Source: Selenomonadaceae bacterium (GTDB taxonomy: Bacteria > Bacillota > Negativicutes > Selenomonadales > Selenomonadaceae). Taken from it: 64,000 nucleotides of DNA. Where the stretch lies: assembly GCA_017484005.1 (NCBI GenBank), contig JAFUTY010000013.1, forward strand, positions 3,454 through 67,453, read 5' to 3'. The notes beneath the pieces were generated by a model. It did not search any database. It had not been told where the DNA came from and saw nothing but the letters and a program-made list of their open reading frames with translations. Position numbers and translations under genes: made by a program. Below, piece after piece: positions 1-64,000 of this stretch (position 1 is its first letter; every line of letters begins with the position of its first letter).

Positions 1-809
1 ATCGCCATGTGCATTCCTGCATAAATCGCGACGCCTCCAACTCCAAACGTCAGCATCAGAAAATGGTTATAGACCGCCGTCTGAATCAGTAATCCAATTT
101 TGCTAAGAGTCAAAGCACTTCGAGCGATGAAAATTTCTCTAAGATCAATTCGCGAAAAATCGATCTTTGTAAACAGACTCGCATGGAAATATTTTCGAAG
201 CTGCGATGCTCCATAAATGGTGAAAATGATCGCCGCGATAGTCATTCCGATTGAAATCGATTCCATTCCAAAACCGAGATATTTTGCAAAGATAAAAATC
301 GCGATTCCGTTGAAAACTAGAATTACTTTGTAGATCATTCGAAATTGCGATTGAAGTCCGACCATTTTCATGAATTGCATTACATAATTTGAAGTCACGA
401 GGAGAAATCCAAGAATCGGGAAAATTTTTCCATATTCAAGCGCGAGATCATGCAATTCATTCGGAACACCGAGAATTCTAATGATCGATTCTAAAAAAAT
501 TTCGGTGAGAATCGCGAGAATCAATCCTGTGACAATAGATAAAAATAACGCGACGCTCGAATGTTGTCTCGCACTTTCCGAATCAGATCTACTTATCGAT
601 CTCATTGCGAGCGTCAAAGATCCAGAATTTATTGCAAATCCAACGATTGTAAATAGAAAATACAGCGGCAAAAAAAATCCATAGACCGCCATTCCATTCT
701 CGCCAAACAGATATCCCGCGAGATATGTGCTGACTGCAATCAGTGGAAGGCGGTCAGGAATCATGTAACTCTTGACAAGGAGATCCATGTATTTTTTAGC
801 AGATTTCAT
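1..809 (-). CDS. MATE-like polytopic efflux-family membrane protein, N-terminal part only (gene runs off the window start)
   Basis: Manual minus-strand translation from the ATG at 809-807 (MKSAKKYMDLLVKSYMIPDRLPLIAVSTYLAGYLFGENGMAVYGFFLPLYF...) is stop-free down to position 1. It is strongly hydrophobic and multi-helix, and resembles the N-terminal half of the MATE-like ORF at 17543-19297. It is absent from the ORF track because it is open-ended. An alternative start is the ATG at 788. Confidence 0.55.
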   Translation of the reverse strand, partial: MKSAKKYMDLLVKSYMIPDRLPLIAVSTYLAGYLFGENGMAVYGFFLPLYFLFTIVGFAINSGSLTLAMRSISRSDSESARQHSSVALFLSIVTGLILAILTEIFLESIIRILGVPNELHDLALEYGKIFPILGFLLVTSNYVMQFMKMVGLQSQFRMIYKVILVFNGIAIFIFAKYLGFGMESISIGMTIAAIIFTIYGASQLRKYFHASLFTKIDFSRIDLREIFIARSALTLSKIGLLIQTAVYNHFLMLTFGVGGVAIYAGMHMA

Positions 810-823
810 TTAAAACATTCCAT

Positions 824-3256
824 TCAGAATGACAATTTTAAGCTTGCATGGAAGAGATTATTTTTCAAATCACTTCCAAAAACTCCTTGATATCCCAAAT
901 CGATCGCAAAATCTTTAATCTGATGAATGTAGGAAAGATCGACCAATCCTTGGCATGGATCTTCGCGAACAGAGCCGGAAAAATCAGTGTTCATCATGTT
1001 CAAGTTAAGTTTTTCAGCCGAAAGTCTCCCGCGAACTCCCAATCCAAAAGCGAGCGAATCTTTTTCCGAGAAATTATGAACGTAAGTTTCTTTGAGATTT
1101 GCATAGAGTGCGTGATATTTATCCATTTTCATTTGATAGCCGTCGAATTGATAATCGAGCAAAGACCAATCAACTTGCATGCCATGACTGAAATTCAAAT
1201 ATGAAAGTCCGATTTCTGAACGGAGAAAATCTTTGTCAGTGAATTTTGAACGAATTCCTGCGTTCGTCGATACATATACGCCGCTCGATGCATTAGAAAC
1301 TTTTCCGTTGAGAGTGCTTGTGTCAGTTGTCATCGTGAGATTTGTATCGCCGGAAGTGTGAAAAGCAGTTGCTTGAGCTCGAATCCAACTTTTATCTTCT
1401 TGTGGATATAGCGTCACATGAACTCCGCCCGCAACATTTTTCAAATTGCCATTCGCGGAATAAATATCGCCATCGCCACTTCCGAGGGAATATGCCGCTT
1501 GAATTCCACCAATTGCTTTTGAACCGACTCGCCAATCAGCTCCAGCGAGATATCCATGGGCATGTCCATCCATTCCATCGCTACGATCGAATCTTGAATA
1601 ATATGGCGCGATAAACCATTTTCTTTCTTTTCTATCACGACGCTCGATCTCACGATCAATTTGATCCATGACTCCACGAGTGAAATCGATCGGGAACATT
1701 GCAGTAGTTGAGATCACTTTTTTATTTAGAGATTCATTATTCACCGGAATCAAACTGACGTTGTAAGTCGAATCACCATTATTGACAACATTCGCCGAAA
1801 TAAAATCAGACATTTCAGTGGAATAAGTCATTGAATCGATTCCGGAAATTACAACGTTTGCATCTGAATTTGTATCTGCCGCGATTGGTGCGACTAAAGT
1901 ATCAGCAGAAATCAGATAGCTCGTTCCGGCAGTATATCCAGATTCTGGACGCAAAATCAGATTCGTCGTTGAGAAATCTACATAACCATTTCGCGCTTGT
2001 ACAAAATCTTTAGTCGTGGAAAAATCTCTGAGAGTTGTCGCCCAGTTTCCAATTTTCGCGTGAGTGTTTGAATAATTTGGATTGAAAGCATTGATCGCAA
2101 TTTCAGAGGTTCGCGGTGAATATTGATTATCTGCGCTCGCCTCGATATTCGAAGTCAAATCGATAACACCAGTATTTTCCATTGTGACAACTGTAGAATT
2201 TCCTAACTGGTTCATGAGCATCATGCCAGTCGTGATAGTTTCAGCGTGAGACGTTGAATCTCCAGTGACAGTTGCGCGAACAACTCCATTATTGGTAATT
2301 GTTCCGTCTGACGTCCAGTTAGTCATAACAAATCCATACGCGCCAGGAATAAATTGCGGTTGAATTCCAATTTGATGCTCGGCTTGATGTCCCGTCGAAT
2401 ACAAATTCATGATTCCGTTATTGATCATCGGAGAAGTACTAGGCGATGACATTCCATAAACTGGACCGCTCGAACTGTTATAAATCGTTCCGTTATTTGT
2501 AACAATTCCGCCATCACCGGTAGTTGCAAGCGCACGAGACATGTAAGATTTATCGACGTCGATATAGATTAAGCCGTTATTCGTGATAATGTTTCCGGAA
2601 TGTTGAGTCGTCAATCCGCGAACTTGAGATCCAGTCGATCCAGTTCCAGTAACGCGAACCGTTCCGTTGTTGATCATCGATGAATTATCATAAACATACA
2701 TCGGGTGAGAGAATAATCCATAGGTCGAACTGGAATCTTCTTGATCGTAATAGAGCTCAATCGTTCCATTGTTGATCAATGTCGAATAATTTCCTGCGAG
2801 CATTCCCCAGCCCATTATGTTGTCATATTTTTTCGTCGCATCGTCATAAGTATCGAGTTGATCTGCATATGCCGCAACGATGTCTTTGTAATGGAGGACA
2901 ATCGATCCATTGTTGACGAGATAAGCATAATCAGCCGCCTCAAGATATCCAGTTTGCGCATTCGTTCCAGTATCTTGAACGAGCGCAGCCATTCCATAAA
3001 AACAGCGATTCAAATTGTCGTCGCCGACTTCATGTTTAATCCAATCGAATTCCTCTTCCGCAGTGATAGAGCCGTCATTCGTTCCGGATGCCATGTCTTC
3101 CGAAGAAGTTCCTGCGCCAACTGTGACTTCATTGCTCGCGCTTGCAGTCATTGGAAAAATTGCGGCGATCGATAAAATTAATGCCGCGAGAAGTTTTTGA
3201 TTTGATCTTTTCAAAACTTGCACATCCTTGTAAAAAATTCTTCCGTGTATTTTCAA
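824..3256 (-). CDS. Autotransporter-type outer-membrane protein (beta-helix passenger plus C-terminal beta-barrel)
   Basis: 810 aa. Signal peptide ...LSIAAIFPMTASA/SNE. More than 10 degenerate NNG(T/S/I/L)(I/V) repeats (NNGSIVL, NNGTIEL, NNGTVRV, NNGLIYI, NNGTIYN, NNGIMNL, NNGVVRA). C-terminal region of about 270 aa with alternating hydrophobic residues, ending LKLSF (terminal Phe, an OMP signature). Confidence 0.75.
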   Translation of the reverse strand: MKIHGRIFYKDVQVLKRSNQKLLAALILSIAAIFPMTASASNEVTVGAGTSSEDMASGTNDGSITAEEEFDWIKHEVGDDNLNRCFYGMAALVQDTGTNAQTGYLEAADYAYLVNNGSIVLHYKDIVAAYADQLDTYDDATKKYDNIMGWGMLAGNYSTLINNGTIELYYDQEDSSSTYGLFSHPMYVYDNSSMINNGTVRVTGTGSTGSQVRGLTTQHSGNIITNNGLIYIDVDKSYMSRALATTGDGGIVTNNGTIYNSSSGPVYGMSSPSTSPMINNGIMNLYSTGHQAEHQIGIQPQFIPGAYGFVMTNWTSDGTITNNGVVRATVTGDSTSHAETITTGMMLMNQLGNSTVVTMENTGVIDLTSNIEASADNQYSPRTSEIAINAFNPNYSNTHAKIGNWATTLRDFSTTKDFVQARNGYVDFSTTNLILRPESGYTAGTSYLISADTLVAPIAADTNSDANVVISGIDSMTYSTEMSDFISANVVNNGDSTYNVSLIPVNNESLNKKVISTTAMFPIDFTRGVMDQIDREIERRDRKERKWFIAPYYSRFDRSDGMDGHAHGYLAGADWRVGSKAIGGIQAAYSLGSGDGDIYSANGNLKNVAGGVHVTLYPQEDKSWIRAQATAFHTSGDTNLTMTTDTSTLNGKVSNASSGVYVSTNAGIRSKFTDKDFLRSEIGLSYLNFSHGMQVDWSLLDYQFDGYQMKMDKYHALYANLKETYVHNFSEKDSLAFGLGVRGRLSAEKLNLNMMNTDFSGSVREDPCQGLVDLSYIHQIKDFAIDLGYQGVFGSDLKNNLFHASLKLSF

Positions 3257-3258
3257 AA

Positions 3259-3897
3259 TTAACTCAATAAATTTTTTCCGAGATCATATGCACGCTGAAG
3301 ATCTTGTGGAAAATGTTCCTCACTGAATTTGATTTTCGCCTCGACTGGAACTGCCGCCGTGTGATATTTACTGTAATCGTCGAATTGCAGAGTCGAATTC
3401 GCGATCATGTATTGCGATTTTCCAAATCCCCGATCCATCAAAAACGAATCATATTTGCATGAATTTTCGATTCCCATCTTGTCCATGAAATTCTGATTTC
3501 CGTTCATGTTATAGATTAGAAGGCTTGGATATTCGCGCTCGACCATTCGCTCGTGAGAATCATAGTTGCAATGCGAAAAATAGAATCGCTCGAGCAATGC
3601 AGACATCGAGCTTGACATGTGTCCGTTGTAAATTGGACTTGAAAAAATCCATGCATCGGCGGCGAGCATGTCATTCATGATTTGAGTGAAATCATCTTTC
3701 ATCGCGCAGCCTTTTCCATACATTGGACTCTTTCGTTTGCATGCAAAACAGCTTCGACAGCCTTTATAATTCAAATTGTAGAGATGAATGATCTCAGTTT
3801 CCGCTCCGAAGTCCTGCGCTCCACGAATTGCAGATTCGAGAAGTTTCATGCTGTTGCCATTCTTGCGAGGACTTCCATTGAATCCTAAAATTTTCAT
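3259..3897 (-). CDS. Iron-sulfur flavoprotein-like / NADPH-dependent FMN reductase family protein
   Basis: MKILGFNGSPRKNGNS flavodoxin-like N-terminus. Compact Cys cluster CRSCFACK...C. Start moved to the internal Met (the ORF track starts at 3936) because family members begin MKI(L)G.NGSPR. Confidence 0.7.
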   Translation of the reverse strand: MKILGFNGSPRKNGNSMKLLESAIRGAQDFGAETEIIHLYNLNYKGCRSCFACKRKSPMYGKGCAMKDDFTQIMNDMLAADAWIFSSPIYNGHMSSSMSALLERFYFSHCNYDSHERMVEREYPSLLIYNMNGNQNFMDKMGIENSCKYDSFLMDRGFGKSQYMIANSTLQFDDYSKYHTAAVPVEAKIKFSEEHFPQDLQRAYDLGKNLLS

Positions 3898-3957
3898 ACG
3901 CTTTACCTCAAAAAATAGGATCGCCGAGTTTGTCACGAAGCTCGACGATCCATTTTT

Positions 3958-5442
3958 TTATTCTTCGATTGATCTGACTGGTCTGACTTTATATTTGCCG
4001 TTGAATCGATCCGCGTAATATCCATCGTAGGCAAACATTCGATTGATTCCCCAATTGAAACAGCCGTTGAAAGTTTCCGCCGCCAAGATGAACATGTATT
4101 TTTCATCGTAGACATGCGGAAACAGCTTTTGATCAATCCAATTCAGATTTTCAACTTTGCGATCAAATATCGTCGAAAGCTCTTTAATGTTCGGAAGTCT
4201 CCAGCCGCTAAATCCTGCAAGATTATTTTCCGCCAAATATTTTTCAGCATCCGGCGCAGTCATCATCGGCAATTCATCGCGATACCACATGATTTTCAAA
4301 TATTTATCGATCACGACTTCATCGCGAATCTCGTAACGATCTCCAGATTTTTCGGTGAGATTCGAATTTCCACTCACCACGATACAGCCACATTTCTGAT
4401 CTTTTTCGAGCGAAATCGCACATCCATAACCAAAATAGATCGCCCAAGCTCTAGCTGATTTTGTTGGAGTGTGAGATTCGCCTGTCCAATAAAAATCTGA
4501 ATTTGCAATCGCCGAGAATTTTTCGAGAATCGCAGGAGATTTTTTCTGATAATCGACAATCATTCGAAGTTCATCGACTGTCGGAAGTCGCCATGAATTT
4601 TTTCCGTCGCGATTTAGATCCTCAACGAATTTTTGAGCCTCGTCGAATGTGAATTTTTTACCGAGTGCGAGATTTGCGTATCGAATTCCAGTTTTCTCAT
4701 CGACAATTCCAGATTCCGATTCGATCGATCTCACGAGTCGATAGCAGAGCGGCACATTTTTCTCAGCGTAATATCCATCATATCCAAAATTGAAATTTGT
4801 CACCCAGATATAAGTTCCGCCGAATGAATTCACAGCAAGATGTTGCAAAATCGGAGGTTTCAACTTGTCACGCTCAAAACCATCGAAATACCAACTTCCA
4901 TTCGCATGATCCTCGTCGAAAATCGATCCCAACTCCTGCATTGTCGGAAGTCGCCAATCTTTGAATCCTGCCAGCTCAAAATCTTTCAACATCGCGAGAA
5001 TATCTGAATATGACTTGCGATCCGGCTGATCTTTCTGCCACATCAAATTCAAAACGCGATCTGTGATTGTTCCATCGCCATTGTCAACGAATCGATCCCG
5101 CGGAAGTTTTTCACCGCGAACTGCAATCCCGAAACTTTTGGCAGATTTCAATTTTACAGTCGTCGCACCGAGATTCAAATTCAAAATCCAGCCGCAATTT
5201 TCATCGAGTGCATAATTTCCGCCGCACCAATAATCGTCCGGTTTCAAAAATGGAAATTCAGTCTGATTGAACGCCGGATTGATTTGATTGTAATTCACGA
5301 TCGAGCGCAATTCGAATTTCGAGGGAACGCGCCAATCATTGAATCCACCGAATTTTTTTGCGTTGAGATTTGCAACATATTCATCGAATTCGTCGCGAGT
5401 CATAAGTCTCGGAGTGTCAATCGCCCATTCGAGTTTCATCAT
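3958..5442 (-). CDS. Protein with four tandem DUF1566 (Lcl C-terminal / Fibrobacter paralogous domain)-like modules
   Basis: Four repeats of the hallmark DWR(L/V)P(T/S/N)..EL..I(F/V) motif: WRVPSKFELRSIV, WRLPTMQELGSIF, WRLPTVDELRMIV, WRLPNIKELSTIF. No obvious signal peptide. ATGA start/stop overlap with the upstream cupin gene. Confidence 0.7.
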   Translation of the reverse strand: MMKLEWAIDTPRLMTRDEFDEYVANLNAKKFGGFNDWRVPSKFELRSIVNYNQINPAFNQTEFPFLKPDDYWCGGNYALDENCGWILNLNLGATTVKLKSAKSFGIAVRGEKLPRDRFVDNGDGTITDRVLNLMWQKDQPDRKSYSDILAMLKDFELAGFKDWRLPTMQELGSIFDEDHANGSWYFDGFERDKLKPPILQHLAVNSFGGTYIWVTNFNFGYDGYYAEKNVPLCYRLVRSIESESGIVDEKTGIRYANLALGKKFTFDEAQKFVEDLNRDGKNSWRLPTVDELRMIVDYQKKSPAILEKFSAIANSDFYWTGESHTPTKSARAWAIYFGYGCAISLEKDQKCGCIVVSGNSNLTEKSGDRYEIRDEVVIDKYLKIMWYRDELPMMTAPDAEKYLAENNLAGFSGWRLPNIKELSTIFDRKVENLNWIDQKLFPHVYDEKYMFILAAETFNGCFNWGINRMFAYDGYYADRFNGKYKVRPVRSIEE

Positions 5443-5774
5443 GCAGGTCTCCCGTCTGGAATTGGATCTTTCATTGGATTCAACACGTCAATCGCTTCAG
5501 TTTCACCGACAGCGATGAATGAATGTGGGACGTCGGGCGGGATGAAATATGCATCGCCTGCACCGATTTCGAATTTTTGTCCTTCCATTTCGATGATGAA
5601 TCCGCCTTTGATAACATAACCGAACTGCTCCGAGGGGTGTGAATGGAGCGCGACAATCGAGCCGTCAGCCATGTTCCAATGAAAAACATTCATCCAAGTT
5701 CCCTTGCCGAGATATTGGAAAATGACGCCGGGATTGATTTCCTTTTTCTCGATTTTGTCATGATAAACCATCAT
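5439..5774 (-). CDS. Cupin-domain protein
   Basis: Cupin_2 motifs HSHPSEQFGYVIKG ... GDAYFIPPDVPHSF. 111 aa. Overlaps both neighbours by 4 nt. Confidence 0.8.
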   Translation of the reverse strand: MMVYHDKIEKKEINPGVIFQYLGKGTWMNVFHWNMADGSIVALHSHPSEQFGYVIKGGFIIEMEGQKFEIGAGDAYFIPPDVPHSFIAVGETEAIDVLNPMKDPIPDGRPA

Positions 5775-6043
5775 GATTTTTCGACCTCCTCAAGTTTTTT
5801 GACGATTTCAGGATCTTTCGACCATTCATCCTCGTTGAATTTTCCCCATGCGCGTTGAGTTGGTTTGTCAGAAAATCTGATTCCGCCAGTTCCAACGTTG
5901 TCGAGTGTGTATCCATCGAAGAAAAGATAGACGCGATCTTTCGGAACGTTTGTGATTTCCGCAAAAGTCTCGACAAATTTTTTTGCGAGGATTCTTTTTT
6001 GAGAATCAGACAGCTCGAGAGATTGAATTGTAATTGCAGGCAT
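5771..6043 (-). CDS. Tautomerase (4-oxalocrotonate tautomerase-like) family protein
   Basis: Begins MP(A)ITIQ, with the catalytic Pro directly after Met. 90 aa, beta-alpha-beta-like N-terminal 60 aa. Confidence 0.55.
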   Translation of the reverse strand: MPAITIQSLELSDSQKRILAKKFVETFAEITNVPKDRVYLFFDGYTLDNVGTGGIRFSDKPTQRAWGKFNEDEWSKDPEIVKKLEEVEKS

Positions 6044-6055
6044 GAAAATTCCTCC

Positions 6056-8140
6056 TCAAGATTTTTTCGAAGTACAAATGATCACAGATCGCGCGCCGAT
6101 GATGAATTGCTCGGACGAATTCAATTCCGCCGGATTTTTGTAAACCGATTCATCGCCGAGATCCGTGTTGATTTCGACTTGCCATTTGAGATTCATCGGC
6201 AGAGCAGGCAGCCAAACTCCATGCGATTCCCAATGCGCGTTGATTCCGAGATAGATGAAATCATCCTCACCGTCTGAATTTTTCCCCGCAAACATGATTC
6301 CGACGACGCGATTTTCCGAAGAATTATCGAATTGCCAAGCATTGACTCCATGTGCACTGACTTTTGGATAGCCAACCGGAATTCCATTCGATTGACGCGT
6401 CAATACCGGATGTTTTTTGCGGAAGGCGATCATGTATTTGAAGAATTCATGCAGATCGCGATTCTTTTCGAGCTGATTCCAATCAAGCCATGAAATTTTG
6501 TTATCTTGGCAATATGGATTATTGTTGCCATATTGAGTATTTCCAAATTCATCGCCAGCGAGAATCATTGGAATTCCGAGACTCGTTAATAGAATCGCCG
6601 CTGCATTTTTAATCATCTTGTGCCGGAGAAAATTGATTCCAGGATCGTCAGTTTCACCTTCCCAGCCGCAATTCCAGCTGTGATTGTCATTGCCGCCGTC
6701 AGATCCGCCCCAGCCATTCGCCTCGTTGTGCTTGTCGTTGTATGCAAAAAGATCGTAGAGAGTGAATCCATCGTGGCAAGTTATGAAATTGACTGATGCA
6801 CAATCGCCGCGCCAGAATGTGTTGTAAATATCTTCCGAGCCCGCGATTCGATACGAGATGCAATTCGCCAATCCCGAATCGCCTTTCAAAAATCTACGGA
6901 CATCGTCGCGATATTTTCCATTCCATTCCGACCATCTTCCATATGCAGGGAAATTTCCGACTTGATATAAGCCGCCCGCATCCCATGCTTCCGCGATCAA
7001 AATCGAATTGCTCAAAATTGGATCATGCGCCAGCGATTCGAGCAGCGGAGGATTATTCATCGGAGATCCGTCTTGATTTCGTCCGAGAATCGCCGCGAGA
7101 TCGAATCGGAATCCATCGACGTGGAAAGTGCTCACCCAATATCGCAGGCAAGTCAAAATCAGATTTCGAACGATAGGATTGTTGCAGTTGAGAGTATTGC
7201 CGCAGCCGCTGAAGTTGAAATAATATCCTTCCGGAGTCAAGATGTAGTAAGTTCGATTGTCGATTCCCTTGAACGAAATATATGGACCATGTTCGTTGCC
7301 TTCCGCAGTATGATTGAAAACAACGTCAAGAATTATCTTGATTCCCGCTTTGTGAAATTCCTTGACGAGATTTTTGAACTCATCAACCTGCATTGAATAT
7401 TTTCCGCTCGCTGCATATCCAGCTTTCGGCGCGAAAAATCCAACAGTCGAATATCCCCAATAATTCAACAGATCGTTCCCATTTTGATCTTTCCGTGCGC
7501 CCTCAAATTCATCGAATTCAAAAATCGGCAGAAGCTCGACCGCTGTCACTCCCAAATCTTTAATGTAGGGAATTTTCTCGACCAGCCCTGCATATGTTCC
7601 TTTGAACTTGACTTCTGACGATTCATCTTTTGTAAAGCCGCGAACATGCGCCTCATAAATGATCAATTCGTTGTGAGGAGTGCAAAGTGGAATATCGCCT
7701 TCCCAGTCAAAATCATTTTGCACAACTTTCGATCGATACTGAAATTGATTCGACCAATCCGGCTCAACTCCCCAAACATTTCGCCCAGAAATCACCTTGG
7801 CATATGGATCGAGGAGCGTCTTAGTCTTATCAAAAACATCGCCGCGCTGAAAATCATAATCACCATCGACGCGGAATCCATATTCGAGATTTTCATAATC
7901 CAAATCGAAAACGATCATCGCAAAGACATCGCCGATTCGATAACTCTCGGGGAATGGAATTACTGCAAACGGATCTTTTTCGTGAGAATGATATAAGACC
8001 AGCTCGATCGATTTCGCGCCTTTCGAATAAATCGTGAAATTTACTCCGCCAGGGACTAGATTCGAGCCATTCGCCAAAAATAATCCAGGACGAATTTTGA
8101 AATCGCCGTAAGTGTCAGTTGGATTTGTATCCACTCGCAT
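6056..8140 (-). CDS. glgX: Glycogen debranching enzyme GlgX (GH13)
   Basis: 694 aa. GH13 catalytic blocks VILDVVFNHT, DGFRFDLAAILG, IAEAWD, FITCHDGFTLYD. N-terminal CBM48-like region. Confidence 0.9.
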   Translation of the reverse strand: MRVDTNPTDTYGDFKIRPGLFLANGSNLVPGGVNFTIYSKGAKSIELVLYHSHEKDPFAVIPFPESYRIGDVFAMIVFDLDYENLEYGFRVDGDYDFQRGDVFDKTKTLLDPYAKVISGRNVWGVEPDWSNQFQYRSKVVQNDFDWEGDIPLCTPHNELIIYEAHVRGFTKDESSEVKFKGTYAGLVEKIPYIKDLGVTAVELLPIFEFDEFEGARKDQNGNDLLNYWGYSTVGFFAPKAGYAASGKYSMQVDEFKNLVKEFHKAGIKIILDVVFNHTAEGNEHGPYISFKGIDNRTYYILTPEGYYFNFSGCGNTLNCNNPIVRNLILTCLRYWVSTFHVDGFRFDLAAILGRNQDGSPMNNPPLLESLAHDPILSNSILIAEAWDAGGLYQVGNFPAYGRWSEWNGKYRDDVRRFLKGDSGLANCISYRIAGSEDIYNTFWRGDCASVNFITCHDGFTLYDLFAYNDKHNEANGWGGSDGGNDNHSWNCGWEGETDDPGINFLRHKMIKNAAAILLTSLGIPMILAGDEFGNTQYGNNNPYCQDNKISWLDWNQLEKNRDLHEFFKYMIAFRKKHPVLTRQSNGIPVGYPKVSAHGVNAWQFDNSSENRVVGIMFAGKNSDGEDDFIYLGINAHWESHGVWLPALPMNLKWQVEINTDLGDESVYKNPAELNSSEQFIIGARSVIICTSKKS

Positions 8141-8151
8141 GACAAATCCTC

Positions 8152-8481
8152 CTAGCTCAATTCTTTAATCGCATCGTCAACTGTCGCGACGCAATGGAGC
8201 ATTTTGATGAATCCTGTCATTTGCAGCACGTCAACGACTTCTTCAATCGCACCGGCATAAATGATTTTGACATTCTTCGATTTTGCAGTTTTAGCGATCA
8301 TCAGTAACGCTCGCAATCCAGAACTCGAAACGTATGTGACTTTTTCCATTGAGACGATCGTCGGCTTTTCATCGAGCATCTCGATAACTTCGTCGCGCGT
8401 TTTATCTGACGTTGCAACGTCGAGTTGTCCATCGAGTTCAATGATTTTGATATTGTCGTCTCTTGTTAAAGTTACAGTCAT
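8152..8481 (-). CDS. STAS-domain anti-sigma-factor antagonist-like protein (SpoIIAA/RsbV family)
   Basis: 109 aa. Typical STAS layout with a candidate phospho-Ser in VTYVSSSGLRALL. Confidence 0.8.
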   Translation of the reverse strand: MTVTLTRDDNIKIIELDGQLDVATSDKTRDEVIEMLDEKPTIVSMEKVTYVSSSGLRALLMIAKTAKSKNVKIIYAGAIEEVVDVLQMTGFIKMLHCVATVDDAIKELS

Positions 8482-8491
8482 TCAATTCACC

Positions 8492-10150
8492 TCACGTTTT
8501 TGAAATACTCATCGGAGGATAAATTTCGCCATCGATAATCGCGTCAATAATGCATGGCTGATTGAGTTTCAACGCCGCGTCGAATGCTTTTTCAAATTCT
8601 TCAGCATTTCGAACCTGCCAACCTCTCGCGCCGCATGATTCTGCATACTTGACATAATCAGGATTCTTGATATCCATAAACGCCTGCTCACCGAAATTCG
8701 CAAGAAGGAATTTCTTGATAACATTGAATTCGCTGTTATCGAAAATGATATAGACAACTGGAATCTGATTTTTGACGCAGGTTAAAATCTCGAATCCCGC
8801 CATCAGATAATCGCCATCGCCGCATGCACAAATCACCGGACGATCTGGATTCGCACATTTCACACCGATCGAGCCGTTCACATGACTCGCCATTGGCCCA
8901 AAACTTCCAGGATTCTGATACCATTGATTCTTGTTGAGATTCAAATACGCGCTCAGCCATAACATATGCGCACCAGCATCGCCCATGATTATTGAATTCT
9001 CGGGCAGATGTTTCGAAATCAATTGAGTTAAATATCCTGGATGAAGTTTTCCATTGCTAAGCTCCGGAAGATTTTCATCATGATGTTTTTTGCGAATTGC
9101 TAAATTTTCCGATAGAGGTTGAATTTTGTGAGATTCAAGGTACTCAACCAATTTTTCCAGCGCAAATCGAGCATCACTTACGAGTCGATAATCGCTCGAA
9201 TAGACTTTGTCAATCTCGTGGCGATCAATATTTATATGTAGGAAAGTTTTGCCATCCATTAATTTAGGATTGAATCCAAATGTTGCATTTTCAGCGAAAG
9301 AATTTCCGACGGCTAAAATCGTCTTTGAATCATGAAAATATTCATTCGCGCCAACATCTCCACTCGTTCCAACAATTCCAAGAGACATTGGATTATCTTC
9401 CGAGAGATATCCCTTTGCATCCATTGTCGAGGAGAATGGAATCTTCCATGTGTTGATCAATTTTTCCAAAACATCTTTAGCGTCTGAACGAATACATCCA
9501 TATCCAACCATCAACATCGGTTTTTTATCCGCGGAAAAATTCTCGACAAATCCTTTGCAAAATTCTTCGATTTGATCTGATTCTGCCGCGATCTTCGGAA
9601 CTGCAACATTGACAGATCGATATTTCGGAATTTCTGCGATCGTTATGTTTTTAGGAATATGAAGATGAACTGGTCCAGGGCGTCCTTCGAATGCTGTATA
9701 GATTAATTCTTCCAGCGTCGATACTGCATATTTTGCATCTTCAAGAATCACAGATTTTTTAGTTGTCGCCGCGAACATCGCTTGAGAATCTGGAGTTCGA
9801 GAAAGTCCTGTCGATTCATTCAGCGCACCTTTTCCACGCATCGCTTGAGACGTGTATCCAGTTATCGCGAGCATTGGAATCGAGTCGGAATATGCAACTG
9901 CCAATCCAGAGAAAAGATTGAAAGCGCCTGGACCTCCGGTCGCAAAACAGACTCCCAATTTTTTCGAAAACATTGCATAGCCTGCCGCCATGAATGACGC
10001 TGCCTGCTCGTTTTGAATTATGATCGTCTTGATTTTTTCAGATTTGTTGAGCGCGAGGAGCATTGATGCATTAACTTGTCCTGAGCCGCCGAAAACATAA
10101 TCGACGCCAATCTCCTCCAAAACTCGAACGATTGTTTGATTTACGTCCAT
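8492..10150 (-). CDS. Thiamine-pyrophosphate-dependent enzyme (acetolactate synthase large-subunit-like)
   Basis: 552 aa. N-terminal TPP pyrimidine-binding domain. C-terminal TPP motif CGDGDYLM...IIFDNSEFN (GDG-X-NN). GGAGGTG RBS before the ATG. Confidence 0.85.
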   Translation of the reverse strand: MDVNQTIVRVLEEIGVDYVFGGSGQVNASMLLALNKSEKIKTIIIQNEQAASFMAAGYAMFSKKLGVCFATGGPGAFNLFSGLAVAYSDSIPMLAITGYTSQAMRGKGALNESTGLSRTPDSQAMFAATTKKSVILEDAKYAVSTLEELIYTAFEGRPGPVHLHIPKNITIAEIPKYRSVNVAVPKIAAESDQIEEFCKGFVENFSADKKPMLMVGYGCIRSDAKDVLEKLINTWKIPFSSTMDAKGYLSEDNPMSLGIVGTSGDVGANEYFHDSKTILAVGNSFAENATFGFNPKLMDGKTFLHINIDRHEIDKVYSSDYRLVSDARFALEKLVEYLESHKIQPLSENLAIRKKHHDENLPELSNGKLHPGYLTQLISKHLPENSIIMGDAGAHMLWLSAYLNLNKNQWYQNPGSFGPMASHVNGSIGVKCANPDRPVICACGDGDYLMAGFEILTCVKNQIPVVYIIFDNSEFNVIKKFLLANFGEQAFMDIKNPDYVKYAESCGARGWQVRNAEEFEKAFDAALKLNQPCIIDAIIDGEIYPPMSISKT

Positions 10151-10162
10151 CGAATCACCTCC

Positions 10163-10197
10163 AAAAAAAATAGGAGGTCTCGAATCGAAACCTCCCG
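10163..10197 (-). terminator. Rho-independent terminator-like hairpin between the DJ-1 gene and the TPP-enzyme gene
   Basis: Minus strand reads GGGAGGT-ttcgattcgag-ACCTCCT followed by ATTTTTTTT, then the GGAGGTG RBS and ATG of the next gene. Confidence 0.55.
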
Positions 10198-10216
10198 AGT
10201 AAATTTTTCCGAGAAA

Positions 10217-10978
10217 TCAGAGTCCTTTTTCTTTCAAAACTTTGACGACCATCTCGCCATAAGCGATTGACGATTCGACAGAAGTTCCGGTGATAAATGT
10301 TCCATCATAGACAACTTTCGGATTCTCGCGGCTGGTTGTTGGAATCGCGACACATTTTCCATTTGGACCAACTGCATCGATTGTCAAATCTTCGACTGGC
10401 CATAAAAATCCTGGAGTGATCACGTTCGGCTTCCAATCAGTTCCATAGAGTTCATAGCTCGAATCATAATCGCCATAGAAATCCCATGCGCGTGGATGTG
10501 CAGTCATTTCATGTCCCCAGACGATTGATTTGTAGCCATTTTCAGGATCGCGACAGAAAATCAGCGTTGCAGTTGCATAGCAGAGTGCCGCGACGACTTT
10601 CTTCGATTTGTAGCCATCCATGACGAGTTTATGCAGATAATAATCATTGCACATATCGAACATCGCGCCGAGTCCGCCAGTGATAACAATCGCGTCATAA
10701 TCCTTCATGTTGACGTCTTTGAACTTTTTCGGATGATTCAATTCTTCGCCGTCAACAAGCTCTTTGATTCGATCGCAAACCTCTTTCGGATTGGTGTGCA
10801 CTTTTTGAACTGGATCGAAGAATTCCGGATCGACAGAAATTTGAAGTGGATAAGGTTTTTTGCCGGTGCGAGTGATGAGCGTGACTTCATGTCCAGCCGC
10901 TTTGATGATATCCCATGGTGCTTGAAGCTCTTCGCCCCAAGAACCATATTCGGTTGCCGCAATTAAAACTTTTGCCAT
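10217..10978 (-). CDS. DJ-1/PfpI (type 1 glutamine amidotransferase-like) family protein
   Basis: MAKVLIAATEYGSWGEE..., DAIVITGGLGAMFD, nucleophile-elbow-like VVAALCYATA. Start moved to the Met preceded by AGGAGG (the ORF track starts at 11014). Confidence 0.75.
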   Translation of the reverse strand: MAKVLIAATEYGSWGEELQAPWDIIKAAGHEVTLITRTGKKPYPLQISVDPEFFDPVQKVHTNPKEVCDRIKELVDGEELNHPKKFKDVNMKDYDAIVITGGLGAMFDMCNDYYLHKLVMDGYKSKKVVAALCYATATLIFCRDPENGYKSIVWGHEMTAHPRAWDFYGDYDSSYELYGTDWKPNVITPGFLWPVEDLTIDAVGPNGKCVAIPTTSRENPKVVYDGTFITGTSVESSIAYGEMVVKVLKEKGL

Positions 10979-11044
10979 TGAAACTCCTCCTATGAATTTA
11001 TTGTAAAAAGTCAAGACCCGAATTCAAAGTTAGAGCCGACTTTG

Positions 11045-12043
11045 TTACCGATTTTGAATGAGCTCGATGATCTTCTGCGCGAATTTGACATGTTCGCCGC
11101 CAGTTCGAGCGGAAACTAGATCTCCATCGACAACTACATCTTCATTGACGTAATCGATTCCCATGCATTTCGCATCGCCGAGAAGATTGTTATGTACTAC
11201 CATTTTGCGATTTCTCACGAGCTCTGAAATTGGAGACATAAGCCACGCACCGTGACAAATGATCCCTTTGATCAATTTTTTATCCTTGAAACATCTTTTC
11301 AAAAATTCACAGGCGGGCGGAAGTTTTTCAACATCTTCAGTATATCGAAGTCGATCAGCAGTATATCCCGCTGGAATTATGATCGCCGCGAATTCTTTGA
11401 GCTGTCTTTGATCGATCGTCTCGAAACTCTCGGAACATTTGAACGGCTTGCGATCTTCATGCCCCGTGAATGTCAATTCTGGATTTCCCCAAAGTCGCGT
11501 CAGAAAATGAACTTCGAGCCCTGCGTCATTGAAACAATGTGAATAGAATTCGATCTCCGGCTCATAAAAATCACTCTCGATCAATACTCCAATTTTCAAT
11601 CGCGGTTTGATCATTTCAACATCTGAAAGTTTTTTGATCGCGATTAAATGATTTCTGCCGTTTTCGAATCGATATTCCAATTCATCCATGATTGTTGTGT
11701 ATAGAAATATTCCGAGCCCACCGATTCCGCGCGATTCGATTTCCGCATCGATATCAACTTCAGGCTTTTCTTCCAGCGGATTATATGGAGTGCCCTCGTC
11801 GATGAATTCGAATCGAAGTGATTTTTGAGCCTCGAGAAATTCGCACGAGATCCAAAGTTTTTTCGAATTCGAATAATCGATGATGTTTACCAAAATTTCT
11901 TCCGAGCAAACTTTGAGACGATTGATCAATTTGTCGTCACTGACGTATTGAGTGATTTCGTTCGTGAGTGTCTCGAGCAATTTTGGCAATGAATCGCGCT
12001 CTGCAATTGATTCCAAATTTTTGAGCATCGAATCACTCCTCAA
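11045..12043 (-). CDS. Fusion protein: RsbW/SpoIIAB-like anti-sigma serine kinase (HATPase_c) N-terminal domain plus DJ-1/PfpI C-terminal domain
   Basis: N-terminal 140 aa: N-box SEEILVNIIDYS, G1 IDEGTPYNP, G2 RGIGGLGIFL. C-terminal 180 aa: AAIIIPAGY... and nucleophile elbow GIICHGAWL. The start may be the Met at 12028. Overlaps the upstream STAS gene. Confidence 0.7.
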   Translation of the reverse strand: MRSDSMLKNLESIAERDSLPKLLETLTNEITQYVSDDKLINRLKVCSEEILVNIIDYSNSKKLWISCEFLEAQKSLRFEFIDEGTPYNPLEEKPEVDIDAEIESRGIGGLGIFLYTTIMDELEYRFENGRNHLIAIKKLSDVEMIKPRLKIGVLIESDFYEPEIEFYSHCFNDAGLEVHFLTRLWGNPELTFTGHEDRKPFKCSESFETIDQRQLKEFAAIIIPAGYTADRLRYTEDVEKLPPACEFLKRCFKDKKLIKGIICHGAWLMSPISELVRNRKMVVHNNLLGDAKCMGIDYVNEDVVVDGDLVSARTGGEHVKFAQKIIELIQNR

Positions 12044-12353
12044 AGGAATCTTTAATCGTGAGGAATTTATCGATACCTGTCATTTTGAAAACATCGAGAA
12101 TCGCTTCCGACGCTCCAATCAGATAAACTTCAACATTCGCGCCGAGTTTCTGCTTTGCAAATACAACTGCACGAATTCCTGCGCTCGCGATATATTCGAG
12201 ATCCTTGGCATCGAAAACCAATTTTTTGATTTCATCTTTGCGCTCGATAAGCGGTTTCAATTCTTCCATTAACGCTGGCGCAATCGATGCATCGATGTGT
12301 CCATGAAGATTGATTTTTGTAACTTCGCCGATTTCTTGAACGTAAGTTGCCAT
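12033..12353 (-). CDS. STAS-domain anti-sigma-factor antagonist-like protein
   Basis: 106 aa. STAS fold pattern with a candidate phospho-Ser in LEYIASAGIRAVV. Lies immediately upstream of, and overlaps, the kinase fusion gene. Confidence 0.8.
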   Translation of the reverse strand: MATYVQEIGEVTKINLHGHIDASIAPALMEELKPLIERKDEIKKLVFDAKDLEYIASAGIRAVVFAKQKLGANVEVYLIGASEAILDVFKMTGIDKFLTIKDSFEE

Positions 12354-12364
12354 TGTTTACCTCC

Positions 12365-14173
12365 TCAAACCGGAACGATTCTGACTTTGATTTTTGGACG
12401 ATGATCCATTGCCGGAAGTGTGACAGTGAAATTTTCCGCATCGAATGCAGTCCATGGCTTTTCGTCGATTGTGACTGATTCGATTTTGCATGATCCCTTC
12501 GGAAGTATATCCGGTTGAACATGAATTTTGTTATCTTCCGCGAATCCATTGATCATTGGTTTGAAATACAAATCGAGCGGCTGTTTTGTATGAAGAAGAT
12601 TGATGTAAACTGCCGAGAGGAATGCAAGCTCGATTGAATGATAGCAACTCATCGAGTGCGATCCCTTGAGTCTCTCGTTGCCAGTCAAGAATGGAATTCC
12701 ATTGTTCAAAACGTTGAAATAGACTGCGCCATCGTCATGGTCAAGGAAATATGTATTGTAGAAAGCCGCCGAGATTCTTGCGAGATTCTGATATTCCGGC
12801 TTTTTCAAACATCCATAAAGGATCTGATACGCCAAAATTCCCTGTTCCTGCTGCCACCATGCTTTGCGATCATGCCACGCGAATCGATAGCAGGATTCAT
12901 CCTCACCGAGTTTGCGTTCCATGACGTCATACCAACCACCGCGGCGAGTATCCATTCCAACTTTCGGCATGATTTCAGCGATCTTTTCCGCGAATGCAAC
13001 ATATTTATCTTTTGCAACTGCAGAATTGATTCGCATGAGATTCCAAGCGATTTTCAAATTGTGCCCGACAACTCCACGATTCTGCTGCCAGCCCCAATGT
13101 TCATCGTGAGACCAATCATCGAAGAATTTTTCTTGAACGAATGGAGAATTATCATAATCCTTGAAATGCTCCTCGATGCAATCAGCGGTATATTCGAGGA
13201 AATCTTTGTACTTGTCATCCATCGTCGCGAGATAGAGATTGATCAAATACGCCGGCGCATGATCTCCAACTGAATTCCAATTCTTGCGACCGACATTTCT
13301 GCCGAGCGATTCAGATTTTGGATCAAAAGTCACCGGATCGATGTGCGAATAATATCCACCTTTTTCGCGATCGATGAAAAATTTATCGAAGAGACTAATC
13401 GTCATGCGAATATCACGCATAATCGCGGGATCGCCATTCAATCGATAAGTTTGAGTTGGTCCAGCGAGAGCATAAATCTGCTCGTACATTGGAATCGCTT
13501 CGATATCATCATCAAATTCCGATGTGAAGAGTTTATGCTCCTTGTCGCCTTGAACATCGATTCCATGATACCAATACACCACATTTTCATCGATGTCGTA
13601 GAATCTCATGTGGTCGCGGAGATATTGAGTTCCTTTCTCCGCAACTTCCAAAAATCGATCTTCGCCGGTGAGCATATATGCACTCGCCATGCCATAAATC
13701 ATTCTCGAAATTGTATCTGTTTCTTGACGGAAATCCTTCTTGCGAACTCCATCGAGAGTCAACCGAGTGCGATATTGACGATAATCGATCTCGCCATTTG
13801 GAAATTCCGCCCGAATATAGAAATCAGCGATACTCTTAGCTTGATTGACCCACCAATCTGCCTCCTCGAATCTCATCTCGGAAGGCTTGCGACCTGGAAA
13901 ATCGATGTAAGATGCCTCGAAGTGAGTCCCCGATTCATCCGGATAATAGATTCCGTAGACAAACATCAATTGACCTTCGCGAAGAAGTTTATCGAGCTGT
14001 CCAGTGCAATCACGATACGGCTCGTCGAGATTTCTCATGATTCGAGCGTAAATATTCTGTGAGAGTTTGAATTTGACATCGTCGCCTGCAAAACTTCGAA
14101 CGACTCCAGTGCGAGTTGACGCGTCATAACTTTGACAAATTCCACCGATAGTATCTGAGAATTCAAATCCCAT
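12365..14173 (-). CDS. AGE-family (N-acylglucosamine 2-epimerase / cellobiose 2-epimerase-like) alpha/alpha-barrel protein with N- and C-terminal extensions
   Basis: 602 aa. Repeated aromatic-rich helical hairpin pattern. The WWQQEQG and HNLKIAWNL type motifs resemble the AGE superfamily. Family call by eye only. Confidence 0.5.
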   Translation of the reverse strand: MGFEFSDTIGGICQSYDASTRTGVVRSFAGDDVKFKLSQNIYARIMRNLDEPYRDCTGQLDKLLREGQLMFVYGIYYPDESGTHFEASYIDFPGRKPSEMRFEEADWWVNQAKSIADFYIRAEFPNGEIDYRQYRTRLTLDGVRKKDFRQETDTISRMIYGMASAYMLTGEDRFLEVAEKGTQYLRDHMRFYDIDENVVYWYHGIDVQGDKEHKLFTSEFDDDIEAIPMYEQIYALAGPTQTYRLNGDPAIMRDIRMTISLFDKFFIDREKGGYYSHIDPVTFDPKSESLGRNVGRKNWNSVGDHAPAYLINLYLATMDDKYKDFLEYTADCIEEHFKDYDNSPFVQEKFFDDWSHDEHWGWQQNRGVVGHNLKIAWNLMRINSAVAKDKYVAFAEKIAEIMPKVGMDTRRGGWYDVMERKLGEDESCYRFAWHDRKAWWQQEQGILAYQILYGCLKKPEYQNLARISAAFYNTYFLDHDDGAVYFNVLNNGIPFLTGNERLKGSHSMSCYHSIELAFLSAVYINLLHTKQPLDLYFKPMINGFAEDNKIHVQPDILPKGSCKIESVTIDEKPWTAFDAENFTVTLPAMDHRPKIKVRIVPV

Positions 14174-14279
14174 GAACTTCCCTCCTCATTCATTTGTTAC
14201 TTGCAACGTGTGAGATTCTAGATCACTGCATTTTTTGGAGAGATAAATCTTTCTTTATCTGAAAACTTAGAACCGAACT

Positions 14280-14327
14280 AAAAAGATCCCCGACAGATCG
14301 CGTTGATCTATCGGGGATCTTTTTTTA
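14280..14327 (-). terminator. Bidirectional rho-independent terminator after the PP2C phosphatase gene
   Basis: AAAAA-GATCCCCGA c AGATC gcgtt GATCT a TCGGGGATC-TTTTTTT. Stems of 9+5 bp. The stop codon of the 14325 gene lies in the T/A tract. Confidence 0.8.
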
Positions 14328-16511
14328 GTTCCGGAATCTCACTGCGAGCATCGTGATATCGTCTGATTGAGCAGCCTCTCCAACATGATCTGAAATATCT
14401 GCACGAACTGCTTTCAATAATGTTTTGAGATCCGTCGTCTTATCGAGGGAATTGATCGTTTTTGACAATCGATCCTCACCATATTGATTGTTCGAAATAT
14501 CCATCGCCTCAGTGACTCCATCGGTGTAGAGATAAAGAATATCGCCGGATTTCAAATCGACTTCCTGCTGCTCAAAATCCATTCCATCCATCATTCCGAG
14601 CACAACATTCTGCTCGACGTTCAAAAACTCGAATCGATCTTCAGATTTTCGATAAAGCATTGGAGGATTGTGTCCGCCGTTGACATAGATGAACTTTCCA
14701 GTTTTCAAATCAAGCATTCCCATGAAAACTGTCACAAACATCATTTCATCATTTCCATCGCAAAGCTGTTGATTCGCGAGAGTCATGACTGCCGAGAGAT
14801 CGTCCGGAGATTTCATCGATAGCGCAAAATTTTTCAACACTGTTTTCGAGATAACCATGAATAGAGCTGCTGGAACTCCTTTGCCACTGACATCCGCGAT
14901 CGTGATCATTAAATGATTTTCATCGAGCATATAAAAATCATAAAAATCACCGCCAACCTCTTTCGCCGCATTCATTCGAGCATAAATTTCAAATCCTTTT
15001 CCGATGTTGAAATCTCGCGGAAGCATGCTGAGCTGGATATTCGTTGCAACATTCAATTCCGTCGCAATTCTTTCTTTATCAGCAGTGACTTTCGTCAGAT
15101 TCGCCATGTAATTTTTGAGTTCCATTGTCATTCCGTTGAAAGTTTCGGCGAGATGCTCGATTTCATTCCCTGTATGAATTTCCAATCTCTTATCAAGATT
15201 CCCACTCGCAATTTCTCTAACTCCATCGGACAAAATCATAATCGGTTTCGTCAATGTTTCAGAGATTTTTCTTCCAATATATGGAGCAATCAGAATCACA
15301 ATGACAAACGCAATAAGCATTAATGAAACCATCATCGTTATTGAACCGTTAAGAGTTTTGACAAATTCGCGAGTGCTATCTTCAATCATATGACGCGTAG
15401 TATCAGCAGGAATTGTGATTTCTGATTCTTCAATCACCACGCCAAAACTCCAGCCTGGACGATTTTCGATTGGAGTATAAGCGAGATAACATGGCTTTCC
15501 ATCGATATTGACTTGAGCGATTCCCTCTTGACCGTCAACCATCTCTTTCGCAACGGCAGAGATAGTCGGCTCTTTGCTATAGAGGAGACTCGGCGCGTCA
15601 TTGATATCATCGACATTGTTTATCGATAGAGAGCCGCCGCCCTCAGTTTTTGGAGAGAAAACAATTCGTCCATTTTGATTAATCAGAAAGCAATATCCAG
15701 TTTCACCGACATCAGTTTTGGTGACAATCTTATTGATATCAGTGAGAATTCGCCCTTCACCAATAATTCCAGCGATTTCGCCATTGTATCCATAATAAGG
15801 CATCGCGCATGAAATCGCCAATCCACGCCCATGACTATCAACAAAAATATTTGAAAAAGCTACATCCTGTTTCTCCATTGCCATCTTATACCATGGACGC
15901 TCGCGATAGTCATTGAACATCGGCACATTGTTTGAATCGACGCGACGCTCTGAAACATCATCGACGGTGATATTGAATCCATTCACTGACGAAACATAAA
16001 TCGCACCGACCGAAGGATTGTTTTCCATGATTCTCATCTGAAAATCTTGAAGATTCGCCGTCAATCCAACTTCTGTAGATAAATTCGCAGGATTGACATC
16101 GGCTCGATATTGAAGTTGAGGGACAATTCTTCCAGCGTTCAAAGCATTAGGAGGATTGACGCGACGCAAAGAATATTCCGAAGGATTCTGCAAAATTGCT
16201 GTCATTTCTTGAGACAGACTTCTAACATCGCGCTCAAAATCTCGAAATATAGTCTCAATCTGATCCGCCCGCTCATTGGCAAGACTCAAAAGTCCATTGA
16301 GAGTCTTAGTTTTCAGAGCTTGAGAGCTACTTTCCGCGGCAAAATTTCCAATATCAACGCCGATTTGAACTGAATCCTTTCGAACGTTATACATCGCGAC
16401 GAGAGAAATCAATCCTGCAACCAATAAAGACACGATGCAACATGCGAGCACCAGATATTGAACCTGCTTTTTGATTCCCATTCTGCCGATTTGTTTAAAC
16501 TTTTCTTTCAT
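14325..16511 (-). CDS. Membrane sensor PP2C phosphatase (SpoIIE/RsbU family) with extracytoplasmic Cache-like domain and HAMP
   Basis: 728 aa. TM helix, about 330 aa periplasmic region, second TM helix, HAMP (PIMILSDGVREIASGNLDKRLE). PP2C/SpoIIE motifs GGDFYDF, DVSGKGVPAALFM, YTDGVTEA, DDITMLAV. Confidence 0.85.
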   Translation of the reverse strand: MKEKFKQIGRMGIKKQVQYLVLACCIVSLLVAGLISLVAMYNVRKDSVQIGVDIGNFAAESSSQALKTKTLNGLLSLANERADQIETIFRDFERDVRSLSQEMTAILQNPSEYSLRRVNPPNALNAGRIVPQLQYRADVNPANLSTEVGLTANLQDFQMRIMENNPSVGAIYVSSVNGFNITVDDVSERRVDSNNVPMFNDYRERPWYKMAMEKQDVAFSNIFVDSHGRGLAISCAMPYYGYNGEIAGIIGEGRILTDINKIVTKTDVGETGYCFLINQNGRIVFSPKTEGGGSLSINNVDDINDAPSLLYSKEPTISAVAKEMVDGQEGIAQVNIDGKPCYLAYTPIENRPGWSFGVVIEESEITIPADTTRHMIEDSTREFVKTLNGSITMMVSLMLIAFVIVILIAPYIGRKISETLTKPIMILSDGVREIASGNLDKRLEIHTGNEIEHLAETFNGMTMELKNYMANLTKVTADKERIATELNVATNIQLSMLPRDFNIGKGFEIYARMNAAKEVGGDFYDFYMLDENHLMITIADVSGKGVPAALFMVISKTVLKNFALSMKSPDDLSAVMTLANQQLCDGNDEMMFVTVFMGMLDLKTGKFIYVNGGHNPPMLYRKSEDRFEFLNVEQNVVLGMMDGMDFEQQEVDLKSGDILYLYTDGVTEAMDISNNQYGEDRLSKTINSLDKTTDLKTLLKAVRADISDHVGEAAQSDDITMLAVRFRN

Positions 16512-17539
16512 TCAACAATAATCCTGCCTTCATAACATTTTTTCACATAGTCACGAATCTTTGAAAAATTTTCAGTCAACGTGAGCAAATCGAAATTAAT
16601 CGAAACTTTTCGCGGATTATGAAGAATCATGACTTCACGTTCAGAACATAACGGCTTGAATCCTGCGAAAAAATATCCCAACTTTTTCAAGATTTGATAA
16701 GCAGTAACAGATTTTGAATCGCTCATATTCAAAAAAATATTGAACGTTTGCAAATCTGAATTGAATTGCGAATGTAACGATTCAACTTTCGAAATCAGAT
16801 CTTCACCGGCTGAATCGATTTCAATCATGCAATTTTGTTGAATCGAATCGTTTGAGAAATTCCAAATCGTTTGACCATCGATCGGTTGAGATTCATGAAT
16901 CAAGTCGAATTTCACTTTCAACGATTTATAAATTTTTTGCGCAAAATCTCGATGTTCTTCCGCGATGTAAATTTTGCCCGCGTCATGCTTAGAAACTTTT
17001 CGAATAGTAAAACCGAGAGTATGTTTCAAATTTTCATCGATTGAGAATGAATGTTGAAAATTTTGCGCGATAATCAATTGAGGAACAAATCCAGTCGGCT
17101 TTAATCCTAGACGCTCCATCAATTTTTCAGTGATATCATGATACAAAACCAATCGACAATAAATCGCAGAAACATTTGGGAGCTTTCGAATTTGAGCGGC
17201 GATATATTTGGAAAAATTTTGGAAAATGTAATAGCGTCGATATTTTTTCAAAACGATTCCAGACGAGATTCCGCACGATGTTTCTCGCGGAAGATTTCGA
17301 GTCAGCGATAGACATCCAATTATCTCGCCATCTGACTTTTCTGCGACGTAAGTGATCATCTTTCCAGATTCCTGCTGATGAATTATGTAATTTGGATCGT
17401 ACAAATCTCGCTTGTGATATTTATCTCCATATTCATCGCGAATCAAATCAATAAAACTTGCGACGTCATTCGATTTAAATTGACGAAATCTCACGTTGAT
17501 CGATTTGCCTTCCGAATTTTTCAGTTCAATAAAATCCAT
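16508..17539 (-). CDS. Hypothetical two-domain protein, weak GNAT-acetyltransferase-like N-terminal domain
   Basis: 343 aa. Overlaps the downstream phosphatase gene by 4 nt. The region ITYVAEKSDGEIIGCLSLTR...VLKKYRRYYIF looks GNAT-like but lacks a clear Q/RxxGxG motif. Confidence 0.35.
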   Translation of the reverse strand: MDFIELKNSEGKSINVRFRQFKSNDVASFIDLIRDEYGDKYHKRDLYDPNYIIHQQESGKMITYVAEKSDGEIIGCLSLTRNLPRETSCGISSGIVLKKYRRYYIFQNFSKYIAAQIRKLPNVSAIYCRLVLYHDITEKLMERLGLKPTGFVPQLIIAQNFQHSFSIDENLKHTLGFTIRKVSKHDAGKIYIAEEHRDFAQKIYKSLKVKFDLIHESQPIDGQTIWNFSNDSIQQNCMIEIDSAGEDLISKVESLHSQFNSDLQTFNIFLNMSDSKSVTAYQILKKLGYFFAGFKPLCSEREVMILHNPRKVSINFDLLTLTENFSKIRDYVKKCYEGRIIVE

Positions 17540-17542
17540 CGA

Positions 17543-19297
17543 TTATTTCTCCTTCCGATTTATAACCACCGCAAGATTATTGATTCCAAGCGTACTTTTA
17601 TAATGAATTTCTTCTGCCGCTTGAGAAATCATCGAAATTCCGAGCGCATCACTCATTGCAAATTCATCCGGATCGATCTCTTTCATTCGTTCGTAATAAT
17701 CGATTGGATTGAACGTCTTTCCACCGTTGCGAATTCGAAGAATGATCGTCGATTCGTCAATCAAAATTCGCACATCGATCCTTTCATCTGCAACGGAATC
17801 GAAACAATGATCCTTGATACTCACAAGCATCTCTTCCATTGACAATTGAATCAGCATGACATCTTTCGAATCGAGTTGATTTTGCTCACAGAATTCGACG
17901 ATTTTTTTGACGCTATCGACAATCGAATCGAGATTTGATTTGACAGTGAAAGAGATAAATCTTCCATCGCGTTCAGATTTCAAATCGAGGAGCAGAATTT
18001 TGGATCGATCATGAAAATCGAGTACGAATTCGCAATAACTCTGATAAAGTTCCAAACCAAAGATCAGAATTGCGAGAGTTCCAACTGACGCAATGATAAA
18101 TGAATACCAAATTCCGTTGATACCAATTTCATTCGACAGAAAATATGCAGGGATCAATAGAAGTAAAAATCCTCGAGAGATCGTGATGAAATTTGCGAGT
18201 CTAGCGAATTTTGCGGATTGATAATAGCTCGTCAGAATCATGCAAATCGTTGCGGGAATCAAACTCAACGAGAAAATTCGAATCGCCTCGGAAGTTTGAA
18301 ATTGTTCGATAGAATCAGTAATTCCAAAGAGATCGCAAATTCGATCTGGAAAAATGCAAATCAAAATGACGCTCGGAATCAGAATCACGAGCGAAAGTTT
18401 GTGAGAATAAGATTCGACGTATCGAAGACTCACATTGTCTTTTTCTTGCGAAAACATCCCGATGAATGCTGAAGTTGCTTGAGAAATTCCGGAGAGAATA
18501 GTATTTGACAGAGCCTCAATAGTTTTCACGACAGAAAAAATCACGAGCCCAACATGTCCCGCGACAACTAGAAGTAGATTGTTCATAATAATGAATCTGA
18601 CGAAGTTGAGAATCTGATTTAGCATCGACGGCGTTCCAAATTTGATTAATGCTTGCGAATGATTCATAAATTTTCGCGTGAATTTAAATGAATCAGTCAA
18701 TAAATACATACCGATTAGAACAGTCAACATCGATGAAAAAACAATTCCGAGCGCAATTCCCTCGAATCCGAAACCGAATCCAATGCAAAAAATGAAATCG
18801 AAAACTGCATTTTCAATCATCATTCCGACGAATAGAATAATCATTGCGCGAAGTTGTCCCGAGAGTTTCATGAAGTGATAAGGCATATAAAATAGCGATG
18901 TGAAAACTCCGCCGAGTGTGTAAATTGTCGCGTAAGATTCAGACATCGAATAAATTTTGTCTGTGCAACCGAGGATATAGAGGAGTTCGCGTTGAAATAT
19001 CAACATCAGAATCGTTGCGAAAATCGATAAACCAATCGCGAATGCAAATGAACATGTGAATCTTGAATTTGCTTCAGATTTATCGTCGCGCCCGAGTGAA
19101 TGTGATGTGATAATTGCGCCGCCGATTCCAATCAATGCACCGATCGCCGCGTAAACTGAATAAATCGGTGAGACGACACTCATCGCCGCGAGTCCATCTG
19201 ATCCGAAAAATTTTCCAGTGAGAATTGAATTCACGACGATGCATAATTGAACTCCCGCCATTGACAGCGACGCGGAAATTGCATGTTTATTGAACAA
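17543..19297 (-). CDS. MATE-family transporter fused to a C-terminal degenerate RsbW-like HATPase_c domain
   Basis: 584 aa. About 440 aa form a 12-helix hydrophobic MATE-like body. The C-terminal 135 aa (SMEEMLVSIKDH ... IRNGGKTFNP ... DALGISMI) are colinear with the kinase domain at 11045-12043, but the N-box Asn and the G1/G2 residues are altered. Confidence 0.65.
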   Translation of the reverse strand: MFNKHAISASLSMAGVQLCIVVNSILTGKFFGSDGLAAMSVVSPIYSVYAAIGALIGIGGAIITSHSLGRDDKSEANSRFTCSFAFAIGLSIFATILMLIFQRELLYILGCTDKIYSMSESYATIYTLGGVFTSLFYMPYHFMKLSGQLRAMIILFVGMMIENAVFDFIFCIGFGFGFEGIALGIVFSSMLTVLIGMYLLTDSFKFTRKFMNHSQALIKFGTPSMLNQILNFVRFIIMNNLLLVVAGHVGLVIFSVVKTIEALSNTILSGISQATSAFIGMFSQEKDNVSLRYVESYSHKLSLVILIPSVILICIFPDRICDLFGITDSIEQFQTSEAIRIFSLSLIPATICMILTSYYQSAKFARLANFITISRGFLLLLIPAYFLSNEIGINGIWYSFIIASVGTLAILIFGLELYQSYCEFVLDFHDRSKILLLDLKSERDGRFISFTVKSNLDSIVDSVKKIVEFCEQNQLDSKDVMLIQLSMEEMLVSIKDHCFDSVADERIDVRILIDESTIILRIRNGGKTFNPIDYYERMKEIDPDEFAMSDALGISMISQAAEEIHYKSTLGINNLAVVINRKEK

Positions 19298-19426
19298 ATT
19301 TCGAAGAAGTCTTTGATCGGCGATTAATTCATTCGTTTCAATCGACTCCTTTCAGAAATCCAAATTTTAATGGATTGAATGAAATCGATTGATAAATTTT
19401 CCTTTATTGATAGAGGAGGAATTTTC

Positions 19427-19760
19427 ATGCCAAATTTAAACTTTGTCGGCAAATCGAAAGTCGTCAATCATCATCGCGACGTGTCATTCAGATTTCTCGA
19501 GCGTCAATATGGATTGAGCGAGAACATGATCATTCATGGCGATAATCTACTCGCATTGAGATCTCTACTTGCAACACATCGCGGAAAGATCAAATGCATT
19601 TATATCGATCCTCCATATAACACTGGAAACGAAAATTGGATCTATAATGACAACGTCAACGATCCAGAGATTCGATCTTGGATTGGAAAAGTTGTTGGTG
19701 ATGAAGAAACTGATCTGAATCGTCATGATAAATGGCTATGCATGATGTATCCTCGACTTC
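19427..19760 (+). repeat. Direct repeat copy A1 (5' block of Mod paralog 1), near-identical to 22082-22415
   Basis: Exact shared runs verified by eye: 44 nt (19457-19500 = 22112-22155) and 54 nt (19622-19675 = 22277-22330). Confidence 0.9.
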
Positions 19761-20914
19761 GATTGTTACATGAATTATTAAGTGATGACGGTGCGATCTT
19801 TATTTCGATCGATGATAATGAAGTTGCAAATTTGAAATTGATCTGCAACGAGATTTTTGGAATCAATAATTTCATCGTGATGTTTACATGGCGAAGAAGA
19901 TCTGGAGCGAATGATGCTCTGAATAATGTCTCGCTCGATCATGAATATGTTGTCTGCTATTCAAAATCGAAAAAATTCTCGATGAATGGAGTCACTAAAA
20001 ATTTTGAGAAATATTCGAATCCAGATAATGATCCTCGAGGAGCATGGGTTCGAGGCGATTTAACTTGTGGAAAAACTGCAGATCAGCGACCGAATCTTTT
20101 CTATCCAATTACAGATCCAAAAACAGGAATCACTTATCAATGCAATCCAGATCATGTTTGGAGATTCGAGAGAAATCGAATGCAACAGTTGATCGAGACT
20201 GGAAAAGTTCTATTCCCTGCAGATGGAAATGGTCGCCCTGCATATAAGAGACATCAAGCGGAAGTCAGATCTGAAACCAAACCATTCAGCTCAATCATCG
20301 AAACAAAATTGAATTCAGCGGCGACTCGAGAATTGCGAGATATTTTTGGAAAGCAGGTTTTCGATTATCCAAAGACAGTTGATTTGATTCGACAGATCGT
20401 TTATCAATCAACCGATCCCGATTCGATTGTGCTCGATGCATTTGCAGGATCTGGAACGACAGCTCAATCAGTTATCGAGTTAAATCGAGAAGATCATGGA
20501 AATCGAAAATTCATTTTGATCGAGTTAATGGATTATTGCGAATCGATAACTGCTGAAAGAGTTCGTCGAATCAATGGAGATTTTTCTTTCTATGAATTAG
20601 GAGATCCAATTTTCATCGAGGACGAGATCAATCCAGATCTATCGAGAGATTTATTCCGTCGATATTTATATTTCTCGGAAACAAAAAAAGAGATCCCACC
20701 AATGAATCCCGATGAACCTACATTACTCGGAATCAATGATGGAATCGGTTATCACTTAATCGATGGAGATTTGAATTTCAATTCTCTCGCACAGATCAAA
20801 ACTCGATCAAATTCATATGTAATATATGCAGAGTCATGCACGATTTCTCAAGAGACTCGCGATCAATTCAAAATCATTTTTAGAAAAATTCCGCGCGATG
20901 TGAGGAGAATCTAA
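19427..20914 (+). CDS. Beta-class N6-adenine/N4-cytosine DNA methyltransferase, Type III Mod-like, paralog 1 (unique central TRD)
   Basis: Motif IV DPPYNTGNE lies upstream of motif I DAFAGSGTTAQ (beta-class order). The start is set at the ATG at 19427, preceded by GGAGGA; the ORF-track start at 19379 adds 16 unlikely residues. The TAA stop overlaps the next ATG by 1 nt. Confidence 0.9.
   Translation: MPNLNFVGKSKVVNHHRDVSFRFLERQYGLSENMIIHGDNLLALRSLLATHRGKIKCIYIDPPYNTGNENWIYNDNVNDPEIRSWIGKVVGDEETDLNRHDKWLCMMYPRLRLLHELLSDDGAIFISIDDNEVANLKLICNEIFGINNFIVMFTWRRRSGANDALNNVSLDHEYVVCYSKSKKFSMNGVTKNFEKYSNPDNDPRGAWVRGDLTCGKTADQRPNLFYPITDPKTGITYQCNPDHVWRFERNRMQQLIETGKVLFPADGNGRPAYKRHQAEVRSETKPFSSIIETKLNSAATRELRDIFGKQVFDYPKTVDLIRQIVYQSTDPDSIVLDAFAGSGTTAQSVIELNREDHGNRKFILIELMDYCESITAERVRRINGDFSFYELGDPIFIEDEINPDLSRDLFRRYLYFSETKKEIPPMNPDEPTLLGINDGIGYHLIDGDLNFNSLAQIKTRSNSYVIYAESCTISQETRDQFKIIFRKIPRDVRRI
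20411..20914 (+). repeat. Direct repeat copy B1 (3' block of Mod paralog 1), highly similar to 23072-23575
   Basis: Includes a 50 nt exact run (20667-20716 = 23328-23377). The first ~190 nt (motif I block) also recur in paralog 2 at about 21880-22077. Confidence 0.85.
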
Positions 20915-22077
20915 TGCTAAATTTTATCGGCAAGGATCAAGTTTCAAATCTCGAAGTAGAATATCGAAAGCTCAATCGAATCTATGGCGACAGCGATAAT
21001 CGAATCATTCACGCCGATAATTTGCTCGCGCTGAAATCTCTGATTCCAATGTATTGCGGCGAAATCAAATTGATATACATCGATCCGCCGTATAACACTG
21101 GAAACGAGGGCTGGATATATAATGACAACGCCAAAGATCCAAATCTCGCGCGATGGATTTCTCAAGTTGTCGGGAATGCAAAACTCGATCGACACGATAA
21201 ATGGCTATGCATGATGTATCCGCGACTTCGATTAATGCATGAACTTTTATCGGAAGATGGATCGCTGTGGATTTCGATTGACGATGATGAAGTCGATTAT
21301 CTGAAAGTGATTTGCGATGAGATTTTTGATCGGAAGAATTTTGTGGCACATATAATTTGGGAGAAAAAATATGCTCCTCAAAACGATGCTCGATGGCTGT
21401 CTGATAATCATGATTTCATTTTGGTTTATGCAAAGGATAAATCTCGATGGCGACCGAATCCATTGCCGCGAACTTCCGAAATGGATTCGCGATACAAAAA
21501 TCCGGACAATGATCCTCGCGGAGTTTGGAAATCGACAGATCTATCGTCGAGAGGATCTAGATTTCAATTCGCGATTCAATCTCCCACCGGAAAAATTTTC
21601 TATCCTCCAGAGGGACGTCAATGGGCTTTCGAAAAATCAAGACTCGATGAATTGCTCAAAGATAATCGAATTTGGTTTGGAAAAACTGGAAATCGAGCTC
21701 CCGCATTGAAATCATTTTTATCGGAAGTCAAACAGGGATCAGTTGCAAAAACAATCTGGACTCGCGAAGAAGTCGGTGATAATCAAGAGGCGAAACAGGA
21801 AATCAAGCGATTCAATTTCGATGAAGTATTTACAACTCCAAAACCGACGCGACTTATCAAACGAATCTTGCAACTCGCGTCGAATCGAGATTCAATTGTG
21901 TTAGATAGTTTTGCGGGATCTGGAACGACTGCTCAAGCTGTTATCGAATTGAATCGAGAGGATTCTGGATCTCGAAAATTCATCTTGATTGAATCCATGG
22001 ATTATTGCGAATCGATAACAGCCGAGCGAATTCGTCGAATCGGTGGAGATTTTTCATTCTATGAATTGGAGGATTGA
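20914..22077 (+). CDS. Beta-class DNA methyltransferase, Mod-like, paralog 2 (short form lacking the C-terminal tail)
   Basis: DPPYNTGNE and DSFAGSGTTAQ are present. The central region is homologous to paralog 3. The protein ends at ...FSFYELED, where paralogs 1 and 3 continue for about 115 aa. Confidence 0.9.
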   Translation: MLNFIGKDQVSNLEVEYRKLNRIYGDSDNRIIHADNLLALKSLIPMYCGEIKLIYIDPPYNTGNEGWIYNDNAKDPNLARWISQVVGNAKLDRHDKWLCMMYPRLRLMHELLSEDGSLWISIDDDEVDYLKVICDEIFDRKNFVAHIIWEKKYAPQNDARWLSDNHDFILVYAKDKSRWRPNPLPRTSEMDSRYKNPDNDPRGVWKSTDLSSRGSRFQFAIQSPTGKIFYPPEGRQWAFEKSRLDELLKDNRIWFGKTGNRAPALKSFLSEVKQGSVAKTIWTREEVGDNQEAKQEIKRFNFDEVFTTPKPTRLIKRILQLASNRDSIVLDSFAGSGTTAQAVIELNREDSGSRKFILIESMDYCESITAERIRRIGGDFSFYELED

Positions 22078-22081
22078 TCGA

Positions 22082-22415
22082 ATGCCAAATCTGAATTTCG
22101 TTGGAAAAAATAAAGTCGTCAATCATCATCGCGACGTGTCATTCAGATTTCTCGAACGTCAATATGGATCGAGCGAGAATATGATCATTCACGGCGATAA
22201 TCTGTTGGCACTTCGATCTCTCAACGCGATGTATCGAGGAAAGATCAAATGTATCTATATCGATCCACCTTACAATACTGGAAACGAAAATTGGATCTAT
22301 AATGACAACGTCAACGATCCAGAGATTCGAAGTTGGATTGGTAAAGTTGTTGGCGATGAAGAAACAGATCTGAATCGTCACGATAAATGGTTATGCATGA
22401 TGTATCCTCGATTGA
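22082..22415 (+). repeat. Direct repeat copy A2 (5' block of Mod paralog 3)
   Basis: See copy A1. The offset is 2655 bp. Confidence 0.9.
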
Positions 22416-23575
22416 GATTGTTGCAGGAGTTGTTGAGTGATGACGGCTCGATTTGGATTTCGATTGATGATGTTGAGATTTCAAATTTGAGAAAGATTTG
22501 TGATGAGATTTTTGGCTCGAATAATTTTGTGGCGCATGTGATTTGGGAGAAAAAATATTCGCCGCAGAATGATGCTCGATGGCTGTCTGATAATCACGAT
22601 TTCATTTTGGTTTATGCAAAGAATAAATCGATCTGGCGACCGAATTTATTGCCGAGGACTGCAGAGATGGATGCTCGATACAAAAATCCAGACAATGATC
22701 CTCGAGGAGCATGGACATCTGGAGCTTTGCAAGCTAAAAGTGGAACTGATAATTATGTTTATGAAATCACTTCTCCGACTGGAAAAAAATTTCTACCACC
22801 GACTGGCACATTCTGGAGATTTTCGAAAGATAGATTCGAAGAATTGATCGCAGATAATCGAATTTGGTTCGGTGAAGATGGAAACAATGTTCCTCGATTG
22901 AAAAGATTTTTATCAGATGTAAAACAAGGATCAGTTTCAAAAACTATTTGGAATCGAGACGAAGTTGGAGATAATCAAGAAGCAAATCGAGAGTTCAAGA
23001 GTTTCAACTTCGATCAATTCTTTGCAACTCCAAAACCTACTCGATTGATTCGCAAAATTCTTCAACTTGCATCAGATCCCGACTCAATAATTCTCGATGC
23101 ATTTGCAGGATCTGGAACGACTGCTCAATCAGTTATCGAGTTGAATCGAGAGGATTCTGGATCTCGAAAATTCATTTTGATCGAATCCATGGATTATTGC
23201 GAATCGATAACAGCGGAACGAGTTCGTCGAGTTGGCGGAGATTTCTCGTTCTATGAATTAGGAGATCCAATTTTTATCGAGGATCAATTGAATCCAAATT
23301 TATCGAGAGATCAATTTCGAAGATATCTATATTTCTCGGAAACAAAAAAAGAGATCCCACCAATGAATCCCGATGAATCAACTCTTCTCGGAATTCATGA
23401 TGGAATCGCTTATCACTTAATCGATGGAGAATTGAATCTCGATTCGCTCGCACAGATCAAAACTCGATCAAAAAGCTACATTATATATAGTGATTTGTGC
23501 CGGATCGATCAATCGGATCTCGATCGATTCAAAATCTATTTCAGAAAAATTCCGCGCGATGTTCGTCGAATGTAG
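22082..23575 (+). CDS. Beta-class DNA methyltransferase, Mod-like, paralog 3 (ends like paralog 1, centre like paralog 2)
   Basis: DPPYNTGNE and DAFAGSGTTAQ. The start is set at the ATG at 22082 (MPNLNFVGKNKVVNHH, colinear with paralog 1). The ORF-track start at 22043 would overlap paralog 2. Confidence 0.9.
   Translation: MPNLNFVGKNKVVNHHRDVSFRFLERQYGSSENMIIHGDNLLALRSLNAMYRGKIKCIYIDPPYNTGNENWIYNDNVNDPEIRSWIGKVVGDEETDLNRHDKWLCMMYPRLRLLQELLSDDGSIWISIDDVEISNLRKICDEIFGSNNFVAHVIWEKKYSPQNDARWLSDNHDFILVYAKNKSIWRPNLLPRTAEMDARYKNPDNDPRGAWTSGALQAKSGTDNYVYEITSPTGKKFLPPTGTFWRFSKDRFEELIADNRIWFGEDGNNVPRLKRFLSDVKQGSVSKTIWNRDEVGDNQEANREFKSFNFDQFFATPKPTRLIRKILQLASDPDSIILDAFAGSGTTAQSVIELNREDSGSRKFILIESMDYCESITAERVRRVGGDFSFYELGDPIFIEDQLNPNLSRDQFRRYLYFSETKKEIPPMNPDESTLLGIHDGIAYHLIDGELNLDSLAQIKTRSKSYIIYSDLCRIDQSDLDRFKIYFRKIPRDVRRM
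23072..23575 (+). repeat. Direct repeat copy B2 (3' block of Mod paralog 3)
   Basis: See copy B1. It also shares 35 nt and 32 nt exact runs with paralog 2 around 21948-22018. Confidence 0.85.
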
Positions 23576-23587
23576 GAGGTTGAAGTC

Positions 23588-26215
23588 ATGGAATTGAAGC
23601 CGTTTCAGCGTGAAATCATTGGAGATTTGAAACTCTATCTCGATTTGCTCGATCAAATGAACAATCTATCTTTTGCGTGGGAAGTTTTTCATTCGCGGAA
23701 GAAGAATCGCGACGCGCTGAATTATCAAAACACAATCGAAGGCGTGCCGCATGTCTGTGTCAAAGTTCCAACTGGCGGTGGAAAAACATTTATCGCGGCG
23801 TCTGCACTCAAAACAATTTTCGATGGAATCCCTCAGCTCGATACTCGATTCGTCATTTGGCTCGTTCCGTCAGATTCAATTCTCGAGCAGACAATTCGAA
23901 ATTTATCAAACATCGAGCATCCATATCGTCAAAAACTCGAGCAGGATTTCAATGGCAACGTTCAAATTTTTACGAAAGATGAAATGCTCCTCGGACAAAA
24001 TTTTTCACCGAGCACCGTCGATTCAAATTCATTATCGATCGGAATTTTGAGTTATAGTTCATTGCGAATCGATTCGAAGAAGAAAGATTCTCGCAAAATT
24101 TTTCAACCGAATGGAAATCTGCAGACGTTCGATGAATTTGGCGAGGAGAATTTTTTGGAAAATACTCCAGAATCTGCATTGATTCAGATAATTCGTCGAT
24201 TCAAACCAGTCGTGATAGTCGATGAATCTCACAACGCAACATCAACTTTGAGCGTCGAAATGCTATCAAATCTGAATCCGAGTTTCATTCTCGATCTCAC
24301 TGCAACTCCTCGAAAGAATAGCAACATCTTATCAATCGCAAGTCCTCTCGAATTGAAAAACGAAAGCATGGTTAAAATTCCAGTGATCGTTTACAATCGT
24401 CCCTCGACTGAAGTTGTGATCGAATATGCAATTGCACTTCAGAAAAGTCTCGAGGAGTTTGCAAAATCTGAATCGCAATATATTCGTCCAATCGTATTAT
24501 TCCAAGCTCAACCGAATATGAAATCGAAGGAATCGGAAACATTCGAGAAGATTCGCGAGAAATTGATCGCTAAAAAAATTCCAAGAGATCAAATCGCGAT
24601 CAAAACTTCAAACATCAATGAAATCGCTGGAATCGATCTGATGTCTGAAAAATGTCCGATTCGATTCATCATCACAGTCAACGCGCTCAAAGAAGGTTGG
24701 GATTGTCCTTTTGCATATGTCTTAGCATCGATCGCAAATCGAAATTCAGAAATCGATGTTGAGCAGATCGTCGGAAGAATTTTGAGACAGCCGAACGCGA
24801 CTCGATGCAAGAATAACGCGCTGAATTGCTCATATGTTTTCACGAGTTCTGATGAATTCCGTGCGACTCTCGAAAAAATTGTGAATGGATTAAACAACGC
24901 TGGATTTTCTCGAAACGATTGTCGCGTGACAGATTCCGAGGATCAATTTGAGGATCAATTCGAAGATCAGATCGAGATTCAACATGAAATTCCAAAAATC
25001 GAGACTCAAATCGAGAATCCAATTGAGACTCAATCTGAAATCGAAATTCCGCCCGAATCTGAAATCGTCGAGGATAAAATTGAAGATCAAATCGAGAATC
25101 CAGTTGAAGATCAAACTGAATCTAAAATTGATGATCAAGTTGTCGAGGAAATCAAAACTCCAATCAATGTTGAGGAGATCATTCGGCAGGCTGATGAATT
25201 AAATCGCGAGTTCAATTCAAAACCTCGAATCGAGACTCGTGATAATTCTCGACAAATTGGAATCCGTCCAGAATTTCGAGAGGAGATCGAGCATTTCAAA
25301 CTTCCGCAATTCACAATTCAAACACCGAGTCTCGCACTGTTTTCGAGCGGCGATAAATTGCTCCAGCCGACAGATTTGCTCCGAGAATTTTCACTCGAAT
25401 CCGCCGATGCAAAAATCGATTTGAGTTTCGATGCGAACATGTATCAAATCGATTTGGATAAAGGTAGCGATGGAATTCCAGCGTATCGATTGGTTTCGCA
25501 AGATGCTAAGAAATTTTTTGTCGATTATCTCAAAATTCCAAAGGATAGACGTCGCTCGAGATTTCTCGGTGAAGTCATGAAAAATCTTGATCGCGATGAT
25601 GAAATTGGATTGAATTCGATTCAAAATTATGTGCGTCGAGTGATTGATTCGATGGATGAGGATTTGATCGGAAAATATGAACAGATTCCATGGATATTTG
25701 CAAGAAAAATCCGCGATAAAATTATTTCATTGAAACGAGATTATTGCGAAAATAGATTCTATGATTTGATTGGGCGCGAAATGATTCATTGCGAAGATCA
25801 ATTTGAATTTCCAACGAGCATTTCTCTCAAAATGACAAAACCGATCAAACGATCACTGTATGAATTGGAGCAAGATGATCTGAACAATTTCGAGCGAGAA
25901 GCGGTGCGAGCGTTAATTGAGATTCCGAATGTTAAATGGTGGCATCGAAACATTTCGCGGCGAGGATTTTGTTTGAATGGATTCGAGCGTCATTATCCAG
26001 ATTTCATAATTCGACTTGAATCTGGAAAAACGATCTTACTCGAGACGAAGGGAGATCATCTCGATGGATCTGATTCGCAGAAAAAATTGAAACTCGGAAC
26101 GAAATGGGCAAATCTGAGTGGCGAGGATTTTCGATATTTCATGGTCTTTGGAAAACAGTCGATAGATGATTCGCTGACGCTCGATCAATTTTTGAATCAA
26201 ATTAGATCTCTTTGA
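23588..26215 (+). CDS. Type III restriction Res-like subunit: SF2 helicase/ATPase with C-terminal PD-(D/E)xK nuclease
   Basis: 875 aa. Motif I VPTGGGKTFIAA, motif II VIVDESHN, motif III DLTATP, motif VI QIVGRILRQP. C-terminal YPDFIIRLESGKTILLETKG (PD...ExK). GGAGG RBS. Located 12 nt after the last mod gene. Confidence 0.88.
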   Translation: MELKPFQREIIGDLKLYLDLLDQMNNLSFAWEVFHSRKKNRDALNYQNTIEGVPHVCVKVPTGGGKTFIAASALKTIFDGIPQLDTRFVIWLVPSDSILEQTIRNLSNIEHPYRQKLEQDFNGNVQIFTKDEMLLGQNFSPSTVDSNSLSIGILSYSSLRIDSKKKDSRKIFQPNGNLQTFDEFGEENFLENTPESALIQIIRRFKPVVIVDESHNATSTLSVEMLSNLNPSFILDLTATPRKNSNILSIASPLELKNESMVKIPVIVYNRPSTEVVIEYAIALQKSLEEFAKSESQYIRPIVLFQAQPNMKSKESETFEKIREKLIAKKIPRDQIAIKTSNINEIAGIDLMSEKCPIRFIITVNALKEGWDCPFAYVLASIANRNSEIDVEQIVGRILRQPNATRCKNNALNCSYVFTSSDEFRATLEKIVNGLNNAGFSRNDCRVTDSEDQFEDQFEDQIEIQHEIPKIETQIENPIETQSEIEIPPESEIVEDKIEDQIENPVEDQTESKIDDQVVEEIKTPINVEEIIRQADELNREFNSKPRIETRDNSRQIGIRPEFREEIEHFKLPQFTIQTPSLALFSSGDKLLQPTDLLREFSLESADAKIDLSFDANMYQIDLDKGSDGIPAYRLVSQDAKKFFVDYLKIPKDRRRSRFLGEVMKNLDRDDEIGLNSIQNYVRRVIDSMDEDLIGKYEQIPWIFARKIRDKIISLKRDYCENRFYDLIGREMIHCEDQFEFPTSISLKMTKPIKRSLYELEQDDLNNFEREAVRALIEIPNVKWWHRNISRRGFCLNGFERHYPDFIIRLESGKTILLETKGDHLDGSDSQKKLKLGTKWANLSGEDFRYFMVFGKQSIDDSLTLDQFLNQIRSL
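24932..25153 (+). repeat. Degenerate acidic low-complexity repeat inside res (E/D-Q-I/F-E units)
   Basis: Encodes DSEDQFEDQFEDQIEIQHEIPKIETQIENPIETQSEIEIPPESEIVEDKIEDQIENPVEDQTESKIDDQVVEEIK. The nucleotide level shows reiterated gaRgatcaaWtYga units. Confidence 0.8.
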
Positions 26216-26227
26216 GGAGTCGATCTC

Positions 26228-26548
26228 ATGAAAAAATTTTTGATCGCGCTAATTCTTTTCATCATTCCGAGCATCACTCACGCTCAAGATGTTTGGATTT
26301 ATTCTCACGACGAAATCGATTCATACATCATCGAGGAGTCAATCGTCGCGGAATCTGATTCAGTGACAGTCACGACGAAAGATGTTCAAGATGGAAGATT
26401 ATTGCGAACGATTCATTGGAAATTCGAAAATGTTTTTGATCAATGGAGATATGAAACTTCAGAAATGGATGGATTTCATACGACGGTTGTAATTGAAGAT
26501 GGATTATCTGGAAAAATTTTGCGATTCTGTTTAGATCATTCAAACTGA
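26228..26548 (+). CDS. Small secreted hypothetical protein
   Basis: 106 aa. Signal peptide MKKFLIALILFIIPSITHA/QD. GAGGAG RBS. Starts 12 nt after the res stop, and a terminator follows directly. Confidence 0.65.
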   Translation: MKKFLIALILFIIPSITHAQDVWIYSHDEIDSYIIEESIVAESDSVTVTTKDVQDGRLLRTIHWKFENVFDQWRYETSEMDGFHTTVVIEDGLSGKILRFCLDHSN

Positions 26549-26558
26549 ATCTAAAAAA

Positions 26559-26593
26559 ATCCCTTCCGAAAAAATCGGGAGGGATCTTTTTTT
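26559..26593 (+). terminator. Rho-independent terminator closing the mod-mod-mod-res-orf operon
   Basis: ATCCCTTCCG-aaaaaat-CGGGAGGGAT (10 bp including one G.U) followed by CTTTTTTT and preceded by an A7 tract. Confidence 0.85.
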
Positions 26594-26686
26594 ATTTGTG
26601 AGTGAAATCTATGAAAGGATTTCGACGTCAAAAATCAAATTAATCGAGCGAAATTATGTATCGAGAAATTGAAGGGGGGATTCATC

Positions 26687-28384
26687 TTGAACTCATTCAC
26701 AATCAAACAAAAATTGTATCTAGCTTTTGCACTGTTGATTCTGATTTTCATCGCGACAGGAATTTATGCGGAGCGAAGTTTGAATCGAATCAACGCGGGA
26801 GCAACTCAAATCGCGACGGAACATTTGCAGGGAGTCATCGAGACGACGGAACACGCTCGAACACTGGCAAAATATCGACAGAACGAATTTGCAGTTCTGA
26901 CAGCGGGATCGTTATCGTTCAAGGTTCATGCGGCGCAGCAGGCTGATCGACTCGCGCAGCAGATCGATATCGTTTTTGAATCAGCCGCGTCGCAAGTCAA
27001 AGGCGATGCAGTTGCAGATTTTCAAGACGTTCGAACTGCATGGAACAATTACAGAAAAAATTCCGAACGTGTTTTCCAGCTCGTGAAAGAGAATCAAATT
27101 TTCGAGGCGACTCGATTGGTTGAATCTAGCGATCAAGATTACATGTACATCGAATCGAAACTGCAGAAATTGCTCGATGGGCGCAAGGATTTCATTCATC
27201 AAGAAAATGTTTATGGCGAACAGCAGTATCAATCGATGCAAATCATTTTGATATCTGCGATTGGTGCGGCTGTATTGCTAGCACTTTTAATCGCTGGAGC
27301 ATTGGCAAAATCGATTTCGAAACCTATCAATAACATGATGGATGCGGCTCGAAAAATATCTCAAGGCGATTTGAGTGTCGAGATGAAAGCGATTAGCAAT
27401 GACGAACTCGGCGAATTGACTCAAGTTTATGGCGAGACAGTAAAAAATCTTCGAGAGTTGATTCGCGATATTCAATCGACGGCGGAAGATGTTTCGAATT
27501 TTGCATCGCAATTGACAGAGAATGCAAGTCAATCGGCAGTTGCAACTCAACAAGTCGCAACATCAATCGGCAACGTCGCGGAAAATGCAAATCATCAAGG
27601 CGAGGCAGTCAATCGATCGACGAATTCGATTAAAGAGATGTCAGAAATGCTTCGTGGATTCGAGGAGAAAGCAGTTGCATCGTCAAAAGCGGCAGGATCT
27701 GTCGAAGAAATCGCTGAATCTGGAAAAACTACAATCGCGCAGGCAGTAGATCAAATGTCTGTCATTGCGGATTCAGTCATGAGTTCGGCGCGAGTGATTC
27801 AACAGCTTGCGGAGCGATCTGACGAAATCGGACAGATTGTCGAAACGATCTCCGGAATTTCTGAACAGACAAATCTTTTAGCTCTCAACGCGGCGATTGA
27901 AGCGGCTCGAGCAGGAGAAGCTGGTCGAGGATTTGCAGTTGTCGCCGATGAAGTTAGAAAATTGGCTGAAGGATCTGGCGAGGCGGCTCAAAAAATCGCT
28001 GAAATGATCGAGATGATTCAAACTGATGTCAAAGCGGCAGTTCAACAGATGAATCAGGGAACAGATGTCGTTGAAGGTGGAAAGACTGCAGTTGCAGACG
28101 CTGGAAAGTCATTCGATAACATCGCGGAAGCTGTTGAAAATTTAGCTCAACATGCCGCGGCGATTCTCGAGGATGCAAAAAAATCTTCGGATCAAGTCGA
28201 ATCTTTGGTCGTCGTCATGGAATCGCTCGAGAAAAATGGAAAAGATGTTGCGGCTGAAACTGAATCAGTCTCCGCGGCGACAGAGGAACAATCGGCGTCA
28301 ATCGATGAAGTTGCAAGTGCGAGCCGTCGACTCTCGGAATTGGCTCAAGAACTTTTGAACTCGACCGCCAAATTCAAAATCTGA
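26687..28384 (+). CDS. Methyl-accepting chemotaxis protein (4-helix-bundle sensor, HAMP, MA domain)
   Basis: Highly conserved signalling hairpin [55 protein letters not shown]. The start is proposed at the TTG at 26687, 6 nt after GGGGGGA (the ORF track starts at 26669). Confidence 0.93.
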
Positions 28385-28409
28385 TTCAAAATCTGAGGAG
28401 GTGCTCACG

Positions 28410-29486
28410 ATGAAAAAGCTACTATCAATCCTCGCGCTGATGATCTGTACTTCGATCATTTTTACAGGCTGTCTCGGCGATGAAGATACAAATTCTCGAA
28501 AGAAAGTCGCGATCACTTTTTCACATTCCTCCGCAATTTGGGATGTCTATGGAGATTCACTGCAAAAAGAGCTCGAGCAAAATGGATTCGATGTCGATTT
28601 TCAATTCACGAATTCAGTTGACGAGCAAATCATGCAAATCGGAAAGATGATCGAGTCGAATCCTGCATGTCTAGTAGTTGGCGCAGTTGATCGAACTCGT
28701 CTCGCGAATATTTTGGAGCAGGCGAAGGAGAAAAATGTTCCAGTCATTGCATACGATAGATTGATTCTCGATTCCGACGCGATTTCATATTACGTCTCAT
28801 TCGATGCGCAGGCAGTCGGTGCAGCGATGGGAGAATATATCGAATATGCATTGCAGCTCAAAGGACCAATGCAATTGACTCACGTCACAGAATCTCTCGC
28901 GCCGCCAAATTTTCCAACGAGCGCACCATATTATATTGAAGTTTTTGCAGGCGATCCCAATGACAAAAATGCTCGGCTGTATTTCGATGGAGCGATGCAA
29001 GTTCTTCAGCCGTATTTCAACAATGGAACATTTGTCTGCCGCTCTGGAGAATTGACTTTTGATAAAGTTTGCGAGGCGAATTGGGATCCCAAGGAAGGCG
29101 AGCGGAGAATGCGTCGATTGATGCAGACGTTTTATTCTCACGGCGAATCGCTCAACATCGTGCTTTGTCCGAATGACGATGCGGCGGAATTCGTTCGAAA
29201 TCTGTTGAAAGAGTATAATTATTCCGGCGCGTATCCAATAATCACTGGTCAAGACGCTGAACAAAAAGCTCTTCAAGCGATTCGAGAAGGCACTCAATCA
29301 ATGACAATTTACAAGCCAGCTGATGAACTCGCCGCGAAAACTGTTCGAATGATTAAAGCGGTTGTAGAAGGAACTCAACCGGAAATCAATGATCCAAAAT
29401 CGAATAACAACGGAAAAATCACTGTGCCCTCCTATCTTTGCCTTCCGATTATCATTGATAAAAACAATCTTGACATCGTGAAATAA
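28410..29486 (+). CDS. Periplasmic sugar-binding lipoprotein (ABC substrate-binding family, ChvE/XylF-like), orphan
   Basis: Lipobox IIFTG/C after MKKLLSILALMICTS. Periplasmic-binding-protein type I pattern (VPVIAYDRLI, ITGQDAE). AGGAGG RBS before the ATG at 28410. No permease or ATPase genes are adjacent. Confidence 0.75.
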   Translation: MKKLLSILALMICTSIIFTGCLGDEDTNSRKKVAITFSHSSAIWDVYGDSLQKELEQNGFDVDFQFTNSVDEQIMQIGKMIESNPACLVVGAVDRTRLANILEQAKEKNVPVIAYDRLILDSDAISYYVSFDAQAVGAAMGEYIEYALQLKGPMQLTHVTESLAPPNFPTSAPYYIEVFAGDPNDKNARLYFDGAMQVLQPYFNNGTFVCRSGELTFDKVCEANWDPKEGERRMRRLMQTFYSHGESLNIVLCPNDDAAEFVRNLLKEYNYSGAYPIITGQDAEQKALQAIREGTQSMTIYKPADELAAKTVRMIKAVVEGTQPEINDPKSNNNGKITVPSYLCLPIIIDKNNLDIVK

Positions 29487-29506
29487 TCTGAGGTGAAATT
29501 TTTCAA

Positions 29507-30160
29507 ATGATCGTCTATCAAACTCTCTCTGGCGGGCGATATGTTCCGTTTGATTCGTCGAATGGAAATCGTCCGTTGTATGTGAATCTGACGAATCGCT
29601 GCGATTGCGATTGTGTTTTCTGTCTTCGAAATAAAAAAGATGAATCGTCGATGTCTCTGGAAAATTCTCTGTGGATCGATCGCGAGCCGTCAGTTTCGGA
29701 AGTTGAATCTGAGCTTGAAAAAATTCCATGGCAATTTGTGACGGAATTAGTTTTCTGTGGATTTGGTGAGCCAACTCAAAGACTCGATGAATTGGTCGCG
29801 CTGTTGAAATTTTCGAAGTCAAAGCATCCCGAGACTCCAACTCGATTAAACACGAATGGATTGGCTGAATTATCGCATGGATCTGAAATCGCAAATCGAT
29901 TCAAAAAAATTCTCGATACAATTTCAATTTCACTCAACGCGTCGAATTCACAAAAATATTTGAAACTGACTCGCGCGAAATATGGAATCAAATCTTACGC
30001 GGCGATGTTAGATTTCGCCGAACATGCCAAGAGATTCGTCCCGAATGTAGTTTTGACAATCGTTGACAAAGTGAATCCGCCTGAGGAGATCGAGGCTTGT
30101 CGGAAAATCTGCGACGCTCGAAATCTCACGCTCCGAGTCAGGACATATGAAGATCATTGA
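29507..30160 (+). CDS. Small radical SAM protein
   Basis: 217 aa. NLTNRCDCDCVFC contains CX3CX2C. GFGEPT glycine-rich SAM motif. Confidence 0.7.
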   Translation: MIVYQTLSGGRYVPFDSSNGNRPLYVNLTNRCDCDCVFCLRNKKDESSMSLENSLWIDREPSVSEVESELEKIPWQFVTELVFCGFGEPTQRLDELVALLKFSKSKHPETPTRLNTNGLAELSHGSEIANRFKKILDTISISLNASNSQKYLKLTRAKYGIKSYAAMLDFAEHAKRFVPNVVLTIVDKVNPPEEIEACRKICDARNLTLRVRTYEDH

Positions 30161-30785
30161 TTGGATTCTGGATTTTCTTTTTCCAACTCGATGCCCGCGG
30201 TGTCATGAATTCGTTTCGAAGTCTAAAATGTGGCATGAAAAATGTCTGCTCGAGACGATTTTGATTCATTCGACGAAAATCGAATCGAGTCTCGCGATTT
30301 CAAAATATCGAGGTGGGACTCGAGAATTGATCACCGATTTAAAATTCAATGGAAGAAAATCGAGAGTCAAAGTTATCGAAATACTCCTCGAGCGAGCGTT
30401 TGAATCGAGTAACATTCTTCAAAAATTCATTTCAAAACCGAATTTGATCGCTGTGCCAGTTCCAATTCATCCCGAACGCGAAAAACTCCGTGGATTCAAC
30501 CAGGCTGATTTGATTTTTCGAAACTGGCTGAAACTCCACGGAGTCGAGATGCAATGTTTATTGAAGCGAGTTGTTGAGACTGCACCATCATTCAAATTGA
30601 ATGCTGAAGAGCGCATGAAAAATATTTCTGGAGCATTTGAACTCGATGGCGATGTGAATGGAAAATCGATTTTGCTTGTCGATGATATTTTGACGACAGG
30701 GACGACAGTCATGGAATGCTCGCGAATTTTGAAACTTGGAGGAGCTAAATCGATTCGAATTTTGGTTTTGGCGTCAGATTATTGA
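30147..30785 (+). CDS. ComF-family phosphoribosyltransferase-fold protein (ComFC-like)
   Basis: N-terminal zinc-finger-like FPTRCPRC...C. C-terminal PRTase motif ILLVDDILTTGTT. Overlaps the upstream radical SAM gene by 14 nt. Confidence 0.7.
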   Translation: MKIIDWILDFLFPTRCPRCHEFVSKSKMWHEKCLLETILIHSTKIESSLAISKYRGGTRELITDLKFNGRKSRVKVIEILLERAFESSNILQKFISKPNLIAVPVPIHPEREKLRGFNQADLIFRNWLKLHGVEMQCLLKRVVETAPSFKLNAEERMKNISGAFELDGDVNGKSILLVDDILTTGTTVMECSRILKLGGAKSIRILVLASDY

Positions 30786-30796
30786 GGAGGAATCCA

Positions 30797-31561
30797 GTGA
30801 AAAAATCTCTCGATGAATTTTTAATCGGCTTGCAATTTCTCACGCGAATTTCAATCGTCAAGCAAACAGTTTGGACTGAAGAAAATTTCGGTGGGAGTGT
30901 CAAATTTTTTCCAATGATAGGGGCGGTGCTCGGAATCATTTCATCGAGCATTGCCCTAATTTTTTTATCTCTCGAAATTCCACAAAATCTCAGCGCGGCA
31001 ATTTTATCAATTCTGCTGATCATTTTGACGGGCGGGATTCATGCCGATGGATTTATGGATACTTGCGATGGAATTCTCTCCGGTCGCGAAAAAGATCGAG
31101 CTCTCGAGATAATGAAAGATTCGCGAGCTGGCTCGATGGCTGTCGCGAGTTTTGTTTGTATATCGATTCTCAATTTCGCAATAACTCTCGATCTTCAATC
31201 TCACGCACACATGTTAATTGTAGCTTTTTTTTCAACACCGATAATTTCTCGCGCGATGATGGTTGCAACAATTGGATTTTTTCCATATGCAAGACCTAGC
31301 GGCATGGGATTTGCATTTGCGAAATATACAACTCGAAAGACAATCGCGCTCGCAATTTTTCAAATGATCGCTCTAACAATTCCAGTCGCAATTTTTTTTC
31401 CAAGAGGACTTCTAATCGCGATAATTTTTTCAGCGATTTTCACATGGCGATTTGGAATTTATTCGACTCAAAAACTTGGTGGCGTGACTGGTGATGTTTA
31501 TGGATTCGTGACAGTGATAGTTGAATCGATTTGTCTCGCAAGTTTTTTGATTGGAGGATGA
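30797..31561 (+). CDS. cobS: Adenosylcobinamide-GDP ribazoletransferase (cobalamin synthase) CobS
   Basis: LQFLTRISI N-terminus and GGIHADGFMDTCDG signature. Polytopic. GTG start at 30797 after GGAGGA (the ORF track starts at 30782). Confidence 0.88.
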   Translation: MKKSLDEFLIGLQFLTRISIVKQTVWTEENFGGSVKFFPMIGAVLGIISSSIALIFLSLEIPQNLSAAILSILLIILTGGIHADGFMDTCDGILSGREKDRALEIMKDSRAGSMAVASFVCISILNFAITLDLQSHAHMLIVAFFSTPIISRAMMVATIGFFPYARPSGMGFAFAKYTTRKTIALAIFQMIALTIPVAIFFPRGLLIAIIFSAIFTWRFGIYSTQKLGGVTGDVYGFVTVIVESICLASFLIGG

Positions 31562-31562
31562 A

Positions 31563-32654
31563 ATGGAAAAATTTGAACATGGCGGGAATGTTTATGATCT
31601 TCCGCAAAAAGATCTCCTCGATTTCTCGGCGAATATCAATCCACTCGGAATTTCTGAAAAAGTGAAATCTGAAATTTTTGAGCAAATCGAGAATCTGATT
31701 CATTATCCCGATCCGCAAATGACAGATCTCAAGCGAGCGATTTCGAATCGATACAAGATTTCTGAGGATCGAATTTCATGTTACAACGGCGCGACAGAAT
31801 TTTTTTATCTCGCAATGCAAATTCTGAAACCGAATCGAGTGTTGATTCTCGATCCGAGTTTTTCAGAATATGAGCGATCTGCAATTGCATCGGGCGCAAA
31901 AATCGAGCGATTGAGTTTCAGCGCACCGATTCAAATTCTCACGCAAAAAATTCGAATGCTCGACGAATCTGATACAATCATAATTGGAAATCCAAATAAT
32001 CCAACAGGAACATTTCCGCCGCTTGAAAAAATCATCGAGGCGGCTCGAAAAATTCATGCGTGGATAATTGTCGATGAATCATTTCTCGATTTTCGTCGCG
32101 ACTCGGAAGATTTAACAGCGCGTCGATTCGATTATGATCGATTAGCAATTGTCATATCGCTCACGAAATTTTATGCAATTCCAGGACTTCGAATCGGATT
32201 CGCGATAACAAATCCAGAATTTCGAAATCGATTGGAAAGTTCAAAAGATGTTTGGAATGTGAATTTATTGGCGCAGCGAGCATCGATAATCGCGTTGCAG
32301 GATGAGGATTATCGCTTGAAGTCAATCAAGCTAATCGAAGAGGAACGAGAATTTGTCGAAATGCGGCTCGGAATGATTCAAGGTATCGAAAAAGTTTTCA
32401 AGCCGTCAGTGAATTTCATTTTATTTCGACTGAATCGATCTGCAAAAAATCTCCTCGAGAATTTGAGATCGAAAAATATTTTATTGAGATCGTGCGAGAA
32501 TTTCCCGACGCTTGACGATCGATTTGTGCGAATGGCGATTCGATCTCACGATGAAAATCTGATTGTGATTGAATCGATCGAGAATTTTTTGGAGGACGAG
32601 GATATTGAATCGGTCGAGGATTTTTGGAGTGAAAAGTTGAATGGAGGATTTTGA
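31563..32654 (+). CDS. cobD: Threonine-phosphate decarboxylase CobD (class I/II aminotransferase fold)
   Basis: N-terminal EHGGNVYD hallmark. PLP lysine region SLTKFYAIPGLRIGF. ATG at 31563 after GGAGGA. Confidence 0.8.
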   Translation: MEKFEHGGNVYDLPQKDLLDFSANINPLGISEKVKSEIFEQIENLIHYPDPQMTDLKRAISNRYKISEDRISCYNGATEFFYLAMQILKPNRVLILDPSFSEYERSAIASGAKIERLSFSAPIQILTQKIRMLDESDTIIIGNPNNPTGTFPPLEKIIEAARKIHAWIIVDESFLDFRRDSEDLTARRFDYDRLAIVISLTKFYAIPGLRIGFAITNPEFRNRLESSKDVWNVNLLAQRASIIALQDEDYRLKSIKLIEEEREFVEMRLGMIQGIEKVFKPSVNFILFRLNRSAKNLLENLRSKNILLRSCENFPTLDDRFVRMAIRSHDENLIVIESIENFLEDEDIESVEDFWSEKLNGGF

Positions 32655-33296
32655 ATGACGCGGCTGATTTTGATTCGGCATGGGCAGACGGAATGGAATA
32701 TAATCGGAAAATTTCAGGGGCAAAGCGATACTGAATTATCATCGGAGGGAATTCGACAGGCTGAATTGCTGGCGGAGCATTTCGAGGAATTTTATGCAAA
32801 TCACATCGACGCGATATATTCGAGCGATTTAAAACGTGCGCGAGATACTGCCGAGACTCTCGGGCGGAAATATTCAATGGAAGTTCAACTCGATTCGAGA
32901 CTTCGCGAAGTTCATTTTGGAAAGTGGGAAGGAGAATCGATTTCCGAGATAAAAAAATCTGATCCAAAAAATTTTTCGAGATTATTCACATCGCCAGATC
33001 TTTTAAAAATCGATGGAGGCGAGACATTCGAGCAAGTTCAAATTCGCGCAATGGAATCGATTCGCGAGATAATCGATAAAAATTCGAATCGAACTGTAGT
33101 TGTCGCGGCGCATGGAGCAATTCTTCGAACGATAATCGGCGCGATGCTCGATGTGCCGCTGCGATGCATTTGGAAAATTCGGCAGGATAATACAGCTGTA
33201 AATCTCGCGCGAGTCGATGATGGAAATTTCATGCTTGCGTTGATAAATGGAACGGCGCATTTAAAATCGAGCGCATTTAGCTTCGATACGTTGTGA
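32655..33296 (+). CDS. cobC: Alpha-ribazole phosphatase CobC (histidine phosphatase family)
   Basis: LIRHGQTEWN catalytic RHG motif and the later AHGAILR motif. The ATG abuts the cobD stop. Confidence 0.8.
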   Translation: MTRLILIRHGQTEWNIIGKFQGQSDTELSSEGIRQAELLAEHFEEFYANHIDAIYSSDLKRARDTAETLGRKYSMEVQLDSRLREVHFGKWEGESISEIKKSDPKNFSRLFTSPDLLKIDGGETFEQVQIRAMESIREIIDKNSNRTVVVAAHGAILRTIIGAMLDVPLRCIWKIRQDNTAVNLARVDDGNFMLALINGTAHLKSSAFSFDTL

Positions 33297-33590
33297 CACT
33301 CCTGACAAAATTGTAAGGATTCTTGAGAAGTTTGCCTAAGCCTTATTCTCAAAGGCATTGCCACTGTGCCTCTACTCTGTCGGATCTTTCAATCCTTCAG
33401 CATACTTTTATGTGCAAGTTAGCACTACATTTTTGTTAAAGCAGAAGTCTAACTGCTAACTTGAACGCTTAAGATTTTACGACGGAAACGATTTGTCCCG
33501 TCAACCGTTTATCTTAACTTTTCAAGGTGCATATATTTTTTAGCATAGAAATCTGAAAAGCGTTTACATATTTATGGAGCAATCTAAAGG

Positions 33591-33619
33591 TTTAATACTG
33601 CTTTTCGATAAGCTATAAT
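33591..33619 (+). promoter_or_regulatory. Candidate sigma70-type promoter for hypCDE
   Basis: Perfect -10 TATAAT at 33614-33619. Weak -35 TTTAAT at 33591-33596 with a 17 nt spacer. Lies about 32 nt upstream of the hypC start. Confidence 0.35.
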
Positions 33620-33650
33620 CTCGGAATCAAAATTGAAGGGAAGGATCAAT

Positions 33651-33884
33651 TTGTGTCTTGCATTCCCCGGAAAAATTGTTTCGATTGAAAATTCTCTGGC
33701 AAAAGTTGAAATCTCTGGAGTGACTCGCGATGTGAGTCTGATGCTTTTACCGGATGCAAAAATCGGCGATTATGTTTTAGTTCATGCAGGATTCGCAATG
33801 CAGATTGTCGAGCGGCAGGATGTCGATGAAATGATTGCACTTCGAGCTGAAATGCATGGTGCGCCTCGAACGGTGAATCTATGA
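33651..33884 (+). CDS. hypC: Hydrogenase maturation chaperone HypC
   Basis: With a TTG start at 33651 the protein begins (M)CLAFPGKIV, the canonical HypC N-terminus with the essential Cys2. GAAGGGAAGGA RBS upstream. The ORF-track start at 33633 adds 6 atypical residues. Confidence 0.85.
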   Translation: MCLAFPGKIVSIENSLAKVEISGVTRDVSLMLLPDAKIGDYVLVHAGFAMQIVERQDVDEMIALRAEMHGAPRTVNL

Positions 33885-34936
33885 GCGCGGAAGAATTTTT
33901 GAAATCGATTCGAGATTCCGCATCGAAAATCTCTCGAAAAATTCGATTAATGGAAGTCTGTGGAACTCATACAGTATCGATTTTTCGCGCAGGAATTCGC
34001 CAACTTCTTCCAAAAAATATTGAACTTGTATCTGGACCAGGATGTCCAGTTTGCGTGACGAGTGATGATTTTCTCGACAAGGCGATCGAGTATTCCAAAA
34101 ATCCCAACATTATAATTGCGACGTTTGGAGATATGTTGCGAGTTCCAGGATCGAAATCGACTCTTCGAGAATCGACTGGAGACATTCGCGCAATATATTC
34201 TCCGCTCGATTCAATTCGAATTGCGCAGGAAAATCCCTCGAAAACAGTAATTTTTCTAGCTGTGGGATTCGAGACAACTGCTCCAACTGCTGCCGCGACG
34301 ATTCTCGAGGCAAATCGATTGAAACTCGAAAATTTGAAATTTCTATCGGCTCAAAAATTAGTTCCGCCCGCGTTGAAAATTCTGTTATCAGATCCCGCGG
34401 CGCAAATCGATGGATTGCTGCTCCCTGGACATGTTGCAGTTGTCACAGGAGTCAAGGCGTTCGAATTTTTACAGATTCCGAGCGTTGTTGCAGGATTCAA
34501 GCCGGATGAAATTTTGCGAGCGATTGATTGGCTGTTATCTCGAATCGCTGAAAATCGATCGGAAGTCGGAAATTGCTATGAATCAGTCGTTCATCGCGAT
34601 GGAAATCCTCAAGCTCAAAAAATTCTCGATTCAGTTTACGAAGTTGCAGATTCGAATTGGCGCGGCTTGGGATTGATTCCAAAATCTGGATTGAAAATTC
34701 GACAGGAATTCGAGCGATTCGACGTCGAAAAGATCATTCCGATTCAAATTCCAGAATCTCGCCCAAATCCAAATTGTCGATGCGGCGAAGTGTTAAGAGG
34801 ATCAATCATTCCGACTGACTGCAAACTCTTTGGAAAGATTTGCAAACCGGAGCATGCGACTGGACCATGCATGGCGAGCGTCGAAGGAACATGTTCAGCG
34901 TGGTTTCGATATGGAGGAAGTCATTTTGAATTCTGA
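33881..34936 (+). CDS. hypD: Hydrogenase maturation protein HypD
   Basis: EVCGTHT and GPGCPVCVT signatures. ATGA overlap with hypC. Confidence 0.93.
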   Translation: MSAEEFLKSIRDSASKISRKIRLMEVCGTHTVSIFRAGIRQLLPKNIELVSGPGCPVCVTSDDFLDKAIEYSKNPNIIIATFGDMLRVPGSKSTLRESTGDIRAIYSPLDSIRIAQENPSKTVIFLAVGFETTAPTAAATILEANRLKLENLKFLSAQKLVPPALKILLSDPAAQIDGLLLPGHVAVVTGVKAFEFLQIPSVVAGFKPDEILRAIDWLLSRIAENRSEVGNCYESVVHRDGNPQAQKILDSVYEVADSNWRGLGLIPKSGLKIRQEFERFDVEKIIPIQIPESRPNPNCRCGEVLRGSIIPTDCKLFGKICKPEHATGPCMASVEGTCSAWFRYGGSHFEF

Positions 34937-35927
34937 AACTATAACAATGGCGCATGGATCTGGAGGATTGGCGAGTCAAAATTTATTGCGTGAATTGATT
35001 CTGCCAAATTTTTCGAATCCAGCACTCGATGAATTGAATGATGGCGCGATTCTCAATGTAAAATCCAAAATCGCAGTTTCAACCGATTCATTTATCATTC
35101 GCCCGATTTTTTTTCCAGGCGGAAATATTGGAAAGCTGTCGATTTGCGGAACTGTCAACGATCTTGCAGTTTCCGGCGCGATTCCAAAATATCTCACGGC
35201 GTCAGTGATTTTGGAGGAAGGATTTCCGATTGACGATTTAAAAACGATTGTCGCATCGATGTCGAAAGTCGCTCGCGAAGTTGGAATTCAAATCGTGACT
35301 GGAGATACAAAAGTCGTTGAGAGAGGATCTGCTGATGGAATTTTTATCAATACGACAGGAATCGGCGAAGTTATCGATGGAGTCAATCTGTCTCCTCGAA
35401 ATGTTCAAGCCGGAATGAAAATTCTAGTCTCGGGATTTTTGGGAGATCATTCCGCGGCGATTTTGTCTAGCCGTCATGGATTGGAGACGAATCTTGAATC
35501 TGACTGCGCACCGCTTTCAAAATTGACTCAAGAAATGCTCGCGACGGAAAAAAATATAGCCGCCATGCGAGATATCACTCGAGGCGGGCTGGCTGAAGTG
35601 TTGAATGAAATCGCGACGGAATCTAATGTAGGAATTTTGATTGACGAGGAGAAAATTCCGATTCGCGACGAAGTTCGAGGAGTTTGCGAGATTCTCGGTT
35701 TTGATCCATTGAATCTTGCGAATGAGGGAAAATTGATCGCGTTTGTTCCCTCTGAATCCGCTGAAAAAATTCTCGATACAATGCGAAAAAATCCATTCGG
35801 AAAAAATGCATGCGAAATCGGTGAAGTCGTCACAAATTCTCGAGGGCGAGTCGGAATGAAAACTTCGATCGGCTCGATTCGCGTCGTGGATTTTCCACCT
35901 GGCGAGCTTGTGCCGAGAATCTGTTAA
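34911..35927 (+). CDS. hypE: Hydrogenase maturation protein HypE
   Basis: ITMAHGSGG N-terminal motif, AIR-synthase-like fold, canonical C-terminus ...PRIC. The start is uncertain: ATG at 34911, or TTG at 34926 after GGAGGAA. The ORF-track start at 34830 is unlikely. Confidence 0.92.
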   Translation: MEEVILNSETITMAHGSGGLASQNLLRELILPNFSNPALDELNDGAILNVKSKIAVSTDSFIIRPIFFPGGNIGKLSICGTVNDLAVSGAIPKYLTASVILEEGFPIDDLKTIVASMSKVAREVGIQIVTGDTKVVERGSADGIFINTTGIGEVIDGVNLSPRNVQAGMKILVSGFLGDHSAAILSSRHGLETNLESDCAPLSKLTQEMLATEKNIAAMRDITRGGLAEVLNEIATESNVGILIDEEKIPIRDEVRGVCEILGFDPLNLANEGKLIAFVPSESAEKILDTMRKNPFGKNACEIGEVVTNSRGRVGMKTSIGSIRVVDFPPGELVPRIC

Positions 35928-35938
35928 GGAGGAGCATT

Positions 35939-37231
35939 TTGAAATTTCTATCGATCGTCGCGATGATGTTCGTGACGTTTTTTTTTGCGGGCTGCAGCGA
36001 TGATCTCAATTCAACTGCGCTCGAAAATTTGCCGATAATTGAATCGCCGAATCAAAATCGTGATGAAAAAATTCCTGTCGATGTGTTATGGGATGCGACA
36101 ATCTCGATGCAGGGATTCACGACAATCGCGCCGATGAATGTCTATCGAACGTTGCCAGATGAAATTGAAAACATCTGCGCATCGATTGGCGACGTCAATT
36201 TTTATCGATTCGGTTCAGACGCAATGAAAATCGATCGCGCCGGCTATCGAAAATTCACTGAGCCGGAAACTTATACTGAACTCGTGACATCGATGGCGAA
36301 TGCAGTTGAAATCTCAAATCCTGAGCATTTATCGATTGTTGTCACGGATCTTTTCGAATCTGAATCTGATTGGAGTTTAGTCACGCAACGGCTCAAGGAC
36401 AAATTTTTTACTAAACATCTTTCGACGGCGATAATTGGAATTCGAAATCCATTCGATGGAAAAATTTTCGATGTTGGATTGAAAGCGCAGAGTTTTTCAT
36501 ATGCAACCGGCGGAGATCAAAATCGATTCCGTCCATTCTATCTGTTCGTGTTAGGTCGAGAAGATGTCGTGAAAGATTTTGTGAATCGATTTGAGAAATT
36601 TCGACGTCAGCAAGTGATTCAAAATGAAATTGAGTATGTGATTTTCACCGAGCATTTGACAGATCGCGCGGAAACATTCGCAACGCTCCCGATTATTGAT
36701 TCGCAAAATCTGTTTGAAAGCGTGGAGCTGGAGGATAATCGCGTGCGAGAATTTGGAATCGATTCGCCGACAGATCCCGCGTCAGTGACTTTCAATTTCA
36801 AATACAAACCGACGCTCGGAGCATGTTCAATCGATCGCAATTCACTGCAAACTCAGATCGATTTCTTCACGCTCGATTCTGAATCTGATTCGTGGATTGA
36901 AACTCGAAATGCTCGCGCCGATGGAAAATTTTCATTGGAGCGGGATGAAGAATCGGAAAGTTATCTGTTGAAATTCGAATTCACTCCGGAGCGGAATTTG
37001 CAAATCGATCGGTGGAATTTTTTGCATGCATCGCTCAAACCTCCAGCATCTAGTTTCGAATTGCCGGAATGGATTTCGCAATGGAACATGGGCAACATCG
37101 ATGTAAATCCCGCGGCATTCGATGGAACAAAGACGACAAATCTATTACACATCGCGCAATCATTACTCGACGCGCAATTTGAATCGTCACAGCCCTCGCT
37201 CGTTGATTTATATTTTTTGATCGAGAATTGA
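35939..37231 (+). CDS. Hypothetical lipoprotein, possibly vWA/MIDAS-like
   Basis: TTG start after AAGGAGGAG. Lipobox FFFAG/C. DATISMQG, TELVTSMANA and VVTDLFES loosely resemble the DxSxS...T...D MIDAS arrangement (weak). Confidence 0.6.
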   Translation: MKFLSIVAMMFVTFFFAGCSDDLNSTALENLPIIESPNQNRDEKIPVDVLWDATISMQGFTTIAPMNVYRTLPDEIENICASIGDVNFYRFGSDAMKIDRAGYRKFTEPETYTELVTSMANAVEISNPEHLSIVVTDLFESESDWSLVTQRLKDKFFTKHLSTAIIGIRNPFDGKIFDVGLKAQSFSYATGGDQNRFRPFYLFVLGREDVVKDFVNRFEKFRRQQVIQNEIEYVIFTEHLTDRAETFATLPIIDSQNLFESVELEDNRVREFGIDSPTDPASVTFNFKYKPTLGACSIDRNSLQTQIDFFTLDSESDSWIETRNARADGKFSLERDEESESYLLKFEFTPERNLQIDRWNFLHASLKPPASSFELPEWISQWNMGNIDVNPAAFDGTKTTNLLHIAQSLLDAQFESSQPSLVDLYFLIEN

Positions 37232-37240
37232 GGTTAGAAA

Positions 37241-37735
37241 ATGACTCGAAAAAACAAAACTATTCTTCAAATTTCATTCGTAATTATATTGATGATTTTG
37301 TTGAGCATCGCGGCATATTATCTCGGCTCGCGATTCGCTCGAGGATTTTTGACTGCAGGCATGGGAGTCACACTCGTTCAATGGCAATCGCATTTTGCTA
37401 GACTTGTTGCAGCGATGGGAGGAGTATCGTGTCTCGCGCTGCTCACATGGTATTCCCTCGCGAGATTTTTTCTTCGACTCGATAACGCTCAATCAGTAGA
37501 CAAACGATCGATTTGGCTTGTAATTGGTGCGGCAGAGATCGCTTTCTGTCTATCACTTCCATACATTTTTTCGACTGCCGATAAAAGTTTGAAACTCGGA
37601 ATTTCAATCCCAATTTTATTTCTAGGATTGTTCGCGATTATTGGATTCTGGTTCGGAAGCATTTTAGTAACTCCCTCGCCATATAAATACACGCCAATTG
37701 GCTCATCGATTTTTCGTCGAAGTAGAAAACATTGA
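37241..37735 (+). CDS. Hypothetical membrane protein (about 4 TM helices)
   Basis: 164 aa with four hydrophobic segments. Starts 9 nt after the lipoprotein gene. Confidence 0.6.
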   Translation: MTRKNKTILQISFVIILMILLSIAAYYLGSRFARGFLTAGMGVTLVQWQSHFARLVAAMGGVSCLALLTWYSLARFFLRLDNAQSVDKRSIWLVIGAAEIAFCLSLPYIFSTADKSLKLGISIPILFLGLFAIIGFWFGSILVTPSPYKYTPIGSSIFRRSRKH

Positions 37736-37741
37736 AATTTT

Positions 37742-37778
37742 TCATGGATAGAGTTTAAAATCTATCCATGATTTTTTT
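37742..37778 (+). terminator. Rho-independent terminator
   Basis: TCATGGATAG-agtttaaaat-CTATCCATGA (perfect 10 bp) followed by TTTTTTT. Confidence 0.85.
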
Positions 37779-37799
37779 GTTCGGAATGGAGGTTGAATC

Positions 37800-38552
37800 A
37801 TGTTTCCAGAGGAACGTCAGCAGGCAATACTCGATTTGCTCGAGCGCGATGGAAAAGTTTATGTGAAAACGTTGAGTGAGAAATTCGAGGTAACAGAAGA
37901 TCGAATTCGAAAGGATCTCGGCACGCTCGAAATGGATGGAAAACTCAAGCGAACATATGGAGGAGCTGTCGCACGTCAAGCAGTTCCACAGAAAAAAACT
38001 TCGACTGATGCTGAATCTAAAAAGAAAATCGCGAGCGCAGCAGTCAAATTGATCGGCGAATCAGATTTGATCTTTCTCGATATTTCGACGAGCAACATTC
38101 TAATCGCGGAAAAACTTCTCGAATTGGATCGCGAAGTTAGAGTTGCGACGAACATGATTGAAGTTTTGACTCGGCTTGCACATGCTCCAAAAGTGAAATT
38201 GATTTTTGCGGGCGGAGTGATCAATCGAAATCGCAATGGATTTTTAGGCGGTGCAACTCTCGATTTCATTTCGAAACTCAAACCGGATATTGCATTTCTC
38301 GGCGCTGTTGGAGTCGATGTCAAAGAAAATTCAGTTTCAACTTTCGACGTCGAAGATGGAATCAATAAAGCCAAAATCATTTCGATGAGCAAAAATTCAT
38401 ATGTCGTTGCAGAATCGAGCAAATTGAATTCCGATGGAAATTACAACTATGCATCGCTCGATGAACTCTCGGGATTGATTACTGATGAAAAACCGTCTGA
38501 AGATATTTGTCATGCCGCGGAAGAATTTGGAGTGAAATTGATTCTGCCATGA
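37800..38552 (+). CDS. DeoR-family transcriptional regulator
   Basis: N-terminal HTH ERQQAILDLLERDGKVYVKTLSEKFEVTEDRIRKDL. C-terminal DeoR sugar-phosphate-binding-like domain. Confidence 0.85.
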   Translation: MFPEERQQAILDLLERDGKVYVKTLSEKFEVTEDRIRKDLGTLEMDGKLKRTYGGAVARQAVPQKKTSTDAESKKKIASAAVKLIGESDLIFLDISTSNILIAEKLLELDREVRVATNMIEVLTRLAHAPKVKLIFAGGVINRNRNGFLGGATLDFISKLKPDIAFLGAVGVDVKENSVSTFDVEDGINKAKIISMSKNSYVVAESSKLNSDGNYNYASLDELSGLITDEKPSEDICHAAEEFGVKLILP

Positions 38553-39433
38553 AATGTGAAATCTGTCCTCGACGCTGCGGAGTTGATCGAAAAATCGAAA
38601 GAGGATTTTGCGGCGAGAGTTGGAATCCTCGAATCGCACTCGTTTCACTTCATCGATGGGAAGAGCCATGCTTAATCGGTGAAAATGGAGCAGGCACAAT
38701 TTTTTTCTCGGGATGCTCATTGAGATGTTGCTATTGTCAGAATCGCGAAATCTCTCAGCATTATGGATTTGGAATCGAAGTTTCAATCGATCGGCTTGCA
38801 GAAATTTTTTTGGAACAACAGAATCGAGGCGCGTCGAATCTCGATTTAGTAACGCCAACTCATTTTGTTCCAGCGATAATCGATGCGATTGAAATTGCTC
38901 GACGTCATGGATTAAACTTGCCAATCGTTTATAATTCGCATGGCTATGAAAATCTCGAGACTCTCGAAATGCTGCGAGGATCGATCGATATTTTTCTGCC
39001 GGATTTAAAATCTGGAGCTGAAGAATTTTCCAACGCACCGAATTATTTTGAAGTTGCAACTCAAGCAATTTTGAAAATGTTTGAGATTGTTGGAGATTTG
39101 CAATTTGATTCTCTCGGAAATTTAAAACGCGGCATGATCATTCGACATCTGATCCTTCCGAATCATCGAAAAGAAAGTTTGAAGATCGTTGAATGGATCG
39201 CCGAGAATTTCAAAGATCGAGTGATTTTGAGTTTGATGCGTCAATATACTCCGATGCCTGATGTTCCAAAATCGATCGATCGAAAGCTCACGAGTTTTGA
39301 ATATGATTCAGTCGTCAATCGAGCTCTCGATTTGGGATTAGAAAAAATTTTTGTGCAGGAATTAGAATCTTCGTCGAAAATTTTTATTCCTACATTTAAT
39401 GGAGAGAATGTGATTCGAGATTCCAAATTTTGA
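38549..39433 (+). CDS. PflX-type radical SAM activase-like protein
   Basis: MKCEICPRRCGVDRKIERGFCGE N-terminus and GCSLRCCYCQN (CX3CX2C). About 295 aa. ATGA overlap with the DeoR stop (the ORF-track start at 38507 is rejected). Confidence 0.8.
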   Translation: MKCEICPRRCGVDRKIERGFCGESWNPRIALVSLHRWEEPCLIGENGAGTIFFSGCSLRCCYCQNREISQHYGFGIEVSIDRLAEIFLEQQNRGASNLDLVTPTHFVPAIIDAIEIARRHGLNLPIVYNSHGYENLETLEMLRGSIDIFLPDLKSGAEEFSNAPNYFEVATQAILKMFEIVGDLQFDSLGNLKRGMIIRHLILPNHRKESLKIVEWIAENFKDRVILSLMRQYTPMPDVPKSIDRKLTSFEYDSVVNRALDLGLEKIFVQELESSSKIFIPTFNGENVIRDSKF

Positions 39434-39456
39434 CGAGAATTTCACTTTTAAATAGC

Positions 39457-39485
39457 TTGCTTTGAACTTTGCGAGCGAAAATAAT
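39457..39485 (+). promoter_or_regulatory. Candidate promoter upstream of nrdD
   Basis: TTGCTT (39457-39462), 17 nt spacer, AATAAT (39480-39485). Confidence 0.3.
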
Positions 39486-39528
39486 CTCTGCTAGGATTTC
39501 TTTCACACACAGAGAGGAGATGAACTCG

Positions 39529-41751
39529 ATGAAAACAGTGACAAAACGCTCCGGCAATGAAGTCAATTACGATCGCCGAAAAATTTTCTACGCTATCTCC
39601 GGAGCGAATCGCGAAGCAGCTGAAGCCGGTGAGAATTACATGACAGACGCGCAAATAGATTTGGTTGCCTCTCGTGTTGAAAGCGATATCTCCGCCCGCG
39701 AAAATATTTCCGTCGAAGAGATTCAAGATATCGTCGAAAAGGAAATCATGAATCATAATTTTTTCAACGTCGCGAAAAGATATATCGTTTATCGCCAGCA
39801 GCATGCACAGCGTCGCCAAGCTCTGCAGAATCTGATGGAAACTTACTCTGATATTTTTTTCTCGGATGCAATTCATTCAGATTTGAAGCGCGACAATGCA
39901 AACATCAACACCGATGCATCGATGGGAATCATGTTGAAACTCGGCGCGGAAGGTGCAAAACATTTCGTCGATAATTACATTTTGCCGGAACGATTTGCGA
40001 CAGCGGATCGCGAAAATTGGATTCATATTCACGACAAAGATTTTTCATTGATAACTTTCAACTGTTGCCAGATCGATTTGTTGAAATTATTCCGTGGAGG
40101 ATTTTCAACGGGACATGGATTTCTGCGAGAGCCAAATTCGATTCGAGCATATGCATCGCTAGCCTGTATCGCAATTCAGTCGAATCAAAATGATATGTTC
40201 GGCGGGCAATCGATTAATGCTTTCGATTATGCAATGGCGGAAGGAATCAAAAAATCTTTCCGAAAGGCGATTCAGCTAGAAATTCATCGCGCGGTTGAAT
40301 ATAGTTTAGACGACGAGATCGATTTCAGTTTCATCGATTCGATTGATTTCACTCGTTGCAGATATTCGGAAAACGATCAATCGGAAAATTTTGCTCCAGC
40401 GTTAGAAGAATTAGAAAAGAATCTGCCGTCGGGATTGAATTTTAGAAAGATATACAAATTAGCATGCCGCGACGTCGAAGAGGAAACTCATCAAGCGATG
40501 GAGGCGTTGATTCATAATTTCAACACACTTCATTCGAGAGCTGGTGCGCAAGTTCCATTTTCATCGATAAATTATGGAATGGATACATCGGACGAGGGAC
40601 GGCTTGCAACTCGCGAAGTGTTGAATGCAATCGAGGCGGGATTGGGAAATGGCGAGACACCGATTTTTCCAATCAGCGTTTTTCAATTGAAAGCCGGCGT
40701 GAATTACAATCGCGACGATCGAAATTACGATTTGTTCAAGCGGGCCTGCGAAGTGAGTGCTAAACGATTATTTCCGAATTTCGTGAATCTCGACGCGCCG
40801 TACAATCTGAAATTTTACAAGCCTGGCGATTACAATTCCTACGTCGCGACGATGGGCTGTCGAACTCGAGTGATGTCAAACGTCAATGGTCCTGAAGAAT
40901 CTGGATCGCGTGGAAATTTTTCATTCGTTACGATAAATCTTCCAAAACTCGCGCTGGAATCTGACGGCGATATCGATGAATTTTTCAAGCTTTTTGATCA
41001 CTACATCGATATTTCGCATGATTATTTGCTTTTTAGATCGAAAACGATTGAATCGAAACATCTCTACAATTATCCATTTTTGATGGGGCAGGGCGTCTGG
41101 ATGGATTCAGACAAACATCATCAAACCGATTCGATTCGCGATTTATTGAAACATGCGAGCTATTCGATTGGATTTTGCGGATTGGCTGAATGTCTCGTCG
41201 CACTGATTGGCAAACATCATGGCGAGTCTGAAGAAGCTCAAGAGCTCGGTTTGAAAATCGTGGGACATCTTCGTCATAGAACTGATGAATTCACTGCGGA
41301 AGAAAAATTGAATTGGACGACTTTTGCATCGCCAGCTGAATCAACTGCGGGACAATTTCAGCGTGCGAATCAGAAGAAATATGGAAAAATTCGCGGCGTC
41401 ACTGATAAATTTTTCATGACGAATTCGAGTCATGTGCCGGTGTATTACAAAATTCGCGCGATCGATAAAATCAGAATCGAAGCACCATATCACGAACTTT
41501 GCAACGCGGGACACATCGCTTACGTCGAAATGGATGGAGATCCGACGAAGAATTTGAAGGCGTTTGAAAAGATTGTTCGCGCGATGCATGATGCAAACAT
41601 GGGCTATTTTTCAATCAATCATCCAGTCGATCGCGATCCAATTTGCGGCTACACTGGAATCATTGCGGAAGAATGTCCTCACTGTCATCGCGACGAAAGC
41701 AATTTGCATCGACATACAATATTGAAACCTCCGAGCCATTTATCCGAATGA
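39529..41751 (+). CDS. nrdD: Anaerobic ribonucleoside-triphosphate reductase NrdD (class III), atypical C-terminus
   Basis: ATP-cone VTKRSGNEVNYDRRKIFYAI. Also IHIHDKDF, MGCRTRV, GNFSFVTINLPKLA, TNSSHVPV, GHIAYVEMD, and C-terminal CGYTG...CPHC. The ATG at 39529 has better RBS spacing than 39520 or 39469. Confidence 0.88.
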   Translation: MKTVTKRSGNEVNYDRRKIFYAISGANREAAEAGENYMTDAQIDLVASRVESDISARENISVEEIQDIVEKEIMNHNFFNVAKRYIVYRQQHAQRRQALQNLMETYSDIFFSDAIHSDLKRDNANINTDASMGIMLKLGAEGAKHFVDNYILPERFATADRENWIHIHDKDFSLITFNCCQIDLLKLFRGGFSTGHGFLREPNSIRAYASLACIAIQSNQNDMFGGQSINAFDYAMAEGIKKSFRKAIQLEIHRAVEYSLDDEIDFSFIDSIDFTRCRYSENDQSENFAPALEELEKNLPSGLNFRKIYKLACRDVEEETHQAMEALIHNFNTLHSRAGAQVPFSSINYGMDTSDEGRLATREVLNAIEAGLGNGETPIFPISVFQLKAGVNYNRDDRNYDLFKRACEVSAKRLFPNFVNLDAPYNLKFYKPGDYNSYVATMGCRTRVMSNVNGPEESGSRGNFSFVTINLPKLALESDGDIDEFFKLFDHYIDISHDYLLFRSKTIESKHLYNYPFLMGQGVWMDSDKHHQTDSIRDLLKHASYSIGFCGLAECLVALIGKHHGESEEAQELGLKIVGHLRHRTDEFTAEEKLNWTTFASPAESTAGQFQRANQKKYGKIRGVTDKFFMTNSSHVPVYYKIRAIDKIRIEAPYHELCNAGHIAYVEMDGDPTKNLKAFEKIVRAMHDANMGYFSINHPVDRDPICGYTGIIAEECPHCHRDESNLHRHTILKPPSHLSE

Positions 41752-41756
41752 AAAAA

Positions 41757-41790
41757 GATCCGGGAGCGAAAAACTCTCGGATCTTTTTTT
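41757..41790. terminator. Bidirectional rho-independent terminator between convergent nrdD and the RumA-like gene
   Basis: AAAAAA-GATCCGGGAG-cgaaaaa-CTCTCGGATC-TTTTTTT (10 bp including one G.U). Confidence 0.85.
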
Positions 41791-43192
41791 ATTTCCGGAG
41801 GATTAATGAAACGCTTTCGACATGCGAAGTCATTGGGAACATATCGACCGGCTGAATTTTCTTCGTGATGAATCCCAACTCTTTCAAAATTTCCAAATCT
41901 CGAGCGAGAGTTGCAGGATTGCATGAGACGTAGATGATTTTTCGAGGATTCATTTTTGCGAGCGTCTCGAGAACTTTCGATTCACATCCAGCGCGCGGAG
42001 GATCAACAATTATCACGTCGGGATAAATTTCATCATGCAAAAGTTTCGGGACGAGAAAATTTGCATCGCCAATCAAAAATTCCACATTTCGAATTCGATT
42101 TGATCGAGCATTCTTCCAAGCATCTTGAATCGCTGACGAAACTATCTCGATTCCAAAAACTTTTCTAGCATGCTTCGCCAAAAATATTGATATCGTTCCA
42201 GTTCCGCAATAGCTATCTAGCACAATTTCAGATCCATTTAACTCTGCGAATTCCAAAACTTTTCGATACAAAACTTCAGCTTGAGTCGTGTTGACTTGGA
42301 AAAATGATCGCGCTGAAATTTGAAATTCAAACTCACCGATTCGATCAGTTATCGATTCACTGCCCCATAAGATTTTAGTTTGACGCCCGAGAATCACATT
42401 GTTTCGCTGCGGCTGAATATTCTGCTGAATCGATTTCAGATTTGGAACTCGATCGCGCAAAAATTTACAAATCTCTTTCGAATGCGGCAGAGAATCTTTC
42501 GACGTGACAAAAACTGCCATCAATGCTCCATCGAATCCAACTCGCCCCATCAGATGTCTCAAAATTCCGGTGTGTCGATCTTCGTTGTAAATTGGAATTT
42601 GGAATTTTTCAACTGCATCCCGCATCGCTTGAAGAAGTTGATCATTTTCTGAACGTTGAATCAAGCAACGCTCGATGTTCACGATATCGTGAGTTCCTCG
42701 AGCAAAACATCCCGCCAAAATTTTCTTTCCATGAATCCCAACTGGAAATTGAAATTTGTTTCGATAAAAGAGTGATGTGTGCATTTTCAAATCTGGATTC
42801 ATCATTTCAAGCGTTGGGAGAATTTTTACATCAGTAATTTTTCCGATTCTCTCAACTGCGTCAACAATTTGATCGCGTTTGAATTTCATCTGCGCTGAAT
42901 GTTTCATGTGCCAGAGATTACATCCTCCGCACGCTGGATAATATGGACAAATTGGCGTTTCTCGAGTTGAACCAGCATGAATTAATTTTTTGAGCTCGGC
43001 GATTGCATAATTTTTTTTGACTTCGACGATCTTCGCTAAAACGATTTCGTCTGGAAGTGCTAGAGGAATAAAAATCGTGAAATTCTCGATTCGCGCAATT
43101 CCCTCGCCATTTGTTCCAAGTCGATCGATTTTGATTTTGATTTCGTCTCCAATTTTCACTGGAGATTTTTGCGATTCAGTTTTCATATTCAA
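41789..43192 (-). CDS. 23S rRNA (uracil-5-)-methyltransferase, RumA/RlmD family (TRAM plus Fe-S plus SAM MTase)
   Basis: TRAM-like N-terminus (IKIKIDRLGTNGEGIARI), Cys cluster CPYYPACGGC, SAM motif LDSYCGTGTI, catalytic VSCNPATL. Confidence 0.85.
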   Translation of the reverse strand: MNMKTESQKSPVKIGDEIKIKIDRLGTNGEGIARIENFTIFIPLALPDEIVLAKIVEVKKNYAIAELKKLIHAGSTRETPICPYYPACGGCNLWHMKHSAQMKFKRDQIVDAVERIGKITDVKILPTLEMMNPDLKMHTSLFYRNKFQFPVGIHGKKILAGCFARGTHDIVNIERCLIQRSENDQLLQAMRDAVEKFQIPIYNEDRHTGILRHLMGRVGFDGALMAVFVTSKDSLPHSKEICKFLRDRVPNLKSIQQNIQPQRNNVILGRQTKILWGSESITDRIGEFEFQISARSFFQVNTTQAEVLYRKVLEFAELNGSEIVLDSYCGTGTISIFLAKHARKVFGIEIVSSAIQDAWKNARSNRIRNVEFLIGDANFLVPKLLHDEIYPDVIIVDPPRAGCESKVLETLAKMNPRKIIYVSCNPATLARDLEILKELGFITKKIQPVDMFPMTSHVESVSLILRK

Positions 43193-43225
43193 AATGCAAG
43201 CTCCATTATAAATTTGAATTCATCA

Positions 43226-43429
43226 TTATGAGACTGTCGAATATTTTGAGGGATTTAGATCTTTCCACATTTCATCGAGATTTGTATAAACCTTGCTCAG
43301 ATTTCGACCAGCATCGATGTCGTCAAAAATTTGTTGAAGATCTTCAGGCGAATCTTCCGATTCATCTTTGTTGATTAATTTGAGTTCATATTTAGTTTCG
43401 TCAGATTCGATTTTTTGTTGAGCTTGCAT
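43226..43429 (-). CDS. Small acidic hypothetical protein
   Basis: 67 aa, rich in D and E. Sits between the aminotransferase and the RumA-like gene on the same strand. No recognisable motif. Confidence 0.4.
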   Translation of the reverse strand: MQAQQKIESDETKYELKLINKDESEDSPEDLQQIFDDIDAGRNLSKVYTNLDEMWKDLNPSKYSTVS

Positions 43430-43441
43430 CGAAATCCCTCC

Positions 43442-44617
43442 TCACAAATTCTTTTTGAAATGCTCGATTCGATTCAATGCCTCGGAAATTTTATCGATGC
43501 TCGTTGCATATGAACATCGAATATGTCCCTCGCCGCAATTTCCAAATGCTGATCCTGGAACAACTGCAACATGCTCGCGTTCGAGAAGTTTTTCTGCGAA
43601 TTCATCGCTTGACAATCCTGACGAAGTTATATCTGGAAAGATGTAAAATGCTCCCTTTGGTTCGAATGCGGGAAATCCAATTTTTGAGAATCCTTCGTGG
43701 ATCAATTTTCGACGTCGATCATATTCCGCGACCATTTTCTTCATGTATTTTTCGCCATGTCGCAACGCTTCGACTGCTGCCATCTGTGCAGTGATTGGTG
43801 CGCAGAGCATCGTGTACTGATGAATTTTTGTCATTGCCGCGATAATCTCTGGAACTCCCAATGCATAACCGATTCGCCAGCCAGTCATTGCGTACGCTTT
43901 CGAGAATCCATTCAAGACAATTGTTCGATCTCTCATTCCTTCAATCGATGAAAAACAAATTGGATCTCTACCGCCATAAGTCAACTCGCCATAAATTTCA
44001 TCGGATATCACGACCAAATCATGATCTTCCGCGAATTTTGCGATCGCCTCGAGATCCTCGCGCTCCATAATCGCTCCAGTTGGATTATTTGGATAGCCAA
44101 TGATTATTGATCGAGTTTTAGGCGTCAGATATTTTTCCAAATCCTCGGGACGAATTCTGAATTCATTTTCGAGTTTCGTTGGAACTGCTATTGGAATTCC
44201 GCCCGCGAGAGTTGTGCATGCTTTATATGAAACATAGCACGGCTCGGGAATCAGAACTTCATCGCCCGGGGATGTTATTGCTCGCATCGCTAAATCCATC
44301 GCTTCGGAAACTCCAACTGTCACTAGAATTTCCGTCTCGGGATTATATTCAACTCCATGACGCCGCGAGAAAAAATTCGAGATTTCTTGACGCAATTCCA
44401 GAGTTCCTCGATTTGCTGTGTATGATGTATAGCCTCGCTCCAATCCATAAACACAGCTCTCGCGAATTGACCATGGAGTGACAAAATCTGGCTCGCCAAC
44501 TCCCAATGAAATTACATCTTGCATTTTCGCGGCGATATCAAAAAATTTTCGAATTCCAGACGGCGCAATCGATTGAACTGCAGGAGACAATCTTTCTTGA
44601 GCGTTGAATTTTGTCAT
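43442..44617 (-). CDS. Class I/II PLP-dependent aminotransferase (aspartate/aromatic type)
   Basis: 391 aa. GYPNNPTG and the PLP-lysine block FSKAYAMTGWRIGY. Confidence 0.9.
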   Translation of the reverse strand: MTKFNAQERLSPAVQSIAPSGIRKFFDIAAKMQDVISLGVGEPDFVTPWSIRESCVYGLERGYTSYTANRGTLELRQEISNFFSRRHGVEYNPETEILVTVGVSEAMDLAMRAITSPGDEVLIPEPCYVSYKACTTLAGGIPIAVPTKLENEFRIRPEDLEKYLTPKTRSIIIGYPNNPTGAIMEREDLEAIAKFAEDHDLVVISDEIYGELTYGGRDPICFSSIEGMRDRTIVLNGFSKAYAMTGWRIGYALGVPEIIAAMTKIHQYTMLCAPITAQMAAVEALRHGEKYMKKMVAEYDRRRKLIHEGFSKIGFPAFEPKGAFYIFPDITSSGLSSDEFAEKLLEREHVAVVPGSAFGNCGEGHIRCSYATSIDKISEALNRIEHFKKNL

Positions 44618-45096
44618 GGGCTCACCACCAATCTACGATCTTGCTCCTCATTTTTGAGAATGACTCCATCTTTTTTATACGGCTTGAGCAGAAAATGCGA
44701 TCGAGTTTGAGTCACTCCATCGATTGTTGAAAGTCTCGTCGCGACAAAATTTGCAACTTCCTTCAGCGATTTTCCTTCGATTATCACTAAAAGATCGAAA
44801 TCTCCACTCATCAAATACACCGTGCGAACTTCATCGAATCGATAAATTCTCTCGGCGATTGCATCGAATCCAACTTCGCGCTGCGGAGTCAAACTGATTT
44901 CGATTATCGCTGTGACAGATTCATCGCCAAATTTTTCCCAATCGATCAGCGCGTTATACGCCAGAATGATTTTGTCATCTTCGAGACGCTTGATATTGCG
45001 CTCGACTTCATATTCAGACTGCCCGAGCATTTTGGCGATTTCACTTACATCGCGACGCGCATCATGCTCGAGAATTTCGAGTAATTCTCTAGACAT
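44614..45096 (-). CDS. Lrp/AsnC-family transcriptional regulator
   Basis: MSRELLEILEHDARRDVSEIAKMLGQSEYEVERNIKRLE HTH plus a C-terminal RAM/AsnC_trans_reg domain. Start moved to the internal Met (ORF-track 45147). 4 nt overlap with the aminotransferase gene. Confidence 0.85.
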   Translation of the reverse strand: MSRELLEILEHDARRDVSEIAKMLGQSEYEVERNIKRLEDDKIILAYNALIDWEKFGDESVTAIIEISLTPQREVGFDAIAERIYRFDEVRTVYLMSGDFDLLVIIEGKSLKEVANFVATRLSTIDGVTQTRSHFLLKPYKKDGVILKNEEQDRRLVVSP

Positions 45097-45215
45097 TAAT
45101 CTCACTCCCAGAAAAAATTTTGGAAAAAACTTTTCGCAATATAGCATGAATATGGTAGGATTCGAGCGAAAAATTTTTTGAATTTGAAACTCTCGATAAA
45201 AATTTTTGGAGGCTG

Positions 45216-45416
45216 ATGAAAATGTTCGGATTAGGCGTTCCAGAATTGGTTTTGATTTTGGTTATCGGATTGGTTGTCTTTGGACCTGGAAAACTTCCTG
45301 GAGTTGGCAAGGCTCTCGGACAGAGTATCAAGGAATTCAAAGCGGCAAACAAAGATGACGATGAACCTGCTAAAATCGAAGCGGCGAAAGTTGATGTGGA
45401 AAAATCTAAAGCATGA
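45216..45416 (+). CDS. tatA: Twin-arginine translocase subunit TatA
   Basis: MFGLGVPELVLILVIGLVVFGPGKLPGVGKALGQSIKEFK. The start could be the ATG at 45222 (better GGAGG spacing). Confidence 0.9.
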   Translation: MKMFGLGVPELVLILVIGLVVFGPGKLPGVGKALGQSIKEFKAANKDDDEPAKIEAAKVDVEKSKA

Positions 45417-46204
45417 GTGAAGAACATCTCAAACAACTCGAAAAAATTTCTGAAGAGGATGCTGATGATTCTCAAATCAATCCGGATGAAAATGTTGATG
45501 AAGATTCTGATGATGGCTCGATGTCACTCACGAATCATTTGGAAGAATTGCGTTCGAGGATTATCAAATGTTTGATTTCTGTTGGAATTTGTTCATGTTT
45601 CACATTTTCCTTCGTTGAAGAGATCATGCATTACATCTCAAAACCTGCCGGCAAATTATATTTCATGCAGCCGTCTGAAGCATTTTTTACTTATTTGAAA
45701 GTTGCGGTTGTCGCAGGATTTTTGATTTCGTTGCCAGTGATTTTTTATCACATTTGGAGATTTTTTCTTCCTGCGTTGACAAAATCTGAACGTGGAATTT
45801 TAGGATTGATCGTCCCGATTTCAGTTCTATTATTCTTCGGCGGATTAGCATTTTCATTTTTCTTAGTTCTACCCGCAGGAATTCGATTTTTCATGGGATT
45901 CGGCGGTGAGGATCTCGAGGCACTATTTTCAGTCAACAAATATTTCGATTTCGTGATCGCGTTTGTACTTCCATTTGGATTTGTGTTTGAACTGCCGTTG
46001 ATTATAACGATTCTCGGCAAATTAGGAATTCTCACATCGCAATTTCTCCAGAGATATCGAAAGATCGTTTTCTTTCTATCATTTGTTATCGGCGCGATTA
46101 TCACTCCAACTCCAGACGTCTTTACTCAATCGATGATCGCAATTCCCATGATTCTCTTGTATGAAATTGGATATCTGATTGTGAAATATATTCTCCGGAA
46201 TTAA
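45413..46204 (+). CDS. tatC: Twin-arginine translocase subunit TatC
   Basis: 263 aa. HLEELRSRIIK motif, six TM helices, ATGA overlap with tatA. Confidence 0.9.
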   Translation: MSEEHLKQLEKISEEDADDSQINPDENVDEDSDDGSMSLTNHLEELRSRIIKCLISVGICSCFTFSFVEEIMHYISKPAGKLYFMQPSEAFFTYLKVAVVAGFLISLPVIFYHIWRFFLPALTKSERGILGLIVPISVLLFFGGLAFSFFLVLPAGIRFFMGFGGEDLEALFSVNKYFDFVIAFVLPFGFVFELPLIITILGKLGILTSQFLQRYRKIVFFLSFVIGAIITPTPDVFTQSMIAIPMILLYEIGYLIVKYILRN

Positions 46205-46208
46205 AAAA

Positions 46209-46250
46209 GATCCATCGATCGAAAAATGATCGGTGGATCTCTTTTTTTTT
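46209..46250. terminator. Bidirectional rho-independent terminator between tatC and sbp
   Basis: AAAAAA-GATCCATCGATC-gaaaaat-GATCGGTGGATC-TC-TTTTTTTTT (12 bp including one G.U). Confidence 0.85.
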
Positions 46251-46259
46251 CCGAGAAAT

Positions 46260-46589
46260 TCATCGACGTAAAATTTCTCGACGTAACAGCGATAGATTTT
46301 GAAACATTCGAATTCCAAATGCTAAAAGTGCAACATAATACAAATCGATTCCGAGATGATCTCCGATGTAAACTAAAAATGCAGCGAGCAATCCATTCGT
46401 GAAAAATCCAGATATGAAAACCATGTCGTCAAATTCGTGAGACATCGTTGCTCGAAGTCCTCCAAAAACTGAATCGAGCATCGCCAGCAATATCACTGAA
46501 AAAAGTTTCGAATAAGCCATTGGAATAGTCACCGGCGCAAAATATCCAAGCACCAATCCAAGAATTAAACCGATTCCAGACTTGATCAT
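46260..46589 (-). CDS. sbp: Small basic protein Sbp (DUF1290)
   Basis: MIKSGIGLILGLVLGYF...LLAMLDSVFGGLRA...DDMVFISGFFTN...GIDLYYVALLAFGIRMFQNLSLLRR closely matches the B. subtilis Sbp pattern as I recall it. The ORF-track N-terminal extension to 46895 is rejected. Confidence 0.8.
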   Translation of the reverse strand: MIKSGIGLILGLVLGYFAPVTIPMAYSKLFSVILLAMLDSVFGGLRATMSHEFDDMVFISGFFTNGLLAAFLVYIGDHLGIDLYYVALLAFGIRMFQNLSLLRREILRR

Positions 46590-46647
46590 TTCGCACCTCG
46601 CAAAAATTTTCTGTCGGGAATATATCACGCGCGATTGATCTTGCAAC

Positions 46648-46675
46648 TTGAAAAAAATCGAAATTGATATAAAAT
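46648..46675 (+). promoter_or_regulatory. Candidate promoter for the carbonic-anhydrase-like gene
   Basis: TTGAAA (46648-46653), 16 nt spacer, TAAAAT (46670-46675). Lies about 30 nt upstream of the start, which has a GGAAGGAG RBS. Confidence 0.3.
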
Positions 46676-46705
46676 TTTCACGGCTCAAAAATCTCTCGGG
46701 AAGGA

Positions 46706-47569
46706 GTGTTGAAGTTGTCGATTCTCTCAGAAATTTTAAAAGCGAATTCAAAATTCCAGCCGCCCGCAGAAATCCTCGATGAAGATCATGCAAAAAGTAA
46801 ATTGCCAGCGAAACATCTTGCAGTTGTGACTTGCATGGATACAAGACTCGTTGGATATCTCGAGCCGGCGATGGGAATTTCTCGAGGCGACGCAAAATTT
46901 ATCAAAACAGCGGGAAATTGTATCACTGGAGTTTTCGATGGAACAATTCGATCGCTCCTCGTATGCATTTTTGAACTCGGAGTTAAAGAAATCGCAGTCA
47001 TTGGACATCATGAATGCGGCATGGCTAAAACGACTGCTGATTCTCTCACGAATGCGATGATCTCTCGCGGAATTTCTCCGGATGCGATTCAAATGGTTCA
47101 CAAAGATCTTGAAACGTGGGCAGATGGATTTCAACAGCCGGAGCAAAATGTTATCGATACAGTTGCCGCAATTCGCTCAAATCCACTCATTCCGAAAGAT
47201 GTGCCAATTCATGGATTGATGTTTCATCCAAGAGAAGGGAGTTTGGAAATCGTGGTTGATGGTTATGAAGATGCAAAATCCACTCTGACAGGAAAACTCG
47301 ACGAAGCAAAATCTGCGCTCGAATCTAAGAAAGATGAAGTCAAAGGCGCGATCGAGTCGAAAAAAGAGGAAGTCTCTGAAAAAATCGATGATGCAAAATC
47401 TGCACTCGAATCGAAAAAAGATGAAGTGAAAGACGCAATCGAATCGAAGAAGGAAGAGGTTTCCGACAAAATCGATGACGCGAAAGAAACTGTCAGTGAA
47501 AAAGTTTCCGGCGCGAAAGAAGCTGTTGGAAATATGCTCGAAAATCTCGGTGCAAAACTCAAATCATAA
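46706..47569 (+). CDS. Beta-class carbonic anhydrase-like protein with C-terminal amphipathic 29-aa repeats
   Basis: Zinc ligand motifs VTCMDTRL (CxDxR) and GHHECGM (HxxC). The C-terminal 90 aa are K/E-rich repeats. Confidence 0.7.
   Translation: MLKLSILSEILKANSKFQPPAEILDEDHAKSKLPAKHLAVVTCMDTRLVGYLEPAMGISRGDAKFIKTAGNCITGVFDGTIRSLLVCIFELGVKEIAVIGHHECGMAKTTADSLTNAMISRGISPDAIQMVHKDLETWADGFQQPEQNVIDTVAAIRSNPLIPKDVPIHGLMFHPREGSLEIVVDGYEDAKSTLTGKLDEAKSALESKKDEVKGAIESKKEEVSEKIDDAKSALESKKDEVKDAIESKKEEVSDKIDDAKETVSEKVSGAKEAVGNMLENLGAKLKS
47300..47566 (+). repeat. In-frame 87 nt (29 aa) tandem repeat, two full copies plus one diverged copy
   Basis: AKSALESKKDEVKGAIESKKEEVSEKIDD / AKSALESKKDEVKDAIESKKEEVSDKIDD / AKETVSEKVSGAKEAVGN... 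Repeat starts are at 47306, 47393 and 47480. Confidence 0.85.
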
Positions 47570-47572
47570 TTC

Positions 47573-48778
47573 ATGAACATTTTCGTTTTACTGACTTGCG
47601 CCCTTGCGATCATTCTGATTCTGTTGCGGAAAAAATTTCCGATCGGAATTTCGATGATCGCGAGCGGCGTTTTTCTTTGGATTTTTCAATCGCGCGAGCT
47701 TGAATCGATTCTTAACGCTGGAATTGAAACGCTGAAAATGAATCGAACGTATGACATCCTTTTCGCAATGTATTTTGTCATGTGTTTAGAAATCGAATTG
47801 CGAAAGAGTGGATTGCTCGATTCAATGGTTGAAACTCTCCATGGAATTTTTTCCGATACAAAAATTTTACTCGCCGCGATGCCTGCATTTCTCGGATTAC
47901 TGCCGTCGATTGGTGGAGCTAGATTTTCCGCGCCGATTGTCGATGAATTGAGCCGCGGATTGAATTTATCAGCGGAGAAAAAATCAGCGATCAATTTTTG
48001 GTTCAGACACATCTTCGAATTTTCGAATCCAATAATCCCTGGATTGATTCTTGCCTGTTCAATCGCCGGCGTGAGTTTTCCAGATTTTCTTCGACACATT
48101 GCATGGATGACATTTGTCGCGTTGATTGTTGGATATCTCGTGATTTTGCATCCAATCGATTCGAATTTGACGCGTCACAAATATCCTCATGGAAAAAATT
48201 TAGAATTTATAATCGCAATTTCGCCAATGATTTCAACATTTCTCCTCGCGACAACTCTGAATCTTAGAGCGTCAATCGCAACTGGAATTTCAATTGCCGC
48301 ATTATATTTGATTCTGCAACTGATGAATCGAAGGATTGATTTGCGCGAGATTTTAATTGGTGCGATCGATCTCAAAATGCTTGGGAATATTTTGGCGATT
48401 CTATTCTTCGTTCAATTGCTAGTAGATATCAAGATTCTCGATGAAGTTGTCGCGGCGTTCAGAAATTCTCCACTGCCGATTCCGATGATCATTGCAGGAA
48501 TTTCGTTTGTGATTGGAATTTTAACGGGGATGAGTCAAGGACATGTCGCGATAGTCATGCCGATTGTTGCGGCGATCGATCCAGGAAATTTAGATCTCGC
48601 TGGAATTGCGATGGCGTTTGGAGTTGCAGGACAGATGTTGACTCCGACTCATGTATGTCTACTCGTGACGATCGATTTTTTCCATGCAGATTTTTTCAAG
48701 ACGTTGATCCCATTAATAATTTGTGAAATCTTTGTGCTCGGAATTTTTTCAACCGTAACATTTTTGACTTGGGGATGA
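47573..48778 (+). CDS. Polytopic integral membrane protein (DUF401-like, tentative)
   Basis: 401 aa, about 10-12 TM helices. LPSIGGARFSAPIV motif. The family name is from memory only. Confidence 0.45.
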   Translation: MNIFVLLTCALAIILILLRKKFPIGISMIASGVFLWIFQSRELESILNAGIETLKMNRTYDILFAMYFVMCLEIELRKSGLLDSMVETLHGIFSDTKILLAAMPAFLGLLPSIGGARFSAPIVDELSRGLNLSAEKKSAINFWFRHIFEFSNPIIPGLILACSIAGVSFPDFLRHIAWMTFVALIVGYLVILHPIDSNLTRHKYPHGKNLEFIIAISPMISTFLLATTLNLRASIATGISIAALYLILQLMNRRIDLREILIGAIDLKMLGNILAILFFVQLLVDIKILDEVVAAFRNSPLPIPMIIAGISFVIGILTGMSQGHVAIVMPIVAAIDPGNLDLAGIAMAFGVAGQMLTPTHVCLLVTIDFFHADFFKTLIPLIICEIFVLGIFSTVTFLTWG

Positions 48779-48784
48779 TTTTTT

Positions 48785-49814
48785 ATGCAGTCACATGAAG
48801 CGATATTTCGCCCTTCAATGAATCCAAATCGCAAGCCATTGCACACACTGTTGCCTCTCAAAACACCAATTGCGTTGCAAATCGATCCGAGCGATGTTTG
48901 CAATTTTCGTTGTAAATTCTGTTTTCAGAGTCATTCGAACCTCAAACACAAACTGCTCACTCCCGAACTGTTTCAGAAAATCGTCAATGACATGAAAGAA
49001 TTTCCAGAACCTTTCAATACAGTTTATTTGCATCGAATCGGCGAACCCTTGCTCAATAAGAATTTCCCCGAATTCGTGAGAATTTTGAAGAATACTTCAC
49101 TAACTCGGGGGGGGGGGGCAGCCAATTGCCGGACGAGTTTGTACAATAACGAATGCTAGTCTATTAAATCCAAAATTGATTCGCGATATTGTTGACGCTG
49201 GACTGGATAAAATTCAGATTTCAATTTACGGTTTGAGCGACGAGGATTATAAAAAATTCTGTGGCGCAAATGTGTCATTTGAAAGAATCAAAGAAAATAT
49301 TGCCTTGCTTTATCAAGTTGGGCACAGCAATGGAAAACATGTCGATATGTACATAAAAATTGCGGCGGAATATTTTTCTGAAGAGGAACAACAATCTTTC
49401 ATCGAGCAATTTAGTCCAATCACTGATTCAATTTTTATTGAACATGTGACAAATATTTGGCCAGGACTGAAAATTGATGGAGTTAGTGATAATGGACAAT
49501 ATGATCTCGGTGTTCACGATTACATCTGTCCAACTCCATTTTATATGCTCAATATTCACAGCGATGGCGTTGTCAGTCCATGTTGCGTTGAGTGGCAGAA
49601 AAAACTGGTTCTTGGCGATGTAAAAACTCAATCTCTGTTGGATATATGGAATGATGATGAGCTTTACAATTTAAGAATCGCAACTCTAAAAAGAGAACTT
49701 GATTCTTATTCAATGTGCAAGCATTGTGAATTTCCCAGCGCAAGTTTATCGATTAATTTGACAGATCACATTTCGAAATTGTTGAATATATACGAAAGAA
49801 AATCTGCAGATTAA
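48785..49814 (+). pseudogene. Radical SAM protein with SPASM/twitch-like C-terminus, split by a frameshift at a G12 homopolymer
   Basis: The upstream ORF (48785-49159) carries CNFRCKFC (CX3CX2C). The downstream frame is open from 49104 and reads GGGGQPIAGRVCTITNASLLNPKLIRDIVDAGLDKIQISIYG..., with C-X12-G-X4-C and CKHC near the end. G11 or G14 would fuse both into about 340 aa. Confidence 0.75.
49107..49118 (+). repeat. Poly(G)12 homopolymeric tract
   Basis: Counted directly: g at every position from 49107 to 49118. Confidence 0.95.
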
Positions 49815-49865
49815 TTCGCGATTTAGATTTCAAAAAATCCTATTACGGATTAGGAGGCAGTTTCG

Positions 49866-50360
49866 ATGAATGCAATTTTTACTCGATCGAGCGTTCGAGC
49901 TTTCGAAGATAAACCAGTTGAACGTGAGAAAATCGAGTTGATTTTGAAAGCCGCGATGTCAGCTCCAACGGCAGTTAATCAACGTCCATGGGAATTTTTT
50001 ATCATAACAAATCGAGAGAAATTGGAAAAGCTTTCGAAAGTTAGTCCGTATGCTGGAATGACTGCTAAAGCTCCAGCTGCGATTGTCATTTGCTATCGTC
50101 GAGACTGCAGACTTCCAGAATTTGCACACATCGATTGCTCAATTGCCGCTGAAAATATTTGGCTGGAATTCGAGGAGCTTGGATTAGGTGGAGTGATGTT
50201 AGGAGTTGCGCCATATGACGATCGAATAAAACTTGCTGGAGAGATTATCGAGCTTCCAGAAAATCTAGTTGCATTCACAATCATTCCATTCGGCTATCCA
50301 AAATCGAAACATGAGCAGAAAGATCGATTTGAATCAGATCGCGTTCATTGGATTGAGTGA
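49866..50360 (+). CDS. Nitroreductase-family protein
   Basis: 164 aa. TRSSVRAFEDKPV ... SAPTAVNQRPWEFFII motif. Confidence 0.85.
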   Translation: MNAIFTRSSVRAFEDKPVEREKIELILKAAMSAPTAVNQRPWEFFIITNREKLEKLSKVSPYAGMTAKAPAAIVICYRRDCRLPEFAHIDCSIAAENIWLEFEELGLGGVMLGVAPYDDRIKLAGEIIELPENLVAFTIIPFGYPKSKHEQKDRFESDRVHWIE

Positions 50361-50366
50361 CAAAAT

Positions 50367-51461
50367 ATGAAAAAACATAATAAAGTGCGGGTGGCTAGCG
50401 GCGATCAATTGACGAAATTCGACGCAAAGCGCCCTTTTTTTTCGGTTATCATGCCTGTATTCAACGCGGAAGAAACTCTCAATCGATCAATTGCGAGCGT
50501 TATCAGTCAGACGTTCAAAAAATTCGAGCTGATAATCATTGATAACTGTTCGACCGATGGAAGTTACGATTTGATGATGGATTGGGCTCGCCGCGATTTT
50601 CGAATTCAACTTCTGCAGACTTCGGAAAATAATGGAGTTTCTCCCGCCAGAAATCTAGGTCTCGAGCGAATTTCTGGGACGTATGTAACATTTATCGACG
50701 CAGATGATTGGCTCGAGCCGAATATTTTTGATGTCGCGGCAAAATCGTTAATGGAAGATCCATCGATAGATTGTCTTAAATATTCATGTCACGAGGAGTA
50801 TTTTGATTCACAAGGCGAGCTGCAAAATCGAATCAAATGTATTTGCGGAGAGGCGACTCTCACAAATCGGCAGCAGATCGTTGAAAAAATCGTCGAACTC
50901 GAATCGATTCCGCTGTTTGGTTATGTTTGGAATGGATTTTATCGCACGCAAATCCTTCAAAAACATCAGCTGAAATTCAACACAGAAATGCGCGTCAATG
51001 AGGATTTCGATTTCAATCTAGAATTTCTGCGGCATCTGTACAAAATCAAGACAATCAATGAGCTCGGCTATCATTATTCCAAGCAGATCGGCAGTTTATC
51101 AACGCACATCGAGCATTATTCATATCCAGTTTTGACGGCGAAAATTCGAGGATTGCTATCGCTTTTCGAATATGGATTGCCGGCTGATCAGCGTGAGAAA
51201 ATTTTTTGGATGTATGTGAGAGCATGTTATTCCGCATTGACGAATGCAAATGTTATGAGTGAAGTCATGGATGAAATTGAAAGTGATCCGCTATTTCGAG
51301 AATTTAGACTAACTAAGTTCAATCAGTCTAATTTTAAACAGAAAATCATGATTTCACTGCTGAAATTTAGACCGATGCGTCCAATTTTGATTCTCGCGAT
51401 TATCGCAATTCGAATCGTGCGGAAATTTTTTCCAAATCTATTTGCGAGTGTGAAAAGATGA
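50367..51461 (+). CDS. Family 2 glycosyltransferase
   Basis: FSVIMPVFNAEETL..., IIIDNCSTDGS, FIDADDW (DxD). Confidence 0.9.
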   Translation: MKKHNKVRVASGDQLTKFDAKRPFFSVIMPVFNAEETLNRSIASVISQTFKKFELIIIDNCSTDGSYDLMMDWARRDFRIQLLQTSENNGVSPARNLGLERISGTYVTFIDADDWLEPNIFDVAAKSLMEDPSIDCLKYSCHEEYFDSQGELQNRIKCICGEATLTNRQQIVEKIVELESIPLFGYVWNGFYRTQILQKHQLKFNTEMRVNEDFDFNLEFLRHLYKIKTINELGYHYSKQIGSLSTHIEHYSYPVLTAKIRGLLSLFEYGLPADQREKIFWMYVRACYSALTNANVMSEVMDEIESDPLFREFRLTKFNQSNFKQKIMISLLKFRPMRPILILAIIAIRIVRKFFPNLFASVKR

Positions 51462-52570
51462 AAAGAATTTTGCAGATTGGAATGACTCGGAATATTGGCG
51501 GGCTCGAGACTTATCTGATGAATCAATTTCGAAAATTGGATCGCTCGCGAATCATTTATGACTTTGTGAATATCACTGGCGAATATCAAATCGCGTTTGC
51601 AGATGAAATTGAGAGAGCTGGATCAAAAATTTTCGAAATTCCATCGCGTCGAAAAAATCCTCTGAAACATTATCTTGAATGGATCAAACTCTTTCGAAAA
51701 ATCCAGGGACAATATGATGCGATAATTCTCAATGCAAATTCTTTATCGTATGTATTTCCAATCTTTGCCGCGCGATTTTTTGGAATTCCAATGCGGATTT
51801 TTCATTCTCACAACTCCGGTGATGAATTGAAAATGGGAACTCTTCGAAAAATATTGGTGAATGTCAATAAAATTTTGCTCGAGTCAAGCGTGACAGATCG
51901 ATTTGCATGTTCAGAAAAAGCTGGTCGATGGATGTTCGACTCGAAAAAATTCCATGTGATTAACAATGCGATTGACGCTCGCGAGATGAGATTCAATCCG
52001 CAAATTCGAGATCAGTTTCGTCGCGAATTGGATTTGGAAAATCGATTTGTCTTGGCGCATGTCGGTCGATTCACGTTTCAAAAAAATCATGAATTTTTGA
52101 TCGAAATATTCGCGAAAGTCGCGGAACAAATTCCCGATTCGATTCTACTTTTGATCGGCGATGCAGTCGAAGATTCAAGCTTTCTCGATCGAACGCGTCA
52201 AAAAGTTTCCGAATTGAAATTGGAAGATCGAGTAAAATTTCTCGGTTTGCGAAAGGATGTTCGAAATTTGATGCAGGCGTTTGATTGTTTTGTATTGCCG
52301 TCGCGATTCGAGGGACTGCCGATGGTCGGAATCGAGGCGCAATCGGCTGGACTTCCATGCGTTTTTTCAGACACAATCACGCGCGAATTGGAAATCACTC
52401 AAAATCTCGTGCAATATGTCAAGCTCGATTCGATTGAGGATTGGTGCGTCGCAATTCAAAAAGCTCGACAGATTCCGCGGCGCGATACATTCGATGAAAT
52501 TGCAAATGCCGGATATGATATTTCGACAGAAATTTTGAAACTCGAAAAATTTTTTGAGGGATCGTCATGA
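51458..52570 (+). CDS. GT-B glycosyltransferase (family 4 / group 1)
   Basis: C-terminal EX7E block PSRFEGLPMVGIEAQSAGLPCV. ATGA overlap with the upstream gene. Confidence 0.88.
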   Translation: MKRILQIGMTRNIGGLETYLMNQFRKLDRSRIIYDFVNITGEYQIAFADEIERAGSKIFEIPSRRKNPLKHYLEWIKLFRKIQGQYDAIILNANSLSYVFPIFAARFFGIPMRIFHSHNSGDELKMGTLRKILVNVNKILLESSVTDRFACSEKAGRWMFDSKKFHVINNAIDAREMRFNPQIRDQFRRELDLENRFVLAHVGRFTFQKNHEFLIEIFAKVAEQIPDSILLLIGDAVEDSSFLDRTRQKVSELKLEDRVKFLGLRKDVRNLMQAFDCFVLPSRFEGLPMVGIEAQSAGLPCVFSDTITRELEITQNLVQYVKLDSIEDWCVAIQKARQIPRRDTFDEIANAGYDISTEILKLEKFFEGSS

Positions 52571-53568
52571 AGTATATCGGAGAAACTCCTGCGGCGAATT
52601 TTCACGCGGGGAATAAAGCTCGCGCAGATGTCGATCGAATTTTTCAAAATCGAGGCTATCAGCTCGTTGAAAATTTTTATGAAACTCAATTCAAATCGAT
52701 CGGTGAAAAAATTTCCTACATTATAGATCCGCGAACATGGCTCAAGATTTTTCGAACACTGCAAACTCAAAATCAAAATCTAGCTATGCAATTTCCAACT
52801 TATTCGAATTCACTAGTTCGCTGGACAATGAATCGAGTTTTAAAGCAAAATCGAACATTGATCGTAGTTCATGACGTTGATGCACTTCGAGATTTTTCAG
52901 CGGCAAATTCAATCGATCAAATCAATTCCGCGACGCTCGCAATAGTTCACAATTCAAAAATGAAATCTGAACTTGAATCGCTAGGAGTTCAAATTCCAAT
53001 GATCGAGCTGGATCTTTTTGATTATCTACTCGACAAAATTCCAAAAATCGAGCGTCATAAATCTTCCGAGATCGTTTTCGCTGGAAATTTAGGAAAGTCT
53101 GAATTTCTCAAACAAAATCTCGCGCTGAATTTTCAACTCTATGGAATTGGTTGGGATAAAAATTTCAATGAAAGCTACAATTACTATGGAAGCTTTCCGC
53201 CCGATGAAATTCCATTCAAACTCAAAGGCAGTTTTGGATTGATTTGGGATGGCGATTCGATTGAGACTTGCGCGGGATCGTTCGGAAAATATTTGCGATT
53301 CAACAATCCACATAAATTTTCACTATATATCGCGTCAGGACTTCCAACGATCACTTGGCGGCATGCGGCGATCGCTGATTTTATTTTGCGGAATGAAATC
53401 GGTTTTGTCGTTGACTCTTTACATGAAATCCCGCGCGTGATAGAAAATATCTCCGATGATCAATATTCGCGATTTCTCAAAAATCTCGAGGAGCTGCAGT
53501 TGAAAGTCACGCATGGATTTTTCACGAATTCTGCGCTCGATCGGGCGGAAGAAATTCTGGGAGGTTGA
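52567..53568 (+). CDS. Putative glycosyltransferase (galactofuranosyltransferase-like, tentative)
   Basis: 333 aa. N-terminus AGNKARADVDRIF and a two-lobe pattern reminiscent of EPS-locus sugar transferases. Supported mainly by context. ATGA overlap. Confidence 0.4.
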   Translation: MKYIGETPAANFHAGNKARADVDRIFQNRGYQLVENFYETQFKSIGEKISYIIDPRTWLKIFRTLQTQNQNLAMQFPTYSNSLVRWTMNRVLKQNRTLIVVHDVDALRDFSAANSIDQINSATLAIVHNSKMKSELESLGVQIPMIELDLFDYLLDKIPKIERHKSSEIVFAGNLGKSEFLKQNLALNFQLYGIGWDKNFNESYNYYGSFPPDEIPFKLKGSFGLIWDGDSIETCAGSFGKYLRFNNPHKFSLYIASGLPTITWRHAAIADFILRNEIGFVVDSLHEIPRVIENISDDQYSRFLKNLEELQLKVTHGFFTNSALDRAEEILGG

Positions 53569-53571
53569 ATT

Positions 53572-54240
53572 TTGAAGGATAAATCATTCACTCAAAAATT
53601 TTTTGAAATGCTAAAATTGCGATATCCAGTTTTGCTAGTCACAATCGCGATCTTTGCAATTTTGATCGGCGGCGAAAAATATCTGAGCAGTTCCAGTGAA
53701 CCGATATATCAAGCAGGCGATGCATATGCTCAGCGGTTGGCTTACATCGAATTTTATGATCAGCGTCCATACACCGATAACAAAGATTTTTTCACGAATT
53801 CTGAGCTCGAAATGGTGCAGTTTATCAATCAGACAAGCGACCACATCGAGTGGAATCGATACAATCGAAATTGGGATGGGATGGGAATCGTTGGAAAGCT
53901 GAAATGGTTTTTTAAGCGAATCAGAGTTGACAGATTCGATCCAAATTTTTATCTTTTCAAAATCACAGTTATGACTGAAGATGCTGGCGATATTCCATAT
54001 GTCAATTCGACGATCAAAAATCTCGCGGATGAATATGTCGAATTTGCGCAAAATCGTCTCGAGCAGACTGGAATTGGACGACTTGTCGTGGTTGATTCCG
54101 CGGAAGTGATTTCAGAGCCGCAGCCGATCTCTCCAAAACGAATTGTCTTGAAATATCTTGTTATCGGCGGAATTCTTGGAGCGATTGTTGGCACGATTTT
54201 GATTGGAGCGATGGCATCGAGGACTTCGAAAAATGTTTGA
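53572..54240 (+). CDS. Wzz/CpsC-like polysaccharide chain-length determinant (tentative)
   Basis: 222 aa with one N-terminal and one C-terminal TM helix (LKYLVIGGILGAIVGTILIGAM) flanking a soluble domain. TTG start after GGGAGG. Confidence 0.45.
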   Translation: MKDKSFTQKFFEMLKLRYPVLLVTIAIFAILIGGEKYLSSSSEPIYQAGDAYAQRLAYIEFYDQRPYTDNKDFFTNSELEMVQFINQTSDHIEWNRYNRNWDGMGIVGKLKWFFKRIRVDRFDPNFYLFKITVMTEDAGDIPYVNSTIKNLADEYVEFAQNRLEQTGIGRLVVVDSAEVISEPQPISPKRIVLKYLVIGGILGAIVGTILIGAMASRTSKNV

Positions 54241-55531
54241 GATTCTATTTCTCGCGAGCACTGGAATTCTGATTTTTTCCTGTATATATTTCGAATTTGA
54301 TTTTCTCGAGCCGAGTGTGATTCTCGCAACGCTGATGACTTTTTCGATTTTTATCGCCAGTCAATTCGCGGAACATTGGGGATATGATGTCGGAATTCGA
54401 TCGATTGTCTGCATTTCATTAGCACTCCTCGCTTTTACATTCGGAAGTATTTTTGCACGACGAAATTTCTTCCATTCACAAATAAAAAAAGATCCGAGTT
54501 CAAAATCTGAAACTCGAATCGATGTTGCAATTTGGAAAATTTTTCTAGCACTGATTCTGATTTCGATTCTTCTAGCGTTCAATTTCAAAGAAAGTTATGA
54601 ACTCTCGAGGGAACTTGGAAATTATTCGGGAATTTCAAACATGATTCCGACAAACCGTTGGGCAATTGAATCTGGAATTGCAAGTTTTTCGCGATGGACT
54701 TATTATCGCGCGATGATCGCACAGACTTTCGCGTATGTTTCGATTTACATTTTCATTCGAAATCTCGCCGATTTTCGTTTGAAAGATCTCTGGCTGACGC
54801 TGCCGATGATCTTTTTTATTCCATTTATCATTCTCAACACCGGGCGCATGTGGCTGATTTGTCTCGTGATTTATATTTTGATCGTCGCGGGAATTCTTCG
54901 TAGAAAATCGAATTTCTCCACGCTCAAAATTTTCTTTATATCTGGAATTTGTTTTTACGCGATGTTTTTACTGCTCGGACTTTTCACTGGAAAAACTTTG
55001 ATGGGCAATAGATCGATCGGCGAAATTTTTGTCCATTATGCAGGACTGTCAATTCCAGCGTTGGAAGTCGCATTGAATCAGATTTGGTATGAGACAACTG
55101 CAATTGGTGAATATACTTTGCTCGGAGTTTATCGGGTCGCGTCAAAATTCATCGAGCTCCCAGAAGTTCCATTATTCCTGCCGTTTGTTCAATTTCACGG
55201 AATCGATACAAATGTATTCACTGCTGAGGCTCGATACGTCAAGGATTTTGGATTCATCGGCATGGCGGCAGTGATGTGGATTCTCGGCGTGACATATTCA
55301 TCGATTTACAATTTCGTTTTGAGGAGTAGAAATTCTCTCGCGCTGATGTTTTATGGATATCTTGCGTCGCCGCTGTTTTTATCATCGATTGACGAGCGAT
55401 TTTTTCTAGATTTCTTCGGCACAACTTCGATTTACATGTTGATTTTGATTTTTTCGTGGGAAAAATTTTTGAACGGGGGAATTCGATGGCGAGCCGGCTT
55501 TCTCAAAATATTTTCTCGCTCGTCACGTTAA
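54233..55531 (+). CDS. Oligosaccharide repeat-unit polymerase (Wzy-like) membrane protein
   Basis: About 430 aa and more than 10 TM helices with no soluble domains. Position between the Wzz-like and Wzx genes. Start set at the ATG at 54233 (MFEILFLAS). Confidence 0.55.
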   Translation: MFEILFLASTGILIFSCIYFEFDFLEPSVILATLMTFSIFIASQFAEHWGYDVGIRSIVCISLALLAFTFGSIFARRNFFHSQIKKDPSSKSETRIDVAIWKIFLALILISILLAFNFKESYELSRELGNYSGISNMIPTNRWAIESGIASFSRWTYYRAMIAQTFAYVSIYIFIRNLADFRLKDLWLTLPMIFFIPFIILNTGRMWLICLVIYILIVAGILRRKSNFSTLKIFFISGICFYAMFLLLGLFTGKTLMGNRSIGEIFVHYAGLSIPALEVALNQIWYETTAIGEYTLLGVYRVASKFIELPEVPLFLPFVQFHGIDTNVFTAEARYVKDFGFIGMAAVMWILGVTYSSIYNFVLRSRNSLALMFYGYLASPLFLSSIDERFFLDFFGTTSIYMLILIFSWEKFLNGGIRWRAGFLKIFSRSSR

Positions 55532-56712
55532 AAGGAATCGATTATCTGCTGAATTTTTTGATGCTCCCATTTTTACTTCGAACACTTGGAGCTGAAAGAT
55601 TCGGCGCGATTGTTTTCACGCAGAGCATCGTTCAATATTTCGTTTTGATTGTCGATTATGGATTCAATATGACTGCTCCTCGAGATATCGCGCGAGCTAA
55701 AGATCAATCTGAAATCGCGAGAATTTTTTCGAGCGTTATGTCTGCAAAATTGATAATGCTCGGAGCAATTTCGATTTTCAGTCTGCTCACGATTGAAACT
55801 CTCGATTCAATTGTCGAAATCGATCTGCTGCTATTTCTCGCAACATTTCCAATCGCAATCGGAAATCTGATGTTTCCAGTTTGGTTTTTTCAAGGAATTC
55901 AACAGATGAAATACATCACGATTTCGTCAACGATAGCGCGCGCATCGATTCTGTTATTGCTATTCGCGACGGTCAAATCGCCGGAGGATTATCTGACAGC
56001 GGCATTTTTACAGTCATGTTTCATGTTAATCGCTGGAATTTTGTCGCTCGGAATCATTTTGAAATCACATCGATACGTCTTTATGATTCCGAAATTCTCG
56101 GAAATTCGTCAAGCATTTTCAGACGGCTGGCAAATTTTTCTATCGACTGTCGCGATAAATCTTTACACGACAACAAATACAGTCGTTCTCGGTGCATTGA
56201 CTTCGAATGCGACAGTTGGATTTTTCAGTGCCGCGATGAAACTTATCGATGCGGTTAAAGGATTGATGGGCGCGATTTCTCAAGCTGTTTATCCACATAT
56301 CAGTGCGCAAAAAGATCGAGCCGTTCAATTCATTTGGAAGTTCGGAAAAATTTTCGTGGGATTGTGTCTCGGAATTTCGATTGGAACATTTTTCGGTGCA
56401 GAATTCATCGTTCAAATTTTGTTCGGCGATGGTTATGACGAATCGGTTTTGATTCTCAAAATTCTCGCATGGCTTCCATTTGTCATTTCGATTAGTAATG
56501 TTCTCGGAATTCAAACGATGTTGAATTTTGGAAAACAGCGCGAATTCTCATTGATTTTGATCGGCGCGGCACTTTTAGATCTCACGGCGATTTTCCCTGC
56601 AACTCTATTTCACGGAGCGATTGGCGTCGCATGGATTTCGCTCGCTGTTGAAATTTTCGTTTCAGTCATTATGATTTTCTATGTACATCACGCTAGATTG
56701 TTGAGGGAGTGA
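55486..56712 (+). CDS. Wzx-type flippase (MOP superfamily polysaccharide biosynthesis protein)
   Basis: MASRLSQNIFSLVTLKGIDYLLNFLMLPFLLRTLGAERFG is a typical Wzx N-terminus. 12-14 TM helices. Confidence 0.8.
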   Translation: MASRLSQNIFSLVTLKGIDYLLNFLMLPFLLRTLGAERFGAIVFTQSIVQYFVLIVDYGFNMTAPRDIARAKDQSEIARIFSSVMSAKLIMLGAISIFSLLTIETLDSIVEIDLLLFLATFPIAIGNLMFPVWFFQGIQQMKYITISSTIARASILLLLFATVKSPEDYLTAAFLQSCFMLIAGILSLGIILKSHRYVFMIPKFSEIRQAFSDGWQIFLSTVAINLYTTTNTVVLGALTSNATVGFFSAAMKLIDAVKGLMGAISQAVYPHISAQKDRAVQFIWKFGKIFVGLCLGISIGTFFGAEFIVQILFGDGYDESVLILKILAWLPFVISISNVLGIQTMLNFGKQREFSLILIGAALLDLTAIFPATLFHGAIGVAWISLAVEIFVSVIMIFYVHHARLLRE

Positions 56713-58082
56713 TTGAATCGCTCTTCAATTCGTACGAATTCATTTTCATTTTTCTGCCAATAACGCTCGGTGGATATTTTTTGCTCGGCGGCTCACATCG
56801 ATTTCTGATCCTGGCAAGTCTGATTTTCTATGCATATTGGGATTTGAATTTTCTACCGATCCTCCTCGGAAGTATGATTGTGAATTTTTTGATCGCCGGA
56901 AGAATTCTCGAATCGAAACATCAAAAGCAATTTTTCATCGCTGGATTGATTTTCAACATTGGGCTTTTGAGTTATTTCAAATATCTTCCGCCTGAGAAAA
57001 TTTTGCCGCTCGGAATTTCATTTTTCACAATCACGCAGCTGTTATATCTGTATGACTGTTTCGCGGGAGTTGCAAAGGATCACGATTCGATTCGATACGC
57101 GCTATTCGTTTCATTTTTTCCACATCTATTAGCCGGTCCGATTCTGTATCATCGGCAAATGATGAAGCAGTTTCGAGATGAATCGCTAAAAAAAATCAAT
57201 TTTGAAAATCTGTCGCGAGGCTTGATTCTCTTCACGATTGGATTATCAAAAAAAGTTTTGATCGCGGATCAACTCTCGCCATTTGTTGCGGAAAATTTTT
57301 CGAATCCAAATGATCTGTCAATGATTCAAGCATGGATTGTCGCGAGTTCATACACATTGCAGCTATTTTTCGATTTCTCCGGTTACAGCGATATGGCAGT
57401 TGGACTCGCGCGCATGATGAATTTTGAAATCCCGATCAATTTCAATGCACCGTATCGAGCGACGAATTTGATCAATTTTTGGCAGAGGTGGCATATATCT
57501 CTCACGAATGCTATCACTGCCTGCGTATATCTCCCGATTATGAAATTTTTCAAATCCAAAACAATCTTGAATACATGTATCGCGTCATTCGTCACATTTT
57601 TCATCGTTGGAATTTGGCATGGCTCTGGCTGGACATTTTTTTGTTTCGCGATGTGCACTGCATCGAGTATCGTCGTGAATTATCTTTGGCGATCGATGGG
57701 ATTCTCGCTCCCAAAAATTCCGTCGCATATTCTATTGATGATGTTTGTAATTTCGACAATGGTTTTTCTGCGATCAGACAATCTCGATATCGCGATGAAA
57801 ATCCTCGGATCGATGTTTGCCGGCGATCTCGAATTCCCTCGAAAAATTGTTGAGCTAACGAATTATATCGGTTTGAATCTCAACGTCGGAAATGTGCCTG
57901 GTGATCTTCCAAAATCGATCTTTTTGATCGGAATTTTGATCGTGATCTTCGCGCCAACTTCAAATCAAATCGTGAAAAAGATCGAGCCGCGATTCGCAAT
58001 TTCAATTTTGATCGGCGCAATTCTTTTCATCGGAATCCTGCAACTCTCGAGCGTCACCGAGTTTTTATATTTTCAATTTTGA
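56709..58082 (+). CDS. MBOAT-family membrane O-acyltransferase (AlgI/DltB-like)
   Basis: LFNSYEFIFIFLPITL N-terminus. MBOAT signature FWQRWHISL and the conserved His in GIWHGSGW. GTGA overlap with the wzx stop. Confidence 0.9.
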   Translation: MIESLFNSYEFIFIFLPITLGGYFLLGGSHRFLILASLIFYAYWDLNFLPILLGSMIVNFLIAGRILESKHQKQFFIAGLIFNIGLLSYFKYLPPEKILPLGISFFTITQLLYLYDCFAGVAKDHDSIRYALFVSFFPHLLAGPILYHRQMMKQFRDESLKKINFENLSRGLILFTIGLSKKVLIADQLSPFVAENFSNPNDLSMIQAWIVASSYTLQLFFDFSGYSDMAVGLARMMNFEIPINFNAPYRATNLINFWQRWHISLTNAITACVYLPIMKFFKSKTILNTCIASFVTFFIVGIWHGSGWTFFCFAMCTASSIVVNYLWRSMGFSLPKIPSHILLMMFVISTMVFLRSDNLDIAMKILGSMFAGDLEFPRKIVELTNYIGLNLNVGNVPGDLPKSIFLIGILIVIFAPTSNQIVKKIEPRFAISILIGAILFIGILQLSSVTEFLYFQF

Positions 58083-58127
58083 TCTCTCTCGTTGTAGAAT
58101 GTGAAATCTACAGCGGGAGGGATTTTT

Positions 58128-59471
58128 TTGTTCGGCTGGAAAAATTTTTATATCACGATGCTCGCGACGATTTTGATTCTTTGCATCGGATCAATTTTGA
58201 TAAATATTCTCGTCGATCCATATGATATCTGGCGCGATGAACGATCGATCGGATTTAATTTTTGCGCAATTCGTTCTGAAAATGTTGAACGATTGATGAA
58301 ACCAATTCGAGTTTTGGAAATTGATCCTGAAACGATTCTTCTCGGCAATTCAAAAATCGATTTTGCGATGAATCCAATTGACAATGGATATAACTTCGGA
58401 CTTCGAAATGCTCAACCGTTCGAGATTCTCAAGATCGTTGAGACAACTCACGCTCGAAAAATCATTCTCGCAATTGATTTCGAGATGTTTATCGATCGAC
58501 GTGAATCGATGCCAGGATTCGATGAAAATCAGCTCGAGTCGAATCACATGACGCTCGGAAATTTTTTTCGATCGACTTTGTCACTCGATTCATTGCGAGA
58601 TAGTCTCGTGACGGTTCAAAAAAATCATCGGGAGCAGCTCGATTTTCCAACGATCGATCGCGGTGGAAAATATGACGATCGATTTCTCGCCAAACTTTTC
58701 GAAATTGAAAATGACTTCTATGCAACATCGCGGCAGATGATTATTGAAGTTGAAAAATCTGATCCAAAAATGTTTCAAAAAAAGATTCGAGAGTTTGAAA
58801 AAATTGTTGAGACTTGTCAGTCGCGAGGGATCGATTTGCAAGTTCTGATTCCGCCCGTCCATTCAAATCACATCGAGGCATATGAATTCAATCGCGAGCT
58901 TTATGAATCATGGCTCAAGCAGATCGTCGCAATTCATCCAGTCATAGATTTTGTCAGTCTCGAGGGCGATTTTTGGAATTCGACACACATGAAAACTTCG
59001 ATCGGTGATTTGATAATCGATCGGCTCGAATCTGGAAATTTTGAAATCGTGAATTCTGAGAATGTCGAGGATCATCTCAAAAATCTTTGGAAAAATCTTG
59101 AGCATTCGAATCAGATGAAATTCGTAGGCAGATTCAATTCAGATTTGCCGATTGAACTCGATGGAGATTTTTTAATCACACCGGAAATTTTTTCTATAAA
59201 TTGGATTGAGTCGAATCAAAATATCTTATCGATTCGCGGACAGATCGATTTGCCGAGGAGTGAAGTGATTGTGTCATTTGTCAAGCTCGGCAGATTCTAT
59301 TCGCGGTTGACGAATCTGAATCTAGACGGTGAAATCGATTCAAGCTACAATTTCTTCACGGAAGCGATTCTTTCAAGCGATCAAAGTAAAATTTCGAGCG
59401 CACAGATTTTTTGCGTGACAAAATCGCATGGAATTCTCGCCTCTGAAGAATTTTGGGAGGTTAAAAAATGA
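58128..59471 (+). CDS. DltD/AlgJ-like membrane-anchored accessory protein (SGNH-like, tentative)
   Basis: N-terminal TM anchor. ILLGNSKIDF resembles SGNH block I. Position between the MBOAT and the carrier protein. TTG start at 58128 after GGGAGGG (the ORF track starts at 58101). Confidence 0.45.
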   Translation: MFGWKNFYITMLATILILCIGSILINILVDPYDIWRDERSIGFNFCAIRSENVERLMKPIRVLEIDPETILLGNSKIDFAMNPIDNGYNFGLRNAQPFEILKIVETTHARKIILAIDFEMFIDRRESMPGFDENQLESNHMTLGNFFRSTLSLDSLRDSLVTVQKNHREQLDFPTIDRGGKYDDRFLAKLFEIENDFYATSRQMIIEVEKSDPKMFQKKIREFEKIVETCQSRGIDLQVLIPPVHSNHIEAYEFNRELYESWLKQIVAIHPVIDFVSLEGDFWNSTHMKTSIGDLIIDRLESGNFEIVNSENVEDHLKNLWKNLEHSNQMKFVGRFNSDLPIELDGDFLITPEIFSINWIESNQNILSIRGQIDLPRSEVIVSFVKLGRFYSRLTNLNLDGEIDSSYNFFTEAILSSDQSKISSAQIFCVTKSHGILASEEFWEVKK

Positions 59472-59707
59472 AAAAGATTATAGACATCTTGCGAGAGGTA
59501 CATCCAAATGAAAATTTCGAGGCGAGCGATGATTTCATCTCGGACGGCTTGCTCGATTCGTTCGATTTGCAGGATTTATTCGCGCGGCTTGAAGAGGAAT
59601 ATGGAATCGAGCTGGCTGGAACTGATCTCGCGCCACAGAATTTCCAGACAATCGAATCAATCAAGGATTTGCTCGAATCGCGCGGAGTTGATGTCTCGAA
59701 TCTATGA
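59468..59707 (+). CDS. Acyl/D-alanyl carrier protein (DltC-like)
   Basis: 79 aa. Phosphopantetheine attachment motif GLLDSFDLQDL. ATGA overlaps on both sides. Confidence 0.8.
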   Translation: MKKIIDILREVHPNENFEASDDFISDGLLDSFDLQDLFARLEEEYGIELAGTDLAPQNFQTIESIKDLLESRGVDVSNL

Positions 59708-60885
59708 TTTTATTGATTGTCGCTGGAATTTTTTTAGCGAGAAATTTATTGATTCCGATTTCTGCCGATGATTATGCTTATCGATTTTTTTGGGACACAA
59801 AAACTTTTCTCGGAGAAACTAACAATTGGATTCCGATTTCTTCAGTCATTGATATTTTTGATTCGCAAGTCGCACACTATTTTCATTGGGGCGGAAGATC
59901 GATCGCGCATTTTTTTGTCCAATTTTTTATGTGGCAAGGCAAGATCTATTTCGATTTTGCAAATACAATCATCTTCGTGATTTTTGTAATTCTGATTTTG
60001 AAACTCGCCAAGTCTCGAAAATTTTTGTATGCATTGATTGGACTTTGGATCTGTCTTCCACAATTCGTTCCAACGATGCTGTGGCTTACTGGATCTTGTA
60101 ATTATCTTTGGATGACAACTCTACAACTCGGATTTCTCCTCGCGCTTATAAATCGATCGAAATTTATGATTCCAATTGGATTTTTAGCGGGTTGGTCAAA
60201 TGAAGCTGGTGCGATTTCAATTCTGATTTTGAGTTTGATTTATCTCCGAACAAAAAAAGAACCGATCGAGTGTCGCGAGATTCTGGGATTGATCTCTTTC
60301 TCGATCGGTTTAATTCTGTTGATATTTGCGCCAGGAAATTTTGAACGTGGAAGAGAAATCGTATTCCATTTGCAGGAGCATTTAGAATCATTCGCGCTGA
60401 TTTTAATACATTCACTGCCATTAATCATTGTAGCTTTGATTGGAATGAATCCTCGCGCGAGATTTTTTTTACTTGGCGGATTCATTGCACCGACAGCATT
60501 AATGTTTTCGCCAGAATTTCCAACTCGGGCGGCATTTATATCTCCAGTTTTATTTTTGATCGGCGCATTGATTTCACTCGAAGATATCAAGAATTTCATC
60601 GTTCGATTGTCATTTGGAATTGCATCGATATTTTGCGCATGGACTTTGATTTTGAGTTTGTATGCAGATTTTGAAATTCATCGACAACATTCATCGCGAC
60701 AAATTTCCGAAGAAGTTTCAACAATCCATGGATTTCCGATTCTCGAAAAATTTCTCGGTGAAAGAATCGTGACTCAACAGATTTTAGATAATGATCCAAC
60801 TCTTGATGAAAATCACGTTTATAATCGTGCAATGGCGAAATTCTACGGTGTTGAAAAAATTCAGAGGATAGAAAATGATCGATAG
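59704..60885 (+). CDS. Polytopic membrane protein, possible GT-C-type transferase
   Basis: 393 aa, about 10 TM helices. An acidic ADDYAY motif follows the first helix. Confidence 0.45.
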   Translation: MILLIVAGIFLARNLLIPISADDYAYRFFWDTKTFLGETNNWIPISSVIDIFDSQVAHYFHWGGRSIAHFFVQFFMWQGKIYFDFANTIIFVIFVILILKLAKSRKFLYALIGLWICLPQFVPTMLWLTGSCNYLWMTTLQLGFLLALINRSKFMIPIGFLAGWSNEAGAISILILSLIYLRTKKEPIECREILGLISFSIGLILLIFAPGNFERGREIVFHLQEHLESFALILIHSLPLIIVALIGMNPRARFFLLGGFIAPTALMFSPEFPTRAAFISPVLFLIGALISLEDIKNFIVRLSFGIASIFCAWTLILSLYADFEIHRQHSSRQISEEVSTIHGFPILEKFLGERIVTQQILDNDPTLDENHVYNRAMAKFYGVEKIQRIENDR

Positions 60886-62791
60886 AAAAATTTTTGGACT
60901 GATCATAATATGCACATTGATTGTCGCATCGCCGGCATTCAGCCTAAGTGTTGGATACGGCGATGATTTCTTTTTTCATGTCGCTCGACTTCAATCAATC
61001 GCCAAAGCAGATACATTTCCAGCGTTGATATATCCAGAATGGTTTTTCGATTTTGGATCTCCGACTGGAGTTTTTTATCCAGCGTTATTTTTATATTTTC
61101 CAGCGATGCTATATAAATTGGGGCTTACGCTGGAAATCACGATTAATCTGCTTTCAATCGAGACAATCGCTCTAGTTGCAATTTGTTCATTCGTTGCATT
61201 CAAAAAATTTTTTGGCAATAATCAAGCCGCGGCAATCGCATCAGTTTGCTATATCACTCAAGCATATTTTCTTGCGAATGTTTATCAGCGATTTGCAATT
61301 GGCGAGGCACTCGGGATGGCTTTTCTTCCGCTGGCACTTGTATCATCGCGTTGCATGCTGAAAGATTATTCAAACGACAAAAATCTTTGGATTATCGCGG
61401 TGATTTCATATACTGGACTTATCGGCTCTCACATTCTCACAACTCTCCTTCTAATTTTAATGCTAATTGCGTATTGTTTTTGGAGAGTCTGCATAGAAAA
61501 AAATTTGTACTTTATCGATTTCAAAAATCTGCGCAACGTTTTTCTATGGACACTTGGAATCAATGCATTTTTCATCGTGCCATTTTTGGAACTCTATACT
61601 TCGATGAAATTGCAAGTCGCAGGAACGAGTGATTGGTTTTATGAATTTGCACAATGGAGTCCAGATTTTTATGGATTGAATCTACTTCGAGCACAAACTA
61701 TCGCTGTAATATTTTTTGCTTTCATGATTTGGAGAATTTGTCGGGGACAAGTCAATCTCGACTCGAAGAGACAATTTTTGATAGGATTTTGGATTTTTGT
61801 AGTCTGTGCAATTATGTCAACTACAATCTTTCCATGGAAATTTTTAAAACATACTCCAGGGCATCATCTTATCGAGCTGTTTCAATTTCCATGGCGACTG
61901 ATGCAACTTACCGGATCATTTTTTTACGTTATGAGTTTCACAATCGCCGTTATTGAGTTCGATAAATTTTTGAATCGAAATCTCGCACCGTTTATCTGTT
62001 TGACAATGGCGATTTATTCTGTGACGATCGGCGGTCATTGTTTTTTACCCGGTCGTTCATATTCATTCGATGGTTGGTTTGCAAAGAAATCGGTTGTATT
62101 TTCAGATGATGAGAGATCTGCGATTGTTGATTCAAGATCGTTGCATTTATGGAAAGATCTCGATGAATGGAGAAAATCGGATCATGATCCACGAATTCTT
62201 GATATCAAAATTGAAAATGGAATGGCTGAAGTTTTTTATGATTCTCCCGAAGAATTTTCTGCAACATTGCCGATAGCTTTTGCATATCCTCTGAAAGTTT
62301 TGAGAGATAACGATTTTAGTGACAAAGAGATTTCGCAAGATTTAGAGGCATGCAGAATCCATTTTCCAGCAGGATCTGGATCGTTCAAAATTTCAGTCCA
62401 TCGTTATGATTCTTATTATGAGGATTATTGTTATCATGGATTTGGACGTTTGGAGATATATAATGCTAAAAAATTTTGGGATTCTGGATTCGAACCGAGA
62501 GTTTTGAAAATCGATCATCGAAACGGAAAGATATTTGTGAATTATGATCTCTCGAAATCTGAATCAAATTCAAAAATCGAATTGCCGATCTTCTATTTTC
62601 CTGGACATGTTGCAAATATTCCAATCGAATCTTCCGAACGTCACTTGATTCAAATCGATCCTTCGAATCTTGAATCGCATGGAACGATCGAAATTTTTTA
62701 CGAGGGACTTCCGAGTTTCAAAATCGCGAATATAATTTCACTCGCAACTTTGATCTTTCTACTCGTTACAATTAGACGGAGGATAGAATGA
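60875..62791 (+). CDS. Large polytopic membrane protein, YfhO/GT-C-like, paralog 1
   Basis: 638 aa. N-terminal YGDDFFFHVARLQSI motif, about 12 TM helices, then a soluble C-terminal domain of about 230 aa and a final TM helix. Confidence 0.55.
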   Translation: MIDRKIFGLIIICTLIVASPAFSLSVGYGDDFFFHVARLQSIAKADTFPALIYPEWFFDFGSPTGVFYPALFLYFPAMLYKLGLTLEITINLLSIETIALVAICSFVAFKKFFGNNQAAAIASVCYITQAYFLANVYQRFAIGEALGMAFLPLALVSSRCMLKDYSNDKNLWIIAVISYTGLIGSHILTTLLLILMLIAYCFWRVCIEKNLYFIDFKNLRNVFLWTLGINAFFIVPFLELYTSMKLQVAGTSDWFYEFAQWSPDFYGLNLLRAQTIAVIFFAFMIWRICRGQVNLDSKRQFLIGFWIFVVCAIMSTTIFPWKFLKHTPGHHLIELFQFPWRLMQLTGSFFYVMSFTIAVIEFDKFLNRNLAPFICLTMAIYSVTIGGHCFLPGRSYSFDGWFAKKSVVFSDDERSAIVDSRSLHLWKDLDEWRKSDHDPRILDIKIENGMAEVFYDSPEEFSATLPIAFAYPLKVLRDNDFSDKEISQDLEACRIHFPAGSGSFKISVHRYDSYYEDYCYHGFGRLEIYNAKKFWDSGFEPRVLKIDHRNGKIFVNYDLSKSESNSKIELPIFYFPGHVANIPIESSERHLIQIDPSNLESHGTIEIFYEGLPSFKIANIISLATLIFLLVTIRRRIE

Positions 62792-64000
62792 TCGACAGAA
62801 AAAACTTTTTGTTGATATCGATTTGCATATTGATTGTTTCATTGCCAGCGATTTGCAATAAATTCATCGTCGGAGCAGATACAATCTTTCATCTATCGCG
62901 ACTTATGTCAATCGCTGATGAACTTCCAAATCAATTTCCAGTTCTGATATATCACAGCTGGCTATTTGATTTTGGCGAACCGACTGGAGTTTTCTATCCA
63001 TCACTATTTCTATATCCATTCGCAATTTTATATAAAATTGGAATTGATTTGTGGATTGTTTATGATTTGCTATTCATTTCCATTGTGACTCTCGCGACGA
63101 TTTGTATGTATTTTGCTTGTAAAGAATTTTTTGGCGATAAGAATTTTGCATACATAGTTGCAGCTGTCTATATCAGTGAATGGTATTTTCAGATTGATCT
63201 TTATGCTCGTGCGGATTTGAGTGAAGCTATAGCGATGGGATTTCTTCCACTCGCAATGATTTCATCCCGATGTCTTTTCAAAAATTTCAGCGGATATAAA
63301 AATTCATGGATCATTGCAGTTATCGCGTACACTGGATTGATTCAATCGCATATTATAACGACATTGATCTTTCTCGGATTCTTATTTTTGTTTCTAATAA
63401 TCGAGGTACTCCTTCGCAAAAAATCTATAGATTGGAAAATATTTTTCAAAACTTTTATTGCAACGATTGGACTCAATGCATTTTTTATCATTCCATTTGT
63501 AATTTTTTACAATAGCATGGAAACATACATTGGATCGTACAGTAACTTTTCTCTCAGTGATACAGCGCAACCAATCTCTGGAATTCTGTCATTGATTAAG
63601 CATGCAACGTTAGTAATGTGGTCTTTTATGTTAGCAATTATCTACAGAATTTATAGGGGATATGTTGATATAAAAACTCTCAAAGTGTTTCTATTTGGTC
63701 TTGCTGTTGGAATTTTTGTTTGCGTTTTGAATCTAAAATTTTTCCCGTGGAATTTTATCGAATCAATTCCATTTATAGGAAATCTGATTTTGAAATTTCA
63801 ATTTCCATATCGATTTATGGTTATTGGATCAATTTTCTGTGCAATATCGTTTTCAATAGCTATTGTTGAAACCTCAAAATTTTTCAATGAGTCCTTACGT
63901 CAAAAAATCTCCATAACTTCATGCTTATTAGTAGCAGTATTTTCAATAACATTCGGTGGACATATTGCATTCGAATCGAAACCGCAAGTTTATGGATGGT
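62788..64000 (+). CDS. YfhO/GT-C-like membrane protein, paralog 2, partial (runs off the window end)
   Basis: Manual translation from the ATG at 62788 (ATGA overlap with the previous stop) is stop-free to 64000: MIDRKNFLLISICILIVSLPAICNKFIVGADTIFHLSRLMSIADELPNQFPVLIYHSWLFDFGEPTGVFYPSLFLYPFAILYKIG... It is colinear with paralog 1 and is not in the ORF track because it is open-ended. Confidence 0.7.
   Translation, partial: MIDRKNFLLISICILIVSLPAICNKFIVGADTIFHLSRLMSIADELPNQFPVLIYHSWLFDFGEPTGVFYPSLFLYPFAILYKIGIDLWIVYDLLFISIVTLATICMYFACKEFFGDKNFAYIVAAVYISEWYFQIDLYARADLSEAIAMGFLPLAMISSRCLFKNFSGYKNSWIIAVIAYTGLIQSHIITTLIFLGFLFLFLIIEVLLRKKSIDWKIFFKTFIATIGLNAFFIIPFVIFYNSMETYIGSYSNFSLSDTAQPISGILSLIKHATLVMWSFMLAIIYRIYRGYVDIKTLKVFLFGLAVGIFVCVLNLKFFPWNFIESIPFIGNLILKFQFPYRFMVIGSIFCAISFSIAIVETSKFFNESLRQKISITSCLLVAVFSITFGGHIAFESKPQVYGW

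What the first reader, a model, noticed from the sequence alone, without database searches (positions are those of the whole stretch)
19427..26215. Three tandem Mod-like methyltransferases serving a single Res: a multi-Mod Type III-like restriction/defence locus
Canonical Type III R-M systems are one mod plus one res. Here three complete beta-class methyltransferase genes sit head to tail: a 1 nt TAATG overlap, then a 4 nt gap. They are followed after 12 nt by one Res-like SF2 helicase with a C-terminal PD-ExK nuclease, and one terminator sits at 26559.

All three MTases keep motif IV (DPPYNTGNE) and motif I (F/AGSGTT), so none looks dead. Their central target-recognition regions fall into two types: paralog 1 is unique, while paralogs 2 and 3 are related but diverged.

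This predicts either a nuclease programmed by up to three specificities or a reservoir of alternative specificity modules. I am not aware of a described system with this architecture.
Basis: partly seen in the sequence, partly recalled or inferred. Interest (0 to 1): 0.8.

Follow-up and report, generated by a model that had tools for sequence, protein, structure and literature searches.

The report
Type III restriction operon, three Mods
A gut bacterium carries a Type III restriction-modification operon with three methyltransferase genes and one nuclease gene, a layout already described in mycoplasmas, though here the middle methyltransferase lacks the tail domain that every nuclease-linked relative has.

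Summary
mod1 (19427-20914), mod2 (20914-22077), mod3 (22082-23575) and res (23588-26215) lie head to tail with the stated 1-nt overlap and 4-nt and 12-nt gaps. All four are intact and under purifying selection.

The claim that the architecture is undescribed is wrong. [quoted passage not shown]

It stops at the end of the methyltransferase core and lacks the ~108-residue C-terminal domain (CTD) of Mod1 and Mod3. That CTD is present in all 123 Res-linked relatives sampled and absent from 41 Res-less relatives. In EcoP15I, the Mod CTD in the same position holds Res.

Most likely reading: two Res-competent specificities (Mod1, Mod3) plus one methylation-only specificity (Mod2).

Unlike the mycoplasma loci, there are no repeat tracts or invertible segments. 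Strains do vary, with mod1 deleted, a mod1 CTD frameshift, three Mod3 recognition-domain alleles and an unlinked fourth Mod.

Verdict: a new variant of a known kind, of moderate interest.

The parts
19218..19247 (+). Weak sigma-70-like promoter candidate upstream of mod1. It is the only one upstream of the operon.
   Evidence: GTGAGA-18-CATAAT, 9 of 12 matches. Promoter-like sites in the region are not above the shuffled expectation, so this is only a candidate. The upstream intergenic region is conserved in L107, where it drives the mod2-like gene directly.
19427..20914 (+). mod1: full-length Type III Mod (495 aa) with its own type of target-recognition domain (TRD).
   Evidence: PF01555 at E 1.6e-39. 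PADLOC MTase_III PDLC03644 matches positions 1-541 of 542. The TRD is 33% identical to Mod3, while the N- and C-terminal constant parts are 79-90% identical. dN/dS versus strain L001 is 0.13.
20582..20911 (+). C-terminal domain (CTD) of Mod1, the proposed Res-coupling module.
   Evidence: The CTD profile (A5) hits every Res-adjacent Mod in 94 of 94 and 29 of 29 loci. It sits in the same position as the EcoP15I Mod CTD that contacts Res. It is disrupted by a 10-nt deletion in strain L110.
20914..22077 (+). mod2: short-form Mod (387 aa) with a complete methyltransferase core and TRD but no CTD.
   Evidence: PF01555 at E 5e-45. It matches only positions 3-396 of 542 in PDLC03644 and ends at FSFYELED*. 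It is 99% conserved between strains, with dN/dS 0.044. The closest outside relative, P0122 (79% identity, same end point), is a solitary gene with no Res.
22082..23575 (+). mod3: full-length Type III Mod (497 aa) adjacent to res.
   Evidence: PF01555 at E 6.5e-43. PDLC03644 matches positions 1-541 of 542 at 590 bits. PDB sequence hits are 6k0w Mod (240 bits) and EcoP15I Mod (182 bits). The AlphaFold2 model has pLDDT 86, and its best fold hit is 4zcf_A with TM 0.71.
22682..22862 (+). Hypervariable patch of the Mod3 TRD. Coordinates are approximate.
   Evidence: Three alleles are 43-73% nt identical here but 92-100% identical in the flanks: window, L001/L107, and the unlinked copy L108.
23243..23572 (+). 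C-terminal domain (CTD) of Mod3.
   Evidence: Same profile evidence as for the Mod1 CTD. The AlphaFold2 model of the CTD alone has pLDDT 82 and forms an alpha/beta globule with no significant PDB fold hit.
23588..26215 (+). res: SF2 helicase plus C-terminal PD-ExK nuclease (875 aa).
   Evidence: PF04851 at E 1.3e-17. PADLOC REase_III scores 257 and 251 bits. The C-terminus hits the BPTD_3080 restriction endonuclease family. Helicase motifs PTGGGKT, DESHN, TATP and QxxGRxxR, and the nuclease residues PD805/E819xK821, are invariant in 26 homologues. dN/dS is 0.057.
24937..25141 (+). Acidic low-complexity linker in Res, encoded by imperfect 12/24-nt repeats between the helicase and nuclease parts.
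   Evidence: This stretch is the unconserved part of the Res family alignment.
26228..26548 (+). Small ORF (106 aa, signal peptide) 12 nt after res and before the terminator. Probably co-transcribed and not part of the conserved R-M module.
   Evidence: Homologues occur only in the same species (L001, L002, L084) and in none of the other loci. No Pfam, NCBIfam or PADLOC hit.
26559..26595 (+). Intrinsic terminator closing the operon.
   Evidence: 11-bp stem with 6 GC pairs, followed by a T-run.

Best explanation
This is a chromosomal Type III restriction-modification operon of an uncultured gut bacterium, labelled Selenomonadaceae by NCBI. The mod gene has been multiplied into three co-transcribed, translationally coupled paralogues ahead of one res.

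Mod1 and Mod3 are full-length. They share nearly identical constant parts but carry different target-recognition domains. Each is expected to form Mod dimers that hemi-methylate its own asymmetric site. Through the C-terminal domain (CTD), each should recruit the single Res (SF2 motor plus PD-ExK nuclease) to cut DNA carrying unmethylated, inversely oriented copies of that site. One nuclease would then serve two specificities.

Mod2 is a short form that ends exactly at the end of the methyltransferase core. Lacking the CTD, it most likely acts as a Res-uncoupled methyltransferase. It would add a third, strain-invariant methylation motif that is not restricted.

Nothing in the locus allows on/off or inversion switching. 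Diversity arises instead by homologous recombination between the repeated constant regions and by replacement of a ~180-nt recognition patch in Mod3.

Shown here: gene structure, family membership, intactness, selection, the link between CTD and Res, and strain variation. Inferred: complex formation, which Mods couple to Res, and that the recognition domains differ in specificity.
For: **Architecture and family**

**Single operon**
- Every gene has a strong ribosome-binding site, and the gaps are -1, 4 and 12 nt.
- Internal promoter-like sites are not above chance, and there is one strong terminator.

**All genes functional**
- dN/dS versus a second strain is 0.13, 0.044, 0.225 and 0.057 for mod1, mod2, mod3 and res.
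- Mod2 versus its 79%-identical solitary relative gives dN/dS 0.048.

**The CTD travels with Res**
- 94 of 94 Res-adjacent Mods in the GTDB and IMG/VR loci carry the CTD.
- 29 of 29 Res-linked Mods in a Mod-centred IMG/VR sample carry it. None of the 41 CTD-less Mod-like methyltransferases there has a Res next to it.
- The CTD-less relatives P0122 and P0213 end at the same residue as Mod2 and are solitary genes.

**Structural precedent**
- In EcoP15I the recognising Mod protomer binds Res through its methyltransferase domain and CTD. The other protomer methylates, and its CTD is free (PMC4490356).

**Mod3 behaves like an arms-race specificity determinant**
- Its recognition patch has three alleles among close strains.
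- The Mod2 recognition domain is 99% conserved.

**No switching machinery**
- There are no repeat tracts or inverted repeats.

**Recombinational plasticity**
- L107 has mod1 deleted at the same chromosomal site.
- L110 has a 10-nt deletion in the mod1 CTD.
- L108 is an unlinked full-length Mod whose first ~600 nt are 100% identical to L001 mod3.
Against: - Homology between this family's CTD and the EcoP15I CTD is not shown. The sequence profile finds nothing in the PDB, and the CTD model alone has no significant fold hit. The Res-coupling role therefore rests on position and co-occurrence only.
- The co-occurrence statistic is phylogenetically confounded. The CTD-less phage methyltransferases form their own clade.
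- In EcoP15I the methyltransferase domain also contacts Res, so Mod2 might retain weak coupling. It might also ride along in heterodimers with Mod1 or Mod3.
- No methylome, expression or restriction data exist for this organism.
- A difference in specificity between the Mod2 and Mod3 recognition domains (69% identical) is assumed, not measured.
- An unlinked CTD-bearing Mod without an adjacent Res (L108), and four IMG/VR cases, show the CTD is not strictly tied to a neighbouring res.
Confidence: 0.6

Rival explanations
1. One reading: all three Mods programme the single Res, giving a nuclease with three restriction specificities.
For: - All three have intact catalytic and SAM-binding motifs and are co-expressed with Res.
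- In EcoP15I the methyltransferase domain of the recognising protomer also touches Res, so loss of the CTD need not abolish binding.
- In a Mod2:Mod1 or Mod2:Mod3 heterodimer, the partner's CTD could tether Res.
Against: - Mod2 lacks the whole CTD.
- None of 123 Res-linked Mods lacks it.
- Mod2's nearest outside relatives are Res-less solitary genes.
- In EcoP15I it is the CTD of the recognising protomer that holds Res.
Confidence: 0.15
2. Mod2 is not an independent specificity. It is a dedicated partner subunit that forms heterodimers with Mod1 or Mod3. In these, the full-length subunit recognises DNA and holds Res, and Mod2 supplies catalysis. This would be an obligate asymmetric Mod heterodimer, analogous to METTL3-METTL14.
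For: - EcoP15I shows a division of labour in which the methylating protomer needs neither its recognition domain in the groove nor its CTD.
- The Mod2 core is 77-88% identical to Mod1 and Mod3 around motifs I-III.
- Mod2 is the most conserved of the three between strains (dN/dS 0.044).
- It persists in the two-mod strain L107.
Against: - Mod2 keeps a complete recognition domain under purifying selection, which a purely catalytic subunit would not need.
- Close relatives work as solitary genes with no full-length partner nearby.
- The Mod2 N-terminal segment is the most diverged constant part (63-65% identity). By analogy to EcoP15I this segment is the dimerisation region, which argues for self-pairing rather than mixed pairing.
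- None of 123 related systems needs such a partner.
Confidence: 0.12
3. The extra mod copies are recent duplication debris with no separate function. Only mod3-res is the working system.
For: - mod3 is the copy adjacent to res, as in all single-mod relatives.
- mod1 is deleted in L107 and frameshifted in L110.
- Mod2 is truncated relative to the family norm.
Against: - All three are intact in at least four independent assemblies.
- dN/dS is 0.04-0.23, with 24 synonymous against 4 non-synonymous changes in mod2.
- Paralogues are old (dS 0.5-3 between copies) yet remain open.
- The Mod2 truncation falls exactly at a domain boundary and is shared with functional-looking solitary relatives.
Confidence: 0.06
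4. The locus is mainly an epigenetic regulator, as proposed for phase-variable multi-mod mycoplasma loci, rather than a defence system.
For: - The multi-mod mycoplasma loci are discussed as phasevarions (PMC5909438).
- The Mod2 specificity is strain-invariant, like regulatory orphan methyltransferases.
- The locus sits among signalling genes rather than in a defence island.
Against: - There are no repeat tracts or any other switch.
- Res is intact and strongly constrained.
- Turnover of the Mod3 recognition patch between strains is the signature of restriction specificity under diversifying pressure.
Confidence: 0.07

Closest known systems
Mycoplasma bovis PG45 Type III locus Mbo45ORF167P (M1, M2, M3 plus Res; Mbo45V = Mod1+Res). 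A similar cluster is reported for M. pulmonis.
   Same: - One res is served by three tandem mod paralogues with conserved 5' and 3' parts and a variable central recognition domain.
- All three keep DPPY and FxGxG (PMC5909438; bioRxiv 10.64898/2026.05.01.722158).
- Which of the extra Mods couple to Res is untested there as well.
   Different: - The mycoplasma mods each carry an AG/GA repeat tract (11, 14 and 24 repeats) and so can switch on and off independently. This locus has none.
- The three M. bovis Mods are about 70% identical to each other, and the papers report no short form. Here the middle Mod lacks the CTD.
- The protein families are distant. The Mbo45V Mod (7dsu) is 21% identical to Mod3.
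- The host is a gut bacterium labelled Selenomonadaceae, not a minimal-genome pathogen.
EcoP15I / EcoPI (prototype Type III R-M, Mod2Res1)
   Same: - Beta-class Mod with an inserted recognition domain and an extra C-terminal globular domain.
- Res is an SF2 helicase plus PD-ExK nuclease.
- mod lies immediately upstream of res.
- The best fold match of Mod3 is 4zcf_A.
   Different: - EcoP15I has a single mod.
- Res here shows no sequence hit to EcoP15I Res in the PDB search and belongs to another REase_III subfamily.
- The Mod N-terminal domain is much shorter here.
- CTD homology is undetected.
Type III mod allele families with recognition-domain exchange (modA in Haemophilus/Neisseria; domain movement between H. 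pylori mod genes)
   Same: Constant 5' and 3' regions flank a hypervariable central recognition domain that is swapped by recombination between strains and between paralogues (PMC1557822, PMC3467074). Here Mod3 has three patch alleles, and an unlinked paralogue shares 100%-identical flanks with it.
   Different: In those systems the alleles occupy one locus per strain, or unlinked loci each with its own res. Here the variants sit in tandem in one operon with one res.
Solitary Mod-like beta-class methyltransferases without the CTD (bacterial P0122 and P0213; many phage-encoded relatives)
   Same: Mod2 shares their domain make-up of core plus recognition domain with no CTD. It shares its exact end point with P0122 and P0213.
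   Different: Those genes stand alone with no Res nearby. Mod2 is embedded between two full-length mods in a Res operon.

Membership tests
Type III restriction-modification system | Mod is a beta-class amino-methyltransferase: motif IV (DPPY), then the recognition domain, then motif I (FxGxG). | tested here: met
   All three Mods meet this. PF01555 at E 1e-39 to 1e-45, the motifs and their order, PADLOC MTase_III models as top hits, and PDB Mod hits.
Type III restriction-modification system | Res is an SF2 helicase-like ATPase with a C-terminal PD-(D/E)xK nuclease. | tested here: met
   PF04851, REase_III at 257 bits, and helicase motifs I, II, III and VI plus PD805/E819xK821 invariant in 26 homologues. 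There is no direct sequence hit to EcoP15I Res, so this is a distant subfamily.
Type III restriction-modification system | mod lies directly upstream of res on the same strand. | tested here: met
   The same order holds in 123 related loci.
Type III restriction-modification system | Mod carries a C-terminal domain through which the recognising protomer holds Res (EcoP15I structure). | tested here: inconclusive
   Mod1 and Mod3 have a ~108-residue alpha/beta CTD in the same position, and it co-occurs with Res in all 123 sampled loci. Homology to the EcoP15I CTD is not detected. Mod2 lacks the domain entirely.
Type III restriction-modification system | Forms a Mod2Res1 complex, cleaves ATP-dependently about 25-27 bp from one of two inversely oriented unmethylated asymmetric sites, and methylates one strand only. 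| not testable with these tools
   This needs biochemistry or a methylome.
Multi-Mod Type III loci of Mycoplasma (Mbo45ORF167P type) | Several tandem mod paralogues with conserved ends and variable recognition domains next to a single res. | tested here: met
   compared.
Multi-Mod Type III loci of Mycoplasma (Mbo45ORF167P type) | A dinucleotide repeat tract in each mod, giving independent phase variation. | tested here: not met
   There is no repeat tract in any mod, and no inverted repeats either.
Multi-Mod Type III loci of Mycoplasma (Mbo45ORF167P type) | Close sequence relationship to the Mbo45V proteins. | tested here: not met
   The 7dsu Mod is only 21% identical (99 bits by phmmer). Res has no PDB hit, and no Mbo45V Res sequence was available.
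Specificity shufflon (Type I hsdS-like invertible reservoir) | Inverted repeats within specificity genes plus a site-specific recombinase. | tested here: not met
   Only direct repeats are present. The two inverted pairs of 21-22 nt look like chance matches. No recombinase is among the neighbouring genes examined.
Solitary (orphan) Mod-like methyltransferase (Mod2 only) | Methyltransferase core plus recognition domain without the CTD, encoded away from any res. | tested here: inconclusive
   The domain make-up is met, and the end point matches the solitary P0122 and P0213. The location is not met, because Mod2 sits in a Res operon.

The most novel reading that the evidence does not exclude
The CTD-less Mod2 is a purpose-built subunit. 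It would pair with Mod1 or Mod3 to form asymmetric heterodimers: the full-length subunit reads DNA and holds Res, and the short subunit methylates. Alternatively it would compete with them to set the balance between methylation and restriction. On this reading the operon is a natural Type III enzyme with an obligate division of labour between different polypeptides, rather than a simple multi-specificity array.
Probability: 0.12. Interest if true: 0.7.

Novelty: new variant of a known kind. Interest (0 to 1): 0.38.

Why it matters
Whether one Res can be shared by several Mods of different specificity is still untested. Even in M. bovis only Mod1+Res has been characterised.

This locus offers a cleaner test bed than the mycoplasma one:
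- All genes are constitutively in frame.
- There are no TGA-Trp codons to recode.
- It contains a natural CTD-less Mod alongside two CTD-bearing ones.
- Natural variants exist: mod1 deleted, a mod1 CTD frameshift, and swapped Mod3 recognition patches.

It could show directly whether the Mod C-terminal domain is what couples recognition to restriction, and whether mixed Mod dimers form. Both points bear on how Type III systems avoid self-restriction and how they gain new specificities.

Tried and rejected
**Searches that failed or were uninformative**
1. The metagenome-contig scan with the Res alignment failed with a tool error and still used the cap. No JGI census was possible.
2. The PLSDB plasmid tblastn with Mod3 found 459 records with 471 places. 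The one two-place record inspected (Psychrobacter plasmid, H15) is two identical mod-res pairs on one plasmid record (possibly a duplication or assembly artefact), not tandem mods.
3. Dybvig 2007 on M. pulmonis (PMC1899405) is not held. That locus is cited only second-hand.

**CTD homology to EcoP15I**
4. A CTD profile against PDB sequences gave no hit even at E of 10. The AlphaFold2 model of the CTD alone gave no Foldseek hit at E of 0.001 or better. Homology is left open.

**Ideas rejected**
5. Phase variation: no repeat tracts.
6. Inversion shufflon: no meaningful inverted repeats.
7. Mod2 as a helper methylase for Mod3 sites. The Mod3 recognition patch is replaced between strains while the Mod2 recognition domain stays 99% identical, so the two cannot share a specificity across strains.
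8. Mod2 as a donor of recognition segments to Mod3. The variable patches of the Mod3 alleles are at most about 75% identical to mod2.
9. Other defence systems that pair a methyltransferase with a helicase (DISARM, BREX). PADLOC returned only R-M family models (Type III best; weaker Type II, orphan-MTase and one Type IIG hit) for these proteins.

Full report
**1. What is there**

The region holds four tightly packed genes on the + strand.
- mod1 runs 19427-20914 (495 aa).
- mod2 runs 20914-22077 (387 aa) and overlaps mod1 by 1 nt (TAATG).
- mod3 runs 22082-23575 (497 aa) after a 4-nt gap.
- res runs 23588-26215 (875 aa) after a 12-nt gap.

Each start codon has a strong GGAGG-type ribosome-binding site. 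The site for mod3 lies inside the last codons of mod2. A fifth small ORF (26228-26548, 106 aa, signal peptide) follows res by 12 nt. The only convincing terminator is at 26559. Internal promoter-like matches are fewer than in shuffled sequence (10 against 16.9), so a single operon is the simplest reading.

The flanking genes are chromosomal signalling and transport genes: a SpoIIE-type phosphatase, a MatE transporter, a chemoreceptor and a sugar-binding protein. This is not a defence island or a mobile element. The four proteins are in NCBI as MBR1419882-85, labelled 'MAG: Selenomonadaceae bacterium'.

**2. Family**

- All three Mods are PF01555 proteins with DPPYNTGNE and FAGSGTT.
- Mod3 matches the H. 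pylori Mod 6k0w at 240 bits and EcoP15I Mod at 182 bits.
- An AlphaFold2 model of Mod3 (pLDDT 86) has EcoP15I Mod chain A as its best fold match (TM 0.71).
- PADLOC's REBASE-derived model MTase_III PDLC03644 covers Mod1 and Mod3 end to end (positions 1-541 of 542). REase_III models give Res 257 and 251 bits.
- Res has helicase motifs I, II, III and VI and a C-terminal PD805...E819xK821. All are invariant in 26 homologues.
- Res shows no detectable sequence similarity to EcoP15I Res in the PDB search. It belongs to a large family with more than 8000 members at about 45% identity.

This is a genuine Type III R-M system by every feature that can be tested in silico.

**3.

Mod2 is not a full Mod. 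It ends at ...GGDFSFYELED*. That is the last strand of the methyltransferase core and exactly where Mod1 and Mod3 continue for about 108 more residues. It covers only positions 3-396 of 542 in the PADLOC model.

The paralogues are a mosaic:
- Mod1 and Mod3 share their N-terminal part (90% aa identity) and C-terminal parts (79-83%). Their recognition domains are unrelated (33%).
- Mod2 has a recognition domain of the Mod3 type (69%), a more diverged N-terminus (63-65%), and no C-terminal domain (CTD).

**4. What the CTD is likely for**

In the EcoP15I Mod2Res1 structure, one protomer (ModA) reads the site with its recognition domain and holds Res through its methyltransferase domain and CTD. 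The other protomer (ModB) methylates, and its CTD is free (PMC4490356).

I could not show that the CTD here is homologous to the EcoP15I CTD. A CTD profile finds nothing in PDB sequences. A confident model of the CTD alone (pLDDT 82) has no significant fold hit.

The comparative evidence is strong, though.

| Sample | Mods with the CTD | Source |
|---|---|---|
| 100 loci found through Res homologues (80 GTDB species, 20 IMG/VR contigs) | 94 of 94 visible Res-adjacent Mods | |
| IMG/VR loci found through Mod, Res-linked | 29 of 29 | |
| IMG/VR loci found through Mod, CTD-less Mod-like methyltransferases | 0 of 41 have a Res next to them | |

The two closest short relatives of Mod2 outside this species end at the same residue and are solitary genes. 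P0122 (79% identity) is followed by fliD. P0213 is flanked by unrelated genes. I therefore read the CTD as the Res-coupling module and Mod2 as a Res-uncoupled methyltransferase.

**5. Are the genes alive?**

Comparison with a second strain, L001 (Res 98% identical, same arrangement), gives the following.

| Gene | dN/dS | Note |
|---|---|---|
| mod1 | 0.13 | |
| mod2 | 0.044 | 24 synonymous, 4 non-synonymous changes |
| mod3 | 0.225 | |
| res | 0.057 | |

Mod2 against its solitary relative gives 0.048. The paralogues are old (dS 0.5-3 between copies) yet intact. The three-mod form occurs in at least four independent assemblies. Decay or assembly artefact is excluded.

**6. How the locus varies**

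There are no repeat tracts in the mods and no meaningful inverted repeats. Phase variation and shufflon-type switching are out. Variation is recombinational instead.
- (a) Mod3 has a hypervariable patch of about 180 nt in the recognition domain (about 22682-22862). Three alleles are known, while the flanks are 92-100% identical.
- (b) The Mod2 recognition domain is 99% conserved between the same strains. Its specificity therefore does not track Mod3, which rejects the idea that Mod2 protects Mod3 sites.
- (c) Strain L107 has the same chromosomal site with mod1 gone. The mod1 promoter and first codons are fused to mod2.
- (d) Strain L110 has a 10-nt deletion that frameshifts the mod1 CTD.
- (e) L108 carries an unlinked, terminator-flanked, full-length Mod with no Res nearby. 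It comes from the same sample as L001. Its first ~600 nt are 100% identical to L001 mod3, and it has its own patch allele.

The species thus holds a small Mod multigene family around one Res.

**7. How rare, and how new**

In this Res family the arrangement is rare. None of the 123 Res-linked loci sampled has more than one intact mod. A few have one frameshifted mod.

The architecture is not undescribed, however.
- REBASE lists M1, M2 and M3.Mbo45ORF167P plus one Res in Mycoplasma bovis PG45.
- Atack et al. 2018 describe the three as alleles of one mod with conserved ends and variable recognition domains (PMC5909438).
- Ahmed et al. 2026 characterise Mod1+Res as Mbo45V. It is a Mod2Res1 complex that recognises YAATC. 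They note a similar cluster in M. pulmonis.

Those loci differ in that each mod has an AG/GA repeat tract (11, 14 and 24 repeats), and the papers report no short form among the three Mods. Whether the extra Mods use the shared Res is untested there too.

**8. Verdict**

The best explanation is a constitutive multi-Mod Type III operon. It has two Res-competent specificities (Mod1, Mod3) and one methylation-only short Mod (Mod2). It evolves by recombination between its repeated constant regions. My confidence is about 0.6.

The main uncertainty is whether Mod2 couples to Res directly or through heterodimers. It is a new variant of a known kind and of moderate interest, mainly as a convenient natural system to test Mod-Res coupling and Mod heterodimerisation.

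Noticed in passing
L108:8001-9494 (ENA WOLF17-1 scaffold_609): This is a solitary full-length Mod with a CTD, flanked by terminators, sitting between a response regulator and a malic enzyme gene with no Res nearby. Its first ~600 nt are 100% identical to mod3 of L001 from the same sample, but its recognition patch differs. That implies a fourth, unlinked Mod paralogue kept similar by gene conversion.
   Followed up: partly
L107:6137-8326 (ENA GLEN20-2 scaffold_11456): This strain has the same chromosomal site with mod1 absent. The mod1 promoter, ribosome-binding site and first codons (MSNLNF) are fused to mod2. It is a natural two-mod variant, but the contig ends before res.
   Followed up: partly
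L110:1-1024 (ENA ERZ1667815 scaffold_118907, seen in 3 samples): mod1 carries a 10-nt deletion that frameshifts inside the CTD (...LLGINVII*). This is a second, independent loss of a Mod CTD at this locus.
   Followed up: partly
window 24937-25141: Res contains an acidic D/E/Q/I-rich low-complexity linker encoded by imperfect 12/24-nt repeats between the helicase and nuclease parts. It falls in the unconserved stretch of the family alignment. Res length differs between strains (875, 873 and 872 aa).
   Followed up: no
window 26228-26548: A 106-aa ORF with a signal peptide lies 12 nt after res and before the operon terminator. It is conserved only within this species and matches no family in Pfam, NCBIfam or PADLOC. 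Its function is unknown, and it is probably co-transcribed with the R-M genes.
   Followed up: partly
window 17543-19297 (- strand) with 16508-17539 and 14325-16511: The gene divergent from mod1 encodes a MatE transporter with an apparent C-terminal HATPase_c_2 (anti-sigma-kinase-like) domain (residues 463-569, E 3e-5, below the Pfam cut-off). It is followed by an unannotated 343-aa protein and a dCache-HAMP-SpoIIE phosphatase. This may be an unusual partner-switching module tied to an efflux pump.
   Followed up: no
L165:4290-8608 (IMG/VR 3300025138_012176): This viral contig carries two tandem CTD-less Mod-like methyltransferase genes and no Res. It is the only multi-copy case among the 79 Mod-centred viral loci.
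   Followed up: no
L083:1-98: The solitary Mod2-like gene P0122 is preceded by a run of imperfect ~20-nt direct repeats (AAAATCTCGAGTCGATTCTA-like) reaching the contig end. Their significance is unknown.
   Followed up: no

Follow-up and report, generated by a model that had tools for sequence, protein, structure and literature searches.

Type III restriction-modification enzymes act as Mod2Res1 complexes which hemimethylate an asymmetric site, and their ATP-dependent cleavage needs inversely oriented sites. Exchange in constant flanks is a known route for the diversification of such enzymes, and both loci with several mod genes and the exchange of TRDs have already been described. Among the Mollicutes, multi-mod Type III loci are found in M. 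bovis PG45 (Mbo45ORF167P, with three mod genes and one res) and M. pulmonis, and M. agalactiae 5632 carries two tandem mod genes with a res (bioRxiv 10.64898/2026.05.01.722158; PMC9465063; PMC5909438). In the Type III mods of H. pylori, TRDs move via recombination in the conserved flanks (Furuta and Kobayashi 2012, PMC3467074); donor and recipient mods lie at separate loci there, and the authors report no case of tandem Type III genes recombining unequally (PMC3467074). Allele diversity has likewise been documented for modA in Haemophilus and Neisseria (PMC1557822).

The stretch of DNA analysed here (64,000 nucleotides; hereafter the window), which probably comes from a Selenomonadaceae-like gut organism, contains a single Type III restriction-modification operon at 19427-26215, in the order mod1-mod2-mod3-res, followed by a small ORF and a terminator; all of the features described below lie on the forward strand. 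The first gene, mod1 (19427..20914), encodes a full-length Mod of 495 amino acids with a C-terminal domain (DPPY at residue 61, FAGSGTT at residue 339), residues 1-494 of which match positions 1-541 of the 542-position PADLOC profile PDLC03644 (Type III MTase). Its stop codon overlaps the start of mod2 (TAATG), and mod2 (20914..22077) encodes a Mod of 387 amino acids (DPPY at 57, FAGSGTT at 333) that is missing the C-terminal domain of ~110 residues, the PDLC03644 match ending at profile position 396 of 542. The third gene, mod3 (22082..23575), is again full length (497 amino acids) and combines mod1-like ends with a mod2-like centre scaffold and a TRD core of its own. By sequence it matches PDB entries 6k0w (E = 4e-70) and 4zcf, the EcoP15I Mod (E = 1.5e-52), and Foldseek aligns its AF2 model (pLDDT 83.6) with 4zcf_A over 592 columns (E = 6e-32). 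PF01555 is found by Pfam in all three Mods, for which PDLC03644 is the best PADLOC model and 6k0w, 4zcf and 7dsu are the PDB matches from sequence search and Foldseek. The catalytic motifs are intact in all three, with DPPY (motif IV) preceding the TRD and FAGSGTT (motif I) following it, the beta-class amino-methyltransferase order required of Type III enzymes.

Directly downstream of the mods and on the same strand, as in the Type III operon layout, lies res (23588..26215), which encodes a restriction subunit of 875 amino acids (Pfam ResIII; PADLOC REase_III, E = 1.2e-76). Walker A (GGGKT at 63), DESH at 212 and PD...ETK at 804-821 identify an SF2 helicase with a C-terminal PD-(D/E)xK nuclease. 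Spacings along mod1-mod2-mod3-res are -1, 4 and 12 nt, and each gene has its own Shine-Dalgarno sequence. Coupled to res is orf106 (26228..26548, 106 amino acids), without a match in Pfam, NCBIfam or PADLOC and conserved in L001, the orthologous locus from another sample. The operon is closed by its single terminator, an intrinsic-terminator-like hairpin with an 11-bp stem and a T run (26559..26595). The operon promoter presumably lies in the intergenic region upstream of mod1 (19298..19426), which carries the Shine-Dalgarno sequence GAGGAGG and is conserved in L001, L086 and L092, although a promoter scan of this region found no strong sigma-70 consensus. Neighbouring genes encode MatE, a SpoIIE phosphatase, a chemoreceptor, a binding protein, a radical SAM protein and CobS.

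Pairwise alignment, with the mod1-mod3 borders set by likelihood change-points, shows that similarity among the mods falls in blocks. From 5' to 3', mod1 and mod3 are 88% identical over 19427-19756, 74% over 19757-19873, 50% over 19874-20413, 87% over 20414-20809 and 69% over 20810-20911. The 5' constant block (330 nt; 19427..19756 in mod1, 22082..22411 in mod3) encodes the N-terminal region and the methyltransferase from motif IV onwards, and the 3' constant block (396 nt; 20414..20809 and 23075..23470) the motif I region and most of the C-terminal domain. An initial sequence-only reading had drawn these blocks at 19427-19760 and 22082-22415, and at 20411-20914 and 23072-23575. The 5' coordinates hold, together with exact runs of 44 nt (19457/22112) and 54 nt (19622/22277), but at 86.8% identity the copies are not near-identical as it had them; the 3' copies are indeed shared (82.9%) and include an exact run of 50 nt (20667/23328). 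The repeats are spaced by 2655 and 2661 nt, in agreement with the proposed figure of about 2.65 kb, and since both offsets are multiples of three they are in frame. The mod1-specific centre, including the TRD (19874..20413), had been called unrelated to that of mod3, yet the two are 33% identical as proteins (BLASTP E = 6e-27). Two segments of mod2 are common to mod3, one at 21337..21522 (87% to 22523-22708) and one around motif I at 21910..22020 (95% to 23102-23212); the latter contains the two exact runs noted earlier, of 35 nt (21949/23141) and 32 nt (21991/23183), and is closer within the window genome than its counterpart in L001. The description of mod3 as mod1 ends around a mod2 core is therefore right overall and fails for the TRD core, a stretch of 120 nt unique to each mod (mod3 22709-22831 versus mod2 21523-21639, 45% identity), outside which the mod3 centre resembles mod2.

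The shared blocks have recombined, and the conversion patches among mod1, mod3 and mod2 are real, as had been anticipated for repeats of this kind. Between mod1 and mod3, dS is 0.47-0.65 in the shared blocks (0.65 in the 5' block) as against more than 1.2, or saturation, in the centre. Between the window and L001, orthologue dS stays at 0.02-0.16 across the centre unique to mod1 and at 0.05-0.27 throughout mod2, and climbs to 0.22-0.53 within the shared blocks. A conversion tract at 20551..20587 comprises 10 consecutive informative sites (permutation p = 5e-5), at all 10 of which the states are crossed between the two strains, window mod1 agreeing with L001 mod3 and window mod3 with L001 mod1; translation shows the exchange as RRING against RRVGG. 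At 20722..20748, mod1 differs between the window and L002, another assembly made from the window's sample, by four SNPs that form a mod3-like patch: L002 has the mod3 state in 4/4 cases. When nine alleles are compared, the nearest neighbour in the 3' block switches every 30-60 nt and the unique centres are clonal. PHI gives p <= 0.0005 for this block, in which exchange between the paralogues is concentrated. For the 5' block p is 0.03 with nine sequences and 0.9 with four; recent exchange is barely detectable there, and purifying selection may account for part of the conservation.

Could the likeness of the end blocks have arisen with no recombination at all, from purifying selection on catalytic or interface residues or from assembly cross-talk between the repeats? 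Conserved motifs are encoded in the end blocks, and all of the comparison genomes are short-read metagenome assemblies. We nevertheless regard this as very improbable, given that synonymous divergence is also low in the blocks, that the exact runs of 44-54 nt exceed the approximately 27 nt estimated for 87% identity, and that the phylogenetic incongruence is clustered. Against cross-talk, contigs of 341 kb and 128 kb from different samples have the same structure, the contig names (k141, k87) imply k-mers longer than any of the exact repeats, and a junction in L086, described below, has homology of only about 16 nt.

The TRD cores behave differently from the constant blocks. The mod3 core (22709..22831) is replaced in L001, L086, L087 and L091, giving three alleles (the window; L001; and L086/L087/L091) between conserved 5' and 3' regions, the pattern of phasevarion-type alleles. 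Window and L001 mod3 are 47-63% identical in this core and 95-100% in the flanks, with breaks after NPDNDPRG and before VKQG. In a distant solitary mod (L084), the TRD is 76-81% identical to that of window mod3 and the flanks just 55-67%. This incongruence between TRD and flanks, with breaks beside conserved motifs, is of the type that accompanies TRD movement in H. pylori. In none of the sampled strains has the mod2 core (21523..21639) been replaced by another allele, mod2 being 97-100% identical between the window and L001, L086 and L087 in most 30-codon blocks and 90-94% across codons 180-240. The mod1 position in L089 holds a different centre, on one of several contigs (L089-L092) of 1.6-2.7 kb for which chimeric assembly is possible. 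The sequence-only reading had envisaged chimeric alleles with TRDs swapped among the paralogues; judging from these alignments, the difference in the mod3 core between strains instead reflects import from outside the array.

Arrangement variants are found among related assemblies. The order mod1-mod2-mod3 is retained in L002 and in two other samples (L001 and the more distant L089, which still has three mod genes), one of them ~83% identical, and L087 reaches the mod1 3' end. L086 is a deletion variant with two mod genes, in which mod1 has been lost through an in-frame mod1/mod2 fusion; this chimeric junction lies at the mod1/mod2 start codons, in imperfect homology of ~16 nt and outside the long repeats. 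In some strains mod1 is absent, interrupted or located elsewhere, and mod2 adjoins mod3 in every variant. The same end blocks also occur in two solitary paralogues (L083 and L093; 80-98% nucleotide identity in most sub-windows, 0.73-0.79 in a few), whose tetranucleotide signatures match the window (r = 0.986-0.988). From sample and composition, solitary mods of this kind appear to reside in the same genomes as the array.

Such variation raises the question of programmed, high-frequency switching of specificity, in which the repeats would be a dedicated substrate and cells would continually make chimeric mods or one- and two-gene versions, like hsdS shufflons. The exact runs, at 44-54 nt, are longer than the minimum of roughly 25 nt for RecA-dependent exchange; the repeats also keep the reading frame, arrangements vary among samples, and a conversion patch distinguishes two assemblies of one sample. 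However, repeat identity is just 83-88%, and direct repeats can only convert or delete; deletions between them are irreversible. The sequence-only reading had correctly noted direct rather than inverted repeats and no recombinase nearby: a search of 17000-27000 turned up no pair of inverted repeats of 25 nt or more, and there is no recombinase gene within about 8 kb. TRF detects no simple-sequence tract in 19000-23600, where the longest homopolymers are A7 and the sole short repeat is (TA)4, and no silent mod cassettes were found. The proposed Type III analogue of hsdS shuffling is thus not upheld. Nor does any assembly compared contain a mod1/mod3 deletion or fusion product, the other outcome that had been foreseen for these repeats, and the TRD cores of mod1, mod2 and mod3 are never seen swapped among themselves in the strains compared; the three-gene order is, moreover, kept in two other samples. 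We consider programmed switching improbable.

A second possibility is a hard-wired division of labour, in which mod2-mod3-res forms the core, Mod3 and Mod2 form a heterodimer and mod1 is a facultative extra specificity. Mod3 would be the DNA-recognising, Res-docking subunit (ModA-like) and the tail-less Mod2 the methylating one (ModB-like), in keeping with the asymmetry of EcoP15I, where Res is contacted only by the C-terminal domain of ModA and that of ModB is solvent exposed (PMC4490356). The missing C-terminal domain of Mod2, the constant adjacency of mod2 and mod3, the variable fate of mod1, and a mod2 TRD free of allele replacement beside a mod3 core with three alleles would all fit. Conversely, DPPY and FAGSGTT are kept in both Mod2 and Mod3, neither of which looks specialised, and the closest tail-less relative of Mod2 (P0026, L085) is solitary. 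The Mod C-terminal domain, whose role is suggested by its position, could not be shown to match that of EcoP15I (residues 539-644) in structure: modelled alone (pLDDT 82.5) it has no PDB match at E <= 0.001, and 4zcf falls outside the top 50. Across 80 loci of this Mod family from species-representative genomes, a second mod was never found; such a pair therefore receives no comparative support, and we judge this arrangement unlikely.

The reading we favour, with a probability of about 70%, is that the repeats represent the constant parts of a small family of mod genes diversified by exchange and TRD import over evolutionary time, with no dedicated switch. The 5' block would supply the N-terminal region together with the first methyltransferase half, and the 3' block the half with motif I plus the C-terminal domain. 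These constant regions would stay alike because the paralogues repeatedly swap short patches by homologous gene conversion, most strongly in the 3' block, with partners both inside the array and among the solitary mods at other loci. This exchange is presumably RecA-dependent, and selection probably acts on compatibility with Res. The TRD-bearing centres would remain distinct and occasionally be replaced by allelic or horizontal exchange, through recombination in the constant regions on either side. Now and then an unequal event may remove or relocate whole mod genes, and the cell would tolerate this because Type III Res cleaves only at sites chosen by a Mod. The net result would be one nuclease served by several interchangeable specificity subunits, three of which we assume to be active in this operon, with variation arising between strains over evolutionary time.

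The operon shares with EcoP15I (Mod2Res1; PDB 4ZCF) the Mod fold and motif order and a Res with a helicase part and a PD..ExK nuclease, but EcoP15I has a single mod gene and the three Mods here are about 150 amino acids shorter. Invertible Type I hsdS systems (such as M. pulmonis hsd and the pneumococcal SpnD39III type) similarly combine specificity modules bearing conserved segments with one nuclease; reversible high-frequency switching in those systems involves inverted repeats, partial silent genes and, as a rule, a site-specific recombinase, none of which is present here. As in H. pylori and modA, the TRD is replaced by homologous recombination in the flanks and TRD and non-TRD trees conflict, whereas, unlike in H. 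pylori, the paralogues are in tandem, the arms, 83-88% identical, span hundreds of nucleotides, and L086 records one unequal event. The Mollicutes loci likewise place several mod paralogues beside a single res, with conserved 5' and 3' parts, a variable central TRD and a mod number that varies between strains. Each of their mods contains a GA/AG repeat tract and is believed to be phase-variable, in contrast to the tract-free mods described here, which belong to a diderm Firmicute-like gut bacterium, include one paralogue (mod2) without the C-terminal domain, and are all translationally coupled on one strand.

The mod locus consists of four genes on the forward strand in the order mod1-mod2-mod3-res. 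mod1 (19427-20914) encodes 495 residues counted from a conserved MPNLNF start, mod2 (20914-22077) 387, mod3 (22082-23575) 497 and res (23588-26215) 875; the gene junctions are a 1-nt overlap or gaps of 4 to 12 nt, and each gene has its own Shine-Dalgarno sequence. All three Mod proteins match PF01555 (Pfam), find their best PADLOC match in the Type III methyltransferase model PDLC03644 and retain intact DPPY and FAGSGTT motifs. This model is covered end to end by Mod1 and Mod3, whereas Mod2 reaches only profile position 396 of 542. The nearest solved structures by sequence are the Mod subunits of H. pylori (PDB: 6k0w; E = 4e-70), EcoP15I (PDB: 4zcf; E = 1.5e-52) and Mbo45V (PDB: 7dsu), and an AlphaFold model of Mod3 (pLDDT 83.6) aligns with chain A of 4zcf over 592 columns. 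Res is recognised by Pfam (ResIII) and by PADLOC (REase_III, E = 1.2e-76) and contains GGGKT, DESH and a C-terminal PD...ETK. As judged from the predicted proteins, the locus is a Type III operon with one Res and three potentially active Mods.

The end of res is coupled to a 106-residue ORF (26228-26548, forward strand) that is conserved in L001, the orthologous locus from another sample, and that has no match in Pfam, NCBIfam or PADLOC; a strong terminator-like hairpin follows on the same strand (26559-26595). Within Res, an acidic insert (24937-25141) made of imperfect repeats (EDQFEDQFEDQIE...IENPIETQSEIE..., periods 12, 24 and 27 nt) separates the helicase from the nuclease parts. Beside the mod locus, on the reverse strand, a MatE transporter domain and an HATPase_c_2 (anti-sigma-kinase-like) domain are combined in one protein (17543-19297), which adjoins a Cache-HAMP-SpoIIE phosphatase (14325-16511, also reverse), an unusual pairing. 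Further away on the reverse strand are an autotransporter beta-domain protein (824-3256) and a protein with four Lcl_C (DUF1566-like) repeats (3958-5442), both consistent with a diderm host.

The sequence-only reading had described mosaic direct repeats among the mod genes, and these families were recovered by a repeat finder. The exact runs that it listed are all present: of the end segments common to mod1 and mod3, the 5' block holds runs of 44 and 54 nt and the 3' block one of 50 nt, and motif I of mod2 and mod3 shares runs of 35 and 32 nt. At offsets of 2655 and 2661 nt, the repeat copies keep the same reading frame. With borders set by likelihood change-points, identity of mod1 to mod3 is 88% at 19427-19756, 74% at 19757-19873, 50% at 19874-20413, 87% at 20414-20809 and 69% at 20810-20911. 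The block structure is thus confirmed, although 'near-identical' was too strong for blocks at 83-88%, as was 'unrelated' for the centres, where the proteins are still homologous (33% identity, E = 6e-27). Between mod2 and mod3, identity is 87% at mod2 21337-21522 and 95% at 21910-22020, but only 45% in a 117-nt core (21523-21639 versus 22709-22831).

We compared the window with other loci drawn throughout from short-read metagenome assemblies. L001 lies on a 128-kb contig with the same flanking genes, three mods and res. Synonymous divergence (dS) between mod1 and mod3 is 0.47-0.65 in the shared blocks and above 1.2 or saturated in the centre; judged by these values, the similarity of the blocks goes beyond protein constraint. 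Between window and L001 orthologues, dS is 0.02-0.16 in the unique mod1 centre, 0.05-0.27 in the mod2 blocks and 0.22-0.53 in the shared blocks. The shared parts have therefore evolved more quickly from strain to strain than the unique ones, which is the pattern produced by exchange among paralogues. When mod1 and mod3 from both loci are compared site by site, 30 sites of the 3' block follow orthology and 14 place window mod1 next to mod3 of L001; of these 14, ten are consecutive (20551-20587; permutation p = 5e-5), in a tract that reads RRING versus RRVGG at the protein level. Across all six genes, the nearest neighbour within motif I switches every 30 nt, mod2 included. In a set of nine full-length alleles taken from six samples, the unique centres behave clonally and are often 100% identical, whereas along the 3' block the closest sequence is by turns a mod1, a mod3 or a solitary allele. 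In the PHI test, p is <= 0.0005 for the 3' block, whereas the 5' block reaches only 0.03 with nine sequences and 0.9 with four. The window and L002, a second assembly of its own BioSample, are separated by 15 differences in 17.5 kb. Five of them fall in mod1 (20722-20782), and L002 has the mod3 state at four of these. Two further tight clusters of SNPs between the two assemblies lie outside the mod genes (16974-16988 and 30695-30725), which suggests co-existing strains or general patchy recombination.

Solitary mod genes without res, at L083 8001-9497 (from the window's sample) and L093 6001-7494 (from L001's sample), have end blocks with 80-98% nucleotide identity to the window in most sub-windows (0.73-0.79 in a few), around unrelated centres. 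With the mod genes masked, tetranucleotide correlation of these contigs with the window is 0.986-0.988, compared with at most 0.71 for unrelated loci at similar G+C, and one L083 protein bears an NCBI name from a Selenomonadaceae MAG; this name, together with the composition, is the basis for the taxon given to the host. From these alignments, the 5' and 3' blocks appear as parts of a dispersed mod family. An IS605-type TnpB gene is found 2 kb downstream of the solitary mod in L083. Searches anchored on Res found no relative in species-representative genomes and a single 2.6-kb fragment in JGI metagenomes; since this yielded too few relatives, a Mod profile was used to survey architecture. Of 80 loci with the same Mod family in species-representative genomes, none has more than one mod, and res is detectable at 69.

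One structural variant is L086, an 8.3-kb contig whose flank is 93% identical to the window. Here the MatE gene is followed by the mod1 upstream region and the first five mod1 codons, fused in frame to mod2, and then by mod3. The junction falls at equivalent codons of mod1 and mod2 with about 16 nt of imperfect homology, too short for an assembly join. Since three genes are retained in the more distant L089 (about 83% nucleotide identity), loss of mod1 by deletion is the simpler explanation. Three contigs of 1.6-2.4 kb (L090, L091 and L092) are possibly chimeric and serve as leads only. In L092 (1-1655), the mod1 allele found beside MatE has a terminus of the solitary type and is followed by a terminator, with no mod2; L090 (1-2062) has a mod1 allele and then mod2, 13 nt after a DUF711 gene that is the gene preceding the solitary copy in L083. 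From their gene order, these two could be rearrangements between loci. They were also considered as the reciprocal outcomes of a single exchange between mod1 and the solitary copy, a reading rejected in this form because both carry the mod1 centre. In L091 (2.4 kb), mod3 closes with 50 nt of solitary-copy type, and after mod2-mod3 a PIN-domain toxin and a 61-residue gene on the opposite strand (1743-2313) take the place of res. The product expected from recombination between the long repeats, a mod1/mod3 fusion leaving one chimeric mod before res, occurs in none of the contigs examined.

The central specificity part (TRD) follows a different course. Between the window and L001, mod3 is 95-100% identical outside the TRD core and 47-63% within it, and a third, related core is present in L086, L087 (a further contig with the locus) and L091. 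The donor of the replaced core is neither mod1 nor mod2. L084, a solitary mod from a bioreactor metagenome, has a core that matches the window type at 76-81% identity, and outside the core it is only 55-67% identical to mod3. Replacement of the mod2 core was seen in none of the strains compared. In L089, the gene that occupies the place of mod1 has a centre of a third kind and is split by a TAA nonsense codon (870-900; GSR* replacing GSRK).

Across these comparisons of assembled alleles, the constant ends recombine, the centres are replaced and one gene has been lost. The exchange would be ordinary homologous recombination, since the exact runs of 44-54 nt exceed the minimum of roughly 25 nt for RecA in E. 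coli. Recombination among the mod paralogues, as initially proposed, is right at an evolutionary scale, but its analogy to programmed hsdS shuffling is unsupported: the repeat finder returned no inverted repeats of at least 25 nt at 17000-27000, the operon's neighbour genes within about 8 kb include no recombinase, and every defining feature of the invertible hsdS-type systems is absent. No simple-sequence tracts were found at the mod locus, and phase variation by simple repeats is therefore rejected. A7 tracts do occur at matching positions of the C-terminal domain (mod1 20683, mod3 23344) and in the mod3 TRD (22783), at a length too small to count as phase-variable. No novel type of switching mechanism emerges from the locus.

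The two Mod protomers of EcoP15I differ in their C-terminal domains: the protomer that reads the DNA makes extensive contact with Res through this domain, whereas in the one that methylates the domain lies exposed (PMC4490356). Judged by its position, the tail that Mod1 and Mod3 have in common would contact Res, and Mod2, lacking it, would not recruit Res by itself. This role is drawn by analogy, because the Mod3 C-terminal domain modelled alone (residues 385-497; 23234-23572; pLDDT 82.5) gave no significant match among solved structures, the EcoP15I fold that was sought included. Its best matches are weak ones to the nuclease-like folds EndoMS/NucS and YaeQ (probability <= 0.47). The constant ends may be maintained for their part in the dimer interface and in contacting Res, and loss or change of a mod is presumably tolerated because Res acts only through Mod (bioRxiv 10.64898/2026.05.01.722158). 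A further reading, which we consider unlikely, is that the asymmetry of the Mod dimer is divided between genes, with Mod2 as permanent methylator and Mod3, Mod1 and perhaps the solitary copies as exchangeable readers that dock Res, kept compatible by concerted evolution of the end blocks. The tail-less Mod2 may then pair with tail-bearing partners that dock one single Res, and homogenisation of the end blocks may fit each reading subunit to the same partner and the same nuclease. As a natural tail-less Mod stands beside full-length ones, protomer roles and recruitment of Res by the C-terminal domain are directly testable, and the locus would serve best as a natural model for studying how Mod docks Res and how labour is shared within the Mod dimer.

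Related arrangements have been described. M. bovis PG45 has one res with three mod genes and M. pulmonis a similar cluster (bioRxiv 10.64898/2026.05.01.722158), strains of M. agalactiae have either two tandem mods or one (PMC9465063), and duplication followed by TRD acquisition is an idea of Atack et al., 2018 (PMC5909438). The present locus differs from these systems in its phylum, its freedom from repeat tracts, its tail-less paralogue, and its measurable concerted evolution with one unequal event. It illustrates how several specificities can be combined on one Type III nuclease beyond the small-genome pathogens in which this had been studied, and how they are renewed: gene conversion homogenises the constant ends, TRD cores are imported, and genes are gained or lost without self-killing. 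In H. pylori, TRDs are replaced through conserved flanks, and the authors of that study saw no unequal recombination among tandem Type III genes (PMC3467074); L086, in contrast, is a concrete case of such an event between tandem mod genes.
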